Positions 1-64,000 of a stretch of 64,000 bases of DNA are shown here, piece by piece. Numbering within the stretch: position 1 is the stretch's first letter; the number at the start of each line of letters is the position of its first letter. The stretch lies in sequence record DRR723986_5794, one strand, 5' to 3'. The position numbers and the translations under genes are program-made. The notes beneath the pieces are model-generated. The model was given only the letters and a program-made list of their open reading frames with translations. It did not search any database and had not been told where the DNA came from.

Positions 1-2381
1 AGTGTTTTGTCAACCTCAGCAATATTGCTGGTCAGGTCGTTATTTGCAACATTCTTGGCAATTTGATTTTTTTGTTCATTTGTCAATTCATTCGCATAAG
101 TAGAATTATCGTATTTATCATCAGCCACTTCCGTTGCCACTGAAACTAATTTGCCAGGACCAGAATCCCCACTAATCAGTTCTTCATACTTTGCTTCATT
201 CGACTTGATATTGTCATTGATGGTACTCAGCTCAGATTCTTTTTCGAGTATTTGGTTTTCTATAACTTCTCGGTCCTTTTTCTTTTTAGTGTTCTCAAGT
301 TGATCTTCGAGAATTGATTTATCCTTTTCAATACCCTTTTTCTCATTTTGCAGGGCAATTAAATCACTATTAATTTTATTGGCTTCTTTCGTATTATCAT
401 TTCCTGCAGATACGATTTCTTCCAATAAATCGGGCTTAAGGCTTCTATCTTTAACATGTTCTTTAAAGAAATCAGAATTATCTTTAACCGCATTAGCCAA
501 AAGCTTCTTATCTCCATCAGGAACTGCCTTTATTTCTTCTAAGGTTTTTTCGCCTTTATCAATTTGAATTTTCAAGGCATCAGCAGACTTGCCTAATTCA
601 TTTCCAAGTTCTACTAAATTCTTAGCATCTTCATTGAGCTTTTTAACCTCCCTATTCAAATCATACACTTCTTCAAATAGTTTCTTTTTCTGGGCAGGGT
701 CTGTTTCAGCATTGGCTTGATCTAGTTTTTTGTTCAGCTCAACCATTTTCTCATTGGCCTGGTTGCTCTTTTCTTCTGCGAGATTAAAGGCAATGTTTGA
801 GTTTTCTTCATCAGCCGCTAAATCTTCTTTTAGGTCTTGAATTTTATCTTCTAACACCTTTTCTACATCACTTTGAGTTGAAAAAGCGTCTAATCCATTG
901 TCTACAAACACATCATCAGTGGCTTTCATAGCATTCAATGAATCCAGATCAAAGTTTTCACCGTTAGGATTTAATTTAGAAAGCTCTTGATAAATTTGAG
1001 CCATTACAGTAACAGGGTCTTCAAATCTCTCATCAAACAGATTCTCAATTTTCACATATTGCTCGCCTGTTTCATCTCTGAGTAATGATATTTTTTGTTT
1101 CAATGGACGCAGTTCTTTTAACATTGGAACTTCGACTACCGCATAATGCGTCACATCACTTCCTTTTACAGTTACAAAGTATTTGTATTTTCCGCCTTTA
1201 GGGAAACTGATAAAATAATCACCATTGCTCGCTTTAGAATTGAACGAACCAATTTGCGAACCTGAGTTAAAATCTTCAATTTCAATGTTCACTTCTTTGT
1301 TGGATGGCACAATTGAATTTTCGAATTTACCTTTGATTGCAGCAATTTGCATAGGAATTCGTTCAACTCTTACTTCATACACAAAAAGTTTACCATCTTG
1401 GCTTTCACGTCTAGAAGCAAAAAATGCTGTACGATCCAAGGAATCTACAACATACATGATGTCATCATCAGGCGAAGAAATTGCAAAATCTAAATTCTCT
1501 GGAGGCCCAAAACTATCTTTTTTGTAATCATATGGTGATCTAAAAACATCATATCCCCCCATAGAGTTATGACCTTTAGAACAGAAATACAAATACTTAC
1601 CATTAGGATGCATATAAGCGTAATCCTCATCTAAATCAGTATTGATTACACCTCTCACCTTTTGAGGTAAAGAGTAACTACCATCTGGTAATTTTTTCTT
1701 CTGATAGATATCTAGGCCAGTTTTTCCATCTTCACCATAGCTAGAGTAAAATACATTCGGCGAGTTTTTAGGGAAATGGATTACAGAACGGTGTCCTAAC
1801 TTCTTGTCTAACTTCGTACCAAATTCATCTGTGACGAGTATTGTCCCTCCTATATTGGACATATCGTATAAATCGTAAAACGATCCTTCACCTATTTCCC
1901 GTTTTTCCATAACGATCAAGTCGGTAATGTTGGTCAGTAATTTACGGCCATACTTACAAGCATTTAGCTGCGCGTTAACGTCAAAATCCTTTAACTGAGA
2001 TGAGGTAGCTTGATCTCTAAACTTTTCGTAATACTGTTGTGCCTCTTTAAACTGATAATTTAAATGGTAGGCTCGACCTAAGAAATAATATGCTCTTTTA
2101 TCAATACTTGGGTTGGTGACAGAATAAGCTAAACGGTCGATTGCTTTTACCTTATCGTGACTTGCGAAAAGCAAAGATGCCCCATATCGAAAATTCCAAT
2201 CATGATCTCTATTGTAAACACCTGAAACTTTGTTGTAGAGCTGGAAAGCATTTACATACAAACCTGCATCAAATAACTCATCCGCTTCTTTCCGAATTTC
2301 TTCGGGAGTTTGTCCAAATGCAAAAGCACTGCAAAATAAGAGCAGTACCAACAACGATATTGATTTAATCTGTAGTCTCAC
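1..2381 (-). CDS. Large exported TPR + PD40/TolB-like beta-propeller + long coiled-coil protein (partial, runs off the window start; not in ORF track)
   Basis: Manual translation from GTG at 2381: MRLQIKSISLLVLLLFCSAFAFGQ (signal peptide), TPR (AYYFLGRAYHLNYQFKEA), PD40-like INTDLDEDYAYMHPNGKYLYFCSKGHNSMGGYDVF, then an E/K/N-rich helical region. I saw no stop before position 1. Confidence 0.85.
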   Translation of the reverse strand, partial: MRLQIKSISLLVLLLFCSAFAFGQTPEEIRKEADELFDAGLYVNAFQLYNKVSGVYNRDHDWNFRYGASLLFASHDKVKAIDRLAYSVTNPSIDKRAYYFLGRAYHLNYQFKEAQQYYEKFRDQATSSQLKDFDVNAQLNACKYGRKLLTNITDLIVMEKREIGEGSFYDLYDMSNIGGTILVTDEFGTKLDKKLGHRSVIHFPKNSPNVFYSSYGEDGKTGLDIYQKKKLPDGSYSLPQKVRGVINTDLDEDYAYMHPNGKYLYFCSKGHNSMGGYDVFRSPYDYKKDSFGPPENLDFAISSPDDDIMYVVDSLDRTAFFASRRESQDGKLFVYEVRVERIPMQIAAIKGKFENSIVPSNKEVNIEIEDFNSGSQIGSFNSKASNGDYFISFPKGGKYKYFVTVKGSDVTHYAVVEVPMLKELRPLKQKISLLRDETGEQYVKIENLFDERFEDPVTVMAQIYQELSKLNPNGENFDLDSLNAMKATDDVFVDNGLDAFSTQSDVEKVLEDKIQDLKEDLAADEENSNIAFNLAEEKSNQANEKMVELNKKLDQANAETDPAQKKKLFEEVYDLNREVKKLNEDAKNLVELGNELGKSADALKIQIDKGEKTLEEIKAVPDGDKKLLANAVKDNSDFFKEHVKDRSLKPDLLEEIVSAGNDNTKEANKINSDLIALQNEKKGIEKDKSILEDQLENTKKKKDREVIENQILEKESELSTINDNIKSNEAKYEELISGDSGPGKLVSVATEVADDKYDNSTYANELTNEQKNQIAKNVANNDLTSNIAEVDKT

Positions 2382-2548
2382 AACAAAAACGGGAGACGCG
2401 CACGCACGAACACCCAGAGTTTAATACGGTTTTCAGAGAGAAAGGTTCAATTTTCTCAGAAAAACTATACAAAATAGCAAAAAGCTTAGGCTAATACCTA
2501 GTAATTCGGGGATTTTTTAAGGATTGATTTAAAAAAAAATTCAAATCT

Positions 2549-2977
2549 TTAGTCTTGTAATTTTTTACAAGTTTTTAAAGCGTGTTTTACCTTCAGTTTT
2601 TTCAACTCTTCTTTTTCAGCGACCTCCATGAATCTTTCGTAATAATCCACAGCTCTGTCGTAATCTCCTTGATTTTCATAAGCCTTTCCAATAAAAAAAG
2701 CCACTTCTTTATCTGACCTTCCACTTTTTTCGGCCTGTAACAAATAATTCAATGCTTCTTTGTTGTTCTTATTTTGCATAACAATGCACGAACCGTACTT
2801 ATAGCCATAAGTTACGTTAGTTGGAACCAAATTGATCAATTTTTTATAGATCGGTGCAGCCTCTTCATATTGGCCATCTTTAAACAATTTATCAGCCGTT
2901 TTTTGCAGTTCTTTTTGAGATTGTCCTAAAACAGAAAAAGAAACTAAAACAAGGATAAAACCAATTATTCTTTTCAT
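2549..2977 (-). CDS. Small exported TPR protein
   Basis: Signal peptide MKRIIGFILVLVSFSVLG-Q from ATG 2977 (2 bp after the upstream stop); TPR pattern VAFFIGKAYENQGDYDRAVDYYERF. Confidence 0.85.
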   Translation of the reverse strand: MKRIIGFILVLVSFSVLGQSQKELQKTADKLFKDGQYEEAAPIYKKLINLVPTNVTYGYKYGSCIVMQNKNNKEALNYLLQAEKSGRSDKEVAFFIGKAYENQGDYDRAVDYYERFMEVAEKEELKKLKVKHALKTCKKLQD

Positions 2978-2978
2978 A

Positions 2979-5900
2979 TTATTCGCCAACATTACTTCTA
3001 AAGATCATCATTTTATCAGTTTTAGATCTCAATTCAAATGACAATTTCTTTTGCTTTAATTTATCATCCTTTAACTCGGCAATATATGTTTGGAGTTCTT
3101 TATTAGATGAAGTTATTTGAACAACTGTTGTGTTTTTTCTTCTTTCAAATCCGAAATAGTAATAGTTACCCGGTTTATCTTCTTTTCCTGGTAATTCTAT
3201 CAAGTACCCCATTTTTGTACCAATAGAACCTCCTTCAACTGAGTAGAATACACCATATTTTACTGTGAAATCTTTGAATAAAGGATCTCCGAACATAGAA
3301 ACGATTCCTGTAATCGGCTTTGAAATAAAGCCTCCGGCACGCTCGTTCCATTCAAGACGTAAATTTGAAAAGTAAACCGGCGAAGTGGACATTTCTTTTG
3401 GCAATTTCTTAATGGCTTCAGGACCTTTAATGGTGTACTCTGATTTCAAGTTTTCAGCTTCTTCTTTGGATACTTGCTCGGTCACAGCCTGCTTCAAAGT
3501 AGTTCTACCAAAATCAATTGCACCAAGACCTTCTGTAGTTTTAATATCTTCCGCTAGGTATTCAACTACTTTTTTGTCCATAAAATGCTCTAATCCTCCA
3601 GACAAGTTCATTGTAGTTTGCTTAGTAGCAGCATTATAATTCACCACACCATAAGGTTTAAACTCTACATCAGGAAGATTCAACGCCATATCTATTTGAC
3701 CGTCACCTTCCATTGAACAACTCTCAATGTGTAAGGCGATATAGTTTCCTTTTTCTTCACGGTTGATTAGTTTTTCTGGACTCGCAATTCTAAATTCCTT
3801 TGCTTGTTCATTATAGTTCAATACACCAGATGAAGTAAACATCACGAAATCGTTCGGACGCTCTAAAGCAGATAAAAAGGCTGGATATATATTGATACTG
3901 TCCATGGTGCCTGCATTTCTTCTAACGAGTCCTACAGCAATAGGATTATCATTCAGGTCTTTCATATCCGTATTCACTGGAATTTGGATATTATTTGGAT
4001 CAATTTCGGTTCTAAACTTCAACCAATTACGAGCAAACTCGTTGCAATCATGATTAATTCTTGTTGCTCCGTCAAAAGTTAAGAATTGTTCGGATGCAGC
4101 CAATTCAACTGTTCCATAAAAGTCAAATTTATCACTTAAATGGAAATTTTTGTCTTCATCAATTTGACCTTTAGCTCGCGTCTGGAAAATGGTGTCAGGT
4201 TGAATATCTGCAAAGAAAATTATTTGTTCTTCGCCTTTGCTATCAATATAAGGATACTTACCGCTAGCTTGATACTTTTTAGCCGCATCAATTCTAACAT
4301 GTGCCTCGGTAATTTTATGGTATTTAGTTACTGAATTGGCTACAATTTCGGCCCCTTCTAATTCATCCATTTTGGCTTTCTTTCTGATCGTCAACTTTTG
4401 CTCTGGAGGGAAAATTCTGGCATCTGCAACGTCTACATATTCAACTTTATCACAATAAATCACATTTTCTTTCAGTAAGAATTTTGCCTTTGGGGCTCTA
4501 AAATTGAGAGAGTCTTGTTCTGGATGAATTGAATAGAAGTTAGATCCTGCAAGGTCTAGACCACCTGCATCAATGTTAATGTCAGCTCCCGATTTAGATA
4601 GTTCAATTTCTTCACTATCCATCATCCATGTAAACATATCCATGTAACAGATGTATTGGTTTTTCGGGAATTCTACAATTGTGGTTCCATCATTCGATTT
4701 AAACTCTCCTTTTCTCTCCTGAAAGTCAACATGTGCGTTCAAATTAGTTGAATTGAAGGCCAATGGATTCTCTACTCCTGGTTCAGGTGTTCCAACTCCT
4801 AACAAATTGAAATCAGCTGTATCTGCATCAATTGCATATCGTGAGTAATTAAACTTCTTGGAACCCAACTCTGCTTCTTTGAAATACATCAAACCGCGGC
4901 CGGTCATTCCTTTTTTAGTTAAATACGTGATTCCTTTCATATCCGCTTCACCATCATAGAACTTTAATGGCTCTTGTACCGCTCGTGCTTTAAGAATTTC
5001 TTCTTTCGGAACAAAAGTTACCATCACTCCATTACCTGTCACATCAGGAACAGACATCCCTTTGTCCTTCGTTTGAGGGTTATTCACATATTTAGACATC
5101 CCCATTGTAGAATCCGGGAAGAATATAAAGTTTTCACTTACCGAAGATGATGTTAGGAAATCAATTTGGCCGGCTCCTCTTAAGCCTTCATTACTCAGTT
5201 TAATTTCATTGTCAAACTTTGCATAATCTCCGTAAAAATCAAATCCCGAGTCAGGTGCTTTAGTTTTGAACCCAAAAGAATAGTCTTCTTGAATTTTTAA
5301 CTGTTCTTTGAATATTGGAAATATCCCTGCGGATCTCATCTCACCGTCAAAAGCCATTGTGTATTCGTCAAAATTATCTAGGCTATCAAATTCAAATGGG
5401 TCACATTTAAAATAAAAGTCTGAACTGTCATAGACTCCGTTATACACGTAAGAATGATCGTAGTACACGTAAGAATCTTCAGTTACATTAAGAATAGGGT
5501 ATTTTGCATACTCTTCATCTTTTCTACCAGATCGATTTAACGTATCATCTATTTCAATGAATCCTTTCACCCCTTCAAAATGTGAATACATTGGTATCAA
5601 TCTATCGCTTCCTCCATAAATTGGTCGCACCCTAAACAAAGCCACATCCACATCCATGAGGTTTAGACGAAACTTAGAGTAATCAAAAGAACCTTCATTT
5701 AAATAAACTTCTAATTTTCCGGCCATAATTGCTCCTTCAAAAACAAAGTCAAGATCTTTTTTCACTAACAACTTTCCTGCCGAAGGAAACACTACAACAT
5801 TCTGTGATGGTGATATTTGTATAGGATCTACTTCATTCAAACTCAAATCCATTGATTTCAAATTATAATATCCAAAGTTTTGAACCAATGATTTTCTTCT

Positions 5901-7607
5901 GTTCAATGAATCGGCTCGTTCATTAAAAGATATTGCTTGTTTGTCCTCTCTACCATCAGGACTAGTTATTGATTTTTTAGGTATTTCTAATAAGTTACAA
6001 TTGAAAATCACATTGTCATAATCCGATTTACCTGAGCGCGCATCAATGTACTTTTTAAGTTTAGGCTGAATAGTTATTTCTTTACGCGCAGATGAATAAG
6101 TGATAAAACCTTGATTGGCTAAATCTACTAAAATTGGAATGGCTTGATTATTTGTGAACCCCATTGCACCTGACACTTTATTAACTGGAATAATCTCAAG
6201 ATCATATTTGTAAGCATAATCCCAAATGGCCACTAAGGGATGTTTAGCATTCATCCCTTGAATTTTATTATAAATTCGCTCAGAATAATAGTTTTGAGAT
6301 TCAAATGAAGCAAATTTTCGTGGCGAATTTCTATGCCAGGTAAGATTTAAATTTGGATCACCTTTCGTCCAAATTATTCGATCTACATACATATCTAGTT
6401 TATGATATGAATCTTTAAATGGTGCTTGGGCCAATCCTTTATTATCACGCATCATTTCAAGCGTAATGTCTTTTCCCTCATTTTCAATTTTATACTTAAC
6501 ATTTAAACCTGGATGAAAAATCGTATCCTCTTCATTGGCATACATAACGATTCCGCAATCTTCAGAAGAAGCACCTTTATCATTCACTCTAAATTTTAAA
6601 GCAGTGGCTTTTACAAATGGTTCCCCGTCCTGATAAAAGACTAAACTCGCAGGGTTTTTATCATAACCGACACCTGAGAAATCTGGACCAGCCAATGCAA
6701 AGCCGCCAACATAATCAACTTCTGGCAGGATATTTTTTCGTACAATTTGTTTGGAAAATGAAGTAAATGATGGATAAATTTTATCAACTTCTCTATTATA
6801 AACTTTTGCTGCGTCTTTGAAAGTTCCATAAAGCGGTTCAGGATAATAGTCTGTATATACTTTAACTGAATCACATTCAAGTTTAGTTTGTTTCAACGAT
6901 AGGATATATGACGAGATTTCGGCATAATTATTAGCTGGATCCAATCCTGTCCTACCCCAGTCCATTTCTCCACCTTCTCCGGTCCATTTATTGATAAAAG
7001 GCTCAAAGACTCCAGAGGTTTTTTTGACAATCATACTATCAAAATATGGGTTGTCTTTTTTACCAGCAGAACGATCCATCATGTAACACTTCAAATCAAC
7101 ATTTTTGAAAGTAATTTTAGGTCTATTTTTCTCAAATTGAAAGGTATATTCACCTCCTTTTACTTGCCAAATATATTTTGGTACGTCATAAATGGTTCCG
7201 TCCGAAAAGAATCCTTCACAAACAGAGATAAATTTCTCAAACTGCGTTGATTTTTTACTATTAAGCAAGGCATCAATTGTAGCGTGCCAAGTTTCAAAAC
7301 TTTCTTTGGGCTGATCAGTTAACACAAAGGAATGTGCTGAAATCAAGTATCCAAAAATATCTGGAAAAGCTGGTCGTCTTTTAGACTCAAGCAAATTACA
7401 TGTATTAACTACTTTGTTTTGGTATTCAGATGAAAAATTCGTTAACCAGTTTGGTTCGAATTCTTCCATGAAGAGTTTTGTTTTTTGCTTATTAGAAGCT
7501 CCTAATCTCTTATTAATTTCTTTTAAAAAGGTTGCTGGATCATTGGAATATTGTGACATTGCTCCGAAACTGGCAGAAATCAAAAAAACTAGCAATAAAA
7601 CTCTCAT
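2979..7607 (-). CDS. Large (1542 aa) exported beta-rich protein of unknown function
   Basis: Long ORF, signal peptide ending AMS-Q, recurring Gly-containing beta-strand units, no catalytic motif recognised. Confidence 0.85.
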   Translation of the reverse strand: MRVLLLVFLISASFGAMSQYSNDPATFLKEINKRLGASNKQKTKLFMEEFEPNWLTNFSSEYQNKVVNTCNLLESKRRPAFPDIFGYLISAHSFVLTDQPKESFETWHATIDALLNSKKSTQFEKFISVCEGFFSDGTIYDVPKYIWQVKGGEYTFQFEKNRPKITFKNVDLKCYMMDRSAGKKDNPYFDSMIVKKTSGVFEPFINKWTGEGGEMDWGRTGLDPANNYAEISSYILSLKQTKLECDSVKVYTDYYPEPLYGTFKDAAKVYNREVDKIYPSFTSFSKQIVRKNILPEVDYVGGFALAGPDFSGVGYDKNPASLVFYQDGEPFVKATALKFRVNDKGASSEDCGIVMYANEEDTIFHPGLNVKYKIENEGKDITLEMMRDNKGLAQAPFKDSYHKLDMYVDRIIWTKGDPNLNLTWHRNSPRKFASFESQNYYSERIYNKIQGMNAKHPLVAIWDYAYKYDLEIIPVNKVSGAMGFTNNQAIPILVDLANQGFITYSSARKEITIQPKLKKYIDARSGKSDYDNVIFNCNLLEIPKKSITSPDGREDKQAISFNERADSLNRRKSLVQNFGYYNLKSMDLSLNEVDPIQISPSQNVVVFPSAGKLLVKKDLDFVFEGAIMAGKLEVYLNEGSFDYSKFRLNLMDVDVALFRVRPIYGGSDRLIPMYSHFEGVKGFIEIDDTLNRSGRKDEEYAKYPILNVTEDSYVYYDHSYVYNGVYDSSDFYFKCDPFEFDSLDNFDEYTMAFDGEMRSAGIFPIFKEQLKIQEDYSFGFKTKAPDSGFDFYGDYAKFDNEIKLSNEGLRGAGQIDFLTSSSVSENFIFFPDSTMGMSKYVNNPQTKDKGMSVPDVTGNGVMVTFVPKEEILKARAVQEPLKFYDGEADMKGITYLTKKGMTGRGLMYFKEAELGSKKFNYSRYAIDADTADFNLLGVGTPEPGVENPLAFNSTNLNAHVDFQERKGEFKSNDGTTIVEFPKNQYICYMDMFTWMMDSEEIELSKSGADINIDAGGLDLAGSNFYSIHPEQDSLNFRAPKAKFLLKENVIYCDKVEYVDVADARIFPPEQKLTIRKKAKMDELEGAEIVANSVTKYHKITEAHVRIDAAKKYQASGKYPYIDSKGEEQIIFFADIQPDTIFQTRAKGQIDEDKNFHLSDKFDFYGTVELAASEQFLTFDGATRINHDCNEFARNWLKFRTEIDPNNIQIPVNTDMKDLNDNPIAVGLVRRNAGTMDSINIYPAFLSALERPNDFVMFTSSGVLNYNEQAKEFRIASPEKLINREEKGNYIALHIESCSMEGDGQIDMALNLPDVEFKPYGVVNYNAATKQTTMNLSGGLEHFMDKKVVEYLAEDIKTTEGLGAIDFGRTTLKQAVTEQVSKEEAENLKSEYTIKGPEAIKKLPKEMSTSPVYFSNLRLEWNERAGGFISKPITGIVSMFGDPLFKDFTVKYGVFYSVEGGSIGTKMGYLIELPGKEDKPGNYYYFGFERRKNTTVVQITSSNKELQTYIAELKDDKLKQKKLSFELRSKTDKMMIFRSNVGE

Positions 7608-7629
7608 AAAATAATGTTTTCTGAATGAC

Positions 7630-8451
7630 CTATCTGCTAAATTGCATCATAGCCCATTCATCCTTAGTAAATGTTTGTTCAAAAATGAAGCCATGTTTAG
7701 CGGCCTCTACGATTAGATCGTTTGTATCGGTTTCAAAAAAGCCACTTATTAGCATTTTACCACCTTTAGTAAGACATTTTGAATATACTGAAAAATGTTG
7801 AAATAGTATATTTTTATTGATGTTGGCAATTAACAAATCAAAGCACCTGCCCTCAAGTAATTTATCATCTCCAAGGGCAACCTCAATCTTCGAACATTTG
7901 TTGAGTCCTACATTTTCAAGAGCGTTATTATAAGACCACTCGTCAATGTCTGGTGCAAAAATTGAATCAGCTCCAAGTTTCTCTGCCAATATTGCTAGTA
8001 CCCCGGTTCCGGTTCCCATATCCAACACACTCTTCCCTTCAACATCAAGATCAAATAGTCGTTTAGAGATCAACCATGTTGTTTGATGATGTCCAGTTCC
8101 AAATGACATTTGTGGCTGAATTACAACCTCCATTTTCTGTTCAAAAGTTTGCGTATGAAAGGGAGCCTTAATCACCAATTTATCTTCAACTAAAACAGGG
8201 TCAAAGTTCTCTTCCCACTTAGCATTCCAATTCTGATCTGCAATGATTTTATGATCAACAGATGCCACGCCTTCTATAGTTTTAATGAAATTCAAATCAA
8301 GGGTATCAAAATGGTTTTCGCTGGTATAACTCTTTAGGCCTGTTTTGGTTTCAACAAAACTGTCAAATCCTTTTTGATCTAATAAAGCAATTAACACATC
8401 TCTCCCAGGGTGAATTTGAGAGAACTCAACATTCAATTCTACGTAATTCAT
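7630..8451 (-). CDS. prmA: 50S ribosomal protein L11 methyltransferase
   Basis: QPQMSFGTGHHQTT, VLDMGTGTGVLAI and ANINKN motifs. Confidence 0.95.
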   Translation of the reverse strand: MNYVELNVEFSQIHPGRDVLIALLDQKGFDSFVETKTGLKSYTSENHFDTLDLNFIKTIEGVASVDHKIIADQNWNAKWEENFDPVLVEDKLVIKAPFHTQTFEQKMEVVIQPQMSFGTGHHQTTWLISKRLFDLDVEGKSVLDMGTGTGVLAILAEKLGADSIFAPDIDEWSYNNALENVGLNKCSKIEVALGDDKLLEGRCFDLLIANINKNILFQHFSVYSKCLTKGGKMLISGFFETDTNDLIVEAAKHGFIFEQTFTKDEWAMMQFSR

Positions 8452-9210
8452 TTAGAACGAATTAGATATCGCACAAAAATCTTCGGCATTAAGAGAAGCT
8501 CCCCCTATTAATCCGCCGTCAATATCTGCCTGAGCAAATAATTCCTTTGCATTATCAGGTTTACAACTTCCACCGTATAAAATAGAAACGTTGTTTCCTA
8601 TCTTTTCACCGTAATTAGCGATTAATCTAGCACGAATAATTCCGTGTATTTCTTGAGCCTGTTCAGCAGTTGCTGTTTTACCTGTCCCGATTGCCCATAT
8701 AGGTTCGTAGGCAATCACAACTTTTTCAATTTCAGTTGCAGACAAAGAAAACAGAGAATCTTCAATTTGCTTCATTACGAACTCACGATAGACGTTAGAA
8801 TTTCTTACTTGTAATTGTTCTCCACAGCAGAATAATGGTGTAATATCATGATTAATTAAAGCCTTTACTTTCTTTGAAAGCAAGTCATAATTTTCATCAA
8901 AAACATCCCTTCTTTCAGAATGCCCTACAAGGCAGTAATTGATTTGTAAGCTTTTAAGCTGTGTTGGTGAAATTTCACCAGTAAACGCTCCAGAGTCAAT
9001 AAAATATGAATTCTGTGCTCCCAACTTCAACCAATCATGGTCAGCCGTTAATTCAGCAAAAACTCCTAAATATGGTGCTGAAGGACAAATAATCACTTCA
9101 GTATCTTTATTGAATTTATCTTTATTCTGGATAAGGTCTTGCAATAGATTTTTGGCTTGGCCGTAATCTAAATTCATTTTCCAATTTCCAGCAACAATTT
9201 TTTTTCTCAT
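8452..9210 (-). CDS. tpiA: Triosephosphate isomerase
   Basis: AGNWKMN, GHSERR, AYEPIWAIGTG, YGGS and DGGLIGGASL motifs. Confidence 0.98.
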   Translation of the reverse strand: MRKKIVAGNWKMNLDYGQAKNLLQDLIQNKDKFNKDTEVIICPSAPYLGVFAELTADHDWLKLGAQNSYFIDSGAFTGEISPTQLKSLQINYCLVGHSERRDVFDENYDLLSKKVKALINHDITPLFCCGEQLQVRNSNVYREFVMKQIEDSLFSLSATEIEKVVIAYEPIWAIGTGKTATAEQAQEIHGIIRARLIANYGEKIGNNVSILYGGSCKPDNAKELFAQADIDGGLIGGASLNAEDFCAISNSF

Positions 9211-10982
9211 TTCTTTTGGATATAATCCTCAAAGATAGAATCAAAATTTGGAATAGAGCGACTTGGCCATTTATCAACCACAGTTGCTTTATTAAGCAGC
9301 AATAATCCTGGATTTGACCTTACCAATATTTTAACTTCAGTACCATCAAAAGCAAGGAAAGTAGCGTCAAAATCATGTTTAGCTTTAAAGGTTGCTATTT
9401 CCTCATCAGATGCAGGTGAAATCACATAGAACGGAATATTATTTTCTTTTGCTCCTGCCAATACATCCTTCAAATCTACCATGGCGGTTCCATTCACCGT
9501 TTCGATATCTCTAATAGTCATTAAGAAGACATACTCTTCGCTTAAGATACTTGGTGTCATATCGATTACCCATGGTGAGCTTGGATCACTCAAAGTAACG
9601 AACGGATCTCCCGCGGTATACATAGAATCAGGATAATACAATGTGTCATAATCCATAGCTGCAATAGTATCTGGACCATACATTGATGTTACCACCATTT
9701 TCTCTTCGTAGTAAAAATCATAATCCGCAGCAATAATCGAATCTAAATACGGGATTTTTCGTTCTTCTTCAGTCAACTTTTCATAATTAATACTCGCCAA
9801 GAAATCTGTTATTGAAGCATCTACACCAGGTGTGAGAATTGTTTCTTTACGGTCTGAGTATTTGTATTTTGAAGTGTCACCATAAGTTTCATAATCTCCA
9901 AGAGCAAATTCCTCCATTTTTCCAGTTTCTAAATTTTCATAAATCAATACAAATTCAGACACCTGCGCAACACCGTTACTCATTTGTTCAACTATGTTAT
10001 TTCCAATTGCATAAGGTCGATAGTCTTTTACAGGCAAGTACATTGACGTATACAATGAAAATATAAAGGATATAAGAGTCACAAAGCTCGCCATTTTCCA
10101 AGCCTTGCCCATTTTTCCAATATTAATTCTACCAATTACGAAACTTCCTAGTAAAATGAATAGTGCAAAGAAAATTGGAAGCCACCATCCGAACACCCAA
10201 GAGAAGAAGATCACTACAACCATTGATGCTGGTACCATTGTCCAGTTTTCTTTTACAGTATTGATCTCAATTTTCCATTGATTTACAAAAATAATGAGCA
10301 CGAAATAGAACAACACTATGTCTTTCCAGAATGACTCAAGTGGAGTTAATGAACGCCCAACAGACCCTCTCAAGGCATCTCCAAAACATCCACAATCAGT
10401 AACACAATCTCTGCTAAATTCTACTCCCATTTCCATGGCTAATTGTTGCTTAGCGTTACAGTCAGCTGTATACCAAGTCAACCAGGTAAAGAATATCATC
10501 ATTCCTACTAATGCCCAAGAAGCTAATTTGATTTTACCTCCAAGAATTAATGCCGCACCTAATACGATTTCAACCACACAAATAATGATGGATAATTCCA
10601 ATACATATGGTTGAAAAAATTCAAAAAATCCGAAATCTGCGGAAAGTCCTGCCGGTGAAAAATACTCCTCTAACTTAAAGGCAAAACCCCAAGGATCATT
10701 CGCCTTAACGAGTCCTGACACAATAAACAATCCTCCGACAAATGCTCGAGCTACATAAGAAAATAAAAACAGTCCCTTTAGCATTACCATTCCAAAAATA
10801 GTTGCAACAATTAGCAAAGTACCTGTGATTTTTAAAACCAATGAACTGTCTCCCGTAGATTCATGAAAACCTTTCACTACAAGAACAACTCCTACTATAT
10901 TGAGGATGATTCCGAATACGTTCAATAAAAGTGATCTTCCTTTAATATCTATCTTTTGATTTCTAAGACGCATGTCATTCAT
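9207..10982 (-). CDS. DoxX/MauE-like membrane protein (BT_3928-like) with C-terminal thioredoxin-like region
   Basis: RAFVGGLFIVSGLVKANDPWGFAFKLEEYF, DCGCFGDA, DYRPYAIG and VRSNPGLLLL motifs; located between the DUF1599 gene and tpiA. Confidence 0.85.
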   Translation of the reverse strand: MNDMRLRNQKIDIKGRSLLLNVFGIILNIVGVVLVVKGFHESTGDSSLVLKITGTLLIVATIFGMVMLKGLFLFSYVARAFVGGLFIVSGLVKANDPWGFAFKLEEYFSPAGLSADFGFFEFFQPYVLELSIIICVVEIVLGAALILGGKIKLASWALVGMMIFFTWLTWYTADCNAKQQLAMEMGVEFSRDCVTDCGCFGDALRGSVGRSLTPLESFWKDIVLFYFVLIIFVNQWKIEINTVKENWTMVPASMVVVIFFSWVFGWWLPIFFALFILLGSFVIGRINIGKMGKAWKMASFVTLISFIFSLYTSMYLPVKDYRPYAIGNNIVEQMSNGVAQVSEFVLIYENLETGKMEEFALGDYETYGDTSKYKYSDRKETILTPGVDASITDFLASINYEKLTEEERKIPYLDSIIAADYDFYYEEKMVVTSMYGPDTIAAMDYDTLYYPDSMYTAGDPFVTLSDPSSPWVIDMTPSILSEEYVFLMTIRDIETVNGTAMVDLKDVLAGAKENNIPFYVISPASDEEIATFKAKHDFDATFLAFDGTEVKILVRSNPGLLLLNKATVVDKWPSRSIPNFDSIFEDYIQKK

Positions 10983-11080
10983 ATCGTGGAATTTTAGGTT
11001 TGCAATTCGATTTAAAATCTACATTGCCTTTGGGTAATTTTAAATAAAAATAAAGTTTATTCTTTTAAGCTTATGTTCCT

Positions 11081-11097
11081 TTAACAGAATTCTAACA
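11081..11097 (-). promoter_or_regulatory. Putative direct-repeat regulator site TGTTAG-N5-TGTTAA
   Basis: The + strand reads TTAACA GAATT CTAACA; it lies 28 bp upstream of a TATTTTTA -7-like element (11045-11052, minus strand). Confidence 0.35.
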
Positions 11098-11099
11098 AT

Positions 11100-11639
11100 C
11101 TATTTTTCGCTCATTAGAATCAATGCGAAAACTGCATAGTTCAACATATCCAAATAATTAGCATCAATCCCCTCCGAAATTAAGGTATTGCCATCATTAT
11201 CTTCAATTTGTTTTGTCCTCAGAATCTTCATCATGATAAGATCGGTCAAGGAACTTACTCTCATATCTCTCCATGCTTCACCATAATCATGGTTTTTTTT
11301 CTGCATGAGTTCAAAAGCCTCTTTAGTTTTTTGATCGTATTTGGCTACAGCATCAGCAATTGGAATTTCTTCCATTGTTGAAGCACCAAGATCTAATTGA
11401 ATAAGACCCATTACACAGTAATTCACAATCGCAATAAACTCTCCTTCAACATCTTCACCAACTTTGTTCACCCCAGTTTCTTGAATGGTTCTGATTCGTT
11501 GAGCTTTAATAAAGATTTGATCTGTTAAAGAGGAAATTCTTAAAATGCGCCAAGCCGTTCCATAATCTTGTCCTTTTTTCTCGAATATTGAACGACAATT
11601 TGTGATTACTTTTTTATATTGCTCAGCTGTTTGACTCAT
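11100..11639 (-). CDS. DUF1599 (nucleotide modification-associated domain 1) protein, two tandem domains
   Basis: Internal duplication KGQDYGTAWRILRISSLTDQI / KNHDYGEAWRDMRVSSLTDLI; located between folP and the DoxX-like gene. Confidence 0.85.
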   Translation of the reverse strand: MSQTAEQYKKVITNCRSIFEKKGQDYGTAWRILRISSLTDQIFIKAQRIRTIQETGVNKVGEDVEGEFIAIVNYCVMGLIQLDLGASTMEEIPIADAVAKYDQKTKEAFELMQKKNHDYGEAWRDMRVSSLTDLIMMKILRTKQIEDNDGNTLISEGIDANYLDMLNYAVFALILMSEK

Positions 11640-11661
11640 TTCAAGTATTAATTTTATTGCG

Positions 11662-12504
11662 GTGAAAGATACATTAATTTACTCAAAATTTAGTCTGAAT
11701 TTCAAAGGGAATTTACGAGAGTTTTCACATCCAATTGTCATGGGTATTTTGAACGTAACCCCTGACAGTTTTTTTGAAGGTAGTCGTCATCAACAAATTG
11801 ATTCGTTGCACAATAAAGCAGGGCAAATGATTGAGGATGGGGCTACGATATTGGATATTGGAGGCTATTCCTCACGTCCAGGAGCCGCTGAAGTTTCAAC
11901 TCAAGAGGAAATTGACAGGGTCATTCCAGCAATTAAAACCATTCATAAAGCTTTTCCTGAATGTATTTTATCGATAGACACTTTTCGATCTGAAGTGGCT
12001 GAGTTGGCTGTAAAAGCAGGAGCATCTGTTATCAACGATATTTCTGGCGGAAAGCAAGATCCGAAAATATTCACGGTTGCTTCCACCTACAAAACACCTT
12101 ATATCTTGATGCACATGCGTGGAACTCCACAGACCATGCAAGAGAATACCGAATATGAAAATCTGACTATTGAAATCAACCAATTCTTCAGTCAACAAAT
12201 GAATGCTGCAAAAAAGGCAGGAGTAATTGATATCATTCTTGATCCTGGGTTTGGATTCAGCAAAAATTTAGAACAGAATTACGAATTACTTGATCATTTA
12301 GAAAACTTGCATTTGCTAAAGAGACCGTTACTTGTAGGTCTTTCAAGAAAATCAATGATCTATAAAAAATTAAACATCAGCCCAGAAGAAAGTTTAAATG
12401 GCACGATAGCCTTGAACACCATTGCTTTGACCAAAGGCGCTTCTATTCTGAGAGTACATGATGTAAAGGAGGCCATAGAACTCGTTCAGCTCATGCATCT
12501 TTAG
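11662..12504 (+). CDS. folP: Dihydropteroate synthase
   Basis: MGILNVTPDSF, DIGGYSSRPGA, DPGFGFSK, SRKS and LRVHDV motifs. Confidence 0.97.
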   Translation: MKDTLIYSKFSLNFKGNLREFSHPIVMGILNVTPDSFFEGSRHQQIDSLHNKAGQMIEDGATILDIGGYSSRPGAAEVSTQEEIDRVIPAIKTIHKAFPECILSIDTFRSEVAELAVKAGASVINDISGGKQDPKIFTVASTYKTPYILMHMRGTPQTMQENTEYENLTIEINQFFSQQMNAAKKAGVIDIILDPGFGFSKNLEQNYELLDHLENLHLLKRPLLVGLSRKSMIYKKLNISPEESLNGTIALNTIALTKGASILRVHDVKEAIELVQLMHL

Positions 12505-12868
12505 GAATAACCGTTACTTTAAATAAGAGCGTAATTTGCTTTTTAGCATTTGAAACAACATTGACCTTTCTTTTTTGAAAGCCATACTTACCATTTGTAT
12601 CAAAGGTTAGTTTTAATTGGGCCTCTTGCCCCGGTAAAACAGGTTGTTTAGGAAATGTTAGTTTGGTGCAAGAACATGCCACTTTGTAGTCAGATATGAT
12701 GAGCGGCTCATCTCCTGAATTTTTAAATCTAAAAGTATGACTTAAGAGCACACCTTCTTTGGTATCCACAAATTTATGATTGGTGGGGTCTATAAATGAG
12801 AATTCCGCACCATCCGTTAGGATGAATGCGGAATTCATTGCTATTATGATCGCAAAAAATAGCCTCAT
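12491..12868 (-). CDS. DUF1573 domain protein (divergent third copy)
   Basis: FRFKNSGDEPLII...ACSCT...PVLPGQ pattern; signal-like N-terminus. Confidence 0.85.
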   Translation of the reverse strand: MRLFFAIIIAMNSAFILTDGAEFSFIDPTNHKFVDTKEGVLLSHTFRFKNSGDEPLIISDYKVACSCTKLTFPKQPVLPGQEAQLKLTFDTNGKYGFQKRKVNVVSNAKKQITLLFKVTVIPKDA

Positions 12869-13302
12869 TAATTATTTTCAGGAGTAGTCGTAGTTTCGCC
12901 AGTTGGCTTCGCTTTGATTTGACCTTTAATTCTAATCACTTTGTTTGCTTCATTACTTGCATTTGAAGTAATTGTAACAGACTTGTTAATTGGCCCTACT
13001 CTATTGGTATCATATTTTACTTTGATATTTGCTGACGCACCAGGAGCGATAGGCTCTTGTGGGCAAGAAGGCACTGTACATCCGCAAGAACCTTTACATC
13101 TTGAAAGAATCAATGGCTCTGTTCCTGTATTCGTTACAACAAATACACATTCTCCATTTGCTCCTTGCTCGATTGTTCCGTAATCGTGAACTTCTTTATC
13201 TAACTTAATCGTTGCTCCGCTTGCTCCAACTTCTTGTGCATTAGCGTTAAATCCGATTAGTGCTACTACTAGTAAACTTAGGGTAAAAATTGCTTTTCTC
13301 AT
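12868..13302 (-). CDS. DUF1573 domain protein, exported
   Basis: Signal peptide ANA-Q; HDYGTI..TNTGTEPLI..SCGCTVP..PIAPG. Confidence 0.9.
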   Translation of the reverse strand: MRKAIFTLSLLVVALIGFNANAQEVGASGATIKLDKEVHDYGTIEQGANGECVFVVTNTGTEPLILSRCKGSCGCTVPSCPQEPIAPGASANIKVKYDTNRVGPINKSVTITSNASNEANKVIRIKGQIKAKPTGETTTTPENN

Positions 13303-13582
13303 TTTATTTGGTTTTGATCTTTATTCTAGTTAATTATTTTATTTAGTTGTTAGTTGGTCCTCCGCTATTGATTGGCGCAGATCCTGTAGGCTTAGCTTTC
13401 ACGTTACCTTTAATTCTTACAACTTTTCTTGGTTCATTTCCGGCATTTGAAGTTATCGTTACCGATTTATTGATTGGCCCAACTCTTTTTGTATCGTATT
13501 TCACTGTGATTTCAGCAGAAGCACCTGGAGCGATAGGCTCTTGAGGGCAAGAAGGCACTGTACATCCACAAGATCCTTTACA
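13037..13582. repeat. Near-identical 62-bp segments in two DUF1573 paralogs (13037-13098 and 13521-13582)
   Basis: Manual comparison gives 58/62 identical bases; both encode CKGSCGCTVPSCPQEPIAPGA. Confidence 0.85.
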
Positions 13583-13810
13583 TAATGAAATGATCAATGG
13601 TTCAGTTCCAGTATTTGTTACTTTAAATACACATGAACCGTTATCACCTTGAGTAATTGTTCCGTAATCATGTACTTCTTTATCTACTGATAAAACTGCC
13701 TTGCTAGCTGGTTCAGGTTGTTCTACAGTAATGTTTCCTTGAGCAGTTGCAGTTGAAGCAGCTCCAAGGGTCAATAAAACGGTTGCAAGTATTAATGCTA
13801 TCTTTTTCAT
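13343..13810 (-). CDS. DUF1573 domain protein, exported
   Basis: Likely start ATG 13810 (MKKIALIL..ATA-Q); same SCGCTVP motif as its neighbour. Confidence 0.9.
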   Translation of the reverse strand: MKKIALILATVLLTLGAASTATAQGNITVEQPEPASKAVLSVDKEVHDYGTITQGDNGSCVFKVTNTGTEPLIISLCKGSCGCTVPSCPQEPIAPGASAEITVKYDTKRVGPINKSVTITSNAGNEPRKVVRIKGNVKAKPTGSAPINSGGPTNN

Positions 13811-13863
13811 TGTAATTTTTTTTCTTGTTAATCTTTTCAAATTGTTCAACACAATAACGATAC

Positions 13864-13871
13864 CAAATATA
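13864..13871 (-). promoter_or_regulatory. Bacteroidota -7 promoter element TATATTTG for the DUF1573 cluster
   Basis: Exact TAnnTTTG match about 53 bp upstream of ATG 13810. Confidence 0.55.
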
Positions 13872-13898
13872 TAAAAGGTTGTCTTTAAAAGACCAACT

Positions 13899-13915
13899 TT
13901 AACAATTCATTAACA
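13899..13915 (-). promoter_or_regulatory. Putative direct-repeat regulator site TGTTAA-N5-TGTTAA
   Basis: The + strand reads TTAACA ATTCA TTAACA, 27 bp upstream of the -7 element. Confidence 0.4.
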
Positions 13916-14132
13916 GAGGAAAAGTAGTTGATGCTATCAATTCTCAAAGTAATTTTCGTTAAATTAAAGCTGTAAAACGTATTCTCCGCAAATAATTGAC
14001 TCAATTGTTAATATGTTTTTTCACCATTCATAGAAATATTATATCCATTTATCTTATCTTTAGATGAAGCGGACGATTTTAAGAGAGAATGAAAAAAAGG
14101 CAGAGAGATATTCGTTAATTTAGCTAGTAATA

Positions 14133-14140
14133 TAAATTTG
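14133..14140 (+). promoter_or_regulatory. -7 promoter element TAAATTTG upstream of recQ
   Basis: Exact TAnnTTTG match 20 bp before the ATG. Confidence 0.5.
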
Positions 14141-14160
14141 ATCAACAGCTTAAGTCATAG

Positions 14161-16350
14161 ATGATATCAACCAGTGAAACGGCACTAAAAGAATCTTTAA
14201 AGAAGTATTTTGGCTTCAATGGTTTTAAGGGAGAACAAGAGGAAATCATCCAAAATGTTTTAGATGGGAATAACACATTTGTGATTATGCCTACGGGTGG
14301 TGGTAAATCTATGTGCTATCAATTGCCCGCATTAATTTCAGGCGGAACAGCCATAATCGTATCTCCATTGATTGCTTTAATGAAAAACCAGGTGGATGCT
14401 ATCCGTCATGTAAGTGAATCAGATGATATTGCCCATTTTTTAAATTCTAGTTTGACAAAAACAGAAATTAAAAAAGTTAAAGAGGATATCACGGCTGGTA
14501 AAACCAAGTTACTTTACGTAGCTCCAGAATCCTTAACAAAACAAGAAAATATTGATTTCTTGACAGGTGTGGAGATTTCATTTTTTGCAATTGACGAGGC
14601 ACACTGTATTTCAGAATGGGGTCATGATTTCAGACCAGAATACAGAAGATTACGGGAGATATTTGAAAAGATTTCAAACGTTCCTATTATAGCCTTAACG
14701 GCTACGGCTACTCCAAAAGTTCAGCATGATATTCAGAAAAATTTGAATATGTTGGATGCCACGGTATTTAAAATGTCATTTAATAGAGATAATCTCTACT
14801 ATGAAGTGCGGCCGAAGAGGGAAGTTGAAAAAGGCATCATCAAGTTTATTAAAGAGCGCCCTAATAAATCTGGGATCATTTATTGTTTGAGTAGAAAAAA
14901 GGTAGAGGAAATTGCAGAAGTGCTTCAAGTTAACGGTATTAACGCATTGCCATATCATGCTGGACTAGATTCTAACCTAAGAGCTAAACATCAGGACATG
15001 TTCTTAATGGAAGAAACGGACGTAATTGTCGCTACAATTGCTTTTGGAATGGGTATCGATAAACCTGATGTTAGATTTGTTATTCATCATGACATTCCAA
15101 AAAGTTTAGAAAGCTATTATCAAGAAACGGGAAGAGCAGGTAGAGATGGTGGTGAAGGTCATTGTCTCACGTTCTACAGCTATAAGGACATTGAAAAATT
15201 AGAGAAATTCTTACATGGCAAACCCATTTCTGAACAAGAAATTGGAAAACAGCTTTTACATGAAACGGTTTCTTACGCTGAAACATCTGTATGTCGCAGA
15301 AAGTATATCCTTCATTATTTTGGCGAACAGTTTAATGAAAGCAGATGCAGTGACATGTGTGACAACTGCAAAGATCCTCGCGAAAAATTTGAAGGCAAGA
15401 AAGATGTGGAATTATTTTTACAGGCTGTTCAGTTTTTAAAAGAAACTCAAAAAGCGAATTACGTTTGTAATTTATTGATAGGCAAAGAAACTTCAGAAAT
15501 AAAAGCTTATAAGCATATTGGAACGGAATTTTTTGGCAAAGGTGCTGAGCAAAATTTTGCTCATTGGAATGCAGTCGCTAGACAATGTTTAGTCAGTGGA
15601 CTTTTGACAAAAGAAATTGAGAGTTACGGTACATTAAAAATTACTGAAGCCGGCCATGAATACATGCGGAAGCCAACTTCATTCATGCTATTGAAAGAGC
15701 ATGATTATTCTGCTGCGATTGATGAATCTATTGTGGTAGCACAGAAAGGCGGTTCTGCAGCTGATGAAGGATTGTATCAACTGTTAATTGAATTGAGAAA
15801 AAAGATCTCAAAAGAAAAAGACATTCCTCCGTTTGTGATTTTTCAAGAACCTTCGTTGCAGGACATGGCAGTTCAATACCCTATCAACATGGAGGAATTG
15901 ACCAATATTCAAGGAGTAGGACAAGGGAAAGCCACAAGATACGGGGCACCTTTCATAGAATTGATTAAATCATATGTTGAAGAGAACGATATTGATAGAC
16001 CGCAAGATTTTGTTGTAAAGTCAATCGTTAATAAATCAGGAATGAAAGTTCACATCATTCAAAATGTGGATAGAAAAATGCCATTAGACGCCATTGCTAG
16101 TTCACAAGGAAAGGAAATTGGTGATGTCATTTCGGAGATCGAGGCAATAGTGAGTTCTGGAACAAAAATCAACATTGATTATTACATCAATGATGTATTA
16201 GATGAAGACGATCAGGATGATATCTATGAATATTTTTTAGAGGCTGAATCAGACAGTTTAGAAGATGCTCATGAAGAATTTGATGGTGATTATGATGAAG
16301 ATCAACTCAGATTAATGCGTATTAAATTTATGAGTGAAATGGCCAATTAA
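14161..16350 (+). CDS. recQ: ATP-dependent DNA helicase RecQ
   Basis: MPTGGGKS, DEAHCISEWGHDFRP, QETGRAGRDG, Zn-binding CRR..C..CDNC, RQC and HRDC regions. Confidence 0.97.
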   Translation: MISTSETALKESLKKYFGFNGFKGEQEEIIQNVLDGNNTFVIMPTGGGKSMCYQLPALISGGTAIIVSPLIALMKNQVDAIRHVSESDDIAHFLNSSLTKTEIKKVKEDITAGKTKLLYVAPESLTKQENIDFLTGVEISFFAIDEAHCISEWGHDFRPEYRRLREIFEKISNVPIIALTATATPKVQHDIQKNLNMLDATVFKMSFNRDNLYYEVRPKREVEKGIIKFIKERPNKSGIIYCLSRKKVEEIAEVLQVNGINALPYHAGLDSNLRAKHQDMFLMEETDVIVATIAFGMGIDKPDVRFVIHHDIPKSLESYYQETGRAGRDGGEGHCLTFYSYKDIEKLEKFLHGKPISEQEIGKQLLHETVSYAETSVCRRKYILHYFGEQFNESRCSDMCDNCKDPREKFEGKKDVELFLQAVQFLKETQKANYVCNLLIGKETSEIKAYKHIGTEFFGKGAEQNFAHWNAVARQCLVSGLLTKEIESYGTLKITEAGHEYMRKPTSFMLLKEHDYSAAIDESIVVAQKGGSAADEGLYQLLIELRKKISKEKDIPPFVIFQEPSLQDMAVQYPINMEELTNIQGVGQGKATRYGAPFIELIKSYVEENDIDRPQDFVVKSIVNKSGMKVHIIQNVDRKMPLDAIASSQGKEIGDVISEIEAIVSSGTKINIDYYINDVLDEDDQDDIYEYFLEAESDSLEDAHEEFDGDYDEDQLRLMRIKFMSEMAN

Positions 16351-16409
16351 GTTTAAATTGTCATTTATTTTTACTAAGTTTAGTCATCAAGTAAAAAACT
16401 ATAAATCAA

Positions 16410-16748
16410 ATGAAAAGATTATTAAATGTTAAAACCTTAATTGGCGCAGGTGTATTATCTGTAGCTATTATTGGTTTTTCAAGCTTCATAGCGGGAGAAA
16501 AAGAGAAAAAATCAGGTGGTACGGCTTGTGAAATTTACGGTAAAATCAAATTCGTTGATTACGGAGAAGATTATAAAGTAAAAAGAGTTGACTACGGAGA
16601 AGATGTAAAAATCAAATGGGTGGATTACGGGGAAGACAGCAAAGGAAAATGGAAAAGAGTTGACTATGGCGAAGATTTCAAATTGAAATGGGTTGACTAT
16701 GGTGAAGACTTTAAAGTAAAAGAAGTTGATTACGGCGAAGGCTGCTAA
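16410..16748 (+). CDS. Small exported tandem-repeat protein, probable 7(1) septoil-knot (DUF6150-like) family
   Basis: N-terminal hydrophobic signal, then six VDYGE(D) units spaced 11-13 aa with K-hydrophobic-K strands and a central GKW; Cys before the repeats and at the C-terminus. Confidence 0.7.
   Translation: MKRLLNVKTLIGAGVLSVAIIGFSSFIAGEKEKKSGGTACEIYGKIKFVDYGEDYKVKRVDYGEDVKIKWVDYGEDSKGKWKRVDYGEDFKLKWVDYGEDFKVKEVDYGEGC
16554..16739 (+). repeat. Coding tandem repeat, six GTKGAYTAYGGNGAA cores at ~33-bp spacing
   Basis: Synonymous variation at third codon positions shows the repeat is conserved at protein level. Confidence 0.9.
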
Positions 16749-16763
16749 TCTTCAAATAAATTG

Positions 16764-16800
16764 AAATCCCTCTTAACGTTGTTGAGAGGGATTTTTTTTT
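16764..16800 (+). terminator. Rho-independent terminator
   Basis: AAATCCCTCTTAAC-GTT-GTTGAGAGGGATTT hairpin followed by a T-run. Confidence 0.85.
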
Positions 16801-16859
16801 GGATTAATTGTTCCCACTTTACTTAGGGAATATTTAGCATCTTTGTACGAATTTCATAG

Positions 16860-17900
16860 ATGACAACTTACTTCAAACAATTAGATGCCTTACGGTTTAT
16901 TTCTGTGTTAGCAGTGATTTGCGTGCATTTGCCTTTGATGGAGCTTGGAGAGTTAAACTTTTTTAAGATTTTGACCTCATGCATATCAGGTGTTTCTCTA
17001 TTCTTTTGCATTAGCGGATTTTTAATTACCTATATCTTGCTTCTAAACGCCAAACATGATAAGAAGCAGGTTCTTAAGGCTTTCTACCTAAGACGCTTCA
17101 TCAGAATTTTTCCTATTTATTACCTAACTGTGATATTCTTGTATATTATTAACGTAGGTGATTACCGAGATTGGGCGATTAATGACTTTTTGTACATCAC
17201 AAATTTCGCAATTGCCAATGAAGGACATTTTGCTGTGAGTGTAGCTCCTCATTTTTGGAGTTTAGCTGTTGAAGAACAGTTCTATTTAATTTGGCCAAGT
17301 TTACTGCTTGCCTTTAGTCAAAAATGGTCTATGCTACTCACAGTATTTATCACATGCACTGGCCTCGCATGCTTTTTATTCGTGGAAAACTCATTCTATG
17401 TATCAAGAACTTTCGGCTGTCTATTATACCTGGGATCTGGTGCAATATTAGCAGCTATTCTCTTTTTTTATAAAGACTTTTTTTCGAAACATTATTGGAT
17501 TGCAGATGTGATTATAGTGAGTGGAATACTTCTTGTTGCTGCCGCTTCATTTGGGTACGACTGGATAAATTTTTATACTAAGGTAATTTTCTCGGGAATT
17601 GTAATCCCAGCGCTAATTTGGAAATTCACAATTGGTTATAAAAGCAAAATCATCAAGTTTTTATTTGAAAACAAGGTCATTTCATATTTTGGAAAAATCA
17701 GTTATGGACTATACATTTATCATTTGATAGTTATCTATCCTGCCGTTGCAATTAAAAAGATTTTCGGGCTTACCATTTTAGAGGATCCATTTATCATGCA
17801 GGTATTTAAAATTATACTTGCATTTGCCGTAGCATCACTATCATGGGAGTTTATAGAAAAACCTCTGAACAAATTAAAAGCAAAATTCCCTTATCATTAA
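16860..17900 (+). CDS. Acyltransferase-3 (OafA/YrhL-like) membrane O-acyltransferase, no SGNH domain
   Basis: LDALRF..H, FFCISGFLI, RRFIRIFP, HFWSLAVEEQFY and GKISYGLYIYH motifs. Confidence 0.92.
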   Translation: MTTYFKQLDALRFISVLAVICVHLPLMELGELNFFKILTSCISGVSLFFCISGFLITYILLLNAKHDKKQVLKAFYLRRFIRIFPIYYLTVIFLYIINVGDYRDWAINDFLYITNFAIANEGHFAVSVAPHFWSLAVEEQFYLIWPSLLLAFSQKWSMLLTVFITCTGLACFLFVENSFYVSRTFGCLLYLGSGAILAAILFFYKDFFSKHYWIADVIIVSGILLVAAASFGYDWINFYTKVIFSGIVIPALIWKFTIGYKSKIIKFLFENKVISYFGKISYGLYIYHLIVIYPAVAIKKIFGLTILEDPFIMQVFKIILAFAVASLSWEFIEKPLNKLKAKFPYH

Positions 17901-19153
17901 CCTGCAACAACTTGAAGCATTGCTTCTTTAAGCAAATATTTTTCAGCTAATCTTTTAAGATCTTCTGAAGTTGTAGTGTGTATAGCCATAATATAATCTT
18001 GATAATAAGTACTAGACAACTTATTAAAATAGATGTTTTTAAAAATCTCCATCTGAGATAAAGGACCATCAGCTTGTCGAAGAAATTCTCCAAGCGTATA
18101 ATTCTTCACTTTTTGAAGTTCATCATCATTAACCAATTCCTTTTTCAAGATGTCAAACTCGTTAAACACCTCATCAATAGTTTCCTCACGGACATCCTTC
18201 CCAACCTCCGTTGAAACGAAGAAGTAAGCCGCGTCTTGCAAAACAGCCAAGCCAGAACCAATCCCATAAGTGTAGCCCTTATCTTCACGAATATTAGCCA
18301 TTAATCGGCTGCCGAAATATCCGCCTAAAATGGTATTTAATAGCTGAAAAGAAAAATAATCGGGGTGATTTTTATCAAACATTAATCGCCCTATTCTTAT
18401 GGCGGACTGGATAGCGTCAGGTTTTTCAATTGTCAAGACCCCTTTATGCTGTTCAAAGTTTTGTTTTTCTAGAACATGAGGTTCATTATTGAAGTTTAGG
18501 GCCCACTTTTTTATTTTTTCTATAAACTCCGGATCTACATTCCCGGTAATAAAAATTACCGGTTTAGTTGAATAAAAGTTTTGATAGAACTCTATTAGAT
18601 CCGATTGATTAAGTTGCTCAAAATCATCAAGCACGGCCAACTGCCCATAGGCAGAATTCTTGCCATACAAGTTCTGATTAAACGTTCTTCGACACAATAC
18701 TTTTACTTTTTCAACATCAATATTGAAGTTACTTTTTGAAATCTCTACTTCCTTTCTAAGTTCAGATTCGGGAAAATCTACGTTCAAAAAAGCCGTTGAG
18801 AACAAATCGAAAATACTTTCAATATTCTCGGTCAATCCATATAAATTAACCGTAGAATGATCCTTGTCTAATTCGAGATTTGTATATCCTCCAAAAAAAT
18901 CAATTTCCTCGGCAATTTGTTGGGCTGTCTTAGAAGCAAAACCAGATAACAGCAATTTATTTGTGAATCCAGCTACTAATTTTTTCTTTTGGAACTTAGT
19001 ACCGGCGTTCCATTCAATATCAATTTTAACTGATTCGTCTTTTACTTCTTTTAACCAAAAAATTTCAACTCCATTGTCCGCGACATTTTTTTCAGGAAAA
19101 ACTATGTCTAAACTCTGAGCTTGTTTGAATTTTGGAGCGATTAACCTGTTCAT
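17897..19153 (-). CDS. M16 family peptidase, non-catalytic partner subunit
   Basis: LGGYFGSRLMANIREDKGYTYG motif; no HxxEH. Confidence 0.9.
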   Translation of the reverse strand: MNRLIAPKFKQAQSLDIVFPEKNVADNGVEIFWLKEVKDESVKIDIEWNAGTKFQKKKLVAGFTNKLLLSGFASKTAQQIAEEIDFFGGYTNLELDKDHSTVNLYGLTENIESIFDLFSTAFLNVDFPESELRKEVEISKSNFNIDVEKVKVLCRRTFNQNLYGKNSAYGQLAVLDDFEQLNQSDLIEFYQNFYSTKPVIFITGNVDPEFIEKIKKWALNFNNEPHVLEKQNFEQHKGVLTIEKPDAIQSAIRIGRLMFDKNHPDYFSFQLLNTILGGYFGSRLMANIREDKGYTYGIGSGLAVLQDAAYFFVSTEVGKDVREETIDEVFNEFDILKKELVNDDELQKVKNYTLGEFLRQADGPLSQMEIFKNIYFNKLSSTYYQDYIMAIHTTTSEDLKRLAEKYLLKEAMLQVVAG

Positions 19154-20388
19154 AATTTTGCCTTAATTTTTAGAGTTGAAGAATTTGAAGGTTTAATTAC
19201 CCGAATAGCAAAATCTATCAGAGATTGTGAAGAAACAGTGTCGTATTCTGCCAATTCATGATTGATTTTATCCAATTTTCCCATCTTGTCAAACATGGCA
19301 ATATTCATTACCCGATTCATTAAACTTTGTTCAGAAAAAACTTTACTTGTTTTGAACTTATTTTTCACTTTGGTTAATTCACGGTCGTCAATCTTACTTT
19401 TACAAACAGTTTCCAAGACCTTCCAAATTTCTTTTTCCGCATCATTTAATGAAACTCCTTTTAACAGATGACCTGAAACAACGATTAGTCCATCTTCCCA
19501 TCCTGCAGAAATGTATGCAGAAACTGAAGAGAACATTTTCTTTTCAGTCACTAACGTTTGGTACAATCTTGAAGACTTACCTCTTCCAAGAATATCTGAC
19601 AATAGGTCTCCCGAATAATGCTCTTTTGATAATCTGCCTCCCATTCTAAACGCAATGTAAATAGCGTCAGAAGGAACTTGTCGCTCCACCTCTAGCGACC
19701 TTGCCTCTGACTGTGGAGGTTCTGGCGGAAGATTCCTTTTTGGTTTTGGCCTTGCAGGTATATCTCCGAACCATTTTTCAGCTAAATCTTTAACCACATT
19801 CAAAGAGATATTTCCTCCTACTACTAAAGTCGCGTTTTGTGGACCATAGTGTTTGTAGAAAAAATCTTTAACATCCTGCATTGTCGCCTGTTCAATGTGC
19901 TCAATTTTTTTACCAATCGTGGGCCATTTATAGGGATGTTTTTGGTAAATCAAAGGTCTTAATAACAACCATACGTCTCCATATGGTTGATTTAAATAGC
20001 GCTGCTTAAATTCTTCAACCACAACATTTCTCTGCACTTCTAAACTTTTAGGTGTGAAAGCTAATTCTAACATTCTGTCACTTTCGAGCCAAAATGCGGT
20101 TTCGATATTATCTGCAGGAATGATATCGTAATAATTGGTGATATCGTTATTCGTAAAGGCATTACACTCTCCTCCTGCCATTTGCAGAGGCGCATCAAAA
20201 TTCTCAATATTTTTTGATCCGCCGAACATTAAATGTTCGAATAGATGTGCAAAACCCGTTCTATCCTCATCTTCATCTCTTGCACCTACATCATATATGA
20301 GGTTGACCACTGCCATTGGGGTGGTTTTATCCTCATGATAAATTACTTTTAATCCATTTTCTAAACTAAACTCTTCGAAATCAATCAT
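19150..20388 (-). CDS. M16 family zinc peptidase, catalytic subunit
   Basis: GFAHLFEHLMFGGS (HxxEH), NAFT, ESDRM and VVVEE motifs. Confidence 0.95.
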   Translation of the reverse strand: MIDFEEFSLENGLKVIYHEDKTTPMAVVNLIYDVGARDEDEDRTGFAHLFEHLMFGGSKNIENFDAPLQMAGGECNAFTNNDITNYYDIIPADNIETAFWLESDRMLELAFTPKSLEVQRNVVVEEFKQRYLNQPYGDVWLLLRPLIYQKHPYKWPTIGKKIEHIEQATMQDVKDFFYKHYGPQNATLVVGGNISLNVVKDLAEKWFGDIPARPKPKRNLPPEPPQSEARSLEVERQVPSDAIYIAFRMGGRLSKEHYSGDLLSDILGRGKSSRLYQTLVTEKKMFSSVSAYISAGWEDGLIVVSGHLLKGVSLNDAEKEIWKVLETVCKSKIDDRELTKVKNKFKTSKVFSEQSLMNRVMNIAMFDKMGKLDKINHELAEYDTVSSQSLIDFAIRVIKPSNSSTLKIKAKL

Positions 20389-21344
20389 TAAAAATTATAT
20401 TTTGGATTATTCAAATTCTCTTTCTCCATTCTAAATTCTTGAAGGATTTCATTCACGATATCAGCAGCTGGTTTTATTTCATTTATGATGCCAGCAACTT
20501 GACCAATTTCTAGTTCACCTTCAGATAAATCTCCTTCGAACATACCTTTCTTTGCTCTTCCCCTACCTAACAGATTTTTTAGATCTTCATTGGAAGCATC
20601 ATTCGCATAAGCCTCTTCTACTCTGTGAAAAAAGTCATTCTTAATCAATCTTACTGGGGTTAATTCTTTTAAGGTGAGTTTTGTTCCGCCATCTCCTGTT
20701 TTGAGTACCGTTTGCTTAAAGTTGTCATGTGCTGAAGATTCATTAGAAGCGACAAATCGTGAACCTATTTGAACTCCATCAGCACCTAAAACCATTGCCG
20801 CTAACATTCCAGCACCACTAGCAATTCCACCTGCAGCAATTAAGGGAATACTTAATTGTTTTTTGATCATAGGAATCAAGGTCAGAGTTGTAGTTTCATC
20901 TATGCCATTATGCCCACCTGCTTCGAATCCTTCTGCTACTACAGCATCTACTCCAGCATCTTGAGATTTTAAAGCAAACTTCAATGAGGATACCACATGA
21001 ACAACAGTGATACCTTTCTCCTTTAGATAATTCGTATATGTTTTGGGATTGCCTGCAGAGGTAAAAACTATCGGAACTTTATGCTTGATTATCGTTTCGA
21101 TATGTTTATCTATATCTGGGTAAATCATTGGTAGGTTTACTGCAAAAGGTTGGTTTGTAGCCGCCTTACATTTTTGAATGTGTTCATCAAGAATGTTTGG
21201 ATACATTGATCCAGATCCGATTATACCCAAGCCTCCTGCATTACTCACCGCTGAAGCCAATTCCCATCCTGAGCACCAGATCATTCCCGCTTGAATTATG
21301 GGATATTTGATGCCAAATAATTGTGTGATCTTGTTTGTTTCCAT
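20388..21344 (-). CDS. fabK: Enoyl-ACP reductase II (FabK; nitronate monooxygenase family)
   Basis: YPIIQAGMIWCSGWELASAVSNAGGLG, AEGFEAGGHNG, AAGGI and GELEIGQ motifs; closely resembles Bacteroidota FabK as I recall it. Confidence 0.8.
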   Translation of the reverse strand: METNKITQLFGIKYPIIQAGMIWCSGWELASAVSNAGGLGIIGSGSMYPNILDEHIQKCKAATNQPFAVNLPMIYPDIDKHIETIIKHKVPIVFTSAGNPKTYTNYLKEKGITVVHVVSSLKFALKSQDAGVDAVVAEGFEAGGHNGIDETTTLTLIPMIKKQLSIPLIAAGGIASGAGMLAAMVLGADGVQIGSRFVASNESSAHDNFKQTVLKTGDGGTKLTLKELTPVRLIKNDFFHRVEEAYANDASNEDLKNLLGRGRAKKGMFEGDLSEGELEIGQVAGIINEIKPAADIVNEILQEFRMEKENLNNPKYNF

Positions 21345-21476
21345 TGAAAGATTAAAGTTAATTGAAATTTAGATGCAAAATATCTTGAATTTACTTTTAT
21401 GTTATCTTGGATAATTTTTGTACTTTAGCTCTCTGGTACTGTGGATATTTCAAAGTACTACAAAATGAAATTGAGA

Positions 21477-22382
21477 ATGAAAAAACTAATTATACTGTTA
21501 TTCTTTGTTGCTGCTGGGCTTAGTTCAAATGCACAACAATACAATTTAGGGTACGGTATCCGGGCGGGTGTTGCTAATTTTTTAGGTGACATTGGAAACG
21601 GAGATGCGGCGAGAGGATTTGTTTTCAACATGAATCTAAAAGATACACGTTGGTCAACTGGAGCGTTTATTCGTTATCGTTTTCACCCTCTATTAGCTTT
21701 ACAAGGCTCCTTTACTTATGCTAGAATTCAAGGAATGGATTCTGACTCTGAAAACAGAGCACGTAGAGGTAGAAACTTGAATTTCAAGAACGACATGTTT
21801 GATATTGCGGCTAAACTGGAATATTACCCACAATTTTTATCGGTATCTGATGTTGGTTTCAGAGGACGTTATCGAACGGATTTTCAAACTTACTTTTTTG
21901 CTGGACTTGGAATGGTAATTCACAGTCCTAAAGGACAACTAGGTGGTACTGGCCCAAAAGTTAAACTTCGTCCATTAATGACTGAAGGTGAGAAGTATTC
22001 TCCGGTAGTTTTTCAAACTCCTTTTGGCGGAGGATTTTTCTTTACGCATAAAAGAAAACACAGAATTGGATTTGAGTATTCATGGAGTTGGACATTCACA
22101 GATTATTTAGATGATATTTCCGGTACTTATTTTGATCATCCTGCTGGTTCACAAGCAGCACAAATGTCAAATCAATATGATCCAGGGAATGTTAATGTAC
22201 CAGCTATTGAAAACTACCTTCCAGGTGAACAAAGAGGTGACCCTACTGATAGAGACAACTACATGTTAATGACGGTTTCGTACAGTTATTTAATCCGTAC
22301 TAGAAATGGATTCTACAGAAAGAACTACTCTTGGATGTACGGAAGAAGAAAGCGATTTGGTGGAACTAAAGCAAAGTTCTAA
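21477..22382 (+). CDS. DUF6089 / PorG-like outer-membrane beta-barrel protein
   Basis: Likely start ATG 21477, signal peptide SNA-Q; NFLGDIG, RNLNF, TFTDYLDDIS and RGDPTDRDNY motifs. Confidence 0.75.
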   Translation: MKKLIILLFFVAAGLSSNAQQYNLGYGIRAGVANFLGDIGNGDAARGFVFNMNLKDTRWSTGAFIRYRFHPLLALQGSFTYARIQGMDSDSENRARRGRNLNFKNDMFDIAAKLEYYPQFLSVSDVGFRGRYRTDFQTYFFAGLGMVIHSPKGQLGGTGPKVKLRPLMTEGEKYSPVVFQTPFGGGFFFTHKRKHRIGFEYSWSWTFTDYLDDISGTYFDHPAGSQAAQMSNQYDPGNVNVPAIENYLPGEQRGDPTDRDNYMLMTVSYSYLIRTRNGFYRKNYSWMYGRRKRFGGTKAKF

Positions 22383-23560
22383 GTAGCTGCTTCTAAAATT
22401 TTCTGAACAATAATTTCAATATCAAAGTTTTCGATTGATACATCTTTGGTTGAGTCGTTTTGGTAGTCTTTATTAAAAAATTGATCAACCAATTCTGAGT
22501 TAAATTCTCCTGGACGATAAGTTAATGTGGGCCTTTTCGATAGTTTATAATCTATGAGCTTGCTCGGTGTTTGTTCTGCCGTCGTATTTAAAATATTCAA
22601 GAGAAAATCAGACTCACTCATGCGATAAATACATTCGTTTCGAGGCAATAAGTTATTTAATTCTAATCTATCTCCCAACGTTTTGATATATGGGCCTATC
22701 ATTTCTAAATTATCAGCATTTGACATGTCCATGTATACTCTGAATTTAAATTCAAAATCTAAACCGACCAGGTAATCTAGAAATTCAAACGGGTTCCTAA
22801 TGTCCTTGTAAAAATTTCCCGCATAAGTTAAAACTGGTACATTTGATTGGTCCGAAAGCAGATTATCAGCTAGTTTGATTCCTTTAAAGTCCAGCCCTTG
22901 AGGCAACACTAAAATTTTATCTTTAGATTTAAACTCGTAAAAAGAAGGTGCCATGACTTCAGTTGGAACTATAATAAAATCAAACTTTTTAAGAATCCAT
23001 TTTTCAAACCATTTGTGAAAAAAAGGAGTTTGTATTGTAGTATTTGAAGAATAGGGGTCGCCATAATCAGCAACTTTGACTTTGGTCAAATTATTTCTTT
23101 TCTTAGTGGCTAATCTTAGCCCATAATGCGCATTCAAGGGCAACCCAACAGAAATGCATAGATCAAATTTATTGTCAGACTTGCGAAGCGCCTTGGAGAC
23201 GGTATATGCAAACTCAAAATTAAATCCTCCTGGATAAAACCACTCAATTAACTTCCTTTTGAATCTTTTAGAAATTCCTGTCTTTTCAAGTTTCGGAATT
23301 TCAACTTGTTCTGATCTTTTGACATCCTTTTTAGGCTGAAAAGTTACCGCATTTTTATTTAAATAAAAGCCCGGCCTTACTTTTTCAATTATTAAATTAT
23401 TGTATTGATTCTGAAGGTCTGAATAATCAAACTCATTATTTGGAATAAAAACAACAACTTCATGTCCAAGTCTTGCAAATTCTTTGACAAGTTCGAAAGT
23501 CCGGAAAGCTCTTGGATTAATTAAGGGATAAAAATTGTATGAAATAACTCCTATTTTCAT
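22379..23560 (-). CDS. Glycosyltransferase, GT-B fold (GT4-like)
   Basis: MKIGVISYNFYP..RAFR..LGHEV, ADYGDP and PSKLIDY; last gene of the glycan locus. Confidence 0.75.
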   Translation of the reverse strand: MKIGVISYNFYPLINPRAFRTFELVKEFARLGHEVVVFIPNNEFDYSDLQNQYNNLIIEKVRPGFYLNKNAVTFQPKKDVKRSEQVEIPKLEKTGISKRFKRKLIEWFYPGGFNFEFAYTVSKALRKSDNKFDLCISVGLPLNAHYGLRLATKKRNNLTKVKVADYGDPYSSNTTIQTPFFHKWFEKWILKKFDFIIVPTEVMAPSFYEFKSKDKILVLPQGLDFKGIKLADNLLSDQSNVPVLTYAGNFYKDIRNPFEFLDYLVGLDFEFKFRVYMDMSNADNLEMIGPYIKTLGDRLELNNLLPRNECIYRMSESDFLLNILNTTAEQTPSKLIDYKLSKRPTLTYRPGEFNSELVDQFFNKDYQNDSTKDVSIENFDIEIIVQKILEAAT

Positions 23561-23566
23561 AAGGTA

Positions 23567-24664
23567 TTACGACAAATAATCAGAACATATTTTAAGAATA
23601 CGTTCTGTAGCATTACCATCCCATAATTCTGGAATTTCACCTTTTTTGTAGGTGCCATTCTGAATTTTTTGAACTTGATCCATTACCTCTTCAACTTCGA
23701 ATGGCAAAAGCGTATTCGTTCCAGCTTGAACCGTTATAGGTCTTTCGGTATTATCCCTAACCGTTAAGCACGGTACTCCTTGAAAAGTTGTTTCTTCTTG
23801 AATACCCCCACTATCTGTAATTACTAATTCACAAGACTTAACTAATTTCTGAAATTCAAAATAACCCATTGCATCCGTTAAGGTCACGTTGGCCAATTCT
23901 GATAATTGGTCCTCAAGGCCGAATCGTTTCAAGTTCTTTTTTGTCCTAGGGTGAATAGGGAAAACAACCATGTACTTTTTTGACACCTCAGTCAACAATG
24001 CTAGTAATTTTTTTAAACCAATCTCAGAATCTACGTTTGAAGGTCTGTGGACTGTCATCAGCACAAATTTTTCTAGAAGATTTAAATCTTCAAGAATTGA
24101 CGACTTTTCGATTTCACTTTTAGATGCAACTAATGTATCAATCATGGTATTTCCTACAAAATGAATTTGTCCATTCTTTTTTTCAATTGTCAAATTTTGA
24201 ATTCCGCTTTCTTCAGTCACAAAAAACAAGTCTGAAATTTCATCAGTTAAAATGCGATTGATCTCTTCAGGCATTTCTCGGTCATTAGATCTCAATCCTG
24301 ACTCAAGATGAGCTAAGGAAATGCCTAGTTTATTAGCAACAATTGCAACCGCTAGTGTCGAGTTGACATCTCCAGGTGTAATGATTAAATTAGCCGGAAA
24401 GTTTTCTTTAATAAGCGCTTCTAACTTGAAGAGAATCTGTCCCATTTGCGTAAGCGGACTTGAATTGTCAATATCAAGATAGAAATCAGGTCTTAATCCG
24501 AATTGATCAAAAAAGACTTGAGCCATATTAGCGTCAGAATGCTGGCCCGTATGGGCTATTTTCAATTCAAGATTTGGATAATTCTCAGCAACACGTTTAA
24601 ACTGCGTCACTTTAATGAAATTAGGCCTTGTACCTACTACTAACAAAATCTTTTTCTTATCCAT
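23567..24664 (-). CDS. wecB: UDP-N-acetylglucosamine 2-epimerase (non-hydrolysing)
   Basis: VGTRPNFIK, HTGQH, GDVNST, ESGLRS, PEEINR and TDSGGIQEE motifs. Confidence 0.93.
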   Translation of the reverse strand: MDKKKILLVVGTRPNFIKVTQFKRVAENYPNLELKIAHTGQHSDANMAQVFFDQFGLRPDFYLDIDNSSPLTQMGQILFKLEALIKENFPANLIITPGDVNSTLAVAIVANKLGISLAHLESGLRSNDREMPEEINRILTDEISDLFFVTEESGIQNLTIEKKNGQIHFVGNTMIDTLVASKSEIEKSSILEDLNLLEKFVLMTVHRPSNVDSEIGLKKLLALLTEVSKKYMVVFPIHPRTKKNLKRFGLEDQLSELANVTLTDAMGYFEFQKLVKSCELVITDSGGIQEETTFQGVPCLTVRDNTERPITVQAGTNTLLPFEVEEVMDQVQKIQNGTYKKGEIPELWDGNATERILKICSDYLS

Positions 24665-24691
24665 AATTCCAATTGGATGAACTAATTTACC

Positions 24692-25849
24692 TTATGCCAA
24701 ATACTCAACCAGTTTAGTATTATATGTACTATCTGAGTACTCCTTTTTTACAAATTGCATTGCATTATTTCCTATTTCGTTTCTAAATTCTCGATTCGAA
24801 TAAAGGTGTTCAATTGCCTGCAATAAACTCTCATGTTCATTTTGAGGGTCAATATACAAACAATGCTCTTTTCCTTTAAATATAGACTTTATTGTTTTTG
24901 ATTCAGGTGCAATGAAAGGAATTCCGCATTCTGCATATTCAAACAATTTCAAAGGACTTCCATACCAATTTGAACCTGGCATTACCGCTATAGATAGTTG
25001 CGTTTTTATCTTATTTAATTCAGATTCAGAAACGAATCCAGGCAGGTATACTTTCTCTTTTAGCTTTTTTGAATCTACCATTGATTTGATTCGGTTCCAT
25101 TCTGTTCCAAAACCTATTAATGAAAGTTTCGACTGAGGATGCTGCCGGTTAAACTCAAAGAATACCTCCAGTAGCAAATCAACTTTATGCCATTTTAAAA
25201 ACGAACCAATAAAACCAATATTGAAATTAGGTTCAGGCTTATTTTGGATTTCATTATTCTTTAATAAAACGCATGGCAATACATTCACCTTTCCAGAAAT
25301 TTCATATTTCTTAGAAATGTAATCTTGACATGCGGGAGAATAAACCATGATCTTATTTGCAGCCTCTAAACTCAACTTTTCTGATTTTTGAATGCTTTTC
25401 CAGTAAGCTGACTTTGTTCCATACATCTCTACAAATTGTTCGTCCACAGGAGAGTCAAAAATAATAGACAATTTGGCTCCCCAAAACTCAGCCAATTCTT
25501 TTCCTATTAACGAGCCAACAGAATGAAATTCTACTATCAAATCACAGGCATTAAGCTTTTTTAGCTCTTCTAAAAGTGCATCTTGTCCTTTCAGATATGA
25601 CCTCATCACAATTGATTGATATAACCATGGCCATTTTTTTAACAGCCTCTTTAACGTTGATTTTAATCCATTACTAGAAGGGTTATTGTCCTCTGCTTTT
25701 TTTTCCGAATGGGTGTAATCTAGAACAACTTCATGTCCTTCAGCAACGAAGGCAGACTCTATCTTTTTCAAGTAACCTAATACAGCTGAATTTTCATTGT
25801 GAAAATTAAATTTCGGGATACCTATCAATATGAGAATTCTTTTCTTCAG
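24692..25849 (-). CDS. GT4 family glycosyltransferase (probable CTG start)
   Basis: GFIGSFLKWHKVD and YGSPLKLFEY motifs; in-frame CTG at 25849 overlaps the upstream TGA and gives MKKRILILIG. Confidence 0.85.
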   Translation of the reverse strand: MKKRILILIGIPKFNFHNENSAVLGYLKKIESAFVAEGHEVVLDYTHSEKKAEDNNPSSNGLKSTLKRLLKKWPWLYQSIVMRSYLKGQDALLEELKKLNACDLIVEFHSVGSLIGKELAEFWGAKLSIIFDSPVDEQFVEMYGTKSAYWKSIQKSEKLSLEAANKIMVYSPACQDYISKKYEISGKVNVLPCVLLKNNEIQNKPEPNFNIGFIGSFLKWHKVDLLLEVFFEFNRQHPQSKLSLIGFGTEWNRIKSMVDSKKLKEKVYLPGFVSESELNKIKTQLSIAVMPGSNWYGSPLKLFEYAECGIPFIAPESKTIKSIFKGKEHCLYIDPQNEHESLLQAIEHLYSNREFRNEIGNNAMQFVKKEYSDSTYNTKLVEYLA

Positions 25850-26706
25850 AGTTTACTTTTTATCTGATTTTTCATTTTTAAAAGCCCTTCTTGCAGATCT
25901 AATTTTGGTTCCCAATCAAGGTCACGTTTAACTTTTGAAATATCGCAAACCGTATTTGGTATCTCGTTCGGTCGCTGGACATCTTCAGAAACTACCTTGA
26001 GATTTGAACCCCAAACTTTTTGGCAAGCCTCAATAATTTCCTTCACTGAATAAGAACTACCTGAACCAACATTATAGATCTCACCGTTAATATTGTCACC
26101 AATTTTTACAAGAAATTCAATGAAATCGGCAATGTGAAGATAATCTCTTTTCGGATCCAAGTCTTTGACATTGATCGTTTCTGAATTTTCAATTTGATGT
26201 ATAATCTCTGGAATTAGCATTTTTGAATTCTTCGTATCTCCATATATATTAAATGGCCTAACTATTACGGAATCAACTGCGAAATTTTCCGTGTAAAACT
26301 GACAAAGTCTTTCTCCTTCTAATTTGCTAAATGCGTAGGGATTTAAAGCTTTTACGGCATGTTTTTCGTCTATTGGAAGATATTCTGGTACACCATACAT
26401 ATATGAGCTAATGAATACCATTTTAACCCCATGTTTTTTACAGAATTCTAGCGCATTCGCGGTACCAATAATATTGGTCTCAAAGAAATCGGTAGGATTA
26501 TTCCAACTATCAGGCACGTTGCTTTTGGCTGCCAAGTGATATAAAACGTCAATTGTACTCGGATTTTCAAAACCATTAAAATAATCTTGATTTTCAATTC
26601 GCAAAGCGTTTTCAGAGTGAACCACTTTGTGACCTGACATCAATAATACCTCAGCTAAATGAGTTCCAATGCTTCCTGAGGCTCCAGTAATGGCAATGCG
26701 CTTCAT
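25846..26706 (-). CDS. NAD-dependent epimerase/reductase (extended SDR)
   Basis: ITGASGSIG, YxxSK (PYAFSK), RPFNIYG and RDYLHI motifs. Confidence 0.9.
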   Translation of the reverse strand: MKRIAITGASGSIGTHLAEVLLMSGHKVVHSENALRIENQDYFNGFENPSTIDVLYHLAAKSNVPDSWNNPTDFFETNIIGTANALEFCKKHGVKMVFISSYMYGVPEYLPIDEKHAVKALNPYAFSKLEGERLCQFYTENFAVDSVIVRPFNIYGDTKNSKMLIPEIIHQIENSETINVKDLDPKRDYLHIADFIEFLVKIGDNINGEIYNVGSGSSYSVKEIIEACQKVWGSNLKVVSEDVQRPNEIPNTVCDISKVKRDLDWEPKLDLQEGLLKMKNQIKSKL

Positions 26707-27416
26707 TCTTTTAGAAAGATCGATTTATTCTTTTCAAACTCGTCTATAGCTTCCATATAATCATCCGGTCTTCCGATATCCAACCAATAACCTTTAAATT
26801 GGTTAACAGATGCATTCTTTTCAGCCTTAATAAGGTCAAGCATCAATGTATCAAATCCATAGGCTTCATTATGTGGGATGAAGTCTAGAACTTCTTTGTT
26901 CAACATATAGACCCCCATGCTGACCTCAAATTTACTTACAGGTTTTTCATGAAAGTCTTGTAATTTTTTATTCGCATCAACTTCCAAGACACCATATAAA
27001 TTAACATGTTCCCTGATATAAGAAGATATCGTAAATATGTTTCTTTGCGCAACATGATCTTCATAAAAGGCCTTAAAGTCGATATCTGACAAAATATCAC
27101 CGTTCATCACCAAAAAATTCTCAGGTAAATCATCTATTAAACTCAATGGCCCCATGGTTGAAAGCGGTTTACTTTCAAGCGAGTAATCTATTTTGATACC
27201 CCATTTTGAGCCATCTGCAAAAAAAGTTTTTATCAAATCGGCTTGATGATTTACCGTTAAAGTAATGTGATCAAAGCCAGCATGCACCAATTGGCGAATG
27301 ATAATTTCGAGTATCGGGTAATCTCCAAGGGGCATTAATGGTTTAGGTAAAACAACTGTATAAGGACGTAATCTTGTTCCTTTACCACCGGCCAAAATAA
27401 TCGCTCTTTTAGACAT
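26703..27416 (-). CDS. Sugar-phosphate nucleotidyltransferase (mannose-1-P guanylyltransferase/PtmE-like, no CBS domains)
   Basis: Likely start ATG 27416; AIILAGGKGTRLRPYT..PKPL, NGDIL and WLDIGRPDDY motifs. Confidence 0.9.
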   Translation of the reverse strand: MSKRAIILAGGKGTRLRPYTVVLPKPLMPLGDYPILEIIIRQLVHAGFDHITLTVNHQADLIKTFFADGSKWGIKIDYSLESKPLSTMGPLSLIDDLPENFLVMNGDILSDIDFKAFYEDHVAQRNIFTISSYIREHVNLYGVLEVDANKKLQDFHEKPVSKFEVSMGVYMLNKEVLDFIPHNEAYGFDTLMLDLIKAEKNASVNQFKGYWLDIGRPDDYMEAIDEFEKNKSIFLKE

Positions 27417-28401
27417 TGTAAATGTTGGTTTTATATTTAGATAAATTATCTGGATTCGTAAACCAATCCACTGTTTGTTTGATTCCTTGTTCGATTGAAA
27501 CTTCAGGAACAAATCCAGTAAGTAAATTGATTTTTGAATTATTACACCATAAACGCTGCACTTCGCTTTTACCCGGTCTTATTCGTGCAGGGTCAATAAC
27601 AAAATTCACATCTGAGTTCATGGTCTTTTTGATTAATTCAAAAGTATCTTGGATTGAAATCTCAAAATTTGAGCCGATATTGATGACCTCACCTACCGAT
27701 TTATCTGAATTCGCTATTGCGATAAATCCTCTACATGTATCTTCAACATAATTAAAATCTCTAGTAGGACTTAAATCCCCTACTTGAATTTCTTTTTTAC
27801 CATCTGCTATTTGCGAAATTATGGTTGGAATAACTGCTCGAGCGGATTGCCTTGGACCATAAGTATTAAAAGGTCTTGCAATAGTTAAAGGCAAATCAAA
27901 CGCATTGTAAAAACTCATTGCCATGTTATCAGCACCGATCTTACTAGCGCTGTACGGAGACTGAGGCTGAAGCGGATGTTTTTCATCAATTGGAACATAC
28001 AAAGCAGTTCCATATACTTCTGAAGTTGATGTATGGATTACTTTTTCACATCCATTATCTTTTGCTGCTTGACAAATATTCAAAGTTCCAGTGACATTCG
28101 TATCGACATAAGAGGTAGGCGCAACATATGAATAAGGAATGGCTATTAAAGCTGCCAAATGAAATACTACATCAACCCCTTTCGTAATATGATTACAATA
28201 ATGAGGATCTCTTACATCTCCTGAAAGTACTTCTATTTGATCAAGGCAATCAACTTGTTCTAACCAGCCCCAATAATTGAAAGAATTGTATTGAGATAGG
28301 GCTTTTACTTTTGCCCCTTCCTTTACCAACATTTCAGTAAGATGCGAGCCGATAAAGCCATCTGCACCCGTTACCAATACTGTTTTACCTTTTAAGTTCA
28401 T
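27409..28401 (-). CDS. legB: NAD-dependent 4,6-dehydratase, LegB-like
   Basis: VTGADGFIGSHL, YNSFNYWGWL, HLAALIAIPYSY, TSTSEVYG, QSPYSASK and RPFNTYGPRQSARAVIP motifs. Confidence 0.8.
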   Translation of the reverse strand: MNLKGKTVLVTGADGFIGSHLTEMLVKEGAKVKALSQYNSFNYWGWLEQVDCLDQIEVLSGDVRDPHYCNHITKGVDVVFHLAALIAIPYSYVAPTSYVDTNVTGTLNICQAAKDNGCEKVIHTSTSEVYGTALYVPIDEKHPLQPQSPYSASKIGADNMAMSFYNAFDLPLTIARPFNTYGPRQSARAVIPTIISQIADGKKEIQVGDLSPTRDFNYVEDTCRGFIAIANSDKSVGEVINIGSNFEISIQDTFELIKKTMNSDVNFVIDPARIRPGKSEVQRLWCNNSKINLLTGFVPEVSIEQGIKQTVDWFTNPDNLSKYKTNIYNV

Positions 28402-28411
28402 AATTTTCAAA

Positions 28412-29107
28412 CTAATCTTTTAAGAGATCTGATTTTACAAAAACGACATTACCCATATCTTTCCATTGCATATACTCCTTGTAAACTTCGAATCCATGAT
28501 CCTCAAGAAATGCTTTATACTTATCATAAGTCTGAACCCCTTCATAAGTTTCTATTAAACTTACTTCAGAAAAAATAATTTTTACTGTTGGGAAAATGAC
28601 TTTGGAGTGGCTCAACATGTCAAATTCTGCTCCTTGCATATCCAGCCACATAAAATCGATACTTTTCACTCCTTCTTCTTGCGCCCAATCATCAAGTGTT
28701 TTTAAAGGGACTTTTATTTGTTCTTCGAACTTCACATCTGGATGGAATTCTAAATGATCTTTTGGTTTCATGATTGAACTTGAACCGTCCGAGTCTCCAG
28801 AGCTGACATGCATTTCGATTTCCCCATTTTCCTTTCCGATTGCGATTGGAAATATAGAAACGAGATCAATGTTTTTTGTATTTTCTTGTAGGTCTTTAAA
28901 CAAGTATGGTACAGGTTCAAAAGAATATACTTTAGCGTTAGGCCATTTTTGCGCAATTCGCACTGTATCAGTTCCACGGTGTCCACCAGCCTCAAAAACC
29001 GAAGACATGTCGCCGAATTCTTTTTGAATCAGATCTAGGACGTACCATTCCTTATCAAAATTTGATTCAGACTTAGCTTTTATTTTATTTAAAAGTTTTC
29101 TAATCAT
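28412..29107 (-). CDS. FkbM family methyltransferase
   Basis: FEAGGHRG, YSFEPVP and DFMWLDMQGAE motifs. Confidence 0.88.
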   Translation of the reverse strand: MIRKLLNKIKAKSESNFDKEWYVLDLIQKEFGDMSSVFEAGGHRGTDTVRIAQKWPNAKVYSFEPVPYLFKDLQENTKNIDLVSIFPIAIGKENGEIEMHVSSGDSDGSSSIMKPKDHLEFHPDVKFEEQIKVPLKTLDDWAQEEGVKSIDFMWLDMQGAEFDMLSHSKVIFPTVKIIFSEVSLIETYEGVQTYDKYKAFLEDHGFEVYKEYMQWKDMGNVVFVKSDLLKD

Positions 29108-29886
29108 TATCTATGAACGGCTTTAAATTCAGCATTTTTCTTCATAAGCTCAACACGATTTAGATCTGTGATCAATTCATCATTAAAAGAATATAAATCA
29201 TAATTTAATTCATCTATTAGGCTAAAAAGATCTTCAGTTTCAAATGGATAATTCTCAAGATTTTTTTCAAAAATTTCCAAGATTAGAATTGGTTTGCAAG
29301 TTTGAAGTAACTCTTTGCCTTCTTTCAAGATTAAATATTCTGCTCCTTCAGTATCACATTTTATAAAATCAATGTTCGGTTTGCCATTTTCTTCCCACCA
29401 ATCATCTAGTTTTTGAGTTTTAACAGAAATCTTCTTCGCTTTTCCAGCCCTTCCGGTATCTTTCAATCCATCTCCAGAGGCATCTTCTGTTCCATGAATA
29501 AAAAATTGTGCCTCACCATTCTCATCACTCAAGGCGACAGGAGAAAGTTTAATTTTTGATTTGAGTTCGTTCTCTAATATCGTCTTTGAAAATAAATCAA
29601 ACTGGTGTTTACCTGGCTCAAAGGCAAATATGTTCGCAGCTGGAAAACCACTTAAAATAGCCAGTGATATTATACCAATATTGGCGCCAATGTCCAGGAT
29701 AGTTGGTGACTCTTTACCAATTCCTTCAAGAATCCCTTCTATTGTATGAATCGTTTCGGGTTCGTAATCTCCTTGTTTTTTAATACGTTCTACTAGAGAA
29801 GTCCCTTCACTATAGTAAAGACTAAAACCTTTGTAGGGAATAATCGCAATTTTTGGTTTTTGTCGTTTCTTTAGAATCTTCAACAT
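29107..29886 (-). CDS. FkbM family methyltransferase
   Basis: LDIGANIG, AFEPG and DFIKCDTEGAE motifs. Confidence 0.92.
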   Translation of the reverse strand: MLKILKKRQKPKIAIIPYKGFSLYYSEGTSLVERIKKQGDYEPETIHTIEGILEGIGKESPTILDIGANIGIISLAILSGFPAANIFAFEPGKHQFDLFSKTILENELKSKIKLSPVALSDENGEAQFFIHGTEDASGDGLKDTGRAGKAKKISVKTQKLDDWWEENGKPNIDFIKCDTEGAEYLILKEGKELLQTCKPILILEIFEKNLENYPFETEDLFSLIDELNYDLYSFNDELITDLNRVELMKKNAEFKAVHR

Positions 29887-29907
29887 ATAAAAATGAATAT
29901 CTCATAT

Positions 29908-29915
29908 CAAATTTA
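29908..29915 (-). promoter_or_regulatory. Possible internal -7 promoter TAAATTTG
   Basis: Exact TAnnTTTG match in the 59-bp gap, 21 bp upstream of ATG 29886. Confidence 0.45.
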
Positions 29916-29945
29916 GCTCAATTTAACTAGAGTTTGAAAGAATTG

Positions 29946-31175
29946 TCAATTATTCTCTAACAGTAGATTTTTGAAATAATCGTAATTCTCAGAGGCATTG
30001 AATTTATTGAGATAATGACTTCGGCACTTGCTACGATCAATATTCAATTTTTGAAGTTGAGATTCCCATGTCTCGATTACCTCAGCAACCGCATCTATGT
30101 TGAATTCAACTTCGATTAAAATACCTGTATCGGAGTTCACTACTTCACTTACACCACCTGTATCACAGGCTACACATGGAATACCGAAGCTTTGAGCCTC
30201 AACAAGTGCCATTCCCAACCCTTCAGTTTCTGATAGATGCAAGAAAAGATCAACGTAATTTTCTTTGTAAAAGGTGATGATTTCATCATTTGAAACTCTG
30301 CCTTTAAATTCACAGCTCACGTTTGGAGGTAGATTTTGTGAAAGCAATTGTAATTCATCAGACAATTCTCCATCACCGAAATGGATCCATTTTATTTGTC
30401 GGCTTGTTTTTATCAAGACTTCTATAATTTTTTCTACTCTTTTTAACGGAACAAGATTGGAGCAAGAGACAATTGTCAATATATCATTTTCTAATTTTTG
30501 AGCCGGTCCCAAACCATGATCGTACAAACCAGAGTAACAAGTTATAATTGATTTTTTGGGATATTTTTTTCTTAAGTAATTAGAGCCAGCCTCAGATAAT
30601 GTGAGTACGCTCTTTACACTTCTAAAGCAAACTTCTCTGAAAGTCACATAGTTTCCTTCTCTCCGTTCTTCAAAAAGGTCAAAACCATGGAGCCTAAAAC
30701 TGAATCCATTTATTACTTTACGTTTCTTTAAAATTGATAAAGTTAAAGCACCTTCATCCAACCAAACACTGTATAAGACATCTTCAGATTTAAGATAACC
30801 ACTTTCATTTAAGATATGCTCAAGTTTATCAGCTCGATTTAGAGCGTTAATTATGATGCTCAAAATCCATTTCAGTCTTTTTAGCACATAAAATCTACGT
30901 TTAGAAAAAATTAATTCAGTTGCTAAAATCCAAGATACTGTCCGAACATTCTTAAATATTATTGACCAAGACTTATCGCTTTCATTATATAACAGACCAT
31001 CATTTAGCTTGTATTGACAGTTATTTTCTCTAATAACATTATCTCGTTTCTCTTGCGGTAAGAGAATTACATCAAAATGCTTAGAAAACTCATTGATCTC
31101 TTTGTCTAAAAACACCTCTCCCTGATAGTAGGGATAATTAGAGGTTATCATGAAGAGTTTTTTTCTAGTCATCAC
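29946..31175 (-). CDS. GT4 family glycosyltransferase
   Basis: HGFDL, SCSNLVPLKR and EGLGMALVEAQSFGIP (EX7E) motifs. Confidence 0.92.
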   Translation of the reverse strand: MMTRKKLFMITSNYPYYQGEVFLDKEINEFSKHFDVILLPQEKRDNVIRENNCQYKLNDGLLYNESDKSWSIIFKNVRTVSWILATELIFSKRRFYVLKRLKWILSIIINALNRADKLEHILNESGYLKSEDVLYSVWLDEGALTLSILKKRKVINGFSFRLHGFDLFEERREGNYVTFREVCFRSVKSVLTLSEAGSNYLRKKYPKKSIITCYSGLYDHGLGPAQKLENDILTIVSCSNLVPLKRVEKIIEVLIKTSRQIKWIHFGDGELSDELQLLSQNLPPNVSCEFKGRVSNDEIITFYKENYVDLFLHLSETEGLGMALVEAQSFGIPCVACDTGGVSEVVNSDTGILIEVEFNIDAVAEVIETWESQLQKLNIDRSKCRSHYLNKFNASENYDYFKNLLLENN

Positions 31176-33036
31176 AATTTTTCACCATCCAAATTTCTAA
31201 ACAAAGTAGCGCCCAAATCTTATAACTATGGTCATTCTTATTTTTCATATGATCCGAAATTAATTCTTCAACATAATCTGAATTAAACCAACCTCGTTTT
31301 TCAACCTTATCTTTTGAAAGATAATGATAAACAACATCTTGTAATTCGTTTTTTAGCCATTCATGAATGGGGGCAGCAAATCCTTTTTTAGATCTTGAAG
31401 AAATCTCAGGATCGATCCATTTTTCAGCTAATTTTTTCAATAAGTACTTTGCTTCTCCATTTTTGTATTTCAAAGTAGGTGGGATTTTACTTACTAATTC
31501 AGCAATTCTGTGATCAAGAAATGGGCTTCTGACTTCTAAAGAGTTATACATTGATGATCTGTCAACCTTTACTAAATAGTCATTGAGTAAACGAGTATTA
31601 AAACCGCCTATCCATTTTTTGGTATACCAATTCTCATCTTCAATATTTTTCCAAACCTGCAAATGATAGTTTTCCATTGCACGTTCTTTCTTCAACTCTG
31701 CATCAATATAAAGTTGGAGTTTATCGCTTTCACAGAAACACATTGCTCGATTCAGAAGTTGACCTTCTTCAATATTCTTTGTAGTAAACAGGTAATTTGC
31801 TTCTTGCAAATTGGCTCCTGGGGACAGTCTATTAACAACTTTCGCTTTTAGCGAACTCAATTCTTTGCTCCATTTAGATTTCTTATTGAATTCCTGCAGT
31901 TTGAGAATTCTCTCGTATTCCGGGTATCCGAACATTTCATCTCCTCCATCCCCAGAAATAGCCACTGTAACATGCTTTCTCATAGCCTTTGTGACATAAT
32001 AAGACGGGACTAAACTCGAATCTGCAAAAGGCTCGCCGCATTCAGAGACCAGGTTTTCAATCTCATCTTTCAGGCCTTTGTTATCTATTTTTATCAATGA
32101 GTGATTGGTTCCATATTTGTCTGCTAATTTCTTAGCGTAGCCAGACTCATCAAATTTTGTATTTTCATAACCGACCGTGTACGTATCAATTTTCCGATCT
32201 GAATTCGAAGCCATTAATGAAACAATCAAACCTGAATCAACCCCTCCAGACAGGAAATAACCCATATCCACATCACTAAAACTTCTAATTCTAGTGGATT
32301 CTAAGAGTTGGTCTTCAATTTTATTAAGCCAAACAGATTCAGTGAGACTTTGATCAAATCCAACATTCACCGCAGTAAAGTAAGATTTCTCTTGCATGTT
32401 TTTGCCATCAAACACCCCAATACAACCTGGTTTCAACTGCTTAACCTGTTGAAAAATTGTACTGGGTTGTGGCATGGCCAATTCGGTCAAGTAATAATCA
32501 AGAGAAAAAAAATCGACACTAAGGTCTTTTACATTTCTTGAAATCCCTCTTAAATCTGAGCAAAAATAAAGTCCATTATCATTAATACAATAATACAATG
32601 GCTTCTGCCCAAAACGATCGCGGGCAAATTGAATTTCGCCAGTACTTAACTTATAAAGAGCAATTGCAAACATTCCGACACAATCTTTGACGACTGCTTC
32701 AAGCCCTAATTTAACGATTCCTTCTAACAATACTTCTGTGTCAGATGTTGTCTTCAAGTCAGACAAACCATATCGTTGTTTTAATTCTTTGTAGTTATAA
32801 ATCTCACCATTAAAAACCATCAAGTATTGGCCATCTTTTGAATACATAGGTTGATTCGCATGGTCATTTAGATCTACAATCTTTAACCTTGTATGAACAA
32901 ATCCTGCAGACTTCAGGATCTCAGTGTTTTGTGCGTCAGGGCCACGAAATTTCATCACATCAGCCATCACCCCCAACTGTTCTTCAAATTGTTGAGATTT
33001 TAATTTATTTGATATGATTCCACCGACTCCACACAT
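31165..33036 (-). CDS. asnB: Asparagine synthase-family glutamine amidotransferase (glycan amidation)
   Basis: N-terminal MCG, RGPD, FNGEIYNY, RDRFGQKPLYY, LSGGVDS, SGDGGDE and RSPFLDH motifs. Confidence 0.93.
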   Translation of the reverse strand: MCGVGGIISNKLKSQQFEEQLGVMADVMKFRGPDAQNTEILKSAGFVHTRLKIVDLNDHANQPMYSKDGQYLMVFNGEIYNYKELKQRYGLSDLKTTSDTEVLLEGIVKLGLEAVVKDCVGMFAIALYKLSTGEIQFARDRFGQKPLYYCINDNGLYFCSDLRGISRNVKDLSVDFFSLDYYLTELAMPQPSTIFQQVKQLKPGCIGVFDGKNMQEKSYFTAVNVGFDQSLTESVWLNKIEDQLLESTRIRSFSDVDMGYFLSGGVDSGLIVSLMASNSDRKIDTYTVGYENTKFDESGYAKKLADKYGTNHSLIKIDNKGLKDEIENLVSECGEPFADSSLVPSYYVTKAMRKHVTVAISGDGGDEMFGYPEYERILKLQEFNKKSKWSKELSSLKAKVVNRLSPGANLQEANYLFTTKNIEEGQLLNRAMCFCESDKLQLYIDAELKKERAMENYHLQVWKNIEDENWYTKKWIGGFNTRLLNDYLVKVDRSSMYNSLEVRSPFLDHRIAELVSKIPPTLKYKNGEAKYLLKKLAEKWIDPEISSRSKKGFAAPIHEWLKNELQDVVYHYLSKDKVEKRGWFNSDYVEELISDHMKNKNDHSYKIWALLCLEIWMVKNCDD

Positions 33037-34106
33037 TATTTTCTCAACCTAATTATTATTGCGTAATATAATTTCTTTAAACTAAAAATTCTAAATTTAA
33101 AGAGGAATGCTAAACCTAATTTAGGTTCAGCATTACAAACACCAAAGAAAAACGTATTCACCTTCTGAGCAAAGAATTTATTCACCGCTTCTTTATCGAA
33201 TTTTTGAAGAAAAACATGTTTTAACTTTTCAATTTTTTCATGTAAAACAGTAAGATTTTCTTCTTCATATATGGCCTTTGTAAAGCACCAATGAAAGTCA
33301 ACAACATCCTGATTGACATTTTCAAAAAACTCGCCTAAAAATTTTTTGTAGTACCCTTTTACCCTTATTTCAAGAGTTTCAAAGTTATTTTCTGATATAT
33401 TTTGACCTACCATTCGGTATTTCAATAAGGATTCTTGAATATTCGCTAATTCACCGTATAAGCACAGATCTCGCCAAAAACCCCAATCCTCCATGTGAAT
33501 TAAGTCTTTTCTATATTTAATGCTATTTTCTTTAATTACAGAATTTCTCATCATCACAGTTGGATGCGCCATTGCATTTTCAAAACACAAAACAAAAGAT
33601 ATTTCTTTATGACTTAAGGGCAAGTTCGAATTCCCGGTAACATTACCAAACCTCTCTACGTTCGATCCTATTGCAACAAGTGAGGGAGTATTAATCAATC
33701 GCGTAATTTGTCTTTTAAACCTTTCAGGATGACAGATATCGTCTGCATCCATTCTAGCAACAAATTTTGTATTTACCAAATCAAGACCTTTATTCAGAGT
33801 CTCAATTAGACCAAGGTTTTTATCATTTTTAACAACTGTAATTCGATCGTCTTTGAGCGTATTAATTATTTGAATTGAATCATCTGTTGAGCCATCATCT
33901 AAAATATACAGCTGAAAATCTGTGAAACTTTGATTAAGAACAGATTCTACAGCCTCTAAAATATATTCCTCAGCATTATAAACCGGCAATAGAACAGTGA
34001 GTAAACTTTCATTTGAAGTCTTATCTGATTCAGAATTTTTTGATTTATCTTCCACAACAATATTCTCACTATTTACCAATGAACTTTCTAATTCTTTTTT
34101 TGGCAA
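33036..34106 (-). CDS. GT2 family glycosyltransferase (start uncertain: 34106, 34079 or 34055)
   Basis: VLLPVYNAE, DDGSTD, ARMDADD, HPTVM and EDW motifs. Confidence 0.9.
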   Translation of the reverse strand: MPKKELESSLVNSENIVVEDKSKNSESDKTSNESLLTVLLPVYNAEEYILEAVESVLNQSFTDFQLYILDDGSTDDSIQIINTLKDDRITVVKNDKNLGLIETLNKGLDLVNTKFVARMDADDICHPERFKRQITRLINTPSLVAIGSNVERFGNVTGNSNLPLSHKEISFVLCFENAMAHPTVMMRNSVIKENSIKYRKDLIHMEDWGFWRDLCLYGELANIQESLLKYRMVGQNISENNFETLEIRVKGYYKKFLGEFFENVNQDVVDFHWCFTKAIYEEENLTVLHEKIEKLKHVFLQKFDKEAVNKFFAQKVNTFFFGVCNAEPKLGLAFLFKFRIFSLKKLYYAIIIRLRK

Positions 34107-35037
34107 GCTCTGTTTTTAAAAGTCCATCAGGTCTTAAGCTAAACTGCTCAAAATCTGAACCTAAACTTAGTTTTTGACAAACGGTTTTTTGGACAAAAGG
34201 AAAAAACTGATACTCATTCAAAATTAAATTCTTGGCTTCATTAATATGTTTTTTATTGGCCGAATACAAATCGTTTTTTATGGCATCTTTAACTATTTGA
34301 AGACTTTCTGCAGGCTTTTTCATATCTATTGATATAAAGGATTTTTCAGGGAAATAATCCTTGACATTACTACACCCATAATATATAGGCATAGATCCTG
34401 ACAAAAAAACGTCTAATATTTTTTCAGTAAAATAATTTTCAGCTATGTAATTTTCAGCACAAAAGGAATATTTGTAAGGAGAAATGCCATCATATTTATC
34501 ATCAATAGGATTAAAGCCTCTACCAAACAAATCGAAATCAAAATTCTCTTGCTTCATAAATTTAATAAAATCCAACCTAGTCTGATGGCCAGGAAACATG
34601 TTATTCGAAGAAGTAATCCAACTTACTTTGTCACTTTTGGGTTGATGGTCTATTGAAACTTTTAATTCAGAATAAGATTTGTTTACATGCCAAGGTAATG
34701 CAGCAGGTAGTTCTAAATTTTCTACACCTTTCAAGTCTTTAAACCCACTTATTGCAAAGTCGAAATGTCTGATTATCAGTTTCAAATAAGAATTAACTTC
34801 ATAAGGAGGTTCCTGAATCAGAATTAATTTCCCTCCCTTTCTTAGATTTAATTTCAGCGCTTTTTCTGGATGGTTTAAAGCAACCAAAACATCCACTTTT
34901 TTTTGAGGATTCTTATCTAAATCATAAAATTGCCAATTACGCCATTTTCCCTTACCATCTTCTGACTGCCTGAGAAGATCTGGATAAGGATAGTTCTTAA
35001 CGAATCCAACGGTTATATTTCTATCAACTAGCGACAT
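34069..35037 (-). CDS. GT10 (alpha-1,3-fucosyltransferase-like) glycosyltransferase
   Basis: QEPP and YKYSFCAENY..NYFTEKI.D......PIYYG (GT10 motif). Confidence 0.85.
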   Translation of the reverse strand: MSLVDRNITVGFVKNYPYPDLLRQSEDGKGKWRNWQFYDLDKNPQKKVDVLVALNHPEKALKLNLRKGGKLILIQEPPYEVNSYLKLIIRHFDFAISGFKDLKGVENLELPAALPWHVNKSYSELKVSIDHQPKSDKVSWITSSNNMFPGHQTRLDFIKFMKQENFDFDLFGRGFNPIDDKYDGISPYKYSFCAENYIAENYFTEKILDVFLSGSMPIYYGCSNVKDYFPEKSFISIDMKKPAESLQIVKDAIKNDLYSANKKHINEAKNLILNEYQFFPFVQKTVCQKLSLGSDFEQFSLRPDGLLKTELAKKRIRKFIGK

Positions 35038-35045
35038 CTAACAAC

Positions 35046-36323
35046 TTAATCTAATCTTCTCCATTGAGGCTGATAATATATCAAACCACTATTTTTTGAC
35101 AAAGTTCTATGAACAATTGTGGATCCATCAACCACCTCAAATTGGCAGCAAAACTTGATAAAATCAAAATTTTCTTCAGACATACTGTCTCCGACCCAAA
35201 GTCCGACTTTATAAATGTCTGGATAAAGCATAATTGATCCGAAATCTACTTCAATGGTCTGTCTACCTTCGAAAGGCTCAAATTGAAACAGGGAATCACC
35301 ATTCTCTATATTTGAAATTAAAGTTTCATCAAACCTGTATAAATGTAAGGCCATTTTAAACCTTGATTTAGAACTACTTTTAAGCGTGATTTTCATTTTC
35401 AGGTTATCACCAATCACGAGAGAATTCGCCGGTTCATTATTAGCAAAAATTTCAACCTTTTCAAATTTAATTTCCCCAGTACCTTCTCTTTCTGTGACCT
35501 TAGTTAGATCTAACGTGTGATGATTTTGACTATCACCTGATTTCAAATACTTATTGATAGTTTCTTTTACGGGGCCCATAAAAGTAGAAGTACCATTTTG
35601 CATTAACACTCCATTCTGACACAAATTTTGCACTGATTGCATATTATGACTCACAAACAAAATTGTGCGACCACTGGTTGAAACATCCTTCATTTTCCCA
35701 ATGCATTTATTCTGAAACTCTTGATCTCCAACAGCCAACACCTCATCTACTACCAGAATCTCTGACTCTAAATGTGCGGCAACCGCGAAACCAAGTCGAA
35801 CAATCATACCAGAAGAATATCTTTTTACAGGCGTATCTAAATAGGCCGAACACCCCGAAAATTCAACAATCTCATCAAGTCGAGAGTTAATTTCATGTTT
35901 ATTCATGCCTAAAATCGCTCCATTTAAATAGATATTCTCGAGACCAGTAAGTTCAGGGTGAAAACCTGTTCCAACTTCAAGTAAAGAAGCAATTCTTCCT
36001 TTTATATAAACATTCCCTTTTGTAGGAGCAGTAATTCGGGATAAAATTTTAAGCAATGTAGATTTTCCAGCTCCGTTTTTTCCAATGACTCCTAGTACCT
36101 CTCCTTGCCGCAATTCAAATGAAACGTCTTTTAATGCCCAGACGTACCCATCATTTTTTGCATCAGCTCGATCATTAACGCGACCAACTTCTAGAAAAGG
36201 GTCTGCTTTTCCCCTTACTCTATGCCAAAACCTGTTCAAGTCATGGGAGATGGTTCCTGTGCCTACCTGACCTAATCTGTATTGTTTAGAGAGATCCTCT
36301 ACTTTTAAAATTATATCTGACAT
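35046..36323 (-). CDS. wzt: Polysaccharide ABC exporter ATPase with C-terminal carbohydrate-binding domain
   Basis: GKNGAGKST, YSSGM, VDEVLAVGD and VSH motifs, plus a ~160-aa beta-rich C-terminal extension. Confidence 0.93.
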   Translation of the reverse strand: MSDIILKVEDLSKQYRLGQVGTGTISHDLNRFWHRVRGKADPFLEVGRVNDRADAKNDGYVWALKDVSFELRQGEVLGVIGKNGAGKSTLLKILSRITAPTKGNVYIKGRIASLLEVGTGFHPELTGLENIYLNGAILGMNKHEINSRLDEIVEFSGCSAYLDTPVKRYSSGMIVRLGFAVAAHLESEILVVDEVLAVGDQEFQNKCIGKMKDVSTSGRTILFVSHNMQSVQNLCQNGVLMQNGTSTFMGPVKETINKYLKSGDSQNHHTLDLTKVTEREGTGEIKFEKVEIFANNEPANSLVIGDNLKMKITLKSSSKSRFKMALHLYRFDETLISNIENGDSLFQFEPFEGRQTIEVDFGSIMLYPDIYKVGLWVGDSMSEENFDFIKFCCQFEVVDGSTIVHRTLSKNSGLIYYQPQWRRLD

Positions 36324-36326
36324 AGG

Positions 36327-37211
36327 TTAAATCGTATCCATGAATGATTTTTCTACTCTACCAAAAAGGCGTGTACCAATCAATAAAATTATGATGGCCA
36401 TTAGGCCACTGTACGCTAAAAAACACCAATTAAAAACGCCAAATTCTTGACCATAAAAGGCTACTTTAAAGGTCTCAACAATACTTGTCATTGGATTAAT
36501 CGCTACAATCCATTGATGCTTAAGTTGAATGCTATCTAAAGGCCAAACAATAGGAGTGGCATACATCACAAGCTGAATTCCAAAAGTGATTAAAAACCTC
36601 AAATCTCTATACTTAGTGGTAAGAGCGGATATTATCAAACCCACACCTAATCCTAAGGATGCCATAATTAGGACCAACAATGGGATTAACACTAATTGCC
36701 AAGATGGCCCTACGGCCATTCCTTCTTCATTAAATCCTAATCCAAAAATAAAATAATAGGATAAGTAAATGATGATAAACAATATGAACTGGACTGAGAA
36801 CTTTATTAAGTTCGTCAAAACAATGGAAAGAGGTACTATAAGTCTTGGAAAATAAACTTTGCCGAAAATGCCCTGATTTGTAATAAAGGTATCAGAAGTT
36901 TTGGTGACACAATCTGCAAAGTAAGCCCATACAGTAACACCCAACATATAAAACAAAATTGGAGGAACACCGCTTGTTCCGACCGCAGCGATTTTGGTAA
37001 AAACAATGTAAAAAGTAATGGTCGTCAATATCGGCTGAATAACAACCCACAATGGTCCTAATATTGTTTGCTTGTACAGTGAGATGAAATCTCTTTTTAC
37101 AAACAATAACAATAAATCTTTATACCTGAAAAGTTCTGAGAAATTAATTCCTCCGCTCTTTGATTTAGGCTTTAATACTAAGTCCCAACCTGTATTTTTT
37201 GTTTCAGACAT
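36327..37211 (-). CDS. wzm: Polysaccharide ABC exporter permease
   Basis: YKQTILGPLW, KVYFPR, KYRD and YATPIVWP motifs; multiple TM helices. Confidence 0.93.
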   Translation of the reverse strand: MSETKNTGWDLVLKPKSKSGGINFSELFRYKDLLLLFVKRDFISLYKQTILGPLWVVIQPILTTITFYIVFTKIAAVGTSGVPPILFYMLGVTVWAYFADCVTKTSDTFITNQGIFGKVYFPRLIVPLSIVLTNLIKFSVQFILFIIIYLSYYFIFGLGFNEEGMAVGPSWQLVLIPLLVLIMASLGLGVGLIISALTTKYRDLRFLITFGIQLVMYATPIVWPLDSIQLKHQWIVAINPMTSIVETFKVAFYGQEFGVFNWCFLAYSGLMAIIILLIGTRLFGRVEKSFMDTI

Positions 37212-37256
37212 TACTGTTATTCAACGAAATTTAATGAAAAATGTTCCCAAAACTAA

Positions 37257-38399
37257 CTATAAAAGCGCATCATCATAAATTCTGCGTATCCTTTCTCCAA
37301 TTATAACTGGATCATTAATCGTTCTAATCTTTTTCAAAGATGCATTTGCCTTTATTTTTATCCGTTCAGGATCTTCAATTATTGAGGATATAATTGTCAT
37401 TAATTGTGATTTAATATCATTTCGAATTTTGGCTCGAGCTTCATCTGATCTAGGGACTGACCTTCTATCTTTATCTTTGTCTACTTCTATTAACCATCCA
37501 ATCTCATTATTATTTATTTCAGCTAAAGCAGCACCATCCGTTGAAATAACAGGGCATCCCGCCGCTTGACCTTCTAGGGCAGAATACCCATAAGTCTCAT
37601 CAAATGAAGGCAATAGAACAATGTCAGTCTCTTTCAAGACTTTCATTACATCAGCATTAGGCAACCATTTATGCCAAGTGATTGCTTCGTATTTTGAGAT
37701 GAGTTTAACTGCCCAATCTTTGTCTGCTTGAGTTGATTTTGATGCAAAGTCCCCTGTTTCTAATGATGAAACAATGACCAATTCTACAGGAGCCCCTTTC
37801 ACCAATAGCTCTTCAAACACCTCCAGCACTTCTCTACCACCTTTGTGAAAAAACACCCCTCCTACCAAAGCAAATCTTATTTTATCACTTTGAGGTTTAT
37901 CTTCCAAACTATCAATTAATAATTTTTGAGACGGATGAATAATCTCTACTTTATTGATGATTTGATCATAATACTTTCCGTAGTCTTTCAGGTAGTTCTT
38001 TTGAGCATTTAGCGCATAATCTGAAGTTGCTATCAACTTTTTACAGGGATCTCCCAATATCAATTCTAAAACCCTATCAATGTATTTTGATTCATTCTCG
38101 AACTTACCATAATAGTGAGCTCCGCGTGGTAAATAGTACTCAAATGTTGTTATCCATGGTTTTTTGCCCTCGCTCACAGAGTTCCAAAAATGAAGCAAAT
38201 CATAACTACCTGAATTAAAATCTTTGAACAGGTTATCCTTAAATGGATGTACCTTTTTTTTTAATTTAAAGTGAAGGTGCCTGTGGAATTTGTGAAGATC
38301 AAAAGTCTTTTTATACGTACAGTTTGGAACCTGCGCATCAATGAAATTTCTTCTTTCATTGTAGCCACTAGAGTGATATCCAACAATAATTTTTTTCAA
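37257..38399 (-). CDS. GT4 family glycosyltransferase
   Basis: HKGG and ETYGYSALEGQAAGCPVIST (EX7E) motifs; TTG start. Confidence 0.9.
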   Translation of the reverse strand: MKKIIVGYHSSGYNERRNFIDAQVPNCTYKKTFDLHKFHRHLHFKLKKKVHPFKDNLFKDFNSGSYDLLHFWNSVSEGKKPWITTFEYYLPRGAHYYGKFENESKYIDRVLELILGDPCKKLIATSDYALNAQKNYLKDYGKYYDQIINKVEIIHPSQKLLIDSLEDKPQSDKIRFALVGGVFFHKGGREVLEVFEELLVKGAPVELVIVSSLETGDFASKSTQADKDWAVKLISKYEAITWHKWLPNADVMKVLKETDIVLLPSFDETYGYSALEGQAAGCPVISTDGAALAEINNNEIGWLIEVDKDKDRRSVPRSDEARAKIRNDIKSQLMTIISSIIEDPERIKIKANASLKKIRTINDPVIIGERIRRIYDDALL

Positions 38400-38408
38400 C
38401 AGATCAGA

Positions 38409-39257
38409 CTATTTAATAAAAATTATATTGTCTTCATATCCTTTTGGTAATTCACTTATGCTCTTCAATCCGAAAGGCCACCCTTTAGGTAAAAATGGTT
38501 TGAAACCTAAACCTGTGACTTCATTGTACAATTCTTCACTCGTATATCCCGCTTTAGAACAATTATCCTCCATAATCTCCATTATTAGAATCATGTTTTT
38601 TGAACGTTCGATAATATTTTTTGCTCCTTTTAAAAAAGCTAACTCTGCACCTTCGATATCAACTTTCATTAAGTCAATAGATTTTATATTGTTCTCATCA
38701 CAATAGGTATCTAAAGTTTTAATTTCAACTTCTGCAGATTCAGAATCTTGGGAATTCGAACTATAGATATTTGCCGAACCCGTATTTTTATGATTGTAAT
38801 TAAGAGTGAAAGAGCCCGGTTGATCGCCTAATCCAATTTTATTTAAAGAGATGGTTTTCTTCAATTCAGGATTTAGAGCTAAATTTTTTTCTAAAAATCT
38901 TAAGGTATAAGGGTTAGGTTCGAAACAATGAATTTGATGTTCTTTACTAGATAAATGTTTAGCCAGGGTTAAGCTAAAGAAACCGATATTGGTGCCCACA
39001 TCTATACACGTTATGGATTCGGACTCTACGCTGTCAATTAATCGCAACATTTGTCGAACTGTGTTTTGTTCATACGAATCAAACAGGAATATCTGCTTCA
39101 TCTGATATTCATTTAGATCAAGATGAAATTTTACTCCTTGTGAGTTTTTATACTCCATTGGACTTTCAAACTTGCTCATATCAACTTTACGGGCCATTTT
39201 GCCTTTCATTTGATTAAGAGGAAATTTTCGTAAATAACTAAGAAGTAAGCTGCTCAT
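38409..39257 (-). CDS. FkbM family methyltransferase
   Basis: IDVGTNIG, CFEPNP and DLMKVDIEGAE motifs. Confidence 0.92.
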   Translation of the reverse strand: MSSLLLSYLRKFPLNQMKGKMARKVDMSKFESPMEYKNSQGVKFHLDLNEYQMKQIFLFDSYEQNTVRQMLRLIDSVESESITCIDVGTNIGFFSLTLAKHLSSKEHQIHCFEPNPYTLRFLEKNLALNPELKKTISLNKIGLGDQPGSFTLNYNHKNTGSANIYSSNSQDSESAEVEIKTLDTYCDENNIKSIDLMKVDIEGAELAFLKGAKNIIERSKNMILIMEIMEDNCSKAGYTSEELYNEVTGLGFKPFLPKGWPFGLKSISELPKGYEDNIIFIK

Positions 39258-39279
39258 TTAATTTATTTCTGTGTTTCGA

Positions 39280-41355
39280 TTAATCGATAAAAACCTTTTT
39301 TGTAATGACATGGCCATCATAGGAAATCAAACGTACTATAAAAATACCATCAGTCAAAGCTTGGAAACGTATCACCTCATCTTTGCTATGTCCAAAACTT
39401 TCATGGACTTTTGATCCATTTACGGAAAAAACTTGGAGGTGATAATCAGATAAATCTGTATAGATTAATAACCCATCCGTCTGGCCCGTTATTATTACAT
39501 GACCGCTATAGATTGGAATATTTGAACAATCTAGAAGAGCCACATATATGGAGTCTGTTGTTGCACAAACTGAATTGGTTACATGAACAGTGTATATGCC
39601 TGTTGTTGAAACTGTTAGGACTGAATCATTTAGTACAGGTCCTCCTCCCCAATCATAAAATTCTCCTTCAGAACCGGCATTTATTGTATATACCGAATCG
39701 CAAGTTGAAACAGCTGAATCTAAGTCAACAATAACTGAATCTATCAATAAATAATAGGTAAGTGTATCAGAAACAAAACCATTATTAACTACGCACCATA
39801 CTGAATCAATTCCAGAATTAACAAAGGCAAGAGTATCTCCAGTGCTGCTTGGACTAACATCATTATTTAAATACCACTCATGAATTAGTGGAGAACCAAA
39901 GCAATTTGGAACTGAAACGACTACGTCCTCATTTAAGCAGAAATCGAGTGAATCGTTTTCTAAATCTAGAGGAGGATAAATCTTTGCGAAGAGTGCGTCA
40001 AACTTGGACACAGGCGCCACGATTGAGGCGTCACCGTTGAAATCGTAATTTCCTTTTGCTCTTGCAGCGATATAAAGATCTCCAAATTTACTTTCTAATA
40101 ATAGATAGCCCTGAGCGCTATGTGTTCCTGTTGGGTCTAGGCTCCACAATGAATCACCGTCTGTATTATAAGCGATTATCCTCACTTCTCCTTTACTTGA
40201 GGATGTAAAATAGTCATATCCAGCGTAGCCACCAGTAACTACTAAGTTTCCTTTTTTATTTTTCACTATTGAATGATGTTCATCTGCTTTGAGACTTTTC
40301 ACATCTTTAACCCATAAGCATGATGAACCATCTAAAGAATACTTGGCTAAAAATGCATCACGACTATTTAAAAAACCAGGTCCGGAGATAGTTTCAGAAT
40401 TAGAAAAAACGGTCACCGTGTCGAAATAAGCTTCATGCCCATAAGATCCTACTACAAAAATTGCATCTTCATCCTGAACTAAATCCAAGCATTCATCATA
40501 ACCATTTCCTCCAGCAGTTTCTATCCACTCTATAGTACCGCTAGTATCCATTTTACCAAAAAACATATCCTCCCATGAGGTCGAATATGAGTTAGCTGTG
40601 ATTGATGAAAATTGAACAGTACCCCTGATTTGACCACCAAACAATATTTTGTCATTATAAATTTCTAATGCACTGAGTTCAGTGTTTGCTCCACCACTTA
40701 CATTTGAAGGACCGTTGCACCAAATAATTGAGCCGTTGGTGTCCATTTTTAGTAGGAAATATCCAGGATCAACAAGTGTACCGATACTGTAATTCATATT
40801 TCCACTTTGAACACCCCCAATGTAGAGGAATCCGTTCTTGTCTGACTGAATTTCAACTCCGTAATTGGCGTTATCACCTTGAAAAGTATTAACCCATATA
40901 ATATTACCGTTGGCGTCATATTTTGCAACAAACATATCTCCTGCTGCATCACTTAGGACCCCAATCGAACCAAAATACGCTGAATCACTGGTAATACCCG
41001 TAACATATATGAAATCGTTTTCATCAACAGCAACACCATTAGCATAATCAGACCCCGTTCCACCTTCTGCAAAAGCCCATAGAAAATTCCCACTTGTATC
41101 CATTTTTGAAACAAAAACATCCCTTGAGCCAGCGAAATACCCTCCGTTCACGATTGAATCGGTTCCATAGAAATCTGCCTGTGCCCGATACCTTCCAACT
41201 CCATATATAAACTCCTGACTTGAATCAAATTCAAGATCAAAACAATAATGATTAGCACCTCCACCTTCAAGTTTATTCACCCAATCCCAATTTTGAGAAA
41301 ACGAGTAAAAAAAAGCTGTATTCAACAACATAACAAGAAATGCGATATTTTTCAT
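39280..41355 (-). CDS. T9SS type A cargo with SBBP-like beta-propeller repeats and Ig-like stalk
   Basis: Signal peptide SFS-Q; repeated D.F..K.D..G...W units; C-terminal VFSVNG..GIFIV..KKVFID CTD-like tail. Confidence 0.8.
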   Translation of the reverse strand: MKNIAFLVMLLNTAFFYSFSQNWDWVNKLEGGGANHYCFDLEFDSSQEFIYGVGRYRAQADFYGTDSIVNGGYFAGSRDVFVSKMDTSGNFLWAFAEGGTGSDYANGVAVDENDFIYVTGITSDSAYFGSIGVLSDAAGDMFVAKYDANGNIIWVNTFQGDNANYGVEIQSDKNGFLYIGGVQSGNMNYSIGTLVDPGYFLLKMDTNGSIIWCNGPSNVSGGANTELSALEIYNDKILFGGQIRGTVQFSSITANSYSTSWEDMFFGKMDTSGTIEWIETAGGNGYDECLDLVQDEDAIFVVGSYGHEAYFDTVTVFSNSETISGPGFLNSRDAFLAKYSLDGSSCLWVKDVKSLKADEHHSIVKNKKGNLVVTGGYAGYDYFTSSSKGEVRIIAYNTDGDSLWSLDPTGTHSAQGYLLLESKFGDLYIAARAKGNYDFNGDASIVAPVSKFDALFAKIYPPLDLENDSLDFCLNEDVVVSVPNCFGSPLIHEWYLNNDVSPSSTGDTLAFVNSGIDSVWCVVNNGFVSDTLTYYLLIDSVIVDLDSAVSTCDSVYTINAGSEGEFYDWGGGPVLNDSVLTVSTTGIYTVHVTNSVCATTDSIYVALLDCSNIPIYSGHVIITGQTDGLLIYTDLSDYHLQVFSVNGSKVHESFGHSKDEVIRFQALTDGIFIVRLISYDGHVITKKVFID

Positions 41356-41394
41356 TTGATAAAGTAAGTTTTCACTAAAATACTGATAATTCCA

Positions 41395-43782
41395 TTAATC
41401 ATCATTTTGATCACTACCGTATCCTGACCCATAGCCATAACCGTATCCACTTGCATAAGAATAACGATATGAGTATTTATATGAATATTTACTATAGTAA
41501 TAACTGAATTTACTTTGTCTTATTCCATTTAATATTAAACCGGTGCTCAAGTTCTCATGTCTCGACAAAAAGTCTTCGATCGTTTGCACGCCTCTTTTAC
41601 GTGCAAAATTTGAATTCAGAACAGCAATAAATACGTCAGCGTGTTTACCCAACTCTATTGAATCGCTTAATAGTCCAAATGGAGGGGTGTCAATTATTAG
41701 ATAATCATAGTTTTTATTAGCAAACTCAAAAAATTCTTTAATGGTTTCTTGCAATATTAATTCTGACGGATTTGGAGGAATTGGACCTGAAGGAATAATA
41801 TCCAAATTTTCGATTAAATTATCTGCAATTACATCCTCTATTTTATTTGAACCTATTAAAAAATTAGTCATTCCTATTTGATTATCCAACTCAAAAGATT
41901 TGTGGACTTTAGGTTTATGGAGATCCAGGTCTACAAGTAAAACTTTCTTTTCTGATTTAGCTAAGATTGTTGCCAAATTGGATGAACAAAACGTTTTTCC
42001 TTCACCAGGAAAAAAAGAAGAAATTAATATTTTCTTTGCTCCAGTATAATTCCCAAGAAAAGAAATATTTGTCCTCAGGTTTCTAAAACTTTCAGTGATT
42101 TGAGCTTTAGGTTGATCGACCACTACTATATCTTTAGTTAAGCCTTTCAACCAAGGCAAACCACCAAGTACTGGAATAGTGCTGATTTCTTTTAATTCAT
42201 GAACGCTTTCAATTTTTTCAAAGAATAACCTTCTGACAACAGCAATAACTAGGGCAATTATAACCCCCATCAAGGTGAATAAATTACGAACTCTCGTTTT
42301 GTTTGGGCCTGTTACTCCTATTGAAGCTGCTGTTTCAATTATTTGGACTTGCGGTATGATACCAGCCCTAGCAATTAAAGTATTCGTTTTTTTCTCTAAT
42401 AAAAACAAATACATTTTATTATTCACTTCTAATTCTCGTCTTATATTTTCCACACCTTGCAGTGACCTTGGAATACCTTGGACATCTGATTTATATTGAG
42501 CTATTAGTTTATTGTTTTCGATAATTTGTAAACCAATTGCTTTTTGGAGGTTTTTCAAGTAGACAAGGATATCCTTACGCATTATATCAAGATCGTTTTT
42601 CATCTTGACTACTGTAGGGTGGTCTTCCGTAACGTTCAAAATACTTTCTGAAATGCTCAATTGTAAGGTATAATACTCGGTCACTTTTGTTTGGAGATAC
42701 ACGTCATTTTGTAAAACATAAAAAGATGGAGGTAGGAGTCTATCGTCACTTGAATTTTTTATATAATCTTCTAATAAATTTACCGAACTAAGTTGATTTT
42801 GAAATTCAACATTTTTATCAGTATAGGTTACAAACAATTTGAAATAGGCATCTTCTTCCTTTGTTAGATGAATAATATCATTTTCATTCTTATATTTTAA
42901 TAATTCGGCTTCGATATTTACCAGTATTTTCTGAACCTCATCTATTTGTTTTTCTATGTTATCAAGGGTATTCTTATTAATTGCAAGTTGGCTTCTTTGT
43001 GAGTAGTCAATAAAGACTGCAGATAATGTATCAAGGAAGACCTTCGCCCTTGCTTCAATATCATCAGTTACATTAACCTCAAGAATACTCGTATATTCAA
43101 TATTTTCAATTGCCATACGACTTTTAAAATGATCAATCATATAGGCTTTAGAGTGGACGATCATCTCGTAATCAGGGGCTAAAATCTTATCCAGATCACC
43201 TTTCGAAAAACTATAATTTTTCTCCAAAACTAATCTAAAATCAGTTGTTATTAAATCTTGTCCAAAAACTCCATTCTCCTGATGCAACACACCTCCCAGT
43301 TCATAATTTAAGACATAATTATTTTCATTTTCAATTTTTATTTGGATGGGCGTCTCATACATTTGGATTTCGTTGTAAATCTCAACTTCGGCTCTAAATG
43401 GCAGTGTTCCAAAAACTTCTTTTCTTTTTAATCGACCAATGATATAATACGAAATATTGACATCCATTTTGTCAACTACCTCTTCAATTAAATCTCTAGA
43501 TTGCAGAATTCTGATTTGGTTGCTAACATCCATGTACATCCCATAAGCACCTAATCCCTTATAAATTGGGTCCTGGTAATCATAAGTTTCATTTGATTTT
43601 AAAAGCAACTGGGCCTTTGCTCCGTAAATATCAGATAAACGATAAACATAGATGTATCCAATTGAATATGCAATTGCTGGTAAAATAATCAGCAGGGCTA
43701 AATTCTTCCTAATCAGCTTCCAAATAGAAAGAATATCTTTCAATTCGATTAATTTATTTGTCGATTGTATGTGATTAGCCAT
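41395..43782 (-). CDS. wzc: Polysaccharide co-polymerase / BY-kinase (Wzc/GumC family)
   Basis: Two TM helices around a large periplasmic coiled region, ESFRNLRTN, Walker A PGEGKT, DLDL, IIDTPP and a Tyr-rich tail YYYSKYSYKYSYRYSYASGYGYGY. Confidence 0.93.
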   Translation of the reverse strand: MANHIQSTNKLIELKDILSIWKLIRKNLALLIILPAIAYSIGYIYVYRLSDIYGAKAQLLLKSNETYDYQDPIYKGLGAYGMYMDVSNQIRILQSRDLIEEVVDKMDVNISYYIIGRLKRKEVFGTLPFRAEVEIYNEIQMYETPIQIKIENENNYVLNYELGGVLHQENGVFGQDLITTDFRLVLEKNYSFSKGDLDKILAPDYEMIVHSKAYMIDHFKSRMAIENIEYTSILEVNVTDDIEARAKVFLDTLSAVFIDYSQRSQLAINKNTLDNIEKQIDEVQKILVNIEAELLKYKNENDIIHLTKEEDAYFKLFVTYTDKNVEFQNQLSSVNLLEDYIKNSSDDRLLPPSFYVLQNDVYLQTKVTEYYTLQLSISESILNVTEDHPTVVKMKNDLDIMRKDILVYLKNLQKAIGLQIIENNKLIAQYKSDVQGIPRSLQGVENIRRELEVNNKMYLFLLEKKTNTLIARAGIIPQVQIIETAASIGVTGPNKTRVRNLFTLMGVIIALVIAVVRRLFFEKIESVHELKEISTIPVLGGLPWLKGLTKDIVVVDQPKAQITESFRNLRTNISFLGNYTGAKKILISSFFPGEGKTFCSSNLATILAKSEKKVLLVDLDLHKPKVHKSFELDNQIGMTNFLIGSNKIEDVIADNLIENLDIIPSGPIPPNPSELILQETIKEFFEFANKNYDYLIIDTPPFGLLSDSIELGKHADVFIAVLNSNFARKRGVQTIEDFLSRHENLSTGLILNGIRQSKFSYYYSKYSYKYSYRYSYASGYGYGYGSGYGSDQNDD

Positions 43783-43945
43783 TATTTATTTTAAAGTGTA
43801 AAAGTACTGAGTATCTTTCAATTTACTTCATTAGTAGTTTAGGTCATCAACACATACGATTAGTAATGAAATTTGTTACAATCCAACCCTAGTCTGATTA
43901 CCAACATCTTAACTTTGAATAATTGCCTATTTTAATTATTTAGGT

Positions 43946-43953
43946 TATATTTG
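43946..43953 (+). promoter_or_regulatory. -7 promoter element TATATTTG for the T9SS cargo/exosortase unit
   Basis: Exact TAnnTTTG match 29 bp before ATG 43983; TTG at 43923-43925 gives 20-bp spacing. Confidence 0.55.
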
Positions 43954-43982
43954 TTGATACTCTTAAAATAAACTGTAACTCT

Positions 43983-46900
43983 ATGTCTAAGTTCTTATTA
44001 TCCAGTGCCTCTATTTTGTTTTTAATAGGAAGTACAACCTTCGCTCAAACTGGGCCAGGTGGTATTGGCGACAACACTACTGCTCCTTTTTGGCTAGACG
44101 CTCATACAATGGGAGGGGCGAATGGATCAAAAATTTCAAGCTGGACTGATTATTCGGGAAATAATAATAATGCTGTCGAATCTGATCCAACTTATCAGCC
44201 GACTTATGTTACTGGGTCTCTAAACGGCAGAAATGCTTTAGACTTTAATAAGGGACATTATTTAACTGCCGGTGCAGAGAGTAACATGAATAGTTTGTCT
44301 TACTTCAGCTACTATATGGTTGGGACGATTGAAACAGCAAACACCCTTGGATTTCCATTTAGCGTGGATTATGGAACGGTCGCACCCGACAATGCCTTTT
44401 GCGGCTTTTGGGTATCCTCTAATGAGATCACGGCATACGCTAGAAGAGGTAACCCAATTTTAAAAACTTCCTTTCCAACTTTTACAGGACTTAATGTTTT
44501 TCAAGGCACTTATGACAAAGCGATCAACACACTATCTGCTACCCGTAATTGGACATTAGACTCTGACACCATTCAAACACTGCGATCAACAACAGCCAAT
44601 CATGAGGAATTCTGGATTGGTGGAACAAATAGTGCAGGAACACAACATTATTATTCTGATGCAAAAATTGGTGAAATTTTCGTTTTTACTTTTGACCTCA
44701 ATTCTACCCAACAAAAAATATTAGAAAACTACATTTCTGCTAAATACGGAACAGCAACTTCAAGTGACATGTATACTTTCGAAGGAACCTATGGATTGGG
44801 AGTAGTTGGAATCGGTCAGGATAACGTTGCTACTGCACACACCGACTCACAAGGTAATGGAATGGTAAGAATAAGTTCACCTGACGATTTACAAGATGGG
44901 GAATACTTGTTCATTGGACATGATGATGTTGAGGTTACTTCTTTCAACTTAAATACAAATGTACCAACAGTAATTGCGTCTTCGGCTTCAAGATTTGTTA
45001 GACAATGGAGAGCTGAAAAAACAGGTAATTTGGGCAACATCACATTAAAATTTGACCTTGATGCATCAACCAATTTTTCATCTGACCCTAACAATTATAG
45101 ATTATTAATTCACAGTTCACCCGACATGAGTGGGACTATTGACCATGTTCTTTCTGGCACTTATAACGCTGGAGAAGAGTCGATTACCTTTACAAATGTT
45201 GATTTAAATACTGGTGATTACTTCACATTGGCAGGGGATACACCAGATGAAATTCACTCAATCACAGATGGTGGATGGAATACACCTGGAACATGGGATT
45301 GTACTTGTATCCCAACAGCATTTAATGAAGTTTATATTGACCCTGGAACGAACGTGACTGTTGACGTTGACGCGAATGCTTATGGACTTTACGTTGAGGC
45401 AGGTGGAAATTTAATTATGAACGCACCGTTTACTTTAAATATTTTTGATGCCTTTGAAATTGCCAATTCAGGAACAATAGATTTCACTGATGGAAAAGTT
45501 GCAATGGTCGGTAATACTGACCAGGGAATTAATGCTTTCGGAGCAACAGTTGATTTTCATGATTTAGAAATAAACAACTCAACTGGAAGCAATGTTGATT
45601 TGTTCTCATCTGTTTATCAATTAAACGGAAGCTTACTTATGGAAAAAGGACACCTGATTATTGACAATTCAGCCGGTGGTTTGTTTGTAGTTCGATCTAC
45701 GTCACCGACAACCTCTGGAAGAATTGGAGAAATAAAACCAGGAACAACCATTTCAGGAAACGTAAGAGTTGAACGATTTATTACTGGAGGAACTGCAGAT
45801 TGGAGAAATATGTCATCACCAATCGCAAATGCAACATTAGATGATTGGGATGCTGAAATGTTTATGTCTGGTACTGGCTTTCCTGATGGATGTGCTTATG
45901 GCCCAGATGGATGTTTTTTCTCAGTGAAAGAACATAAAGTTGGACAATTTTATGATGTTACTGATCCGAACCTGCCTTTAGTTCCTGGTAGAGGTTATGA
46001 AGTTTTTGTAGGAGATGATTTAAACTCATTCTCAGGAGTAACGGTAAATACTAATGGCCAATTAAACACAAGTGCTGATGTGAATATCTCATACTCTCAT
46101 GACTGGAATACTCTAGGTAATCCTTACGCCTCACCAATCTTGTTTTCGACTGTTCAAAAATTCTCAACAACTGGCGACTATTTCTACGTTTATGATGCTA
46201 CAACGGGAGGCTATCAATGGTATGATGGTTCTTCAAACACAAGCAGTATTCCAGAATTGGCAAATGGTAGACTAGCCTCAGGACAAGGGTTTTGGACTAA
46301 TGGATGGGGAACAATGACATTTAAACAATCTGATAAGGTTGACGAAACGGCTACTTTTATACGTAATAGCGAGACTCCTGACAACGCACTTTATTTGACA
46401 TTGAACGAATCTCAATCAACTTATTCTACAACAATCAGTTTTGCTGAAAGCGCGATTTGTCTAGATGGATTTGATACAATTCAAGACATCAAACATTTAA
46501 GTATGGGGAATGAGAAATGTCCTACTCTTGCAATTGAGACTTCTGAAGATTTATTGAGAAAAAACTGGATGAACTCTGAGGTAAAAGACAAGACTTATGA
46601 TTTATACTCTAAATTCTTAAATGAAGGTTATTACACGATTGAAGCTACTAATTTGACTCATTTCAATAGCTATGGAAGAGTCATGTTATTTGATTCTGAA
46701 ACACAGGAATTTGTTAATTTGAAAGAAAATCCGAATTACACCTTTTATGCAGAAGTTGGAGAATCCAATAGATTTAGTATCGTATTCTCCAACAATCAAG
46801 ATCTTGGAATAGAAGAAGTAGGAGCAGCTTCTATAAATGAATTAAGCAATGACCTAACAATTGTTCAAATGAACAATGTGATTAACATCAAATCAACAAA

Positions 46901-47081
46901 AAATATAGAGAATGCCAATATCGTTTTGTATAATGTTTTAGGGCAAGAAGAGATTAGGTTTGATGTAAACACGTTAAATTCGGGAGACAACCTTTTCACG
47001 ATTCCTTCAGATATAAGCGGAGTTCGCATTTTATCAATATTCGAAAATGGAAACCGTGTTTCCAAAAAACTCGTATTTTAG
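43983..47081 (+). CDS. Large T9SS type A cargo protein (LamG/concanavalin-like N-terminus, beta-rich core)
   Basis: Signal peptide TFA-Q; WLDA..SWTDYSGNNN; WNTPGTW; WNTLGNPYASPI; CTD-like LYNVLGQ..SGV....KKLVF. Confidence 0.85.
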   Translation: MSKFLLSSASILFLIGSTTFAQTGPGGIGDNTTAPFWLDAHTMGGANGSKISSWTDYSGNNNNAVESDPTYQPTYVTGSLNGRNALDFNKGHYLTAGAESNMNSLSYFSYYMVGTIETANTLGFPFSVDYGTVAPDNAFCGFWVSSNEITAYARRGNPILKTSFPTFTGLNVFQGTYDKAINTLSATRNWTLDSDTIQTLRSTTANHEEFWIGGTNSAGTQHYYSDAKIGEIFVFTFDLNSTQQKILENYISAKYGTATSSDMYTFEGTYGLGVVGIGQDNVATAHTDSQGNGMVRISSPDDLQDGEYLFIGHDDVEVTSFNLNTNVPTVIASSASRFVRQWRAEKTGNLGNITLKFDLDASTNFSSDPNNYRLLIHSSPDMSGTIDHVLSGTYNAGEESITFTNVDLNTGDYFTLAGDTPDEIHSITDGGWNTPGTWDCTCIPTAFNEVYIDPGTNVTVDVDANAYGLYVEAGGNLIMNAPFTLNIFDAFEIANSGTIDFTDGKVAMVGNTDQGINAFGATVDFHDLEINNSTGSNVDLFSSVYQLNGSLLMEKGHLIIDNSAGGLFVVRSTSPTTSGRIGEIKPGTTISGNVRVERFITGGTADWRNMSSPIANATLDDWDAEMFMSGTGFPDGCAYGPDGCFFSVKEHKVGQFYDVTDPNLPLVPGRGYEVFVGDDLNSFSGVTVNTNGQLNTSADVNISYSHDWNTLGNPYASPILFSTVQKFSTTGDYFYVYDATTGGYQWYDGSSNTSSIPELANGRLASGQGFWTNGWGTMTFKQSDKVDETATFIRNSETPDNALYLTLNESQSTYSTTISFAESAICLDGFDTIQDIKHLSMGNEKCPTLAIETSEDLLRKNWMNSEVKDKTYDLYSKFLNEGYYTIEATNLTHFNSYGRVMLFDSETQEFVNLKENPNYTFYAEVGESNRFSIVFSNNQDLGIEEVGAASINELSNDLTIVQMNNVINIKSTKNIENANIVLYNVLGQEEIRFDVNTLNSGDNLFTIPSDISGVRILSIFENGNRVSKKLVF

Positions 47082-47096
47082 TAGAAAATTTTGAAA

Positions 47097-47342
47097 ATGA
47101 ATTTTAAAATCTATATATATCGTACGCTTCTTGTTATTGCAGGAGTTTTATTTAACATAGCCCTTTGGGCTCAACCTCCAGGTGGTCCTCCTCCAGGCGG
47201 TGGTGGTTCTACTGGAACCAATCCACCTTGTTGGCAACCTGAATGTGTACCTATTGATGGTGGCGTGGCATTTTTATTAGGCGCTGGTGTCCTATTGGGA
47301 GTTAAAATGATTTATGATCAACGTATTAAAAGTAGAGTCTAA
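47097..47342 (+). CDS. Small PID-CTERM-type sorting-signal peptide (signal peptide + Pro/Gly linker + VPIDGG + TM + basic tail)
   Basis: MNFKIYIYRTLLVIAGVLFNIALWA-QPPGGPPPGGGGSTGTNPPCWQPEC-VPIDGG-VAFLLGAGVLLGV-KMIYDQRIKSRV; directly upstream of an exosortase. Confidence 0.85.
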   Translation: MNFKIYIYRTLLVIAGVLFNIALWAQPPGGPPPGGGGSTGTNPPCWQPECVPIDGGVAFLLGAGVLLGVKMIYDQRIKSRV

Positions 47343-47358
47343 GGCTCTACTTTTTTTC

Positions 47359-47883
47359 ATGAAAAAACTTCTTGAAAATAACATAGTCCGGTTTTTAATA
47401 TTAGCCGCTGGCCTCTATGTCATTTGGTTAATACTGTATTACTTCGTTATTAAAACTCAAACCAATTGGGATTATTATTTGAATTACAATATATGTAAGC
47501 TATCCGACCTATTTTTGGGCTTATTTGCTGTTGATACCTACATAGATATTGAAAGTGATCATGTTGTTTTATTCATGGATGGAGGAAACTATCGTGGAAT
47601 TTGGGTAGGTGATGAATGCAATGGCTTTAAGCTATTTTCAATTTTTACCATTTTTATTCTTGCCTTTCCTGGAAATATAAAAAAGAAAGCTTGGTTTATT
47701 CCGCTGGGACTTGTCATTGTTCATTTAGCCAACGTCATACGAGTTGCGGGCTTGGTTTTAATCAACAACTATTATCCTAAATTTTTAGATTTCAACCATT
47801 TATACACGTTTACGGTATTCGTCTATGGTATCATTTTTCTCCTTTGGTATTGGTTTGCAAAAAAGATAGTAGGGAATGAATAA
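47359..47883 (+). CDS. Exosortase/archaeosortase family protein (XrtX/XrtF-like)
   Basis: Likely start ATG 47359; multi-TM; catalytic Cys (VGDECNG), Arg (ANVIRV) and His (FNHLYTF). Confidence 0.88.
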   Translation: MKKLLENNIVRFLILAAGLYVIWLILYYFVIKTQTNWDYYLNYNICKLSDLFLGLFAVDTYIDIESDHVVLFMDGGNYRGIWVGDECNGFKLFSIFTIFILAFPGNIKKKAWFIPLGLVIVHLANVIRVAGLVLINNYYPKFLDFNHLYTFTVFVYGIIFLLWYWFAKKIVGNE

Positions 47884-48340
47884 AAAACTCATACTTTCAC
47901 TACTTACCATCTTGATAATAGGACTTGGCTTTATACGCGGATACCTTTTTGGCAATATAAATTGGATTTACAAAACGCTAACCGAAAACAGGAAGAATCA
48001 AGCCAGACATGAATTCCATTCGCTATTGGAATGGAGCCCAAATTCAATCCTATTACTTAAATGGACCTTAACCTTTTTATTCTTCGGTTTGTTCTGGCTT
48101 TTAACAAACAGAATTATTCATTTCGCTTTTAAAAATAAAAACTACGACAGGATAGTTAGCCTAATGTACCTTGGCATGCTCGGAGTGTCAGGGATATTGT
48201 ATCTTTCAGGTTTAGTATCGGGCTATTCACTAGAATTCTATTTTTTAGTTCGAACGGTAATGGGAATGGCACAATCATTTATGCCGTTAATGATTCTGTT
48301 TATTATCATTAAATTTTTACCACAATCGTCATCCAAATAA
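47876..48340 (+). CDS. Exosortase-associated membrane protein
   Basis: About four TM helices; start overlaps the exosortase stop by 8 bp; RGYLFGNIN and LKW motifs. Confidence 0.7.
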   Translation: MNKKLILSLLTILIIGLGFIRGYLFGNINWIYKTLTENRKNQARHEFHSLLEWSPNSILLLKWTLTFLFFGLFWLLTNRIIHFAFKNKNYDRIVSLMYLGMLGVSGILYLSGLVSGYSLEFYFLVRTVMGMAQSFMPLMILFIIIKFLPQSSSK

Positions 48341-48350
48341 ATGCCTTTTG

Positions 48351-48358
48351 TACCTTTG
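48351..48358 (+). promoter_or_regulatory. -7 promoter element TACCTTTG upstream of glyA
   Basis: Exact TAnnTTTG match 15 bp before the ATG; suggests glyA has its own promoter. Confidence 0.55.
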
Positions 48359-48373
48359 GCAAAAAAATAGCTC

Positions 48374-49648
48374 ATGGGAACAGATTCTGTAATTTTCGAT
48401 TTAATCCAGCAAGAAAAACAACGACAACTTAATGGCCTAGAATTAATTGCATCTGAAAATTTTGTAAGTCAAAATGTTTTAGACGCCATGGGATCAATAC
48501 TCACCAACAAATATGCTGAAGGACTTCCTCATAAAAGATATTATGGTGGATGCGAAATTGTCGATCAAATTGAAGATTTAGCCATTAACAGAGTTAAAGA
48601 ATTATTTGGAGCAACTTGGGCAAATGTTCAGCCTCACGCCGGATCTCAAGCTAACGCAGCTGTCATGTTAGCCTGTTTAAAACCAGGTGATAAAATATTA
48701 GGGTTTGACCTGTCTCACGGCGGACACTTAACTCATGGATCTCCAGTAAACTTTTCAGGTAAACTATATGAGAATTATTTTTATGGTGTGAACCCAGAAA
48801 CTGGACAAGTTGATTATGATCAGATGGCTGCTGTTGCACTAAAAGAAAAGCCCCAGCTAATTATTGTTGGGGCATCCGCATACTCGAGAGATTGGGATTA
48901 CGTTAGAGCAAGGCAAATAGCAGACGAGTGCGGAGCAATCATATTAGCTGACATTTCACATCCTGCTGGACTAATTGCTACAGGGTTACTAAATGACCCT
49001 CTGGATTATTGCCATATCGTTACAACGACAACTCACAAAACATTGAGAGGGCCAAGAGGTGGAGTTATCATGATGAGAAATGATTTTGAAAATCCATTTG
49101 GAATTAAGTTGAAAAACGGAAATCTTCGTATGATGAGCTCTTTACTAGACTCTGCAGTTTTCCCTGGCTCGCAAGGAGGACCGCTCGAACATGTAATTGC
49201 AGGTAAGGCGGTTGCATTTGGAGAAGCACTAAATCCTTCTTTTAAAGAATACGGAAAGTTGGTGATTCAGAATGCCCAAATTATGGCCCAAGAATTTGTG
49301 AGTAAAGGATACAAAATTATTTCGGGAGGCACTGACAATCATTCAATGTTAATTGATTTAAGGTCTAAAAACATCACCGGTAAAGATGCCGAAAACGCCC
49401 TTACAGAGGCAGATATTACGGTAAATAAGAATATGGTTCCATTTGATGATAAATCACCATTTGTTACTTCGGGAATAAGAATTGGAACAGCAGCACTGAC
49501 TACAAGAGGTGTGAAAACTAATGAAATTCCTCAGATCACTGACTTAATCGACCAAGTTATAACTAAAGCTGGAAATCCAGATCATTTAGAAAAAGTTAAG
49601 AATGAGGTAATTAACTTAATGAAAGATAAACCACTATTTGCTTGGTAA
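48374..49648 (+). CDS. glyA: Serine hydroxymethyltransferase
   Basis: LIASEN, NKYAEG, GGHLTHG and [14 protein letters not shown] motifs. Confidence 0.98.
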
Positions 49649-49649
49649 T

Positions 49650-50867
49650 TTACAATGCCGCTAATAGCAATTCAATATTTTTAAAGGGAAGATCAAATAC
49701 TTTTCCAAGTATTTCAGAAGTCAATTTACCCTGATAAACATATACGCCACTTCTGAACCCTGGGTCTTTTTTGATCATGTCTTTGCATCCTCCCATATCT
49801 CCAATGTCTAGGACAAGTGGTGAAAATATATTACTCAATGCAATAGAAGCTGTTCTAGACACCCTTGACGCCACATTTGGTACGCAATAATGAATTACAT
49901 CATGCTTGACAAAGGTCGGATTGGTATGATTAGTTAAGCGAGAAGTTTCAAAACATCCCCCCTGATCTATACTGACATCAACAACAACAGAGCCCGGCTT
50001 CATTCCTTTAATCATCTCTTCGGTTACAATACAAGGCGTTCTTCCCAAACCTGCTCTCACCGCACCAATGACAACATCCGCTCTCATTATTGCCTTCTCA
50101 AGCATTTTGGGCTGAATAACAGAAGTATACACTCTTGTCCCAATGTCATTATGCAATCTTCTTAATTTGGAAATGGAGTTATCGAAAACTTTCACTGATG
50201 CTCCTAAACCTAAAGCAGCTCTACATGCATACTCACCTACTGTTCCTGCTCCCAAGATCACAACTTCTGTTGGCCTCACTCCTGCAACACCGCCCATCAT
50301 GATTCCTTTTCCAGTATTGTAATTGGATAAAAGCTCGGATGCAATCAGAATTGAGGTGTTTCCAGCAATTTCACCCATAGCCCTTACTACAGTGAAAATA
50401 TTATGTTCGTCTTGGATATAATCCCAAGCGATTGCTGTTATCTTCTTATTCATCAACATCACCAAAGTCTTTTTGGGATGCAAGGTCAATTGAAGCGCAG
50501 ACATCAAAGTTTGATTACCTGGCATCAACTCAATTTCTTCTTCAGTTGGAGGTGCAACTTTGATAATTATGTTGGATTTAAAAACCTCAGCGGTATCAGA
50601 AGTAATTTCTGCACCAGCTTCAGAATAATCAACATCCTCATATCTCGAAGCTTTTCCAGCTTCAGATTCGACAACTACCCTATGTCCATTACTTACTAAT
50701 AGTTGAACCGCCTCTGGATTCAAGGCAACACGATTCTCTTGAAAAGTAGTTTCTTTCGGGATACCAATCATTAGCTTCCCTTTCTTCTTGCCAATGGCCA
50801 ACATTTCTTCTTGTGGCAATAAGCTACCCTGCGTCATTAATGATTTGAGCGTTTCTGGATCTGTCAT
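49650..50867 (-). CDS. ald: Alanine dehydrogenase family protein
   Basis: IGIPKE..QENRVAL, ILGAGTVG, DVSIDQGGCFETS and HYCVPN motifs. Confidence 0.9.
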   Translation of the reverse strand: MTDPETLKSLMTQGSLLPQEEMLAIGKKKGKLMIGIPKETTFQENRVALNPEAVQLLVSNGHRVVVESEAGKASRYEDVDYSEAGAEITSDTAEVFKSNIIIKVAPPTEEEIELMPGNQTLMSALQLTLHPKKTLVMLMNKKITAIAWDYIQDEHNIFTVVRAMGEIAGNTSILIASELLSNYNTGKGIMMGGVAGVRPTEVVILGAGTVGEYACRAALGLGASVKVFDNSISKLRRLHNDIGTRVYTSVIQPKMLEKAIMRADVVIGAVRAGLGRTPCIVTEEMIKGMKPGSVVVDVSIDQGGCFETSRLTNHTNPTFVKHDVIHYCVPNVASRVSRTASIALSNIFSPLVLDIGDMGGCKDMIKKDPGFRSGVYVYQGKLTSEILGKVFDLPFKNIELLLAAL

Positions 50868-51286
50868 AGTTCTGATACTTCAAATTGTCTGGTCGTTCCT
50901 TGTATTTTGATGTCTATCCTTACGAAATTTTCAGGCAAAAGGTTCGCAATACGTTCTGGCCATTCAATGAAAATATAAGCATCCTCTTCAAAAATTTCCT
51001 CCACTCCAATATCCAACGCTTCTGTTTCATCTTCAATCCGATAAAAATCAAAATGGTATATCGAACCATAATTTACGGAAAAATATTCGTTTACAATAGA
51101 AAACGTAGGGGATGATGTATGATCATCAACATCATACAATTCCAGCAATTTATTGATCAAGGTTGTTTTACCTGCCCCCATTTCACCATTAAAAATGACG
51201 AATTTACAACCAGTATTGGAGAGGTGCTCCTTAATTGTTGAAGCAACGAGGGTTAAATCTTCAATTTTTGCAGCTGTTAGTTTCAT
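50864..51286 (-). CDS. tsaE: tRNA threonylcarbamoyladenosine biosynthesis ATPase
   Basis: GEMGAGKTT, SSPTFSIVNEY, HFDFYR and IEWPE motifs. Confidence 0.96.
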   Translation of the reverse strand: MKLTAAKIEDLTLVASTIKEHLSNTGCKFVIFNGEMGAGKTTLINKLLELYDVDDHTSSPTFSIVNEYFSVNYGSIYHFDFYRIEDETEALDIGVEEIFEEDAYIFIEWPERIANLLPENFVRIDIKIQGTTRQFEVSEL

Positions 51287-51287
51287 T

Positions 51288-52829
51288 TTATTTAGGACTC
51301 AATTCTACCCAAGGAATGATCACCTCCTCCAATGAAACTCCGCCATGTTGAAAGGTGTCATTATAATATTTTACGTAGTGATTGTAATTATTTGGATAAG
51401 CAAAGAAGTCGTTTTCTTTTGCAAAGATGAATTGAGAACTCACATTCTCCTTTGGCAATTGTACGTCTTCCGGATTACTGGATACAATCACCTCTTTTTC
51501 ATTGTAATTTAAATTACGCCCCACCTTGTACCTCAAATTCGTATTGGTACTCTTATCTCCAACGACTTTTACAGGATTATCTACACGAATAGTTCCATGG
51601 TCAGTGGTAAGCACCACTTTTATTCCTTGCTCAGCAACTTTTTGCAACATTTCTTTTAATGGAGAATGATTGAACCACGAAACCGTTAAAGAACGGTAAG
51701 CAGCTTCATCATCAGCCAACTCTTTGATCACTTCCATTTCAGTTCTGGCATGTGATAACATGTCAACAAAATTATACACTATGACATTTAAGTCATTCTG
51801 CATCAACTCATTGAATCGATCCACCATTTTTTTGGCGTAATCCAATTTCACAACTTTGTTGTAAGACATTTTTACATTCTTTCTATGTCGATCTAAATTG
51901 GCTTGCATCAATTCTTTCTCGTGCATATTTTTTCCGCCTTCATCATTTTCATTCAACCATAAATTGGGATGATCTTTTTCAATTTGAAGTGGCATTAACC
52001 CAGCAAATAAAGCATTTCTAGCATAATGAGTTGCTGTAGGTAAAATAGAATAAAAAGTCTCTTCTTTATCGACATTATACATTTCTGAAATGGCCGGTTT
52101 TAATACTTTCCATTGATCGTATCGCAAATTATCTATTACGATTAAAAACAATTTTTCATTCCCTACTCTATCCATCAATTTTTCTGACAATACCTTATGA
52201 GACATGATAGGCCCATCCGATTCATTTAACCAGTCTTGATAATTTTTATCGACATACTTACAAAACTGTGTATTGGCTTCCTTTTTTTGCATGGCGAGTA
52301 TCTCTTTCATCCCATCATCATTGGAATTTTCAAGTTTCAACTCCCATTTCACCAATTTATCATAGATATCAGCCCACTCATCAGCATCAAGTCGATCGTT
52401 TAAGCGCATTCCAATTTCTCTAAATTCAATTTGATAATCAGATGTCGTTTTTTGACTGACCAGATTTTTGGAATCAAGATTCTTTTTTAAGGCTAGCAGA
52501 ATTTGGTTTGGATTGACTGGTTTTATCAGATAATCTGATATTTGCCCTCCTATGGCCTCTTCCATAATATGCTCTTCTTCACTCTTTGTGATCATGATGA
52601 TGGGTACATTTTGATTGCGTTCTTTGATTTTAGCCAAAGTCTCCAACCCAGTTAGCCCAGGCATGTTTTCATCTAAAAAGATGATATCATAATGTGACTC
52701 CTCAACAATTTCTACGGCATCTGAGCCATTATTCACGGTGTCGATCTCAAAGCCTTTATCCTCTAAGAATAGGATGTGGGGTTTCAAAAGATCTATTTCA
52801 TCATCAGCCCAAAGTATTCTGCCTTCCAT
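51288..52829 (-). CDS. porX: Response regulator with PglZ/alkaline-phosphatase domain (T9SS regulator PorX)
   Basis: Receiver ILWADDE..LDENMPG..TKSEEE; PglZ IDNLRYDQW, LPTAT, TTDHG and FQHGG; porX-tsaE synteny. Confidence 0.92.
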   Translation of the reverse strand: MEGRILWADDEIDLLKPHILFLEDKGFEIDTVNNGSDAVEIVEESHYDIIFLDENMPGLTGLETLAKIKERNQNVPIIMITKSEEEHIMEEAIGGQISDYLIKPVNPNQILLALKKNLDSKNLVSQKTTSDYQIEFREIGMRLNDRLDADEWADIYDKLVKWELKLENSNDDGMKEILAMQKKEANTQFCKYVDKNYQDWLNESDGPIMSHKVLSEKLMDRVGNEKLFLIVIDNLRYDQWKVLKPAISEMYNVDKEETFYSILPTATHYARNALFAGLMPLQIEKDHPNLWLNENDEGGKNMHEKELMQANLDRHRKNVKMSYNKVVKLDYAKKMVDRFNELMQNDLNVIVYNFVDMLSHARTEMEVIKELADDEAAYRSLTVSWFNHSPLKEMLQKVAEQGIKVVLTTDHGTIRVDNPVKVVGDKSTNTNLRYKVGRNLNYNEKEVIVSSNPEDVQLPKENVSSQFIFAKENDFFAYPNNYNHYVKYYNDTFQHGGVSLEEVIIPWVELSPK

Positions 52830-52864
52830 ATATATTACTTAATTTAGCGTGTTAATTTAATCAA

Positions 52865-54115
52865 TTGAGTTTGCAAAGTAGCACTTCTAACAAAAGAAAA
52901 ATAATCAACGACCCGGTACACGGTTTTATTACAATTCCGGATGATTTGATTTACGATTTAATTCAACACCCTTATTTTCAAAGACTAAGAAGGATAAAAC
53001 AATTGGGATTATCTCATCTTGTATACCCTGGTGCTAATCACACAAGATTTCATCATGCTTTAGGAGCTATGCATTTGATGACCAAGGCCTTAAGTGTGCT
53101 CAGCAAAAAAGGTGTGGCGATTACGGATGAAGAAAAGCAGGCTGCAACGATAGCAATATTGTTACACGATATCGGTCATGGACCATTTTCACATACGCTT
53201 GAGCACAGCTTATTAAAATCCGTTGATCACGAAGAAATGTCAATTCTCTTTATGCAGCGGCTGAATGAACAATACGAAGGTAAATTAAAAATGGCCATTG
53301 ACATTTTTACGAATCAGTACACTAAGGTATTTCTTCATGATTTGGTTTCCTCTCAATTAGATATGGATAGACTTGATTATCTTCAAAGAGACAGTTTTTT
53401 CACCGGTGTATCGGAAGGTGTTGTAGGAAGCGACAGAATAATTGCTATGCTGAATGTTGTTGATGGAAAACTAGTAATAGAGGAAAAAGGTATCTATTCA
53501 ATAGAAAACTTTATCTCTGCCAGAAGAATAATGTATTGGCAGGTTTACATGCATAAAACGGTAGTTTCATCTGAATACATGCTGATTAAAATTTTAACCC
53601 GTGCTAAAGAGCTATTTAAACAGGGCACAGAACTTTTTGCTAGCCCGTTTTTAAAAACCTTCCTCGAGAAAAATGTCCAATTTGAAGATTTTAGAAATGA
53701 TGAGAACCTACTTGCTCAATTCGCGCTGATAGATGATAATGACTTGATTTCAGCAATCAAAACCTGGCAATTAAGTGAAGACAAAGTTTTATCAACACTG
53801 TGTAAGGCAATTGTTTCAAGAAAATTATTCAAAACTGAAATTTCAAAAAGTGCATTTTCAGAAAAGCAAATTAATGACAAAGTCAAAAATATAGTTGATA
53901 ACGGAAATTTATCTGAAGCTGAGGCAGCCTATTTTTATCAAACTGAAAAACTTGTTAATAGCGCCTATGATGAGAATTTCAAGCAAATATTAATTCTCAG
54001 CCGAGATGGGAAAATTTCGGATTTAGCGAAAGCATCTGATAATTTAAACATCTCAGCATTATCAACACCTGTAGAGAAGTTTTGTTTCTGTTACATGCGG
54101 TTCGACAAAAATTGA
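52865..54115 (+). CDS. HD-domain phosphohydrolase (dNTP triphosphohydrolase-like)
   Basis: DPVHG, QRLRRIKQLG, HTRFHH, LLHDIGHGPFSH and DRLDYLQRD motifs. Confidence 0.92.
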   Translation: MSLQSSTSNKRKIINDPVHGFITIPDDLIYDLIQHPYFQRLRRIKQLGLSHLVYPGANHTRFHHALGAMHLMTKALSVLSKKGVAITDEEKQAATIAILLHDIGHGPFSHTLEHSLLKSVDHEEMSILFMQRLNEQYEGKLKMAIDIFTNQYTKVFLHDLVSSQLDMDRLDYLQRDSFFTGVSEGVVGSDRIIAMLNVVDGKLVIEEKGIYSIENFISARRIMYWQVYMHKTVVSSEYMLIKILTRAKELFKQGTELFASPFLKTFLEKNVQFEDFRNDENLLAQFALIDDNDLISAIKTWQLSEDKVLSTLCKAIVSRKLFKTEISKSAFSEKQINDKVKNIVDNGNLSEAEAAYFYQTEKLVNSAYDENFKQILILSRDGKISDLAKASDNLNISALSTPVEKFCFCYMRFDKN

Positions 54116-54194
54116 TCCTTAAATATCCCGTTTATTCTCAAACGCTTTGTTGAAAACTTCGTTATTCAGTGTAATCGCTCGCACATTTAATTAG

Positions 54195-54202
54195 TATTTT
54201 TG
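54195..54202 (+). promoter_or_regulatory. -7 promoter element TATTTTTG immediately before lpxD
   Basis: Exact TAnnTTTG match ending 5 bp before the ATG. Confidence 0.45.
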
Positions 54203-54207
54203 ACACA

Positions 54208-55254
54208 ATGAAATTTTCGGCTCAACAAATCGCTGACTTATTACAAGGCAAAATTCAGGGAAATCCTGAAGTTATGGTATCTGGACTCTCTAAAATTGAA
54301 GAAGGTAAATCAGGCACCTTATCTTTTTTAGCGAACCCTAAATACGAAGAGTTTTTGTATCAAACAGAGGCGAGTATTGTGATTGTCAATATAGATTTTG
54401 AAGCGAGCCAAGCAATCCCAAGTGAAACCACTTTAATAAAAGTACCGGAAGCATATGGCGCATTTGCTAAACTACTTGATATGTATGATCAAGCAGTTGC
54501 TAAGCAACCGAAAATTGAAACACCATCTTACATCTCTGACAGTGCTAATTATGGAGACAATTGTTATATCGGTGCCTTCGCATATATTGGAGAAAATGTG
54601 ACGATTGGAAACAATGTACACATTTATCCTAATTCACACATTGGTGATAATTGTACGATTGATGACGGTACCGTAATATACAGTGGAGTTCATGTTTACC
54701 GAGATAGTAAAATTGGTAAAAAATGTACGATTCATTCGGGAGCAATTATTGGTGCTGACGGCTTTGGTTTTGCACCCAATTCAGAAAACAATTATCAAAA
54801 AGTCCCTCAAATTGGAAATGTGATTCTAAAAGATCATGTGAGTATTGGTGCCAACACAACTGTTGATAGAGCAACATTGGGCTCAACAATAATCGAAAAG
54901 GGTGTTAAACTTGACAATTTGATTCAAATTGGACACAATGTGGTGGTAGGTGAAAACACAGTTATGGCTGCACAAGTAGGCGTTGCGGGATCATCTAAAC
55001 TTGGAAAAAATATGATGATTGGTGGTCAAGCCGGAATAATTGGACATCTAACAATTGCAGATGGCGTGATGATAGGCGGACAATCAGGTGTAGGGAAATC
55101 TGTTAGAAAAGAAGGTGAAATCCTGTTAGGATCGCCCGCTTTCGAATCTGAAGATTACAAAAAGGCATACATGGGATTCAGAAGACTCCCTTTTATTTTA
55201 AATAAGTTGAGAGAACTAGAAGCGGAATTAGCTCAACTGAAAGAAAACAAATAA
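54208..55254 (+). CDS. lpxD: UDP-3-O-acylglucosamine N-acyltransferase
   Basis: SFLANPKY, hexapeptide repeats, GADGFGF and [12 protein letters not shown]. Confidence 0.97.
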
Positions 55255-55259
55255 TTTAA

Positions 55260-56663
55260 ATGGCTGATAAGCAAAAAACCCTAAAAGAAGCTATCAAACT
55301 CAGTGGAGTTGGACTTCACACTGGTGAAACAGTGAACTTAACAATAAATCCTGCACCTGCTAAGCACGGTTATAAATTTCAAAGAGTTGACATAGAAGGA
55401 GAGCCAATTATTAAGGCAGACCCGGACAATGTAGTTTCTACGGCTAGAGGAACAACCCTTGAGCAAAATGACGCGAAAGTTTACACCACCGAACACGTAT
55501 TAGCAGCTTTGTACGCATTACAGGTTGATAATGCACTTATTCAATTAGATGGACCAGAAGTTCCAATTATGGATGGAAGTTCAAAACTATTTGTTGATGC
55601 AATTAACAAAGTAGGAACGGTTGAACAAGATGAAGATCGAAACTATTTCGAACTAAGCGAGAATATTAAGTGGGAAGACACTGAAAGAGGAATTGAATTT
55701 TTAGCCATCCCTGATGTGAATTATAGAATCACCGTTATGGTTGATTACAACTCACCCGTGCTTGGTACCCAACATGCTAGCATGTTCAAAATTGAGGATT
55801 TTGAAGAGCAAATTGCCAGCTGTAGAACTTTTTGTTTCTTAAAAGAGCTAGAATATCTCGCTACAAACGGATTAATTAAAGGTGGTGATTTAGACAATGC
55901 CATTGTTTTGGTTGAGAGAAGCGATATTAAACAAGAAGAATTAAATCGACTAGCCAAGCTTTTAGGAAAAGAAGCACTTTCTGTTTCTTATGACGGTATT
56001 GGAACACTCAATCATACTGAACTTGTTTTTGAAAACGAGCCTGCAAGACATAAATTATTAGATATTGTTGGTGATTTAGCCTTAGTTGGTCGACCTATTA
56101 AAGCGCATATCTTAGCTGCAAGACCAGGACATGGAGGCAATGTTCAATTTGCTAAATTGTTAAAAGAACAAATAAAAAAACAAGAAGGCTCAGGTAAATT
56201 CTTTGATTTAGAGAAAGAGCCCTTATACGATATCAATGCAATAGAAAAAATGTTGCCTCACAGATATCCATTTTTATTGGTGGACAAAGTGATGGACATT
56301 ACCGAAGATACAATTATTGGGGTAAAAAATATTACCATGAATGAACCTCAATTTACAGGGCATTTTCCAGGGAACCCGATTTTCCCTGGAGTACTGCAAA
56401 TAGAGGCCATGGCACAATGCGGAGGCGTATTCGCTTTAAGCAAAGTTGAAGACGCTCATTTGTACTCGACATACTTTATGAAGATTGACAACGTTAAGTT
56501 TAAAACAATGGTGCGTCCAGGCGATACTGTTGTCTTTGAATTAAAATTATTATCTCCTATGAGGAGAGGCTTGGTAAATATGGGTGGAACAGCATATGTA
56601 AATGGAAAACCTGTAATGTCAGCTGATATGTTGGCACAAGTTGTAAAAGACAGAACTGAATGA
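55260..56663 (+). CDS. lpxC: Bifunctional LpxC/FabZ
   Basis: GVGLHTG, TTEHVLAA and RHKLLDIVGD (LpxC); LPHRYPFLLVD and GHFPGNPIFPGVLQIEAMAQ (FabZ). Confidence 0.97.
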   Translation: MADKQKTLKEAIKLSGVGLHTGETVNLTINPAPAKHGYKFQRVDIEGEPIIKADPDNVVSTARGTTLEQNDAKVYTTEHVLAALYALQVDNALIQLDGPEVPIMDGSSKLFVDAINKVGTVEQDEDRNYFELSENIKWEDTERGIEFLAIPDVNYRITVMVDYNSPVLGTQHASMFKIEDFEEQIASCRTFCFLKELEYLATNGLIKGGDLDNAIVLVERSDIKQEELNRLAKLLGKEALSVSYDGIGTLNHTELVFENEPARHKLLDIVGDLALVGRPIKAHILAARPGHGGNVQFAKLLKEQIKKQEGSGKFFDLEKEPLYDINAIEKMLPHRYPFLLVDKVMDITEDTIIGVKNITMNEPQFTGHFPGNPIFPGVLQIEAMAQCGGVFALSKVEDAHLYSTYFMKIDNVKFKTMVRPGDTVVFELKLLSPMRRGLVNMGGTAYVNGKPVMSADMLAQVVKDRTE

Positions 56664-57436
56664 TAAGTAAACTAGCTCAAATTGACTCCAATGCACAAAT
56701 TGGAGAAAACGTAACAATTGAATCTTTCACAACCATCTACGAAGATGTTGTCATTGGAGATGGAACCCATATTGGGCCAAACGTGACTATTTATCCAGGA
56801 GCAAGAATCGGGAAAAATTGTCAGATATTTCCAGGATCTGTCATCTCTGCGGTTCCGCAGGATTTGAAATTCCATGGGGAATACACAACGGCTGAAATTG
56901 GTGATAACACCATTATTAGGGAATGTGTAACTATACACAGAGGAACTGATGACATGAAAAAAACTACTGTGGGGAACAATTGTTTGCTAATGGGTTATGT
57001 TCATATTGCACACGATTGTCAGGTGGGAAATCATTGTATTCTAGCGAACTACACAGGACTATCAGGTCACAACATCCTGGAGGATTATGTGATTCTAGAA
57101 GGAAAAGTAGGTACTCAACAATTCATTCGAATTGGAGCTCATTCTTTTATTGCTGGAGGATCATTAATACGAAAAAATGTACCGCCTTACGTGAGAGCGG
57201 CAAGAGAACCTTTAACTTACGCAGGGGTAAATGCAATTGGACTTAGAAGAAGAGGTTTTTCGGATGAGGATGTTAAAATTGTGGAAGACGCCTATCGTCA
57301 ATTATTTGTATTGAATAATACTATTTCTGCAGGTGTCGCTGCCATTGAATCAGAAGTAGAAAACAGCCCAATTAAAGATAAAATATTAAATTTCATAAAA
57401 AATTCGGACCGTGGAATCCTTAAAGGTCCTATGTAA
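56660..57436 (+). CDS. lpxA: Acyl-ACP--UDP-N-acetylglucosamine O-acyltransferase
   Basis: PQDLKF, IRECVTIHRGT, HIAHDC and GLRRRGF motifs. Confidence 0.97.
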   Translation: MISKLAQIDSNAQIGENVTIESFTTIYEDVVIGDGTHIGPNVTIYPGARIGKNCQIFPGSVISAVPQDLKFHGEYTTAEIGDNTIIRECVTIHRGTDDMKKTTVGNNCLLMGYVHIAHDCQVGNHCILANYTGLSGHNILEDYVILEGKVGTQQFIRIGAHSFIAGGSLIRKNVPPYVRAAREPLTYAGVNAIGLRRRGFSDEDVKIVEDAYRQLFVLNNTISAGVAAIESEVENSPIKDKILNFIKNSDRGILKGPM

Positions 57437-57444
57437 ATAATATT

Positions 57445-58011
57445 ATGGCAAATACTTCAGATATCAAGAACGGCTTGTGCATGATGTTCAACGGGAAAAT
57501 TGTTTCAGTGGTTGAATTTCAGCATGTAAAACCAGGAAAAGGTCCTGCTTTTGTTAGAACAAAATTGAGATATATTGAGTCAGGAAAAATTGTAGACAAC
57601 ACCTTTTCTGCCGGACACAAAATAGAGGTGGTTCGTGTTGAAACTAGAGACTATCAATATCTTTACCAAGAAGGGAACGGTTATCATTTCATGAACACCG
57701 ATACCTACGAACAAGTTTTCATCAATGCGGATATGATTGAAAATCCAGAATTCTTGAAAGAAGAAAGTATTTGTAGCATTCAATTTCATGCTGAAGAAGA
57801 AATGCCATTGACTGTTGAACTTCCTGCATTTATTGAAGCTGAAGTAACTTATACAGAGCCAGGTGTAAAAGGTGATACAGCAACGAACACTTTAAAACCA
57901 GCAACAATCGATACAGGAGCAGAAATCAAAGTTCCATTGTTTATTGATACTGGGGATCGTATTAAAGTTGATACACGAAAAGGTGAATACTCGGAGCGTA
58001 TTAAATCGTAA
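57445..58011 (+). CDS. efp: Elongation factor P
   Basis: HVKPGKGPAFVR, PGVKGDTA and VPLFI motifs. Confidence 0.98.
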   Translation: MANTSDIKNGLCMMFNGKIVSVVEFQHVKPGKGPAFVRTKLRYIESGKIVDNTFSAGHKIEVVRVETRDYQYLYQEGNGYHFMNTDTYEQVFINADMIENPEFLKEESICSIQFHAEEEMPLTVELPAFIEAEVTYTEPGVKGDTATNTLKPATIDTGAEIKVPLFIDTGDRIKVDTRKGEYSERIKS

Positions 58012-58030
58012 TTATAAATTATTAAAACTG

Positions 58031-58066
58031 AACCCTGACCTTATCCTTTAAGTGTCAGGGTTTTTT
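58031..58066 (+). terminator. Rho-independent terminator after efp
   Basis: AACCCTGAC...GTCAGGGTT stem followed by Ts. Confidence 0.75.
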
Positions 58067-58068
58067 AT

Positions 58069-58803
58069 ATGAATTTACATTGGATTGAAGTCGGAAATCT
58101 AGATGCAGAAGAATGTATTATTTTTTTACATGAAGGACTTGGCTGCGTAGAAATGTGGAAGGATTATCCAGAAAATCTTTGTCGATCTCTAAATGTACGA
58201 GGTATAGTATATGATCGATCGGGCTATGGAAAATCAAAAGGATCACTTCTAAATCGCAAAAGTGATTATTTGCATGTGGCGGCAGAAGAATTGGGTCGAT
58301 TTATTGAATTTCTAAAGCTTGAAAAAGTCCACCTCTATGGCCATTCTGATGGGGGATCAATTGCGTTAATATGTGCAGGAACGAAGCCTCAGATGATTAA
58401 ATCTGTAGTGACTGAAGCTGCTCACGTATTCAACGAACAAGAAACTATTGATGGCGTATTAGCGGCAAGACCTCTCCTTACAGAAGGGAAAATGGACGGC
58501 CTCAAGAAATATCATGGCGAAAGGTATGAAGAGGTATTCTATGCTTGGAATGATATCTGGTTAGATGATTCTTTCAAAAACTGGAACATTGAAGACATCA
58601 CTTCACAAATCACATGTCCCAGATTGATAATTCAAGGATTAGATGATCAATACGGCACGCTAAAACAAGTTGAAGCTATTTGTAAAACAAATCCGCAAAA
58701 TGTTCGTTCTTTTACGCCAAATAATTGCGGGCACGCCCCTTTTAAGGAAAAAACAAATGAAGTATTAAAAAAGGTTACTGAATTTTATCATGAACAGTTC
58801 TGA
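58069..58803 (+). CDS. Alpha/beta hydrolase
   Basis: FLHEGLG, YDRSGYG, GHSDGG nucleophile elbow, DDQYG and CGHAP. Confidence 0.92.
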   Translation: MNLHWIEVGNLDAEECIIFLHEGLGCVEMWKDYPENLCRSLNVRGIVYDRSGYGKSKGSLLNRKSDYLHVAAEELGRFIEFLKLEKVHLYGHSDGGSIALICAGTKPQMIKSVVTEAAHVFNEQETIDGVLAARPLLTEGKMDGLKKYHGERYEEVFYAWNDIWLDDSFKNWNIEDITSQITCPRLIIQGLDDQYGTLKQVEAICKTNPQNVRSFTPNNCGHAPFKEKTNEVLKKVTEFYHEQF

Positions 58804-59431
58804 GAACCATATAGCCTACACAACCAAATCAAGGTACTACACCTTGGGCGAACCAAGTGATGGCAAAACCTTACTAATAGTTCTTCACGGCTATGGATAT
58901 TTGGCTAAGTATTTCATTAACAAATTCAGTCAACTTGATCTTGATAAATATATAGTTGTTTGTCCTGAGGCGCCACACCGTTTCTATAAAAATGGAACGA
59001 ATGGAAGAGTTGGTGCATCTTGGATGACAAAAGAGGACAGAACAACCGATATCGAAAATTATATCGAATATCTATCAACTCTTGTGACCCATCTCAAATC
59101 TCAAAACGATTACAGTGATAGCATCCTTTTAGGGTTTTCTCAAGGAGGAGCTACAGCCTCAAGGTTCATGGCATTTTCGCCCCATGATTTTGATAAATTC
59201 ATTTTATGGGCAACAGTTTTTCCTCCAGATATGTCTCCCAGTTATTTTGATCAGTTTTCTGCTTCTAAAAACTACTTTGTTTTTGGCGATAACGACCAAT
59301 TTTATACACAAGAAAAAATCGAGGAACACTTCAATGATTTGAAAAAATTGAACTTGCCGTTTCAAATGATTAACTTTGAAGGAAAGCATGACATTCACCA
59401 AGACACACTCTTACAAATATTAAATGTTTAA
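58790..59431 (+). CDS. Phospholipase/carboxylesterase-family alpha/beta hydrolase
   Basis: LHGYG, GASWMT, GFSQG, GDNDQF and GKH motifs. Confidence 0.9.
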   Translation: MNSSENHIAYTTKSRYYTLGEPSDGKTLLIVLHGYGYLAKYFINKFSQLDLDKYIVVCPEAPHRFYKNGTNGRVGASWMTKEDRTTDIENYIEYLSTLVTHLKSQNDYSDSILLGFSQGGATASRFMAFSPHDFDKFILWATVFPPDMSPSYFDQFSASKNYFVFGDNDQFYTQEKIEEHFNDLKKLNLPFQMINFEGKHDIHQDTLLQILNV

Positions 59432-60017
59432 GTCACTTTTTACCATACTAGCTATTTTGTTTTGTTCTCTATCAATTGGGCAGTACGATATGGAGTCTGC
59501 TAAAGATTCTTCTGATTTAAAAGAGCCCAAAATAAATGCCACGGAGATTAAAAAGAGAATATATGTTGGTGGCGATATTTCAGCGAGCTTTGGAAACGCA
59601 TTGTACTTCTATACATCTCCTATTGCAGGGTATGAGCTATATAAAGGGATTTCAGTTGGTGCCACAGGCATGTATCAGTTATTCAGACAGACATTTACCA
59701 ATGGGGCTTCAATATCGTCACACGCTTACGGCGGCGGAGTTTTCGTGAGGTACAGACCAGAATTCTTTAAATATCTGTTATTACAAACTGAGTTTGATAT
59801 TTACAATGCAGAAGATTTCACAACCCCGATAGCCGGAGACCGAGTTAATTTGCCAGCCTTTTATGGCGGGATAGGATATGCTGGAGGTTTTGGGAGATCA
59901 TATTCTCAAATCATGTTAATGTATGATTTCGCCAATAACATCAACAACCCTCTACCTAAACTCGTTACAAATTTCCCGCTATATATTCGCGTTGGAATCG
60001 TCTTTTATTTAGGATAA
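59424..60017 (+). CDS. Exported protein, probable small outer-membrane beta-barrel
   Basis: Signal peptide SIG-Q; alternating Gly/aromatic strands; C-terminal IRVGIVFYLG. Confidence 0.65.
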   Translation: MFKSLFTILAILFCSLSIGQYDMESAKDSSDLKEPKINATEIKKRIYVGGDISASFGNALYFYTSPIAGYELYKGISVGATGMYQLFRQTFTNGASISSHAYGGGVFVRYRPEFFKYLLLQTEFDIYNAEDFTTPIAGDRVNLPAFYGGIGYAGGFGRSYSQIMLMYDFANNINNPLPKLVTNFPLYIRVGIVFYLG

Positions 60018-60919
60018 TTAAAGAATCCAGCTAACATACATCTAACACTCCCCCCACCTACTTTTTCAATTGTTGAAATGTCGAATGAAAGGATTTTAGC
60101 ATATTGCTCAATTGCTGACTTTTGATTTTCAGACAAACAGTTTTCCGCAGTTTTACTCATTAAAAAGTAAGATGCAGCCTGTGTTGAGCAAACTTCCAAT
60201 GCGTTACCAGCAAAGGCATTCATTTGAGCATATGAAATTTCAATTATTTCTTTGCCAACCTCCTCTAATTCCTTCTTTAACATAGTTCGTTCAATAATAT
60301 CAGGAACTGATTCGAGACAAACGATAGCAAATCGTTCGCCGACACTCATCATAACATTGGTATGATAGATTTGTCCGCCTTTGAGGTCAACACTCTCAAA
60401 ACTGACCGAGCGATAACCAATTTTTTGACATAACTGATTCAATAGCGTGATTGAAGTTCGCGGAGAAATTGCAGCAAAAGCAATTTTATTTAGGTGATCA
60501 AACACAATTGAGCCTGTTCCTTCTAAAATCAAGCTACTATCTCTCAAATCAATTTGCTCCTCAAGCCTCAATTGTGACTTGACCCAATTAATAATATCAC
60601 TGCGGACCTCTTTCTTTCTATTTTCAGTTAGCATGGGATAAATCACTATGGCTCGATTCGGGATATGAGAGATCCAGTTATTAGGAAAAACAGAATCTGG
60701 AAGCCCTGGCTCTATATCATCAAATACTTTTAGTTCAATGTTATTAGCCGCTATTTTAGCGACCATTTGATCAAACTCTTGCTGGGCCAATTCATTAACA
60801 TTTTCGGAAACCGATTGATTTTGAAAAGAATTAGATTCAGCAGTTTGATGATTAAAGCCAAATGACTTAGGCCTAACCATCATCATCAAATTTGGTATAT
60901 TTGAACTAAATGATTTCAT
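60005..60919 (-). CDS. ctlX: Amidinotransferase-family citrulline utilization hydrolase (CtlX-like)
   Basis: MVRP..F, DSVFPNNW, LEGTGS, YHTNVMM and GGGSVRCM (catalytic Cys). Confidence 0.85.
   Translation of the reverse strand: MKSFSSNIPNLMMMVRPKSFGFNHQTAESNSFQNQSVSENVNELAQQEFDQMVAKIAANNIELKVFDDIEPGLPDSVFPNNWISHIPNRAIVIYPMLTENRKKEVRSDIINWVKSQLRLEEQIDLRDSSLILEGTGSIVFDHLNKIAFAAISPRTSITLLNQLCQKIGYRSVSFESVDLKGGQIYHTNVMMSVGERFAIVCLESVPDIIERTMLKKELEEVGKEIIEISYAQMNAFAGNALEVCSTQAASYFLMSKTAENCLSENQKSAIEQYAKILSFDISTIEKVGGGSVRCMLAGFFNYPK
60896..60903 (+). promoter_or_regulatory. -7 element TATATTTG for the dipeptidase gene, inside the ctlX CDS
   Basis: Exact TAnnTTTG match 17 bp before ATG 60921. Confidence 0.5.
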
Positions 60920-60920
60920 T

Positions 60921-61691
60921 ATGCGAACGCTTTATATTATTCTGATTTCTTGTTTTATTCTAGCCTGCAAGGGCTCACAAAATAACGAAATCATTAGCAA
61001 TAATGACTCAGATTCAATTATTCATTTAGCAGATTGTACAGCCACCATAGAAGAAATTGAAATTGAAGAACCTTATATAATTGATACCCTTGAGCAACGA
61101 ATAATTGATGCCGGACTTGTGAACATCCAAGATATCGACTCAAGTATCCTAGTTGAACTGAGGTATTCTACCGAAAATAATTTTATGGAGAAAGATGTCT
61201 ATGGAGAAATGACACGTGCATACGCTCAATTAAACGTAGCGGAAGATCTTTCAAAAAGTCAATCATATCTAAAATCTATTGATTCTAACTTATCACTTCT
61301 CGTTTATGATGCCGTTAGGCCTCGTTCGGTGCAACAATACATGTGGGATATTTTAGATATGCCGATTAACGAAAAAACCAAATTTGTTTCTAATCCTAAA
61401 AATGGTTCAATTCATAATTATGGATGTGCAATTGACCTCACGATTTCAGATCTTGAAGGCAATCCACTAGATATGGGAGCGGGTTATGATGATATTCGTA
61501 AAATCGCATATCCGAGATACGAGCAGGTCTATCTTGATTCTGGCTTATTAACACCTCAGCACATAGCAAATAGAGAACTTCTAAGAGACGTAATGAAAGC
61601 AGGAGGGTTCTGGAATATCCAAACTGAGTGGTGGCATTTTAATCGCTACAATCGATCAAAAGCGAAAGAATTATATGAGATTATAGAATAA
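60921..61691 (+). CDS. M15D D-Ala-D-Ala dipeptidase (VanX/DdpX-like), lipoprotein
   Basis: Lipobox ILAC; YDAVRP, SIHNYGCAIDLT (SxHxxGxAxD) and EWWHF motifs. Confidence 0.9.
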   Translation: MRTLYIILISCFILACKGSQNNEIISNNDSDSIIHLADCTATIEEIEIEEPYIIDTLEQRIIDAGLVNIQDIDSSILVELRYSTENNFMEKDVYGEMTRAYAQLNVAEDLSKSQSYLKSIDSNLSLLVYDAVRPRSVQQYMWDILDMPINEKTKFVSNPKNGSIHNYGCAIDLTISDLEGNPLDMGAGYDDIRKIAYPRYEQVYLDSGLLTPQHIANRELLRDVMKAGGFWNIQTEWWHFNRYNRSKAKELYEIIE

Positions 61692-62204
61692 TTATTCTTC
61701 AGGTAAGCCTTCTTCTATCATTTCTATCTCTCCAAGATCCTCAACCATCATCCCGTCAATCACGTCACCATCATCACAAACAGCGGTTCCATCACATGTT
61801 GCCGCGGTATCTTCTTCAATCATACCTACGTCATCAATCATCCCAACAGGTTGTTCTATTTCGCCAACATCATGACCTGAGTTTGGTGATTCACAACCTG
61901 TAAATAAAGACATCCCGAAAACCATCAAACAAGCATATAAAAATTTGCTTCTCAATACTTTTGGCGCTTGATTTTCCCAAACATGATAATTGGTATTCAC
62001 CATATCCATTTGAGTTTTAGAGATGTGACCACAAGTTTTTTTACCGGCGTTCAATTGAAGGGTAACTCGAATTTCTTCTGGGGTCATATTTGTAAAGTCA
62101 ATAACATCAAATTGACACTTTCCACAATAAGCTCCTTTATCAGTCGGGGTCATCTTGCTCCAGTCTTCGGAGCAAGGATTTGGAATTCCAATGGTTGATT
62201 TCAT
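61692..62204 (-). CDS. Hypothetical protein: Cys-rich N-terminal domain, internal lipobox-like segment, acidic tail
   Basis: IPNPCSEDWSKM..YCGKC..VIDFT..TCGH; LMVFGMSLFTGC; GEIE/GMID/GMIE/GMMV/GEIE units. Confidence 0.7.
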   Translation of the reverse strand: MKSTIGIPNPCSEDWSKMTPTDKGAYCGKCQFDVIDFTNMTPEEIRVTLQLNAGKKTCGHISKTQMDMVNTNYHVWENQAPKVLRSKFLYACLMVFGMSLFTGCESPNSGHDVGEIEQPVGMIDDVGMIEEDTAATCDGTAVCDDGDVIDGMMVEDLGEIEMIEEGLPEE

Positions 62205-62258
62205 AATAGTAATTTACTATTAATCCTGTTAAACACCAAAAGGTCACCCACTTAAAAC

Positions 62259-62291
62259 AAAAAAAGGGAACAATTTTTAATCGTTCCCTTT
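62259..62291 (-). terminator. Rho-independent terminator after the T9SS type B cargo gene
   Basis: Minus strand AAAGGGAACGA-TTAAAAA-TTGTTCCCTTT followed by a T-run. Confidence 0.75.
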
Positions 62292-62307
62292 CTGAATGAT
62301 TATTAAT

Positions 62308-64000
62308 TTATTTCAACACAGTTACATGCCCTCTTACTTCATGCAGTCTGTCGACACCTGACTCTTTGAATTCTATTTGCCAGACATAAACTCCGTCTTG
62401 CACAAGGCCTCCGTCACCATAATGACCGTTCCAACCTAGTTTATCGTTATAGGATTCGAAAACAATTTCACCCCAACGATTGAAAATGGTTAAATGGAAA
62501 TCATAAATATCATATCCAGAAGTAAATATTGGCTGAAAAGTTTCATTGAACTCATCTCCATCTGGAGTAAAGATATTCGGTACATAATAAATTAATACAT
62601 CTTGAATCGTAATTACTTGCTGATAGCTATCAACACAGCCGTTGTTATAAGCCCATAAAGTCACCAAATAATCACCAGCTACCGGAACGAATTCATGTGC
62701 TACATTTTCAGAAGTCGCATCAGGCGTTCCATCACCAAAATCCCAAACATAACTTGTTGCTTGATTTGATCCATTTGTGAAATCCACTACAGTATTCTCA
62801 ACGTCAATTATTTGGGGCGCAAAAGTAAATGCTGCAGTAGGTTGAGGATAAACTTCAATATAATTGCTTACCACAGTTGAACCCCAACATCCGTCATTTG
62901 AAGCCACTGTAAGCGTTACATCAAAAGTTCCGGCAGCATAAGTATTTGTAACAGGGCCACAATCATTTACACTATTTCCATCTCCAAAATCCCAAATACA
63001 ATTTTGACTATTTGGCGTTTGATTTGTGAAAGTAACTGTTAGAGGTTCACAGCCAACTACTGTATCTGCAACAAACATTGGCACTGGATTATCATTTACA
63101 GTAATGTTTACCATTTCAGTTGGCCCAACACATCCTAGAGGTGAATTAGTGGTAGGATTCGGACCGTATGGAGTTACTGTAACAACTGCTGTACCAGGTT
63201 GTCCAACAAATGGTCCGATATCTACTGCTCCCATCATACCAAATCCGACATCATTTCCAGAGTTTGACCATTGGAAATTAACACCAGCTGGCGTTCCAGT
63301 GAAACTTGGTACCACTAAATTATCTCCTTCACATCCTGTGATCGCTGCTATTGGATCAACAGTAGGTGTCGGATAATTGTCAATGATAATTTGTCCTGCA
63401 ATGGTATTTGAACAGCCTGTTACGTCATCAGTGATATCAACCAAATCATAAGTACCCAATCCACTGTTAAATACGTGATTATAAGGTGTCGCTCCACCAG
63501 GAATATTTTCAAAGGCCGCTCCTCCATTTAACAAATAATTTACTGTCCATGGTCCAGTACTGTTATTGACTGTAATGGTAGCGTCTGGAATAGGATCAGC
63601 TACACAAATTGTTGCTGAACCGGCAATACTCGCGTCTGGAACAGGGTTAATTGTAATATCGTCATCATACGACACTACTGGACATGCACCAGAAGCTGGA
63701 ATAGTATTCGTAATCGTATAAGTTCCAGGAGTACTCGCACTTAAATCAACCACACCAGTCGCGGCATTAATCGATAATCCAGCTGGCACGGCAGAAAACA
63801 CTCCGCCAGATCCAGGTGCAGGAAAAGGAACGCCGGCATCATCTTGTACGAAATTAGGTGTAGGATCTAGATCGTTGGCACAATAAACTCCCAATGAAAA
63901 GTCCGCAATTAAACTATTTGTTATGACCATATTCAATGTAGAACTTGCCGTACAAGCCCCACCAGTTGTGTATGTAATATCGTAAGATCCTAGATTTGAA
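62308..64000 (-). CDS. PKD-domain T9SS type B (gliding-motility-associated CTD) surface protein, partial (5' end outside window)
   Basis: Frame stays open to 64000; WDFGDG PKD motifs; CTD YVPNIFTPDGDEFNE..IFNRWGE..WNG..DGVYVW..GHVTVLK. Confidence 0.92.
   Translation of the reverse strand, partial: SNLGSYDITYTTGGACTASSTLNMVITNSLIADFSLGVYCANDLDPTPNFVQDDAGVPFPAPGSGGVFSAVPAGLSINAATGVVDLSASTPGTYTITNTIPASGACPVVSYDDDITINPVPDASIAGSATICVADPIPDATITVNNSTGPWTVNYLLNGGAAFENIPGGATPYNHVFNSGLGTYDLVDITDDVTGCSNTIAGQIIIDNYPTPTVDPIAAITGCEGDNLVVPSFTGTPAGVNFQWSNSGNDVGFGMMGAVDIGPFVGQPGTAVVTVTPYGPNPTTNSPLGCVGPTEMVNITVNDNPVPMFVADTVVGCEPLTVTFTNQTPNSQNCIWDFGDGNSVNDCGPVTNTYAAGTFDVTLTVASNDGCWGSTVVSNYIEVYPQPTAAFTFAPQIIDVENTVVDFTNGSNQATSYVWDFGDGTPDATSENVAHEFVPVAGDYLVTLWAYNNGCVDSYQQVITIQDVLIYYVPNIFTPDGDEFNETFQPIFTSGYDIYDFHLTIFNRWGEIVFESYNDKLGWNGHYGDGGLVQDGVYVWQIEFKESGVDRLHEVRGHVTVLK

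Follow-up and report, generated by a model that had tools for sequence, protein, structure and literature searches.

An XrtX/PID-CTERM exosortase cassette with a RemA-type cargo, linked to a Wzc/ABC glycan locus in Bacteroidota

The 64,000-nucleotide stretch of DNA analyzed here (the window; sequence record DRR723986_5794) carries an XrtX-family exosortase, its evident PID-CTERM microprotein substrate and a 4-TM partner behind a T9SS cargo, divergent from a Wzc/ABC glycan locus. The data show directly to which families the proteins belong, that the catalytic residues are present, that the genes are linked and co-inherited, that the Wzc forms a dedicated branch and that the cargo has homology to RemA. 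The names of XrtX, PID-CTERM and the partner are already catalogued as HMMs, and a literature search found no paper on these families; the dedicated Wzc branch and the link to RemA-type cargo go beyond those names, and a lead to Fjoh_0651 of F. johnsoniae is new. Together with the divergent wzc/ABC operon, the four genes may form one envelope pathway.

Organization of the locus and its protein families

A preliminary description made from the sequence alone listed a 200-bp spacer, a cargo, a small peptide, an exosortase and an overlapping 4-TM protein, and the coordinates confirmed this anatomy (Table 1). An upstream ATG at 47314 would extend xrtX to 189 aa; homologues begin at the second start. 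Bacteroidota -7-type boxes (TAnnTTTG) lie on the cargo side of the spacer and ahead of glyA. With 68 copies of this motif in the window (about one per kb), a single box is weak evidence; this holds for the element earlier assigned to glyA, although the box itself is present. The glyA gene is probably outside the system. One contig from an RNA run starts at 43939 in the spacer, a weak indication. Metatranscriptome contigs from one dataset span cargo and peptide (45046-47158) and peptide, xrtX and partner (47129-47939), but 29 of 30 bins were covered in this metatranscriptome, so DNA carry-over is possible and the spanning contigs are not proof of co-transcription.

Table 1. Features of the locus and the adjoining glycan operon (positions in the window).
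Feature	Position	Strand	Length	Remarks
Glycan biosynthesis and ABC export operon behind wzc	22379-41355	-		Pfam/NCBIfam
Wzt with Wzt_C	35046-36323	-		within glycan operon
Wzm	36327-37211	-		within glycan operon
wzc	41395-43782	-	795 aa	
Divergent spacer wzc/cargo	43783-43982		200 bp exactly	boxes at 43910 and 43946 (+)
T9SS cargo	43983-47081	+	1032 aa	
PID-CTERM microprotein	47097-47342	+	81 aa from ATG	83 aa from TTG at 47091
XrtX	47359-47883	+	174 aa	
XrtX-associated 4-TM protein	47876-48340	+		8-bp overlap with exosortase stop
glyA	48374-49648	+		own -7-type box at 48351

Curated NCBIfam cut-offs were passed by the exosortase (NF046081, 183.6 bits against 170, scored on the 189-aa ORF), the microprotein (NF046080, 35.7 against 26, with motif, TM segment and basic tail at the C-terminus) and the 4-TM partner (NF046082, 82.3 against 75); the HMM names PID-CTERM and XrtX given earlier were thus right. 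The Cys, Arg and His noted in the exosortase are Cys87, Arg128 and His147, invariant in 41 of 41 aligned XrtX. Of 300 genomes sampled from the class, 187 have XrtX-family enzymes, peptide-xrtX-partner is the common order, and the partner gene lies directly 3' of xrtX in 45 of 50 loci. The partner has four TM segments by hydropathy and is modeled as a helical bundle (AF2, pLDDT 96). A fold search returned generic helical bundles only (best Z 8.3, rmsd 6.0, 132 aligned), Foldseek gave no match at E<=0.001, and the ESM Atlas held it in unnamed Bacteroidota clusters only. Profile comparison shows distant homology to the XrtF partner (hhalign prob 81, E 1.2e-5), which itself matches NF046082 at E 3.6e-4.

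The microprotein consists of a signal peptide, a Pro/Gly linker, CWQPEC, VPIDGG, a TM segment and a basic tail, and its predicted mature peptide is about 27 aa long, Gln-started and Pro/Gly-rich with two Cys. Judged from its family, it is the evident XrtX substrate, as the preliminary description had proposed; an XrtX-family exosortase is present in 145 of the 147 PID-positive genomes among 300. Usually there is one PID substrate per genome, and it lacks a folded domain. Mature peptides vary widely in sequence, with low conservation, yet 25 of 33 start with Gln, 26 have a two-Cys loop, one contains Lys and none has a D-S/T glycosylation sequon. In PMC10653852, N-terminal Gln is described as cyclized in this phylum. 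The mature peptide would thus usually lack a free amine, and the C-terminus appears to be its only general reactive handle. These features do not favor the earlier proposal of the peptide as acceptor for cargo or glycan, since without a free amine or sequon it fits the role of an acyl donor better than that of an acceptor for PorU-cleaved cargo or O-glycosylation.

PF28310 tags PID-tail proteins. Confinement of PID tails to microproteins was ruled out by carriers of 202 aa (two), 173 aa and 960 aa. A fourth long PID-tail match looks like a mis-called start. PID genes away from xrtX end an aminotransferase and sugar-transferase operon in three genomes, and in another (G039) such a gene travels with cargo and wzc.

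The Wzc branch, the RemA-type cargo and their linkage with XrtX

The window Wzc (TIGR01007, 160.4 bits against a cut-off of 108.05) is, from its sequence family, a polysaccharide co-polymerase that carries a tyrosine kinase, and it belongs to the XrtX-linked branch. The operon behind it encodes GT4, GT2 and GT10 transferases, three FkbM methyltransferases, an AsnB-type amidotransferase, epimerases and WecB, together with a beta-propeller protein of 691 aa whose tail weakly resembles the T9SS type. In a tree, 28 of 31 XrtX-linked Wzc formed one branch (support 100/100), and in three genomes another Wzc lineage occupies the same slot beside xrtX. Judged from gene coordinates, none of 18 XrtX-linked wzc adjoins a wza (14/14 and 4/4 without), whereas 21 of 24 and 5 of 5 of the other wzc do; the missing adjacent OPX is a property of the whole XrtX-linked branch. 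Pfam found no Wza, O-antigen ligase/Wzy_C or Wzx family match in 50 window ORFs, which include the whole glycan locus (22379-43782). The preliminary description had offered the exosortase as an explanation for a missing ligase and OPX. The absence of an OPX gene beside this Wzc branch stands, but related genomes (G001 and others), used in place of the window's own, carry four to six Wzy_C genes and at least one wza elsewhere in five of five cases, so nothing needs replacing and an organism devoid of ligase or OPX was ruled out. A wza elsewhere in the genome could act in trans.

The cargo has a LamG-type lectin-fold domain, a beta-helix segment, a RemA-like C-terminal half and a probable type A CTD (AF2 model, pLDDT 86). 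As to its earlier designation as T9SS cargo, homologues carry PF18962 and the profile of the tail can be aligned with the end of RemA and with two further CTDs, but TIGR04183 scores 22.4 bits, below the cut-off of 23. Cargo profile positions 676-1017 match RemA (8gl6_D) 1082-1435 at E 1.9e-25, and a short repeat upstream is also homologous. There is no significant match before profile position 415; the N-terminal half, where the window cargo has the LamG-type domain, does not align, so the protein is RemA-like and not an orthologue. Foldseek with the whole cargo returned mainly LamG-fold and beta-helix matches at a TM-score (query) of about 0.16 and 9-14% identity, which shows fold only. In F. 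johnsoniae, the polysaccharide bound by RemA depends on Wza and Wzc. A literature search found no paper joining RemA, RemC, Wza and gliding. Extra PID copies lie behind extra RemA-type genes in one genome (G197, four of five cargos), and in two Flavobacterium genomes none of five RemA-type genes has a PID gene behind it.

Linkage of xrtX with wzc is widespread. The two are side by side in 39 of 50 loci and 27 of 34 families with gene order shuffled. Within the region analyzed around each exosortase gene, wzc was present at 17 of 20 loci from relatives and at 22 of 30 loci from across the class, but at none of 10 loci with a lower-scoring or second-copy exosortase. The unit is thus linked to glycan loci and to the cargo family across the class, as anticipated, instead of being unlinked elsewhere. 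Among 41 relatives, which share kinship and are not independent, the XrtX-linked Wzc type occurs in 20 of 20 XrtX-positive and 3 of 21 XrtX-negative genomes. The RemA-type cargo is in 19 of the 20 positive and 2 of the 21 negative ones. A single loss may explain the 14 XrtX-negative genomes that belong to the window's family.

The Wzc branch and RemA-type cargo are absent from the XrtX family names, by which these families were compared. PEP-CTERM/exosortase A and cyanoexosortase B systems also adjoin polysaccharide export genes and affect biofilm and EPS attachment, but they have many large substrates and Wza in the locus, whereas the window system usually has one substrate of about 80 aa, an ABC exporter and no adjacent Wza. 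No XrtA model was among eight matches, Wzc models of the XrtA system scored below their cut-offs (TIGR03018, 111 against 231; TIGR03007, 49 against 279), and the window system may work like the PEP-CTERM/XrtA EPS system without being a member. It shares the Wzc autokinase with Wza/Wzc capsule-type loci but has Wzm/Wzt and neither adjacent wza nor Wzx/Wzy. Type B CTD cargo with the PorP/SprF shuttle likewise has a dedicated partner gene directly behind the cargo (PMC12618676); in the window this place is taken by a microprotein sorted to the inner membrane, and the CTD of the cargo is probably of type A.

XrtF and Fjoh_0651 in F. johnsoniae

The XrtF system also combines a short exosortase (Fjoh_1448, TIGR04128) with a homologous 4-TM partner (Fjoh_1449, TIGR04127), and it is needed for biofilm and colonization in F. 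johnsoniae. XrtF targets are called "not yet known" in PMC12188702. Profile search of F. johnsoniae found Fjoh_0651, which by profile similarity is a divergent PID-type microprotein. It (P0257/P0258) had no NCBIfam match and stayed below the NF046080 cut-off, but hhalign gave prob 96 against the PID profile. Its tail HMM score was 13.3 bits; of 4966 ORF tails, 104 reached at least this score, every one of them from a PID-type micro-ORF. A ribE-adjacent counterpart (L204) passes NF046080 at 29.1. Table 2 of PMC10936215 gives the same row of phenotypes for deletions of Fjoh_0651, xrtF, the partner, the DegT gene Fjoh_0334, porU and porZ. These phenotypes are coarse (biofilm, zorbs, colonization), and envelope defects with no relation to each other could produce them as well. 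Fjoh_0651 is a candidate XrtF target.

Unlike the window system, Flavobacterium xrtF has no flanking wzc in 3.5-kb loci and the peptide gene is unlinked in the genomes read. The UW101 locus was missed by a primer scan (the upstream primer matched 0 loci), and the gene neighborhood in UW101 is inferred from other Flavobacterium. PMC9950754 concerns other genes and was rejected as a source.

Proposed pathway and alternatives

From family knowledge, the microprotein would be exported by Sec, signal peptidase I would expose Gln, which is usually cyclized, and the TM tail would anchor the precursor in the inner membrane. XrtX and the 4-TM partner very probably cut at the P-I-D motif. On balance XrtX would then be expected to pass the peptide of 22-27 residues through its C-terminus to an amine without releasing it. 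The acceptor amine may be on the glycan or glycolipid that the linked Wzc/ABC pathway assembles and exports, giving a peptide-capped surface glycan, and the RemA-type C-terminal half of the cargo may dock non-covalently on the peptide, the least supported step. As a whole, transfer of a Pro-rich peptide of about 22-27 residues to a glycan or glycolipid amine, where RemA-type adhesins dock, is our tentative preference, held at less than even confidence. It is favored by linkage that survives shuffled gene order, co-inheritance of Wzc type and cargo, PID genes with sugar-transferase operons and the shared deletion phenotypes in F. johnsoniae. Evidence against it includes the Flavobacterium RemA-type genes without PID, and Wzc with adjacent wza there (both Wzc of the one genome checked). 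The wide variation of mature peptides is awkward for a specific docking site, and anchoring of type A cargo in C. hutchinsonii needs WaaL and LPS (PMC12860637).

The acceptor could instead be a membrane lipid (of phosphatidylethanolamine type or an amino-acid lipid), the lipopeptide serving as tether or cofactor for Wzc/ABC or the adhesins, and we regard this as nearly as probable as the glycan-acceptor model. All linkage data fit it equally well, and it has the closest biochemical precedents: ArtA lipid anchoring needs PssA/PssD and weighs against a glycan acceptor (PMC7157517), and a rhombosortase product bears glycerophosphoethanolamine (PMC7468200). However, the conserved neighbors are glycan genes, and no phospholipid-synthesis neighbor was conserved in the loci read, for which resemblance to window proteins was the sole basis of annotation.

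It is rather improbable that the link reflects just co-regulation and ancestral synteny of surface functions that are separate, with the peptide processed but never touched by Wzc or cargo. The glyA gene neighbors xrtX in at least 27 of 50 loci, so old synteny accounts for part of the linkage pattern; three genomes (G032, G035, G036) keep the Wzc type, and G032 and G035 the cargo too, with no XrtX or PID found. These observations also count against the glycan-acceptor model. In G008, G011 and G039, moreover, xrtX sits on one contig and wzc on another, and the genomes are not independent. Against mere synteny, the linkage outlasts several gene orders, a second Wzc lineage sits in the same slot, cargo and peptide move together, and G197 has extra PID copies behind extra RemA-type genes.

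Cleavage itself could be the purpose, with the freed peptide or TM stub regulating, for example, the Wzc kinase or adhesin expression. In its favor, there is usually a single substrate without a folded domain, and the two-Cys loop and blocked N-terminus are features that one would expect in a stable peptide. We find this improbable, since the mature part is poorly conserved, no conserved receptor or regulator lies nearby, and in a studied relative the TM tail is lost in a step coupled to attachment (Haft preprint). Covalent attachment of T9SS cargo by PorU to the processed peptide, replacing LPS, would be a strong form of the preliminary idea; it is unlikely and has very little probability: the peptide genes follow cargo genes and one row of phenotypes covers the deletions of xrtF, fjoh_0651, porU and porZ, but the N-terminus is usually a Gln of the cyclized kind, Lys is nearly absent, and the anchor in P. 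gingivalis and C. hutchinsonii is LPS.

If the glycan-acceptor model is right, free-living Bacteroidota would have a third surface-attachment route, in which an ABC-exported glycan is capped with a short Pro-rich peptide from a dedicated microprotein, Wzc acts without its own Wza, RemA-type adhesins dock and Fjoh_0651 is the XrtF substrate; taken together this is possible rather than likely. The exosortase acceptor is called an "unidentified compound" in PMC7468200. Deletion strains for XrtF, its partner and Fjoh_0651 exist in F. johnsoniae (PMC10936215), and the Fjoh_0651 knockout behaves like the xrtF knockout, so the pathway is directly testable now. A single 80-residue substrate with a product of about 25 residues is well suited to mass spectrometry, and Fjoh_0651, if it is the XrtF substrate, would provide the first tractable route to a Gram-negative exosortase acceptor. 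The link between an exosortase, a Wzc without adjacent Wza and a RemA-type adhesin, if true, would add a surface-display and biofilm route in a major environmental phylum.

Gene order and genomic linkage of the exosortase X cassette

On sequence grounds, the cassette is classed as a member of a family already catalogued in NCBIfam. The names PID-CTERM and XrtX, given in the preliminary description, are borne out by scores above the cut-offs, and the gene anatomy described there (divergent wzc, cargo, 81-aa peptide, exosortase, overlapping 4-TM protein, and glyA) matches the coordinates. Residues Cys87, Arg128, and His147 of XrtX are invariant in the alignment (41/41 XrtX). A full-text literature search, with most subscription papers outside its reach, found no study of PID-CTERM, XrtX, or "exosortase X." Homologue names suggest that the window derives from a Crocinitomicaceae-like organism.

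Features of the cassette and its surroundings in the window
Feature	Position (strand)	Context	NCBIfam score (cut-off)
1542-aa ORF	2979-7607 (-)	No Pfam match at E<=1e-4	
Tandem trio of small DUF1573 (Ig-like) genes	12491-13852 (-)		
691-aa beta-propeller protein, weak T9SS-type tail	39280-41355 (-)	Inside glycan operon, directly behind wzc; homologues also lie within glycan operons of loci L022, L029, L037, L038, L124	
wzc	41395-43782 (-)	Diverges from cargo gene across 200 bp	
Cargo gene, 1032 aa		Divergent from wzc; 15 bp ahead of 81-aa gene	
PID-CTERM gene, 81 aa		15 bp behind cargo, 16 bp ahead of exosortase	35.7 (26)
Exosortase X, 174 aa		16 bp behind 81-aa gene	183.6 (170)
XrtX-associated four-helix membrane protein, 154 aa		Overlaps exosortase gene; glyA next	82.3 (75)
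porX (T9SS response regulator), tsaE, alanine dehydrogenase-like gene	49650-52829 (-)	Convergent with glyA; order seen again in L025, L027-L029, and L035, from the window's genus and family	

Sequence of up to 20 kb around xrtX was fetched from each of the 20 positive relatives and at 30 loci across the class; the latter are not random because one or two per family were picked among the stronger matches. Linkage of the exosortase unit to a glycan locus, as proposed earlier, holds despite shuffled gene order: wzc is present in 17/20 relative and 22/30 class-wide loci (27/34 families), several of the fetched loci being cut by contig ends. It is present in none of 10 lower-scoring or second-copy exosortase loci. 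The corresponding counts are 8/20 and 12/30 for wzm, 10/20 and 16/30 for the cargo family, and 15/20 and 12/30 for glyA, which is undercounted because only ~5 kb was fetched downstream. Since glyA is a frequent neighbor even so, ancestral synteny contributes to the linkage. Gene orders include wzc<>xrtX-cargo-PID, wzc<>cargo-PID-glyA-xrtX, cargo-PID-wzc-xrtX, and wzc<>cargo-PID at a distance from xrtX. A PID gene standing apart closes an operon of DegT aminotransferase and sugar-transferase genes in three genomes.

The Wzc branch associated with XrtX

XrtX-linked genomes carry two or three Wzc each. By coordinates, wza lies within ~3 kb of 0/14 class-wide and 0/4 family-level xrtX-linked wzc genes, versus 21/24 and 5/5 of other wzc genes. 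One branch (100/100) of an unrooted 54-sequence tree unites 28 of the 31 xrtX-linked Wzc and contains none that is wza-linked; the remaining three occupy the same position and belong to another lineage. As to the ligase and OPX reported missing in the preliminary description, no wza is near these 18 xrtX-linked wzc genes; Wza and ligase-like genes are found elsewhere in the genome in 5/5 relatives, so the locus may borrow them.

Phylogenetic profiling, also suggested there, compares relatives with and without XrtX. The window Wzc type, delimited by a break in scores against the window Wzc (400 bits or more, the next value being 351), is found in 20/20 XrtX-positive versus 3/21 XrtX-negative relatives, and the cargo C-terminal half in 19/20 versus 2/21; these are kin genomes and not independent. 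Inside the window's family the Wzc type is in 11/11 positive versus 0/14 negative genomes, and the latter may represent one loss event. XrtX was not found in the exceptions (G032, G035, and G036); in G035 (locus L288), the window-type Wzc gene diverges from a 1760-aa gene, and no glycan genes were recognized behind wzc. Another genome (G011, locus L290) has a RemA-type cargo within a wzc glycan locus, with PID and xrtX on another contig.

Candidate substrate, cargo, and acceptor

XrtX is encoded in 20 of 41 relatives. The PID model matches 19 of these, mostly with one copy each, and in the remaining genome a divergent copy adjoins xrtX. Class-wide, in 300 genomes (one unpublished genome excluded), an XrtX-family enzyme is found in 145/147 PID-positive genomes, and a PID match in 145/187 XrtX-family-positive genomes. 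Open frames with a PID match span 33-222 aa among the 150 matches listed; longer substrates exist, but look rare. Predicted mature peptides (33 aligned) have 14-40 residues (median 22) by a crude signal-peptide rule, the upper value reflecting a missed cleavage. N-terminal Gln is found in 25/33, two Cys in 26/33, Lys in 1/33, and a D-S/T-X sequon in 0/33. Bacteroidetes cyclise N-terminal Gln of this type, according to PMC10653852. The peptide therefore lacks a general nucleophile, and its remaining handle would be the C-terminal carbonyl, which an exosortase would activate.

Other PID proteins and neighborhoods vary. One 960-aa multi-TM protein of Hymenobacter metallicola, P0266, has the annotation MSEP-CTERM and a canonical VPIDGG tail at its end; folded substrates may therefore exist. 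Genome G047 encodes 202-aa low-complexity, Asn/Phe/Glu-rich PID-CTERM proteins (L322:1650-2258 and L323:1549-2157), each directly 3' of a T9SS cargo gene. Tandem PID genes follow a single cargo gene in L124 (G280) and L304 (G206), and in G008 (L008:2692-3219) the usual cargo slot upstream of PID holds a gene that by eye looks like an IS200-type transposase. Locus L021 (G034) has a second exosortase cassette between two VPTL/IPTL-tailed proteins; it is separate from the XrtX system and presumably of XrtH/IPTL-CTERM type.

AF2 models the cargo (pLDDT 86) as a LamG-type domain plus a beta-helix segment and additional beta domains. Its family profile matches RemA across the last ~350 residues (E 1.9e-25). 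Extra PID copies lie behind extra RemA-type genes in G197 (4/5 cargos with downstream sequence), in G135 (2/6), and, by script, in G206 (2/5); none follows the RemA-type genes of two Flavobacterium genomes (0/5). PID-cargo pairing is frequent, not obligatory. Transcript evidence for a shared unit is weak.

We tentatively favor a model in which the peptide would be transferred to an amine on a glycan or glycolipid built by the linked pathway, and RemA-type adhesins would dock on it. A lipid acceptor may be nearly as likely, and has precedents in PMC7157517, PMC7468200, and a Haft preprint. Co-location alone seems an unlikely explanation, and a signaling role for the peptide ranks just after it. 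Covalent anchoring of cargo on the peptide by PorU is very improbable because the peptide N-terminus is blocked and LPS anchors are reported in P. gingivalis and C. hutchinsonii (PMC12860637).

A genetic handle in F. johnsoniae

In the accessible part of PMC10936215 (mBio), F. johnsoniae deletions of porU, porZ, xrtF, fjoh_1449 (encoding the 4-TM partner of XrtF), fjoh_0334 (DegT), and fjoh_0651 share an identical phenotype row, from which sprA and porV deletions differ in one column. Colonization is regained on complementation, and the wza-type gene Fjoh_0361 is also among the screened genes. Fjoh_0651 is annotated there as hypothetical, its only mention in our literature search. A motif from a fjoh_0651 primer led to 13 Flavobacterium micro-ORFs adjoining ribE, and their profile retrieved Fjoh_0651 itself (ABQ03686.1). 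In this protein a signal peptide is followed by a Pro-rich linker, LPINQD, a TM segment, and a basic tail. The protein scores below the NF046080 cut-off and aligns to the PID profile with a probability of 96; when 4966 ORF tails were scored as a decoy test, its tail ranked solely among PID-type ORFs. Among the ribE-adjacent counterparts are literal PIDGG forms, and one of these counterparts scores above the cut-off. XrtF is present in 5/5 tested Flavobacterium genomes carrying these micro-ORFs, and the XrtF and XrtX partners are homologues by sequence/profile comparison. The targets of XrtF are described as not yet known in PMC12188702. The dedicated Wzc branch and the identification of Fjoh_0651 make a bacterial exosortase substrate and its acceptor testable using existing strains.
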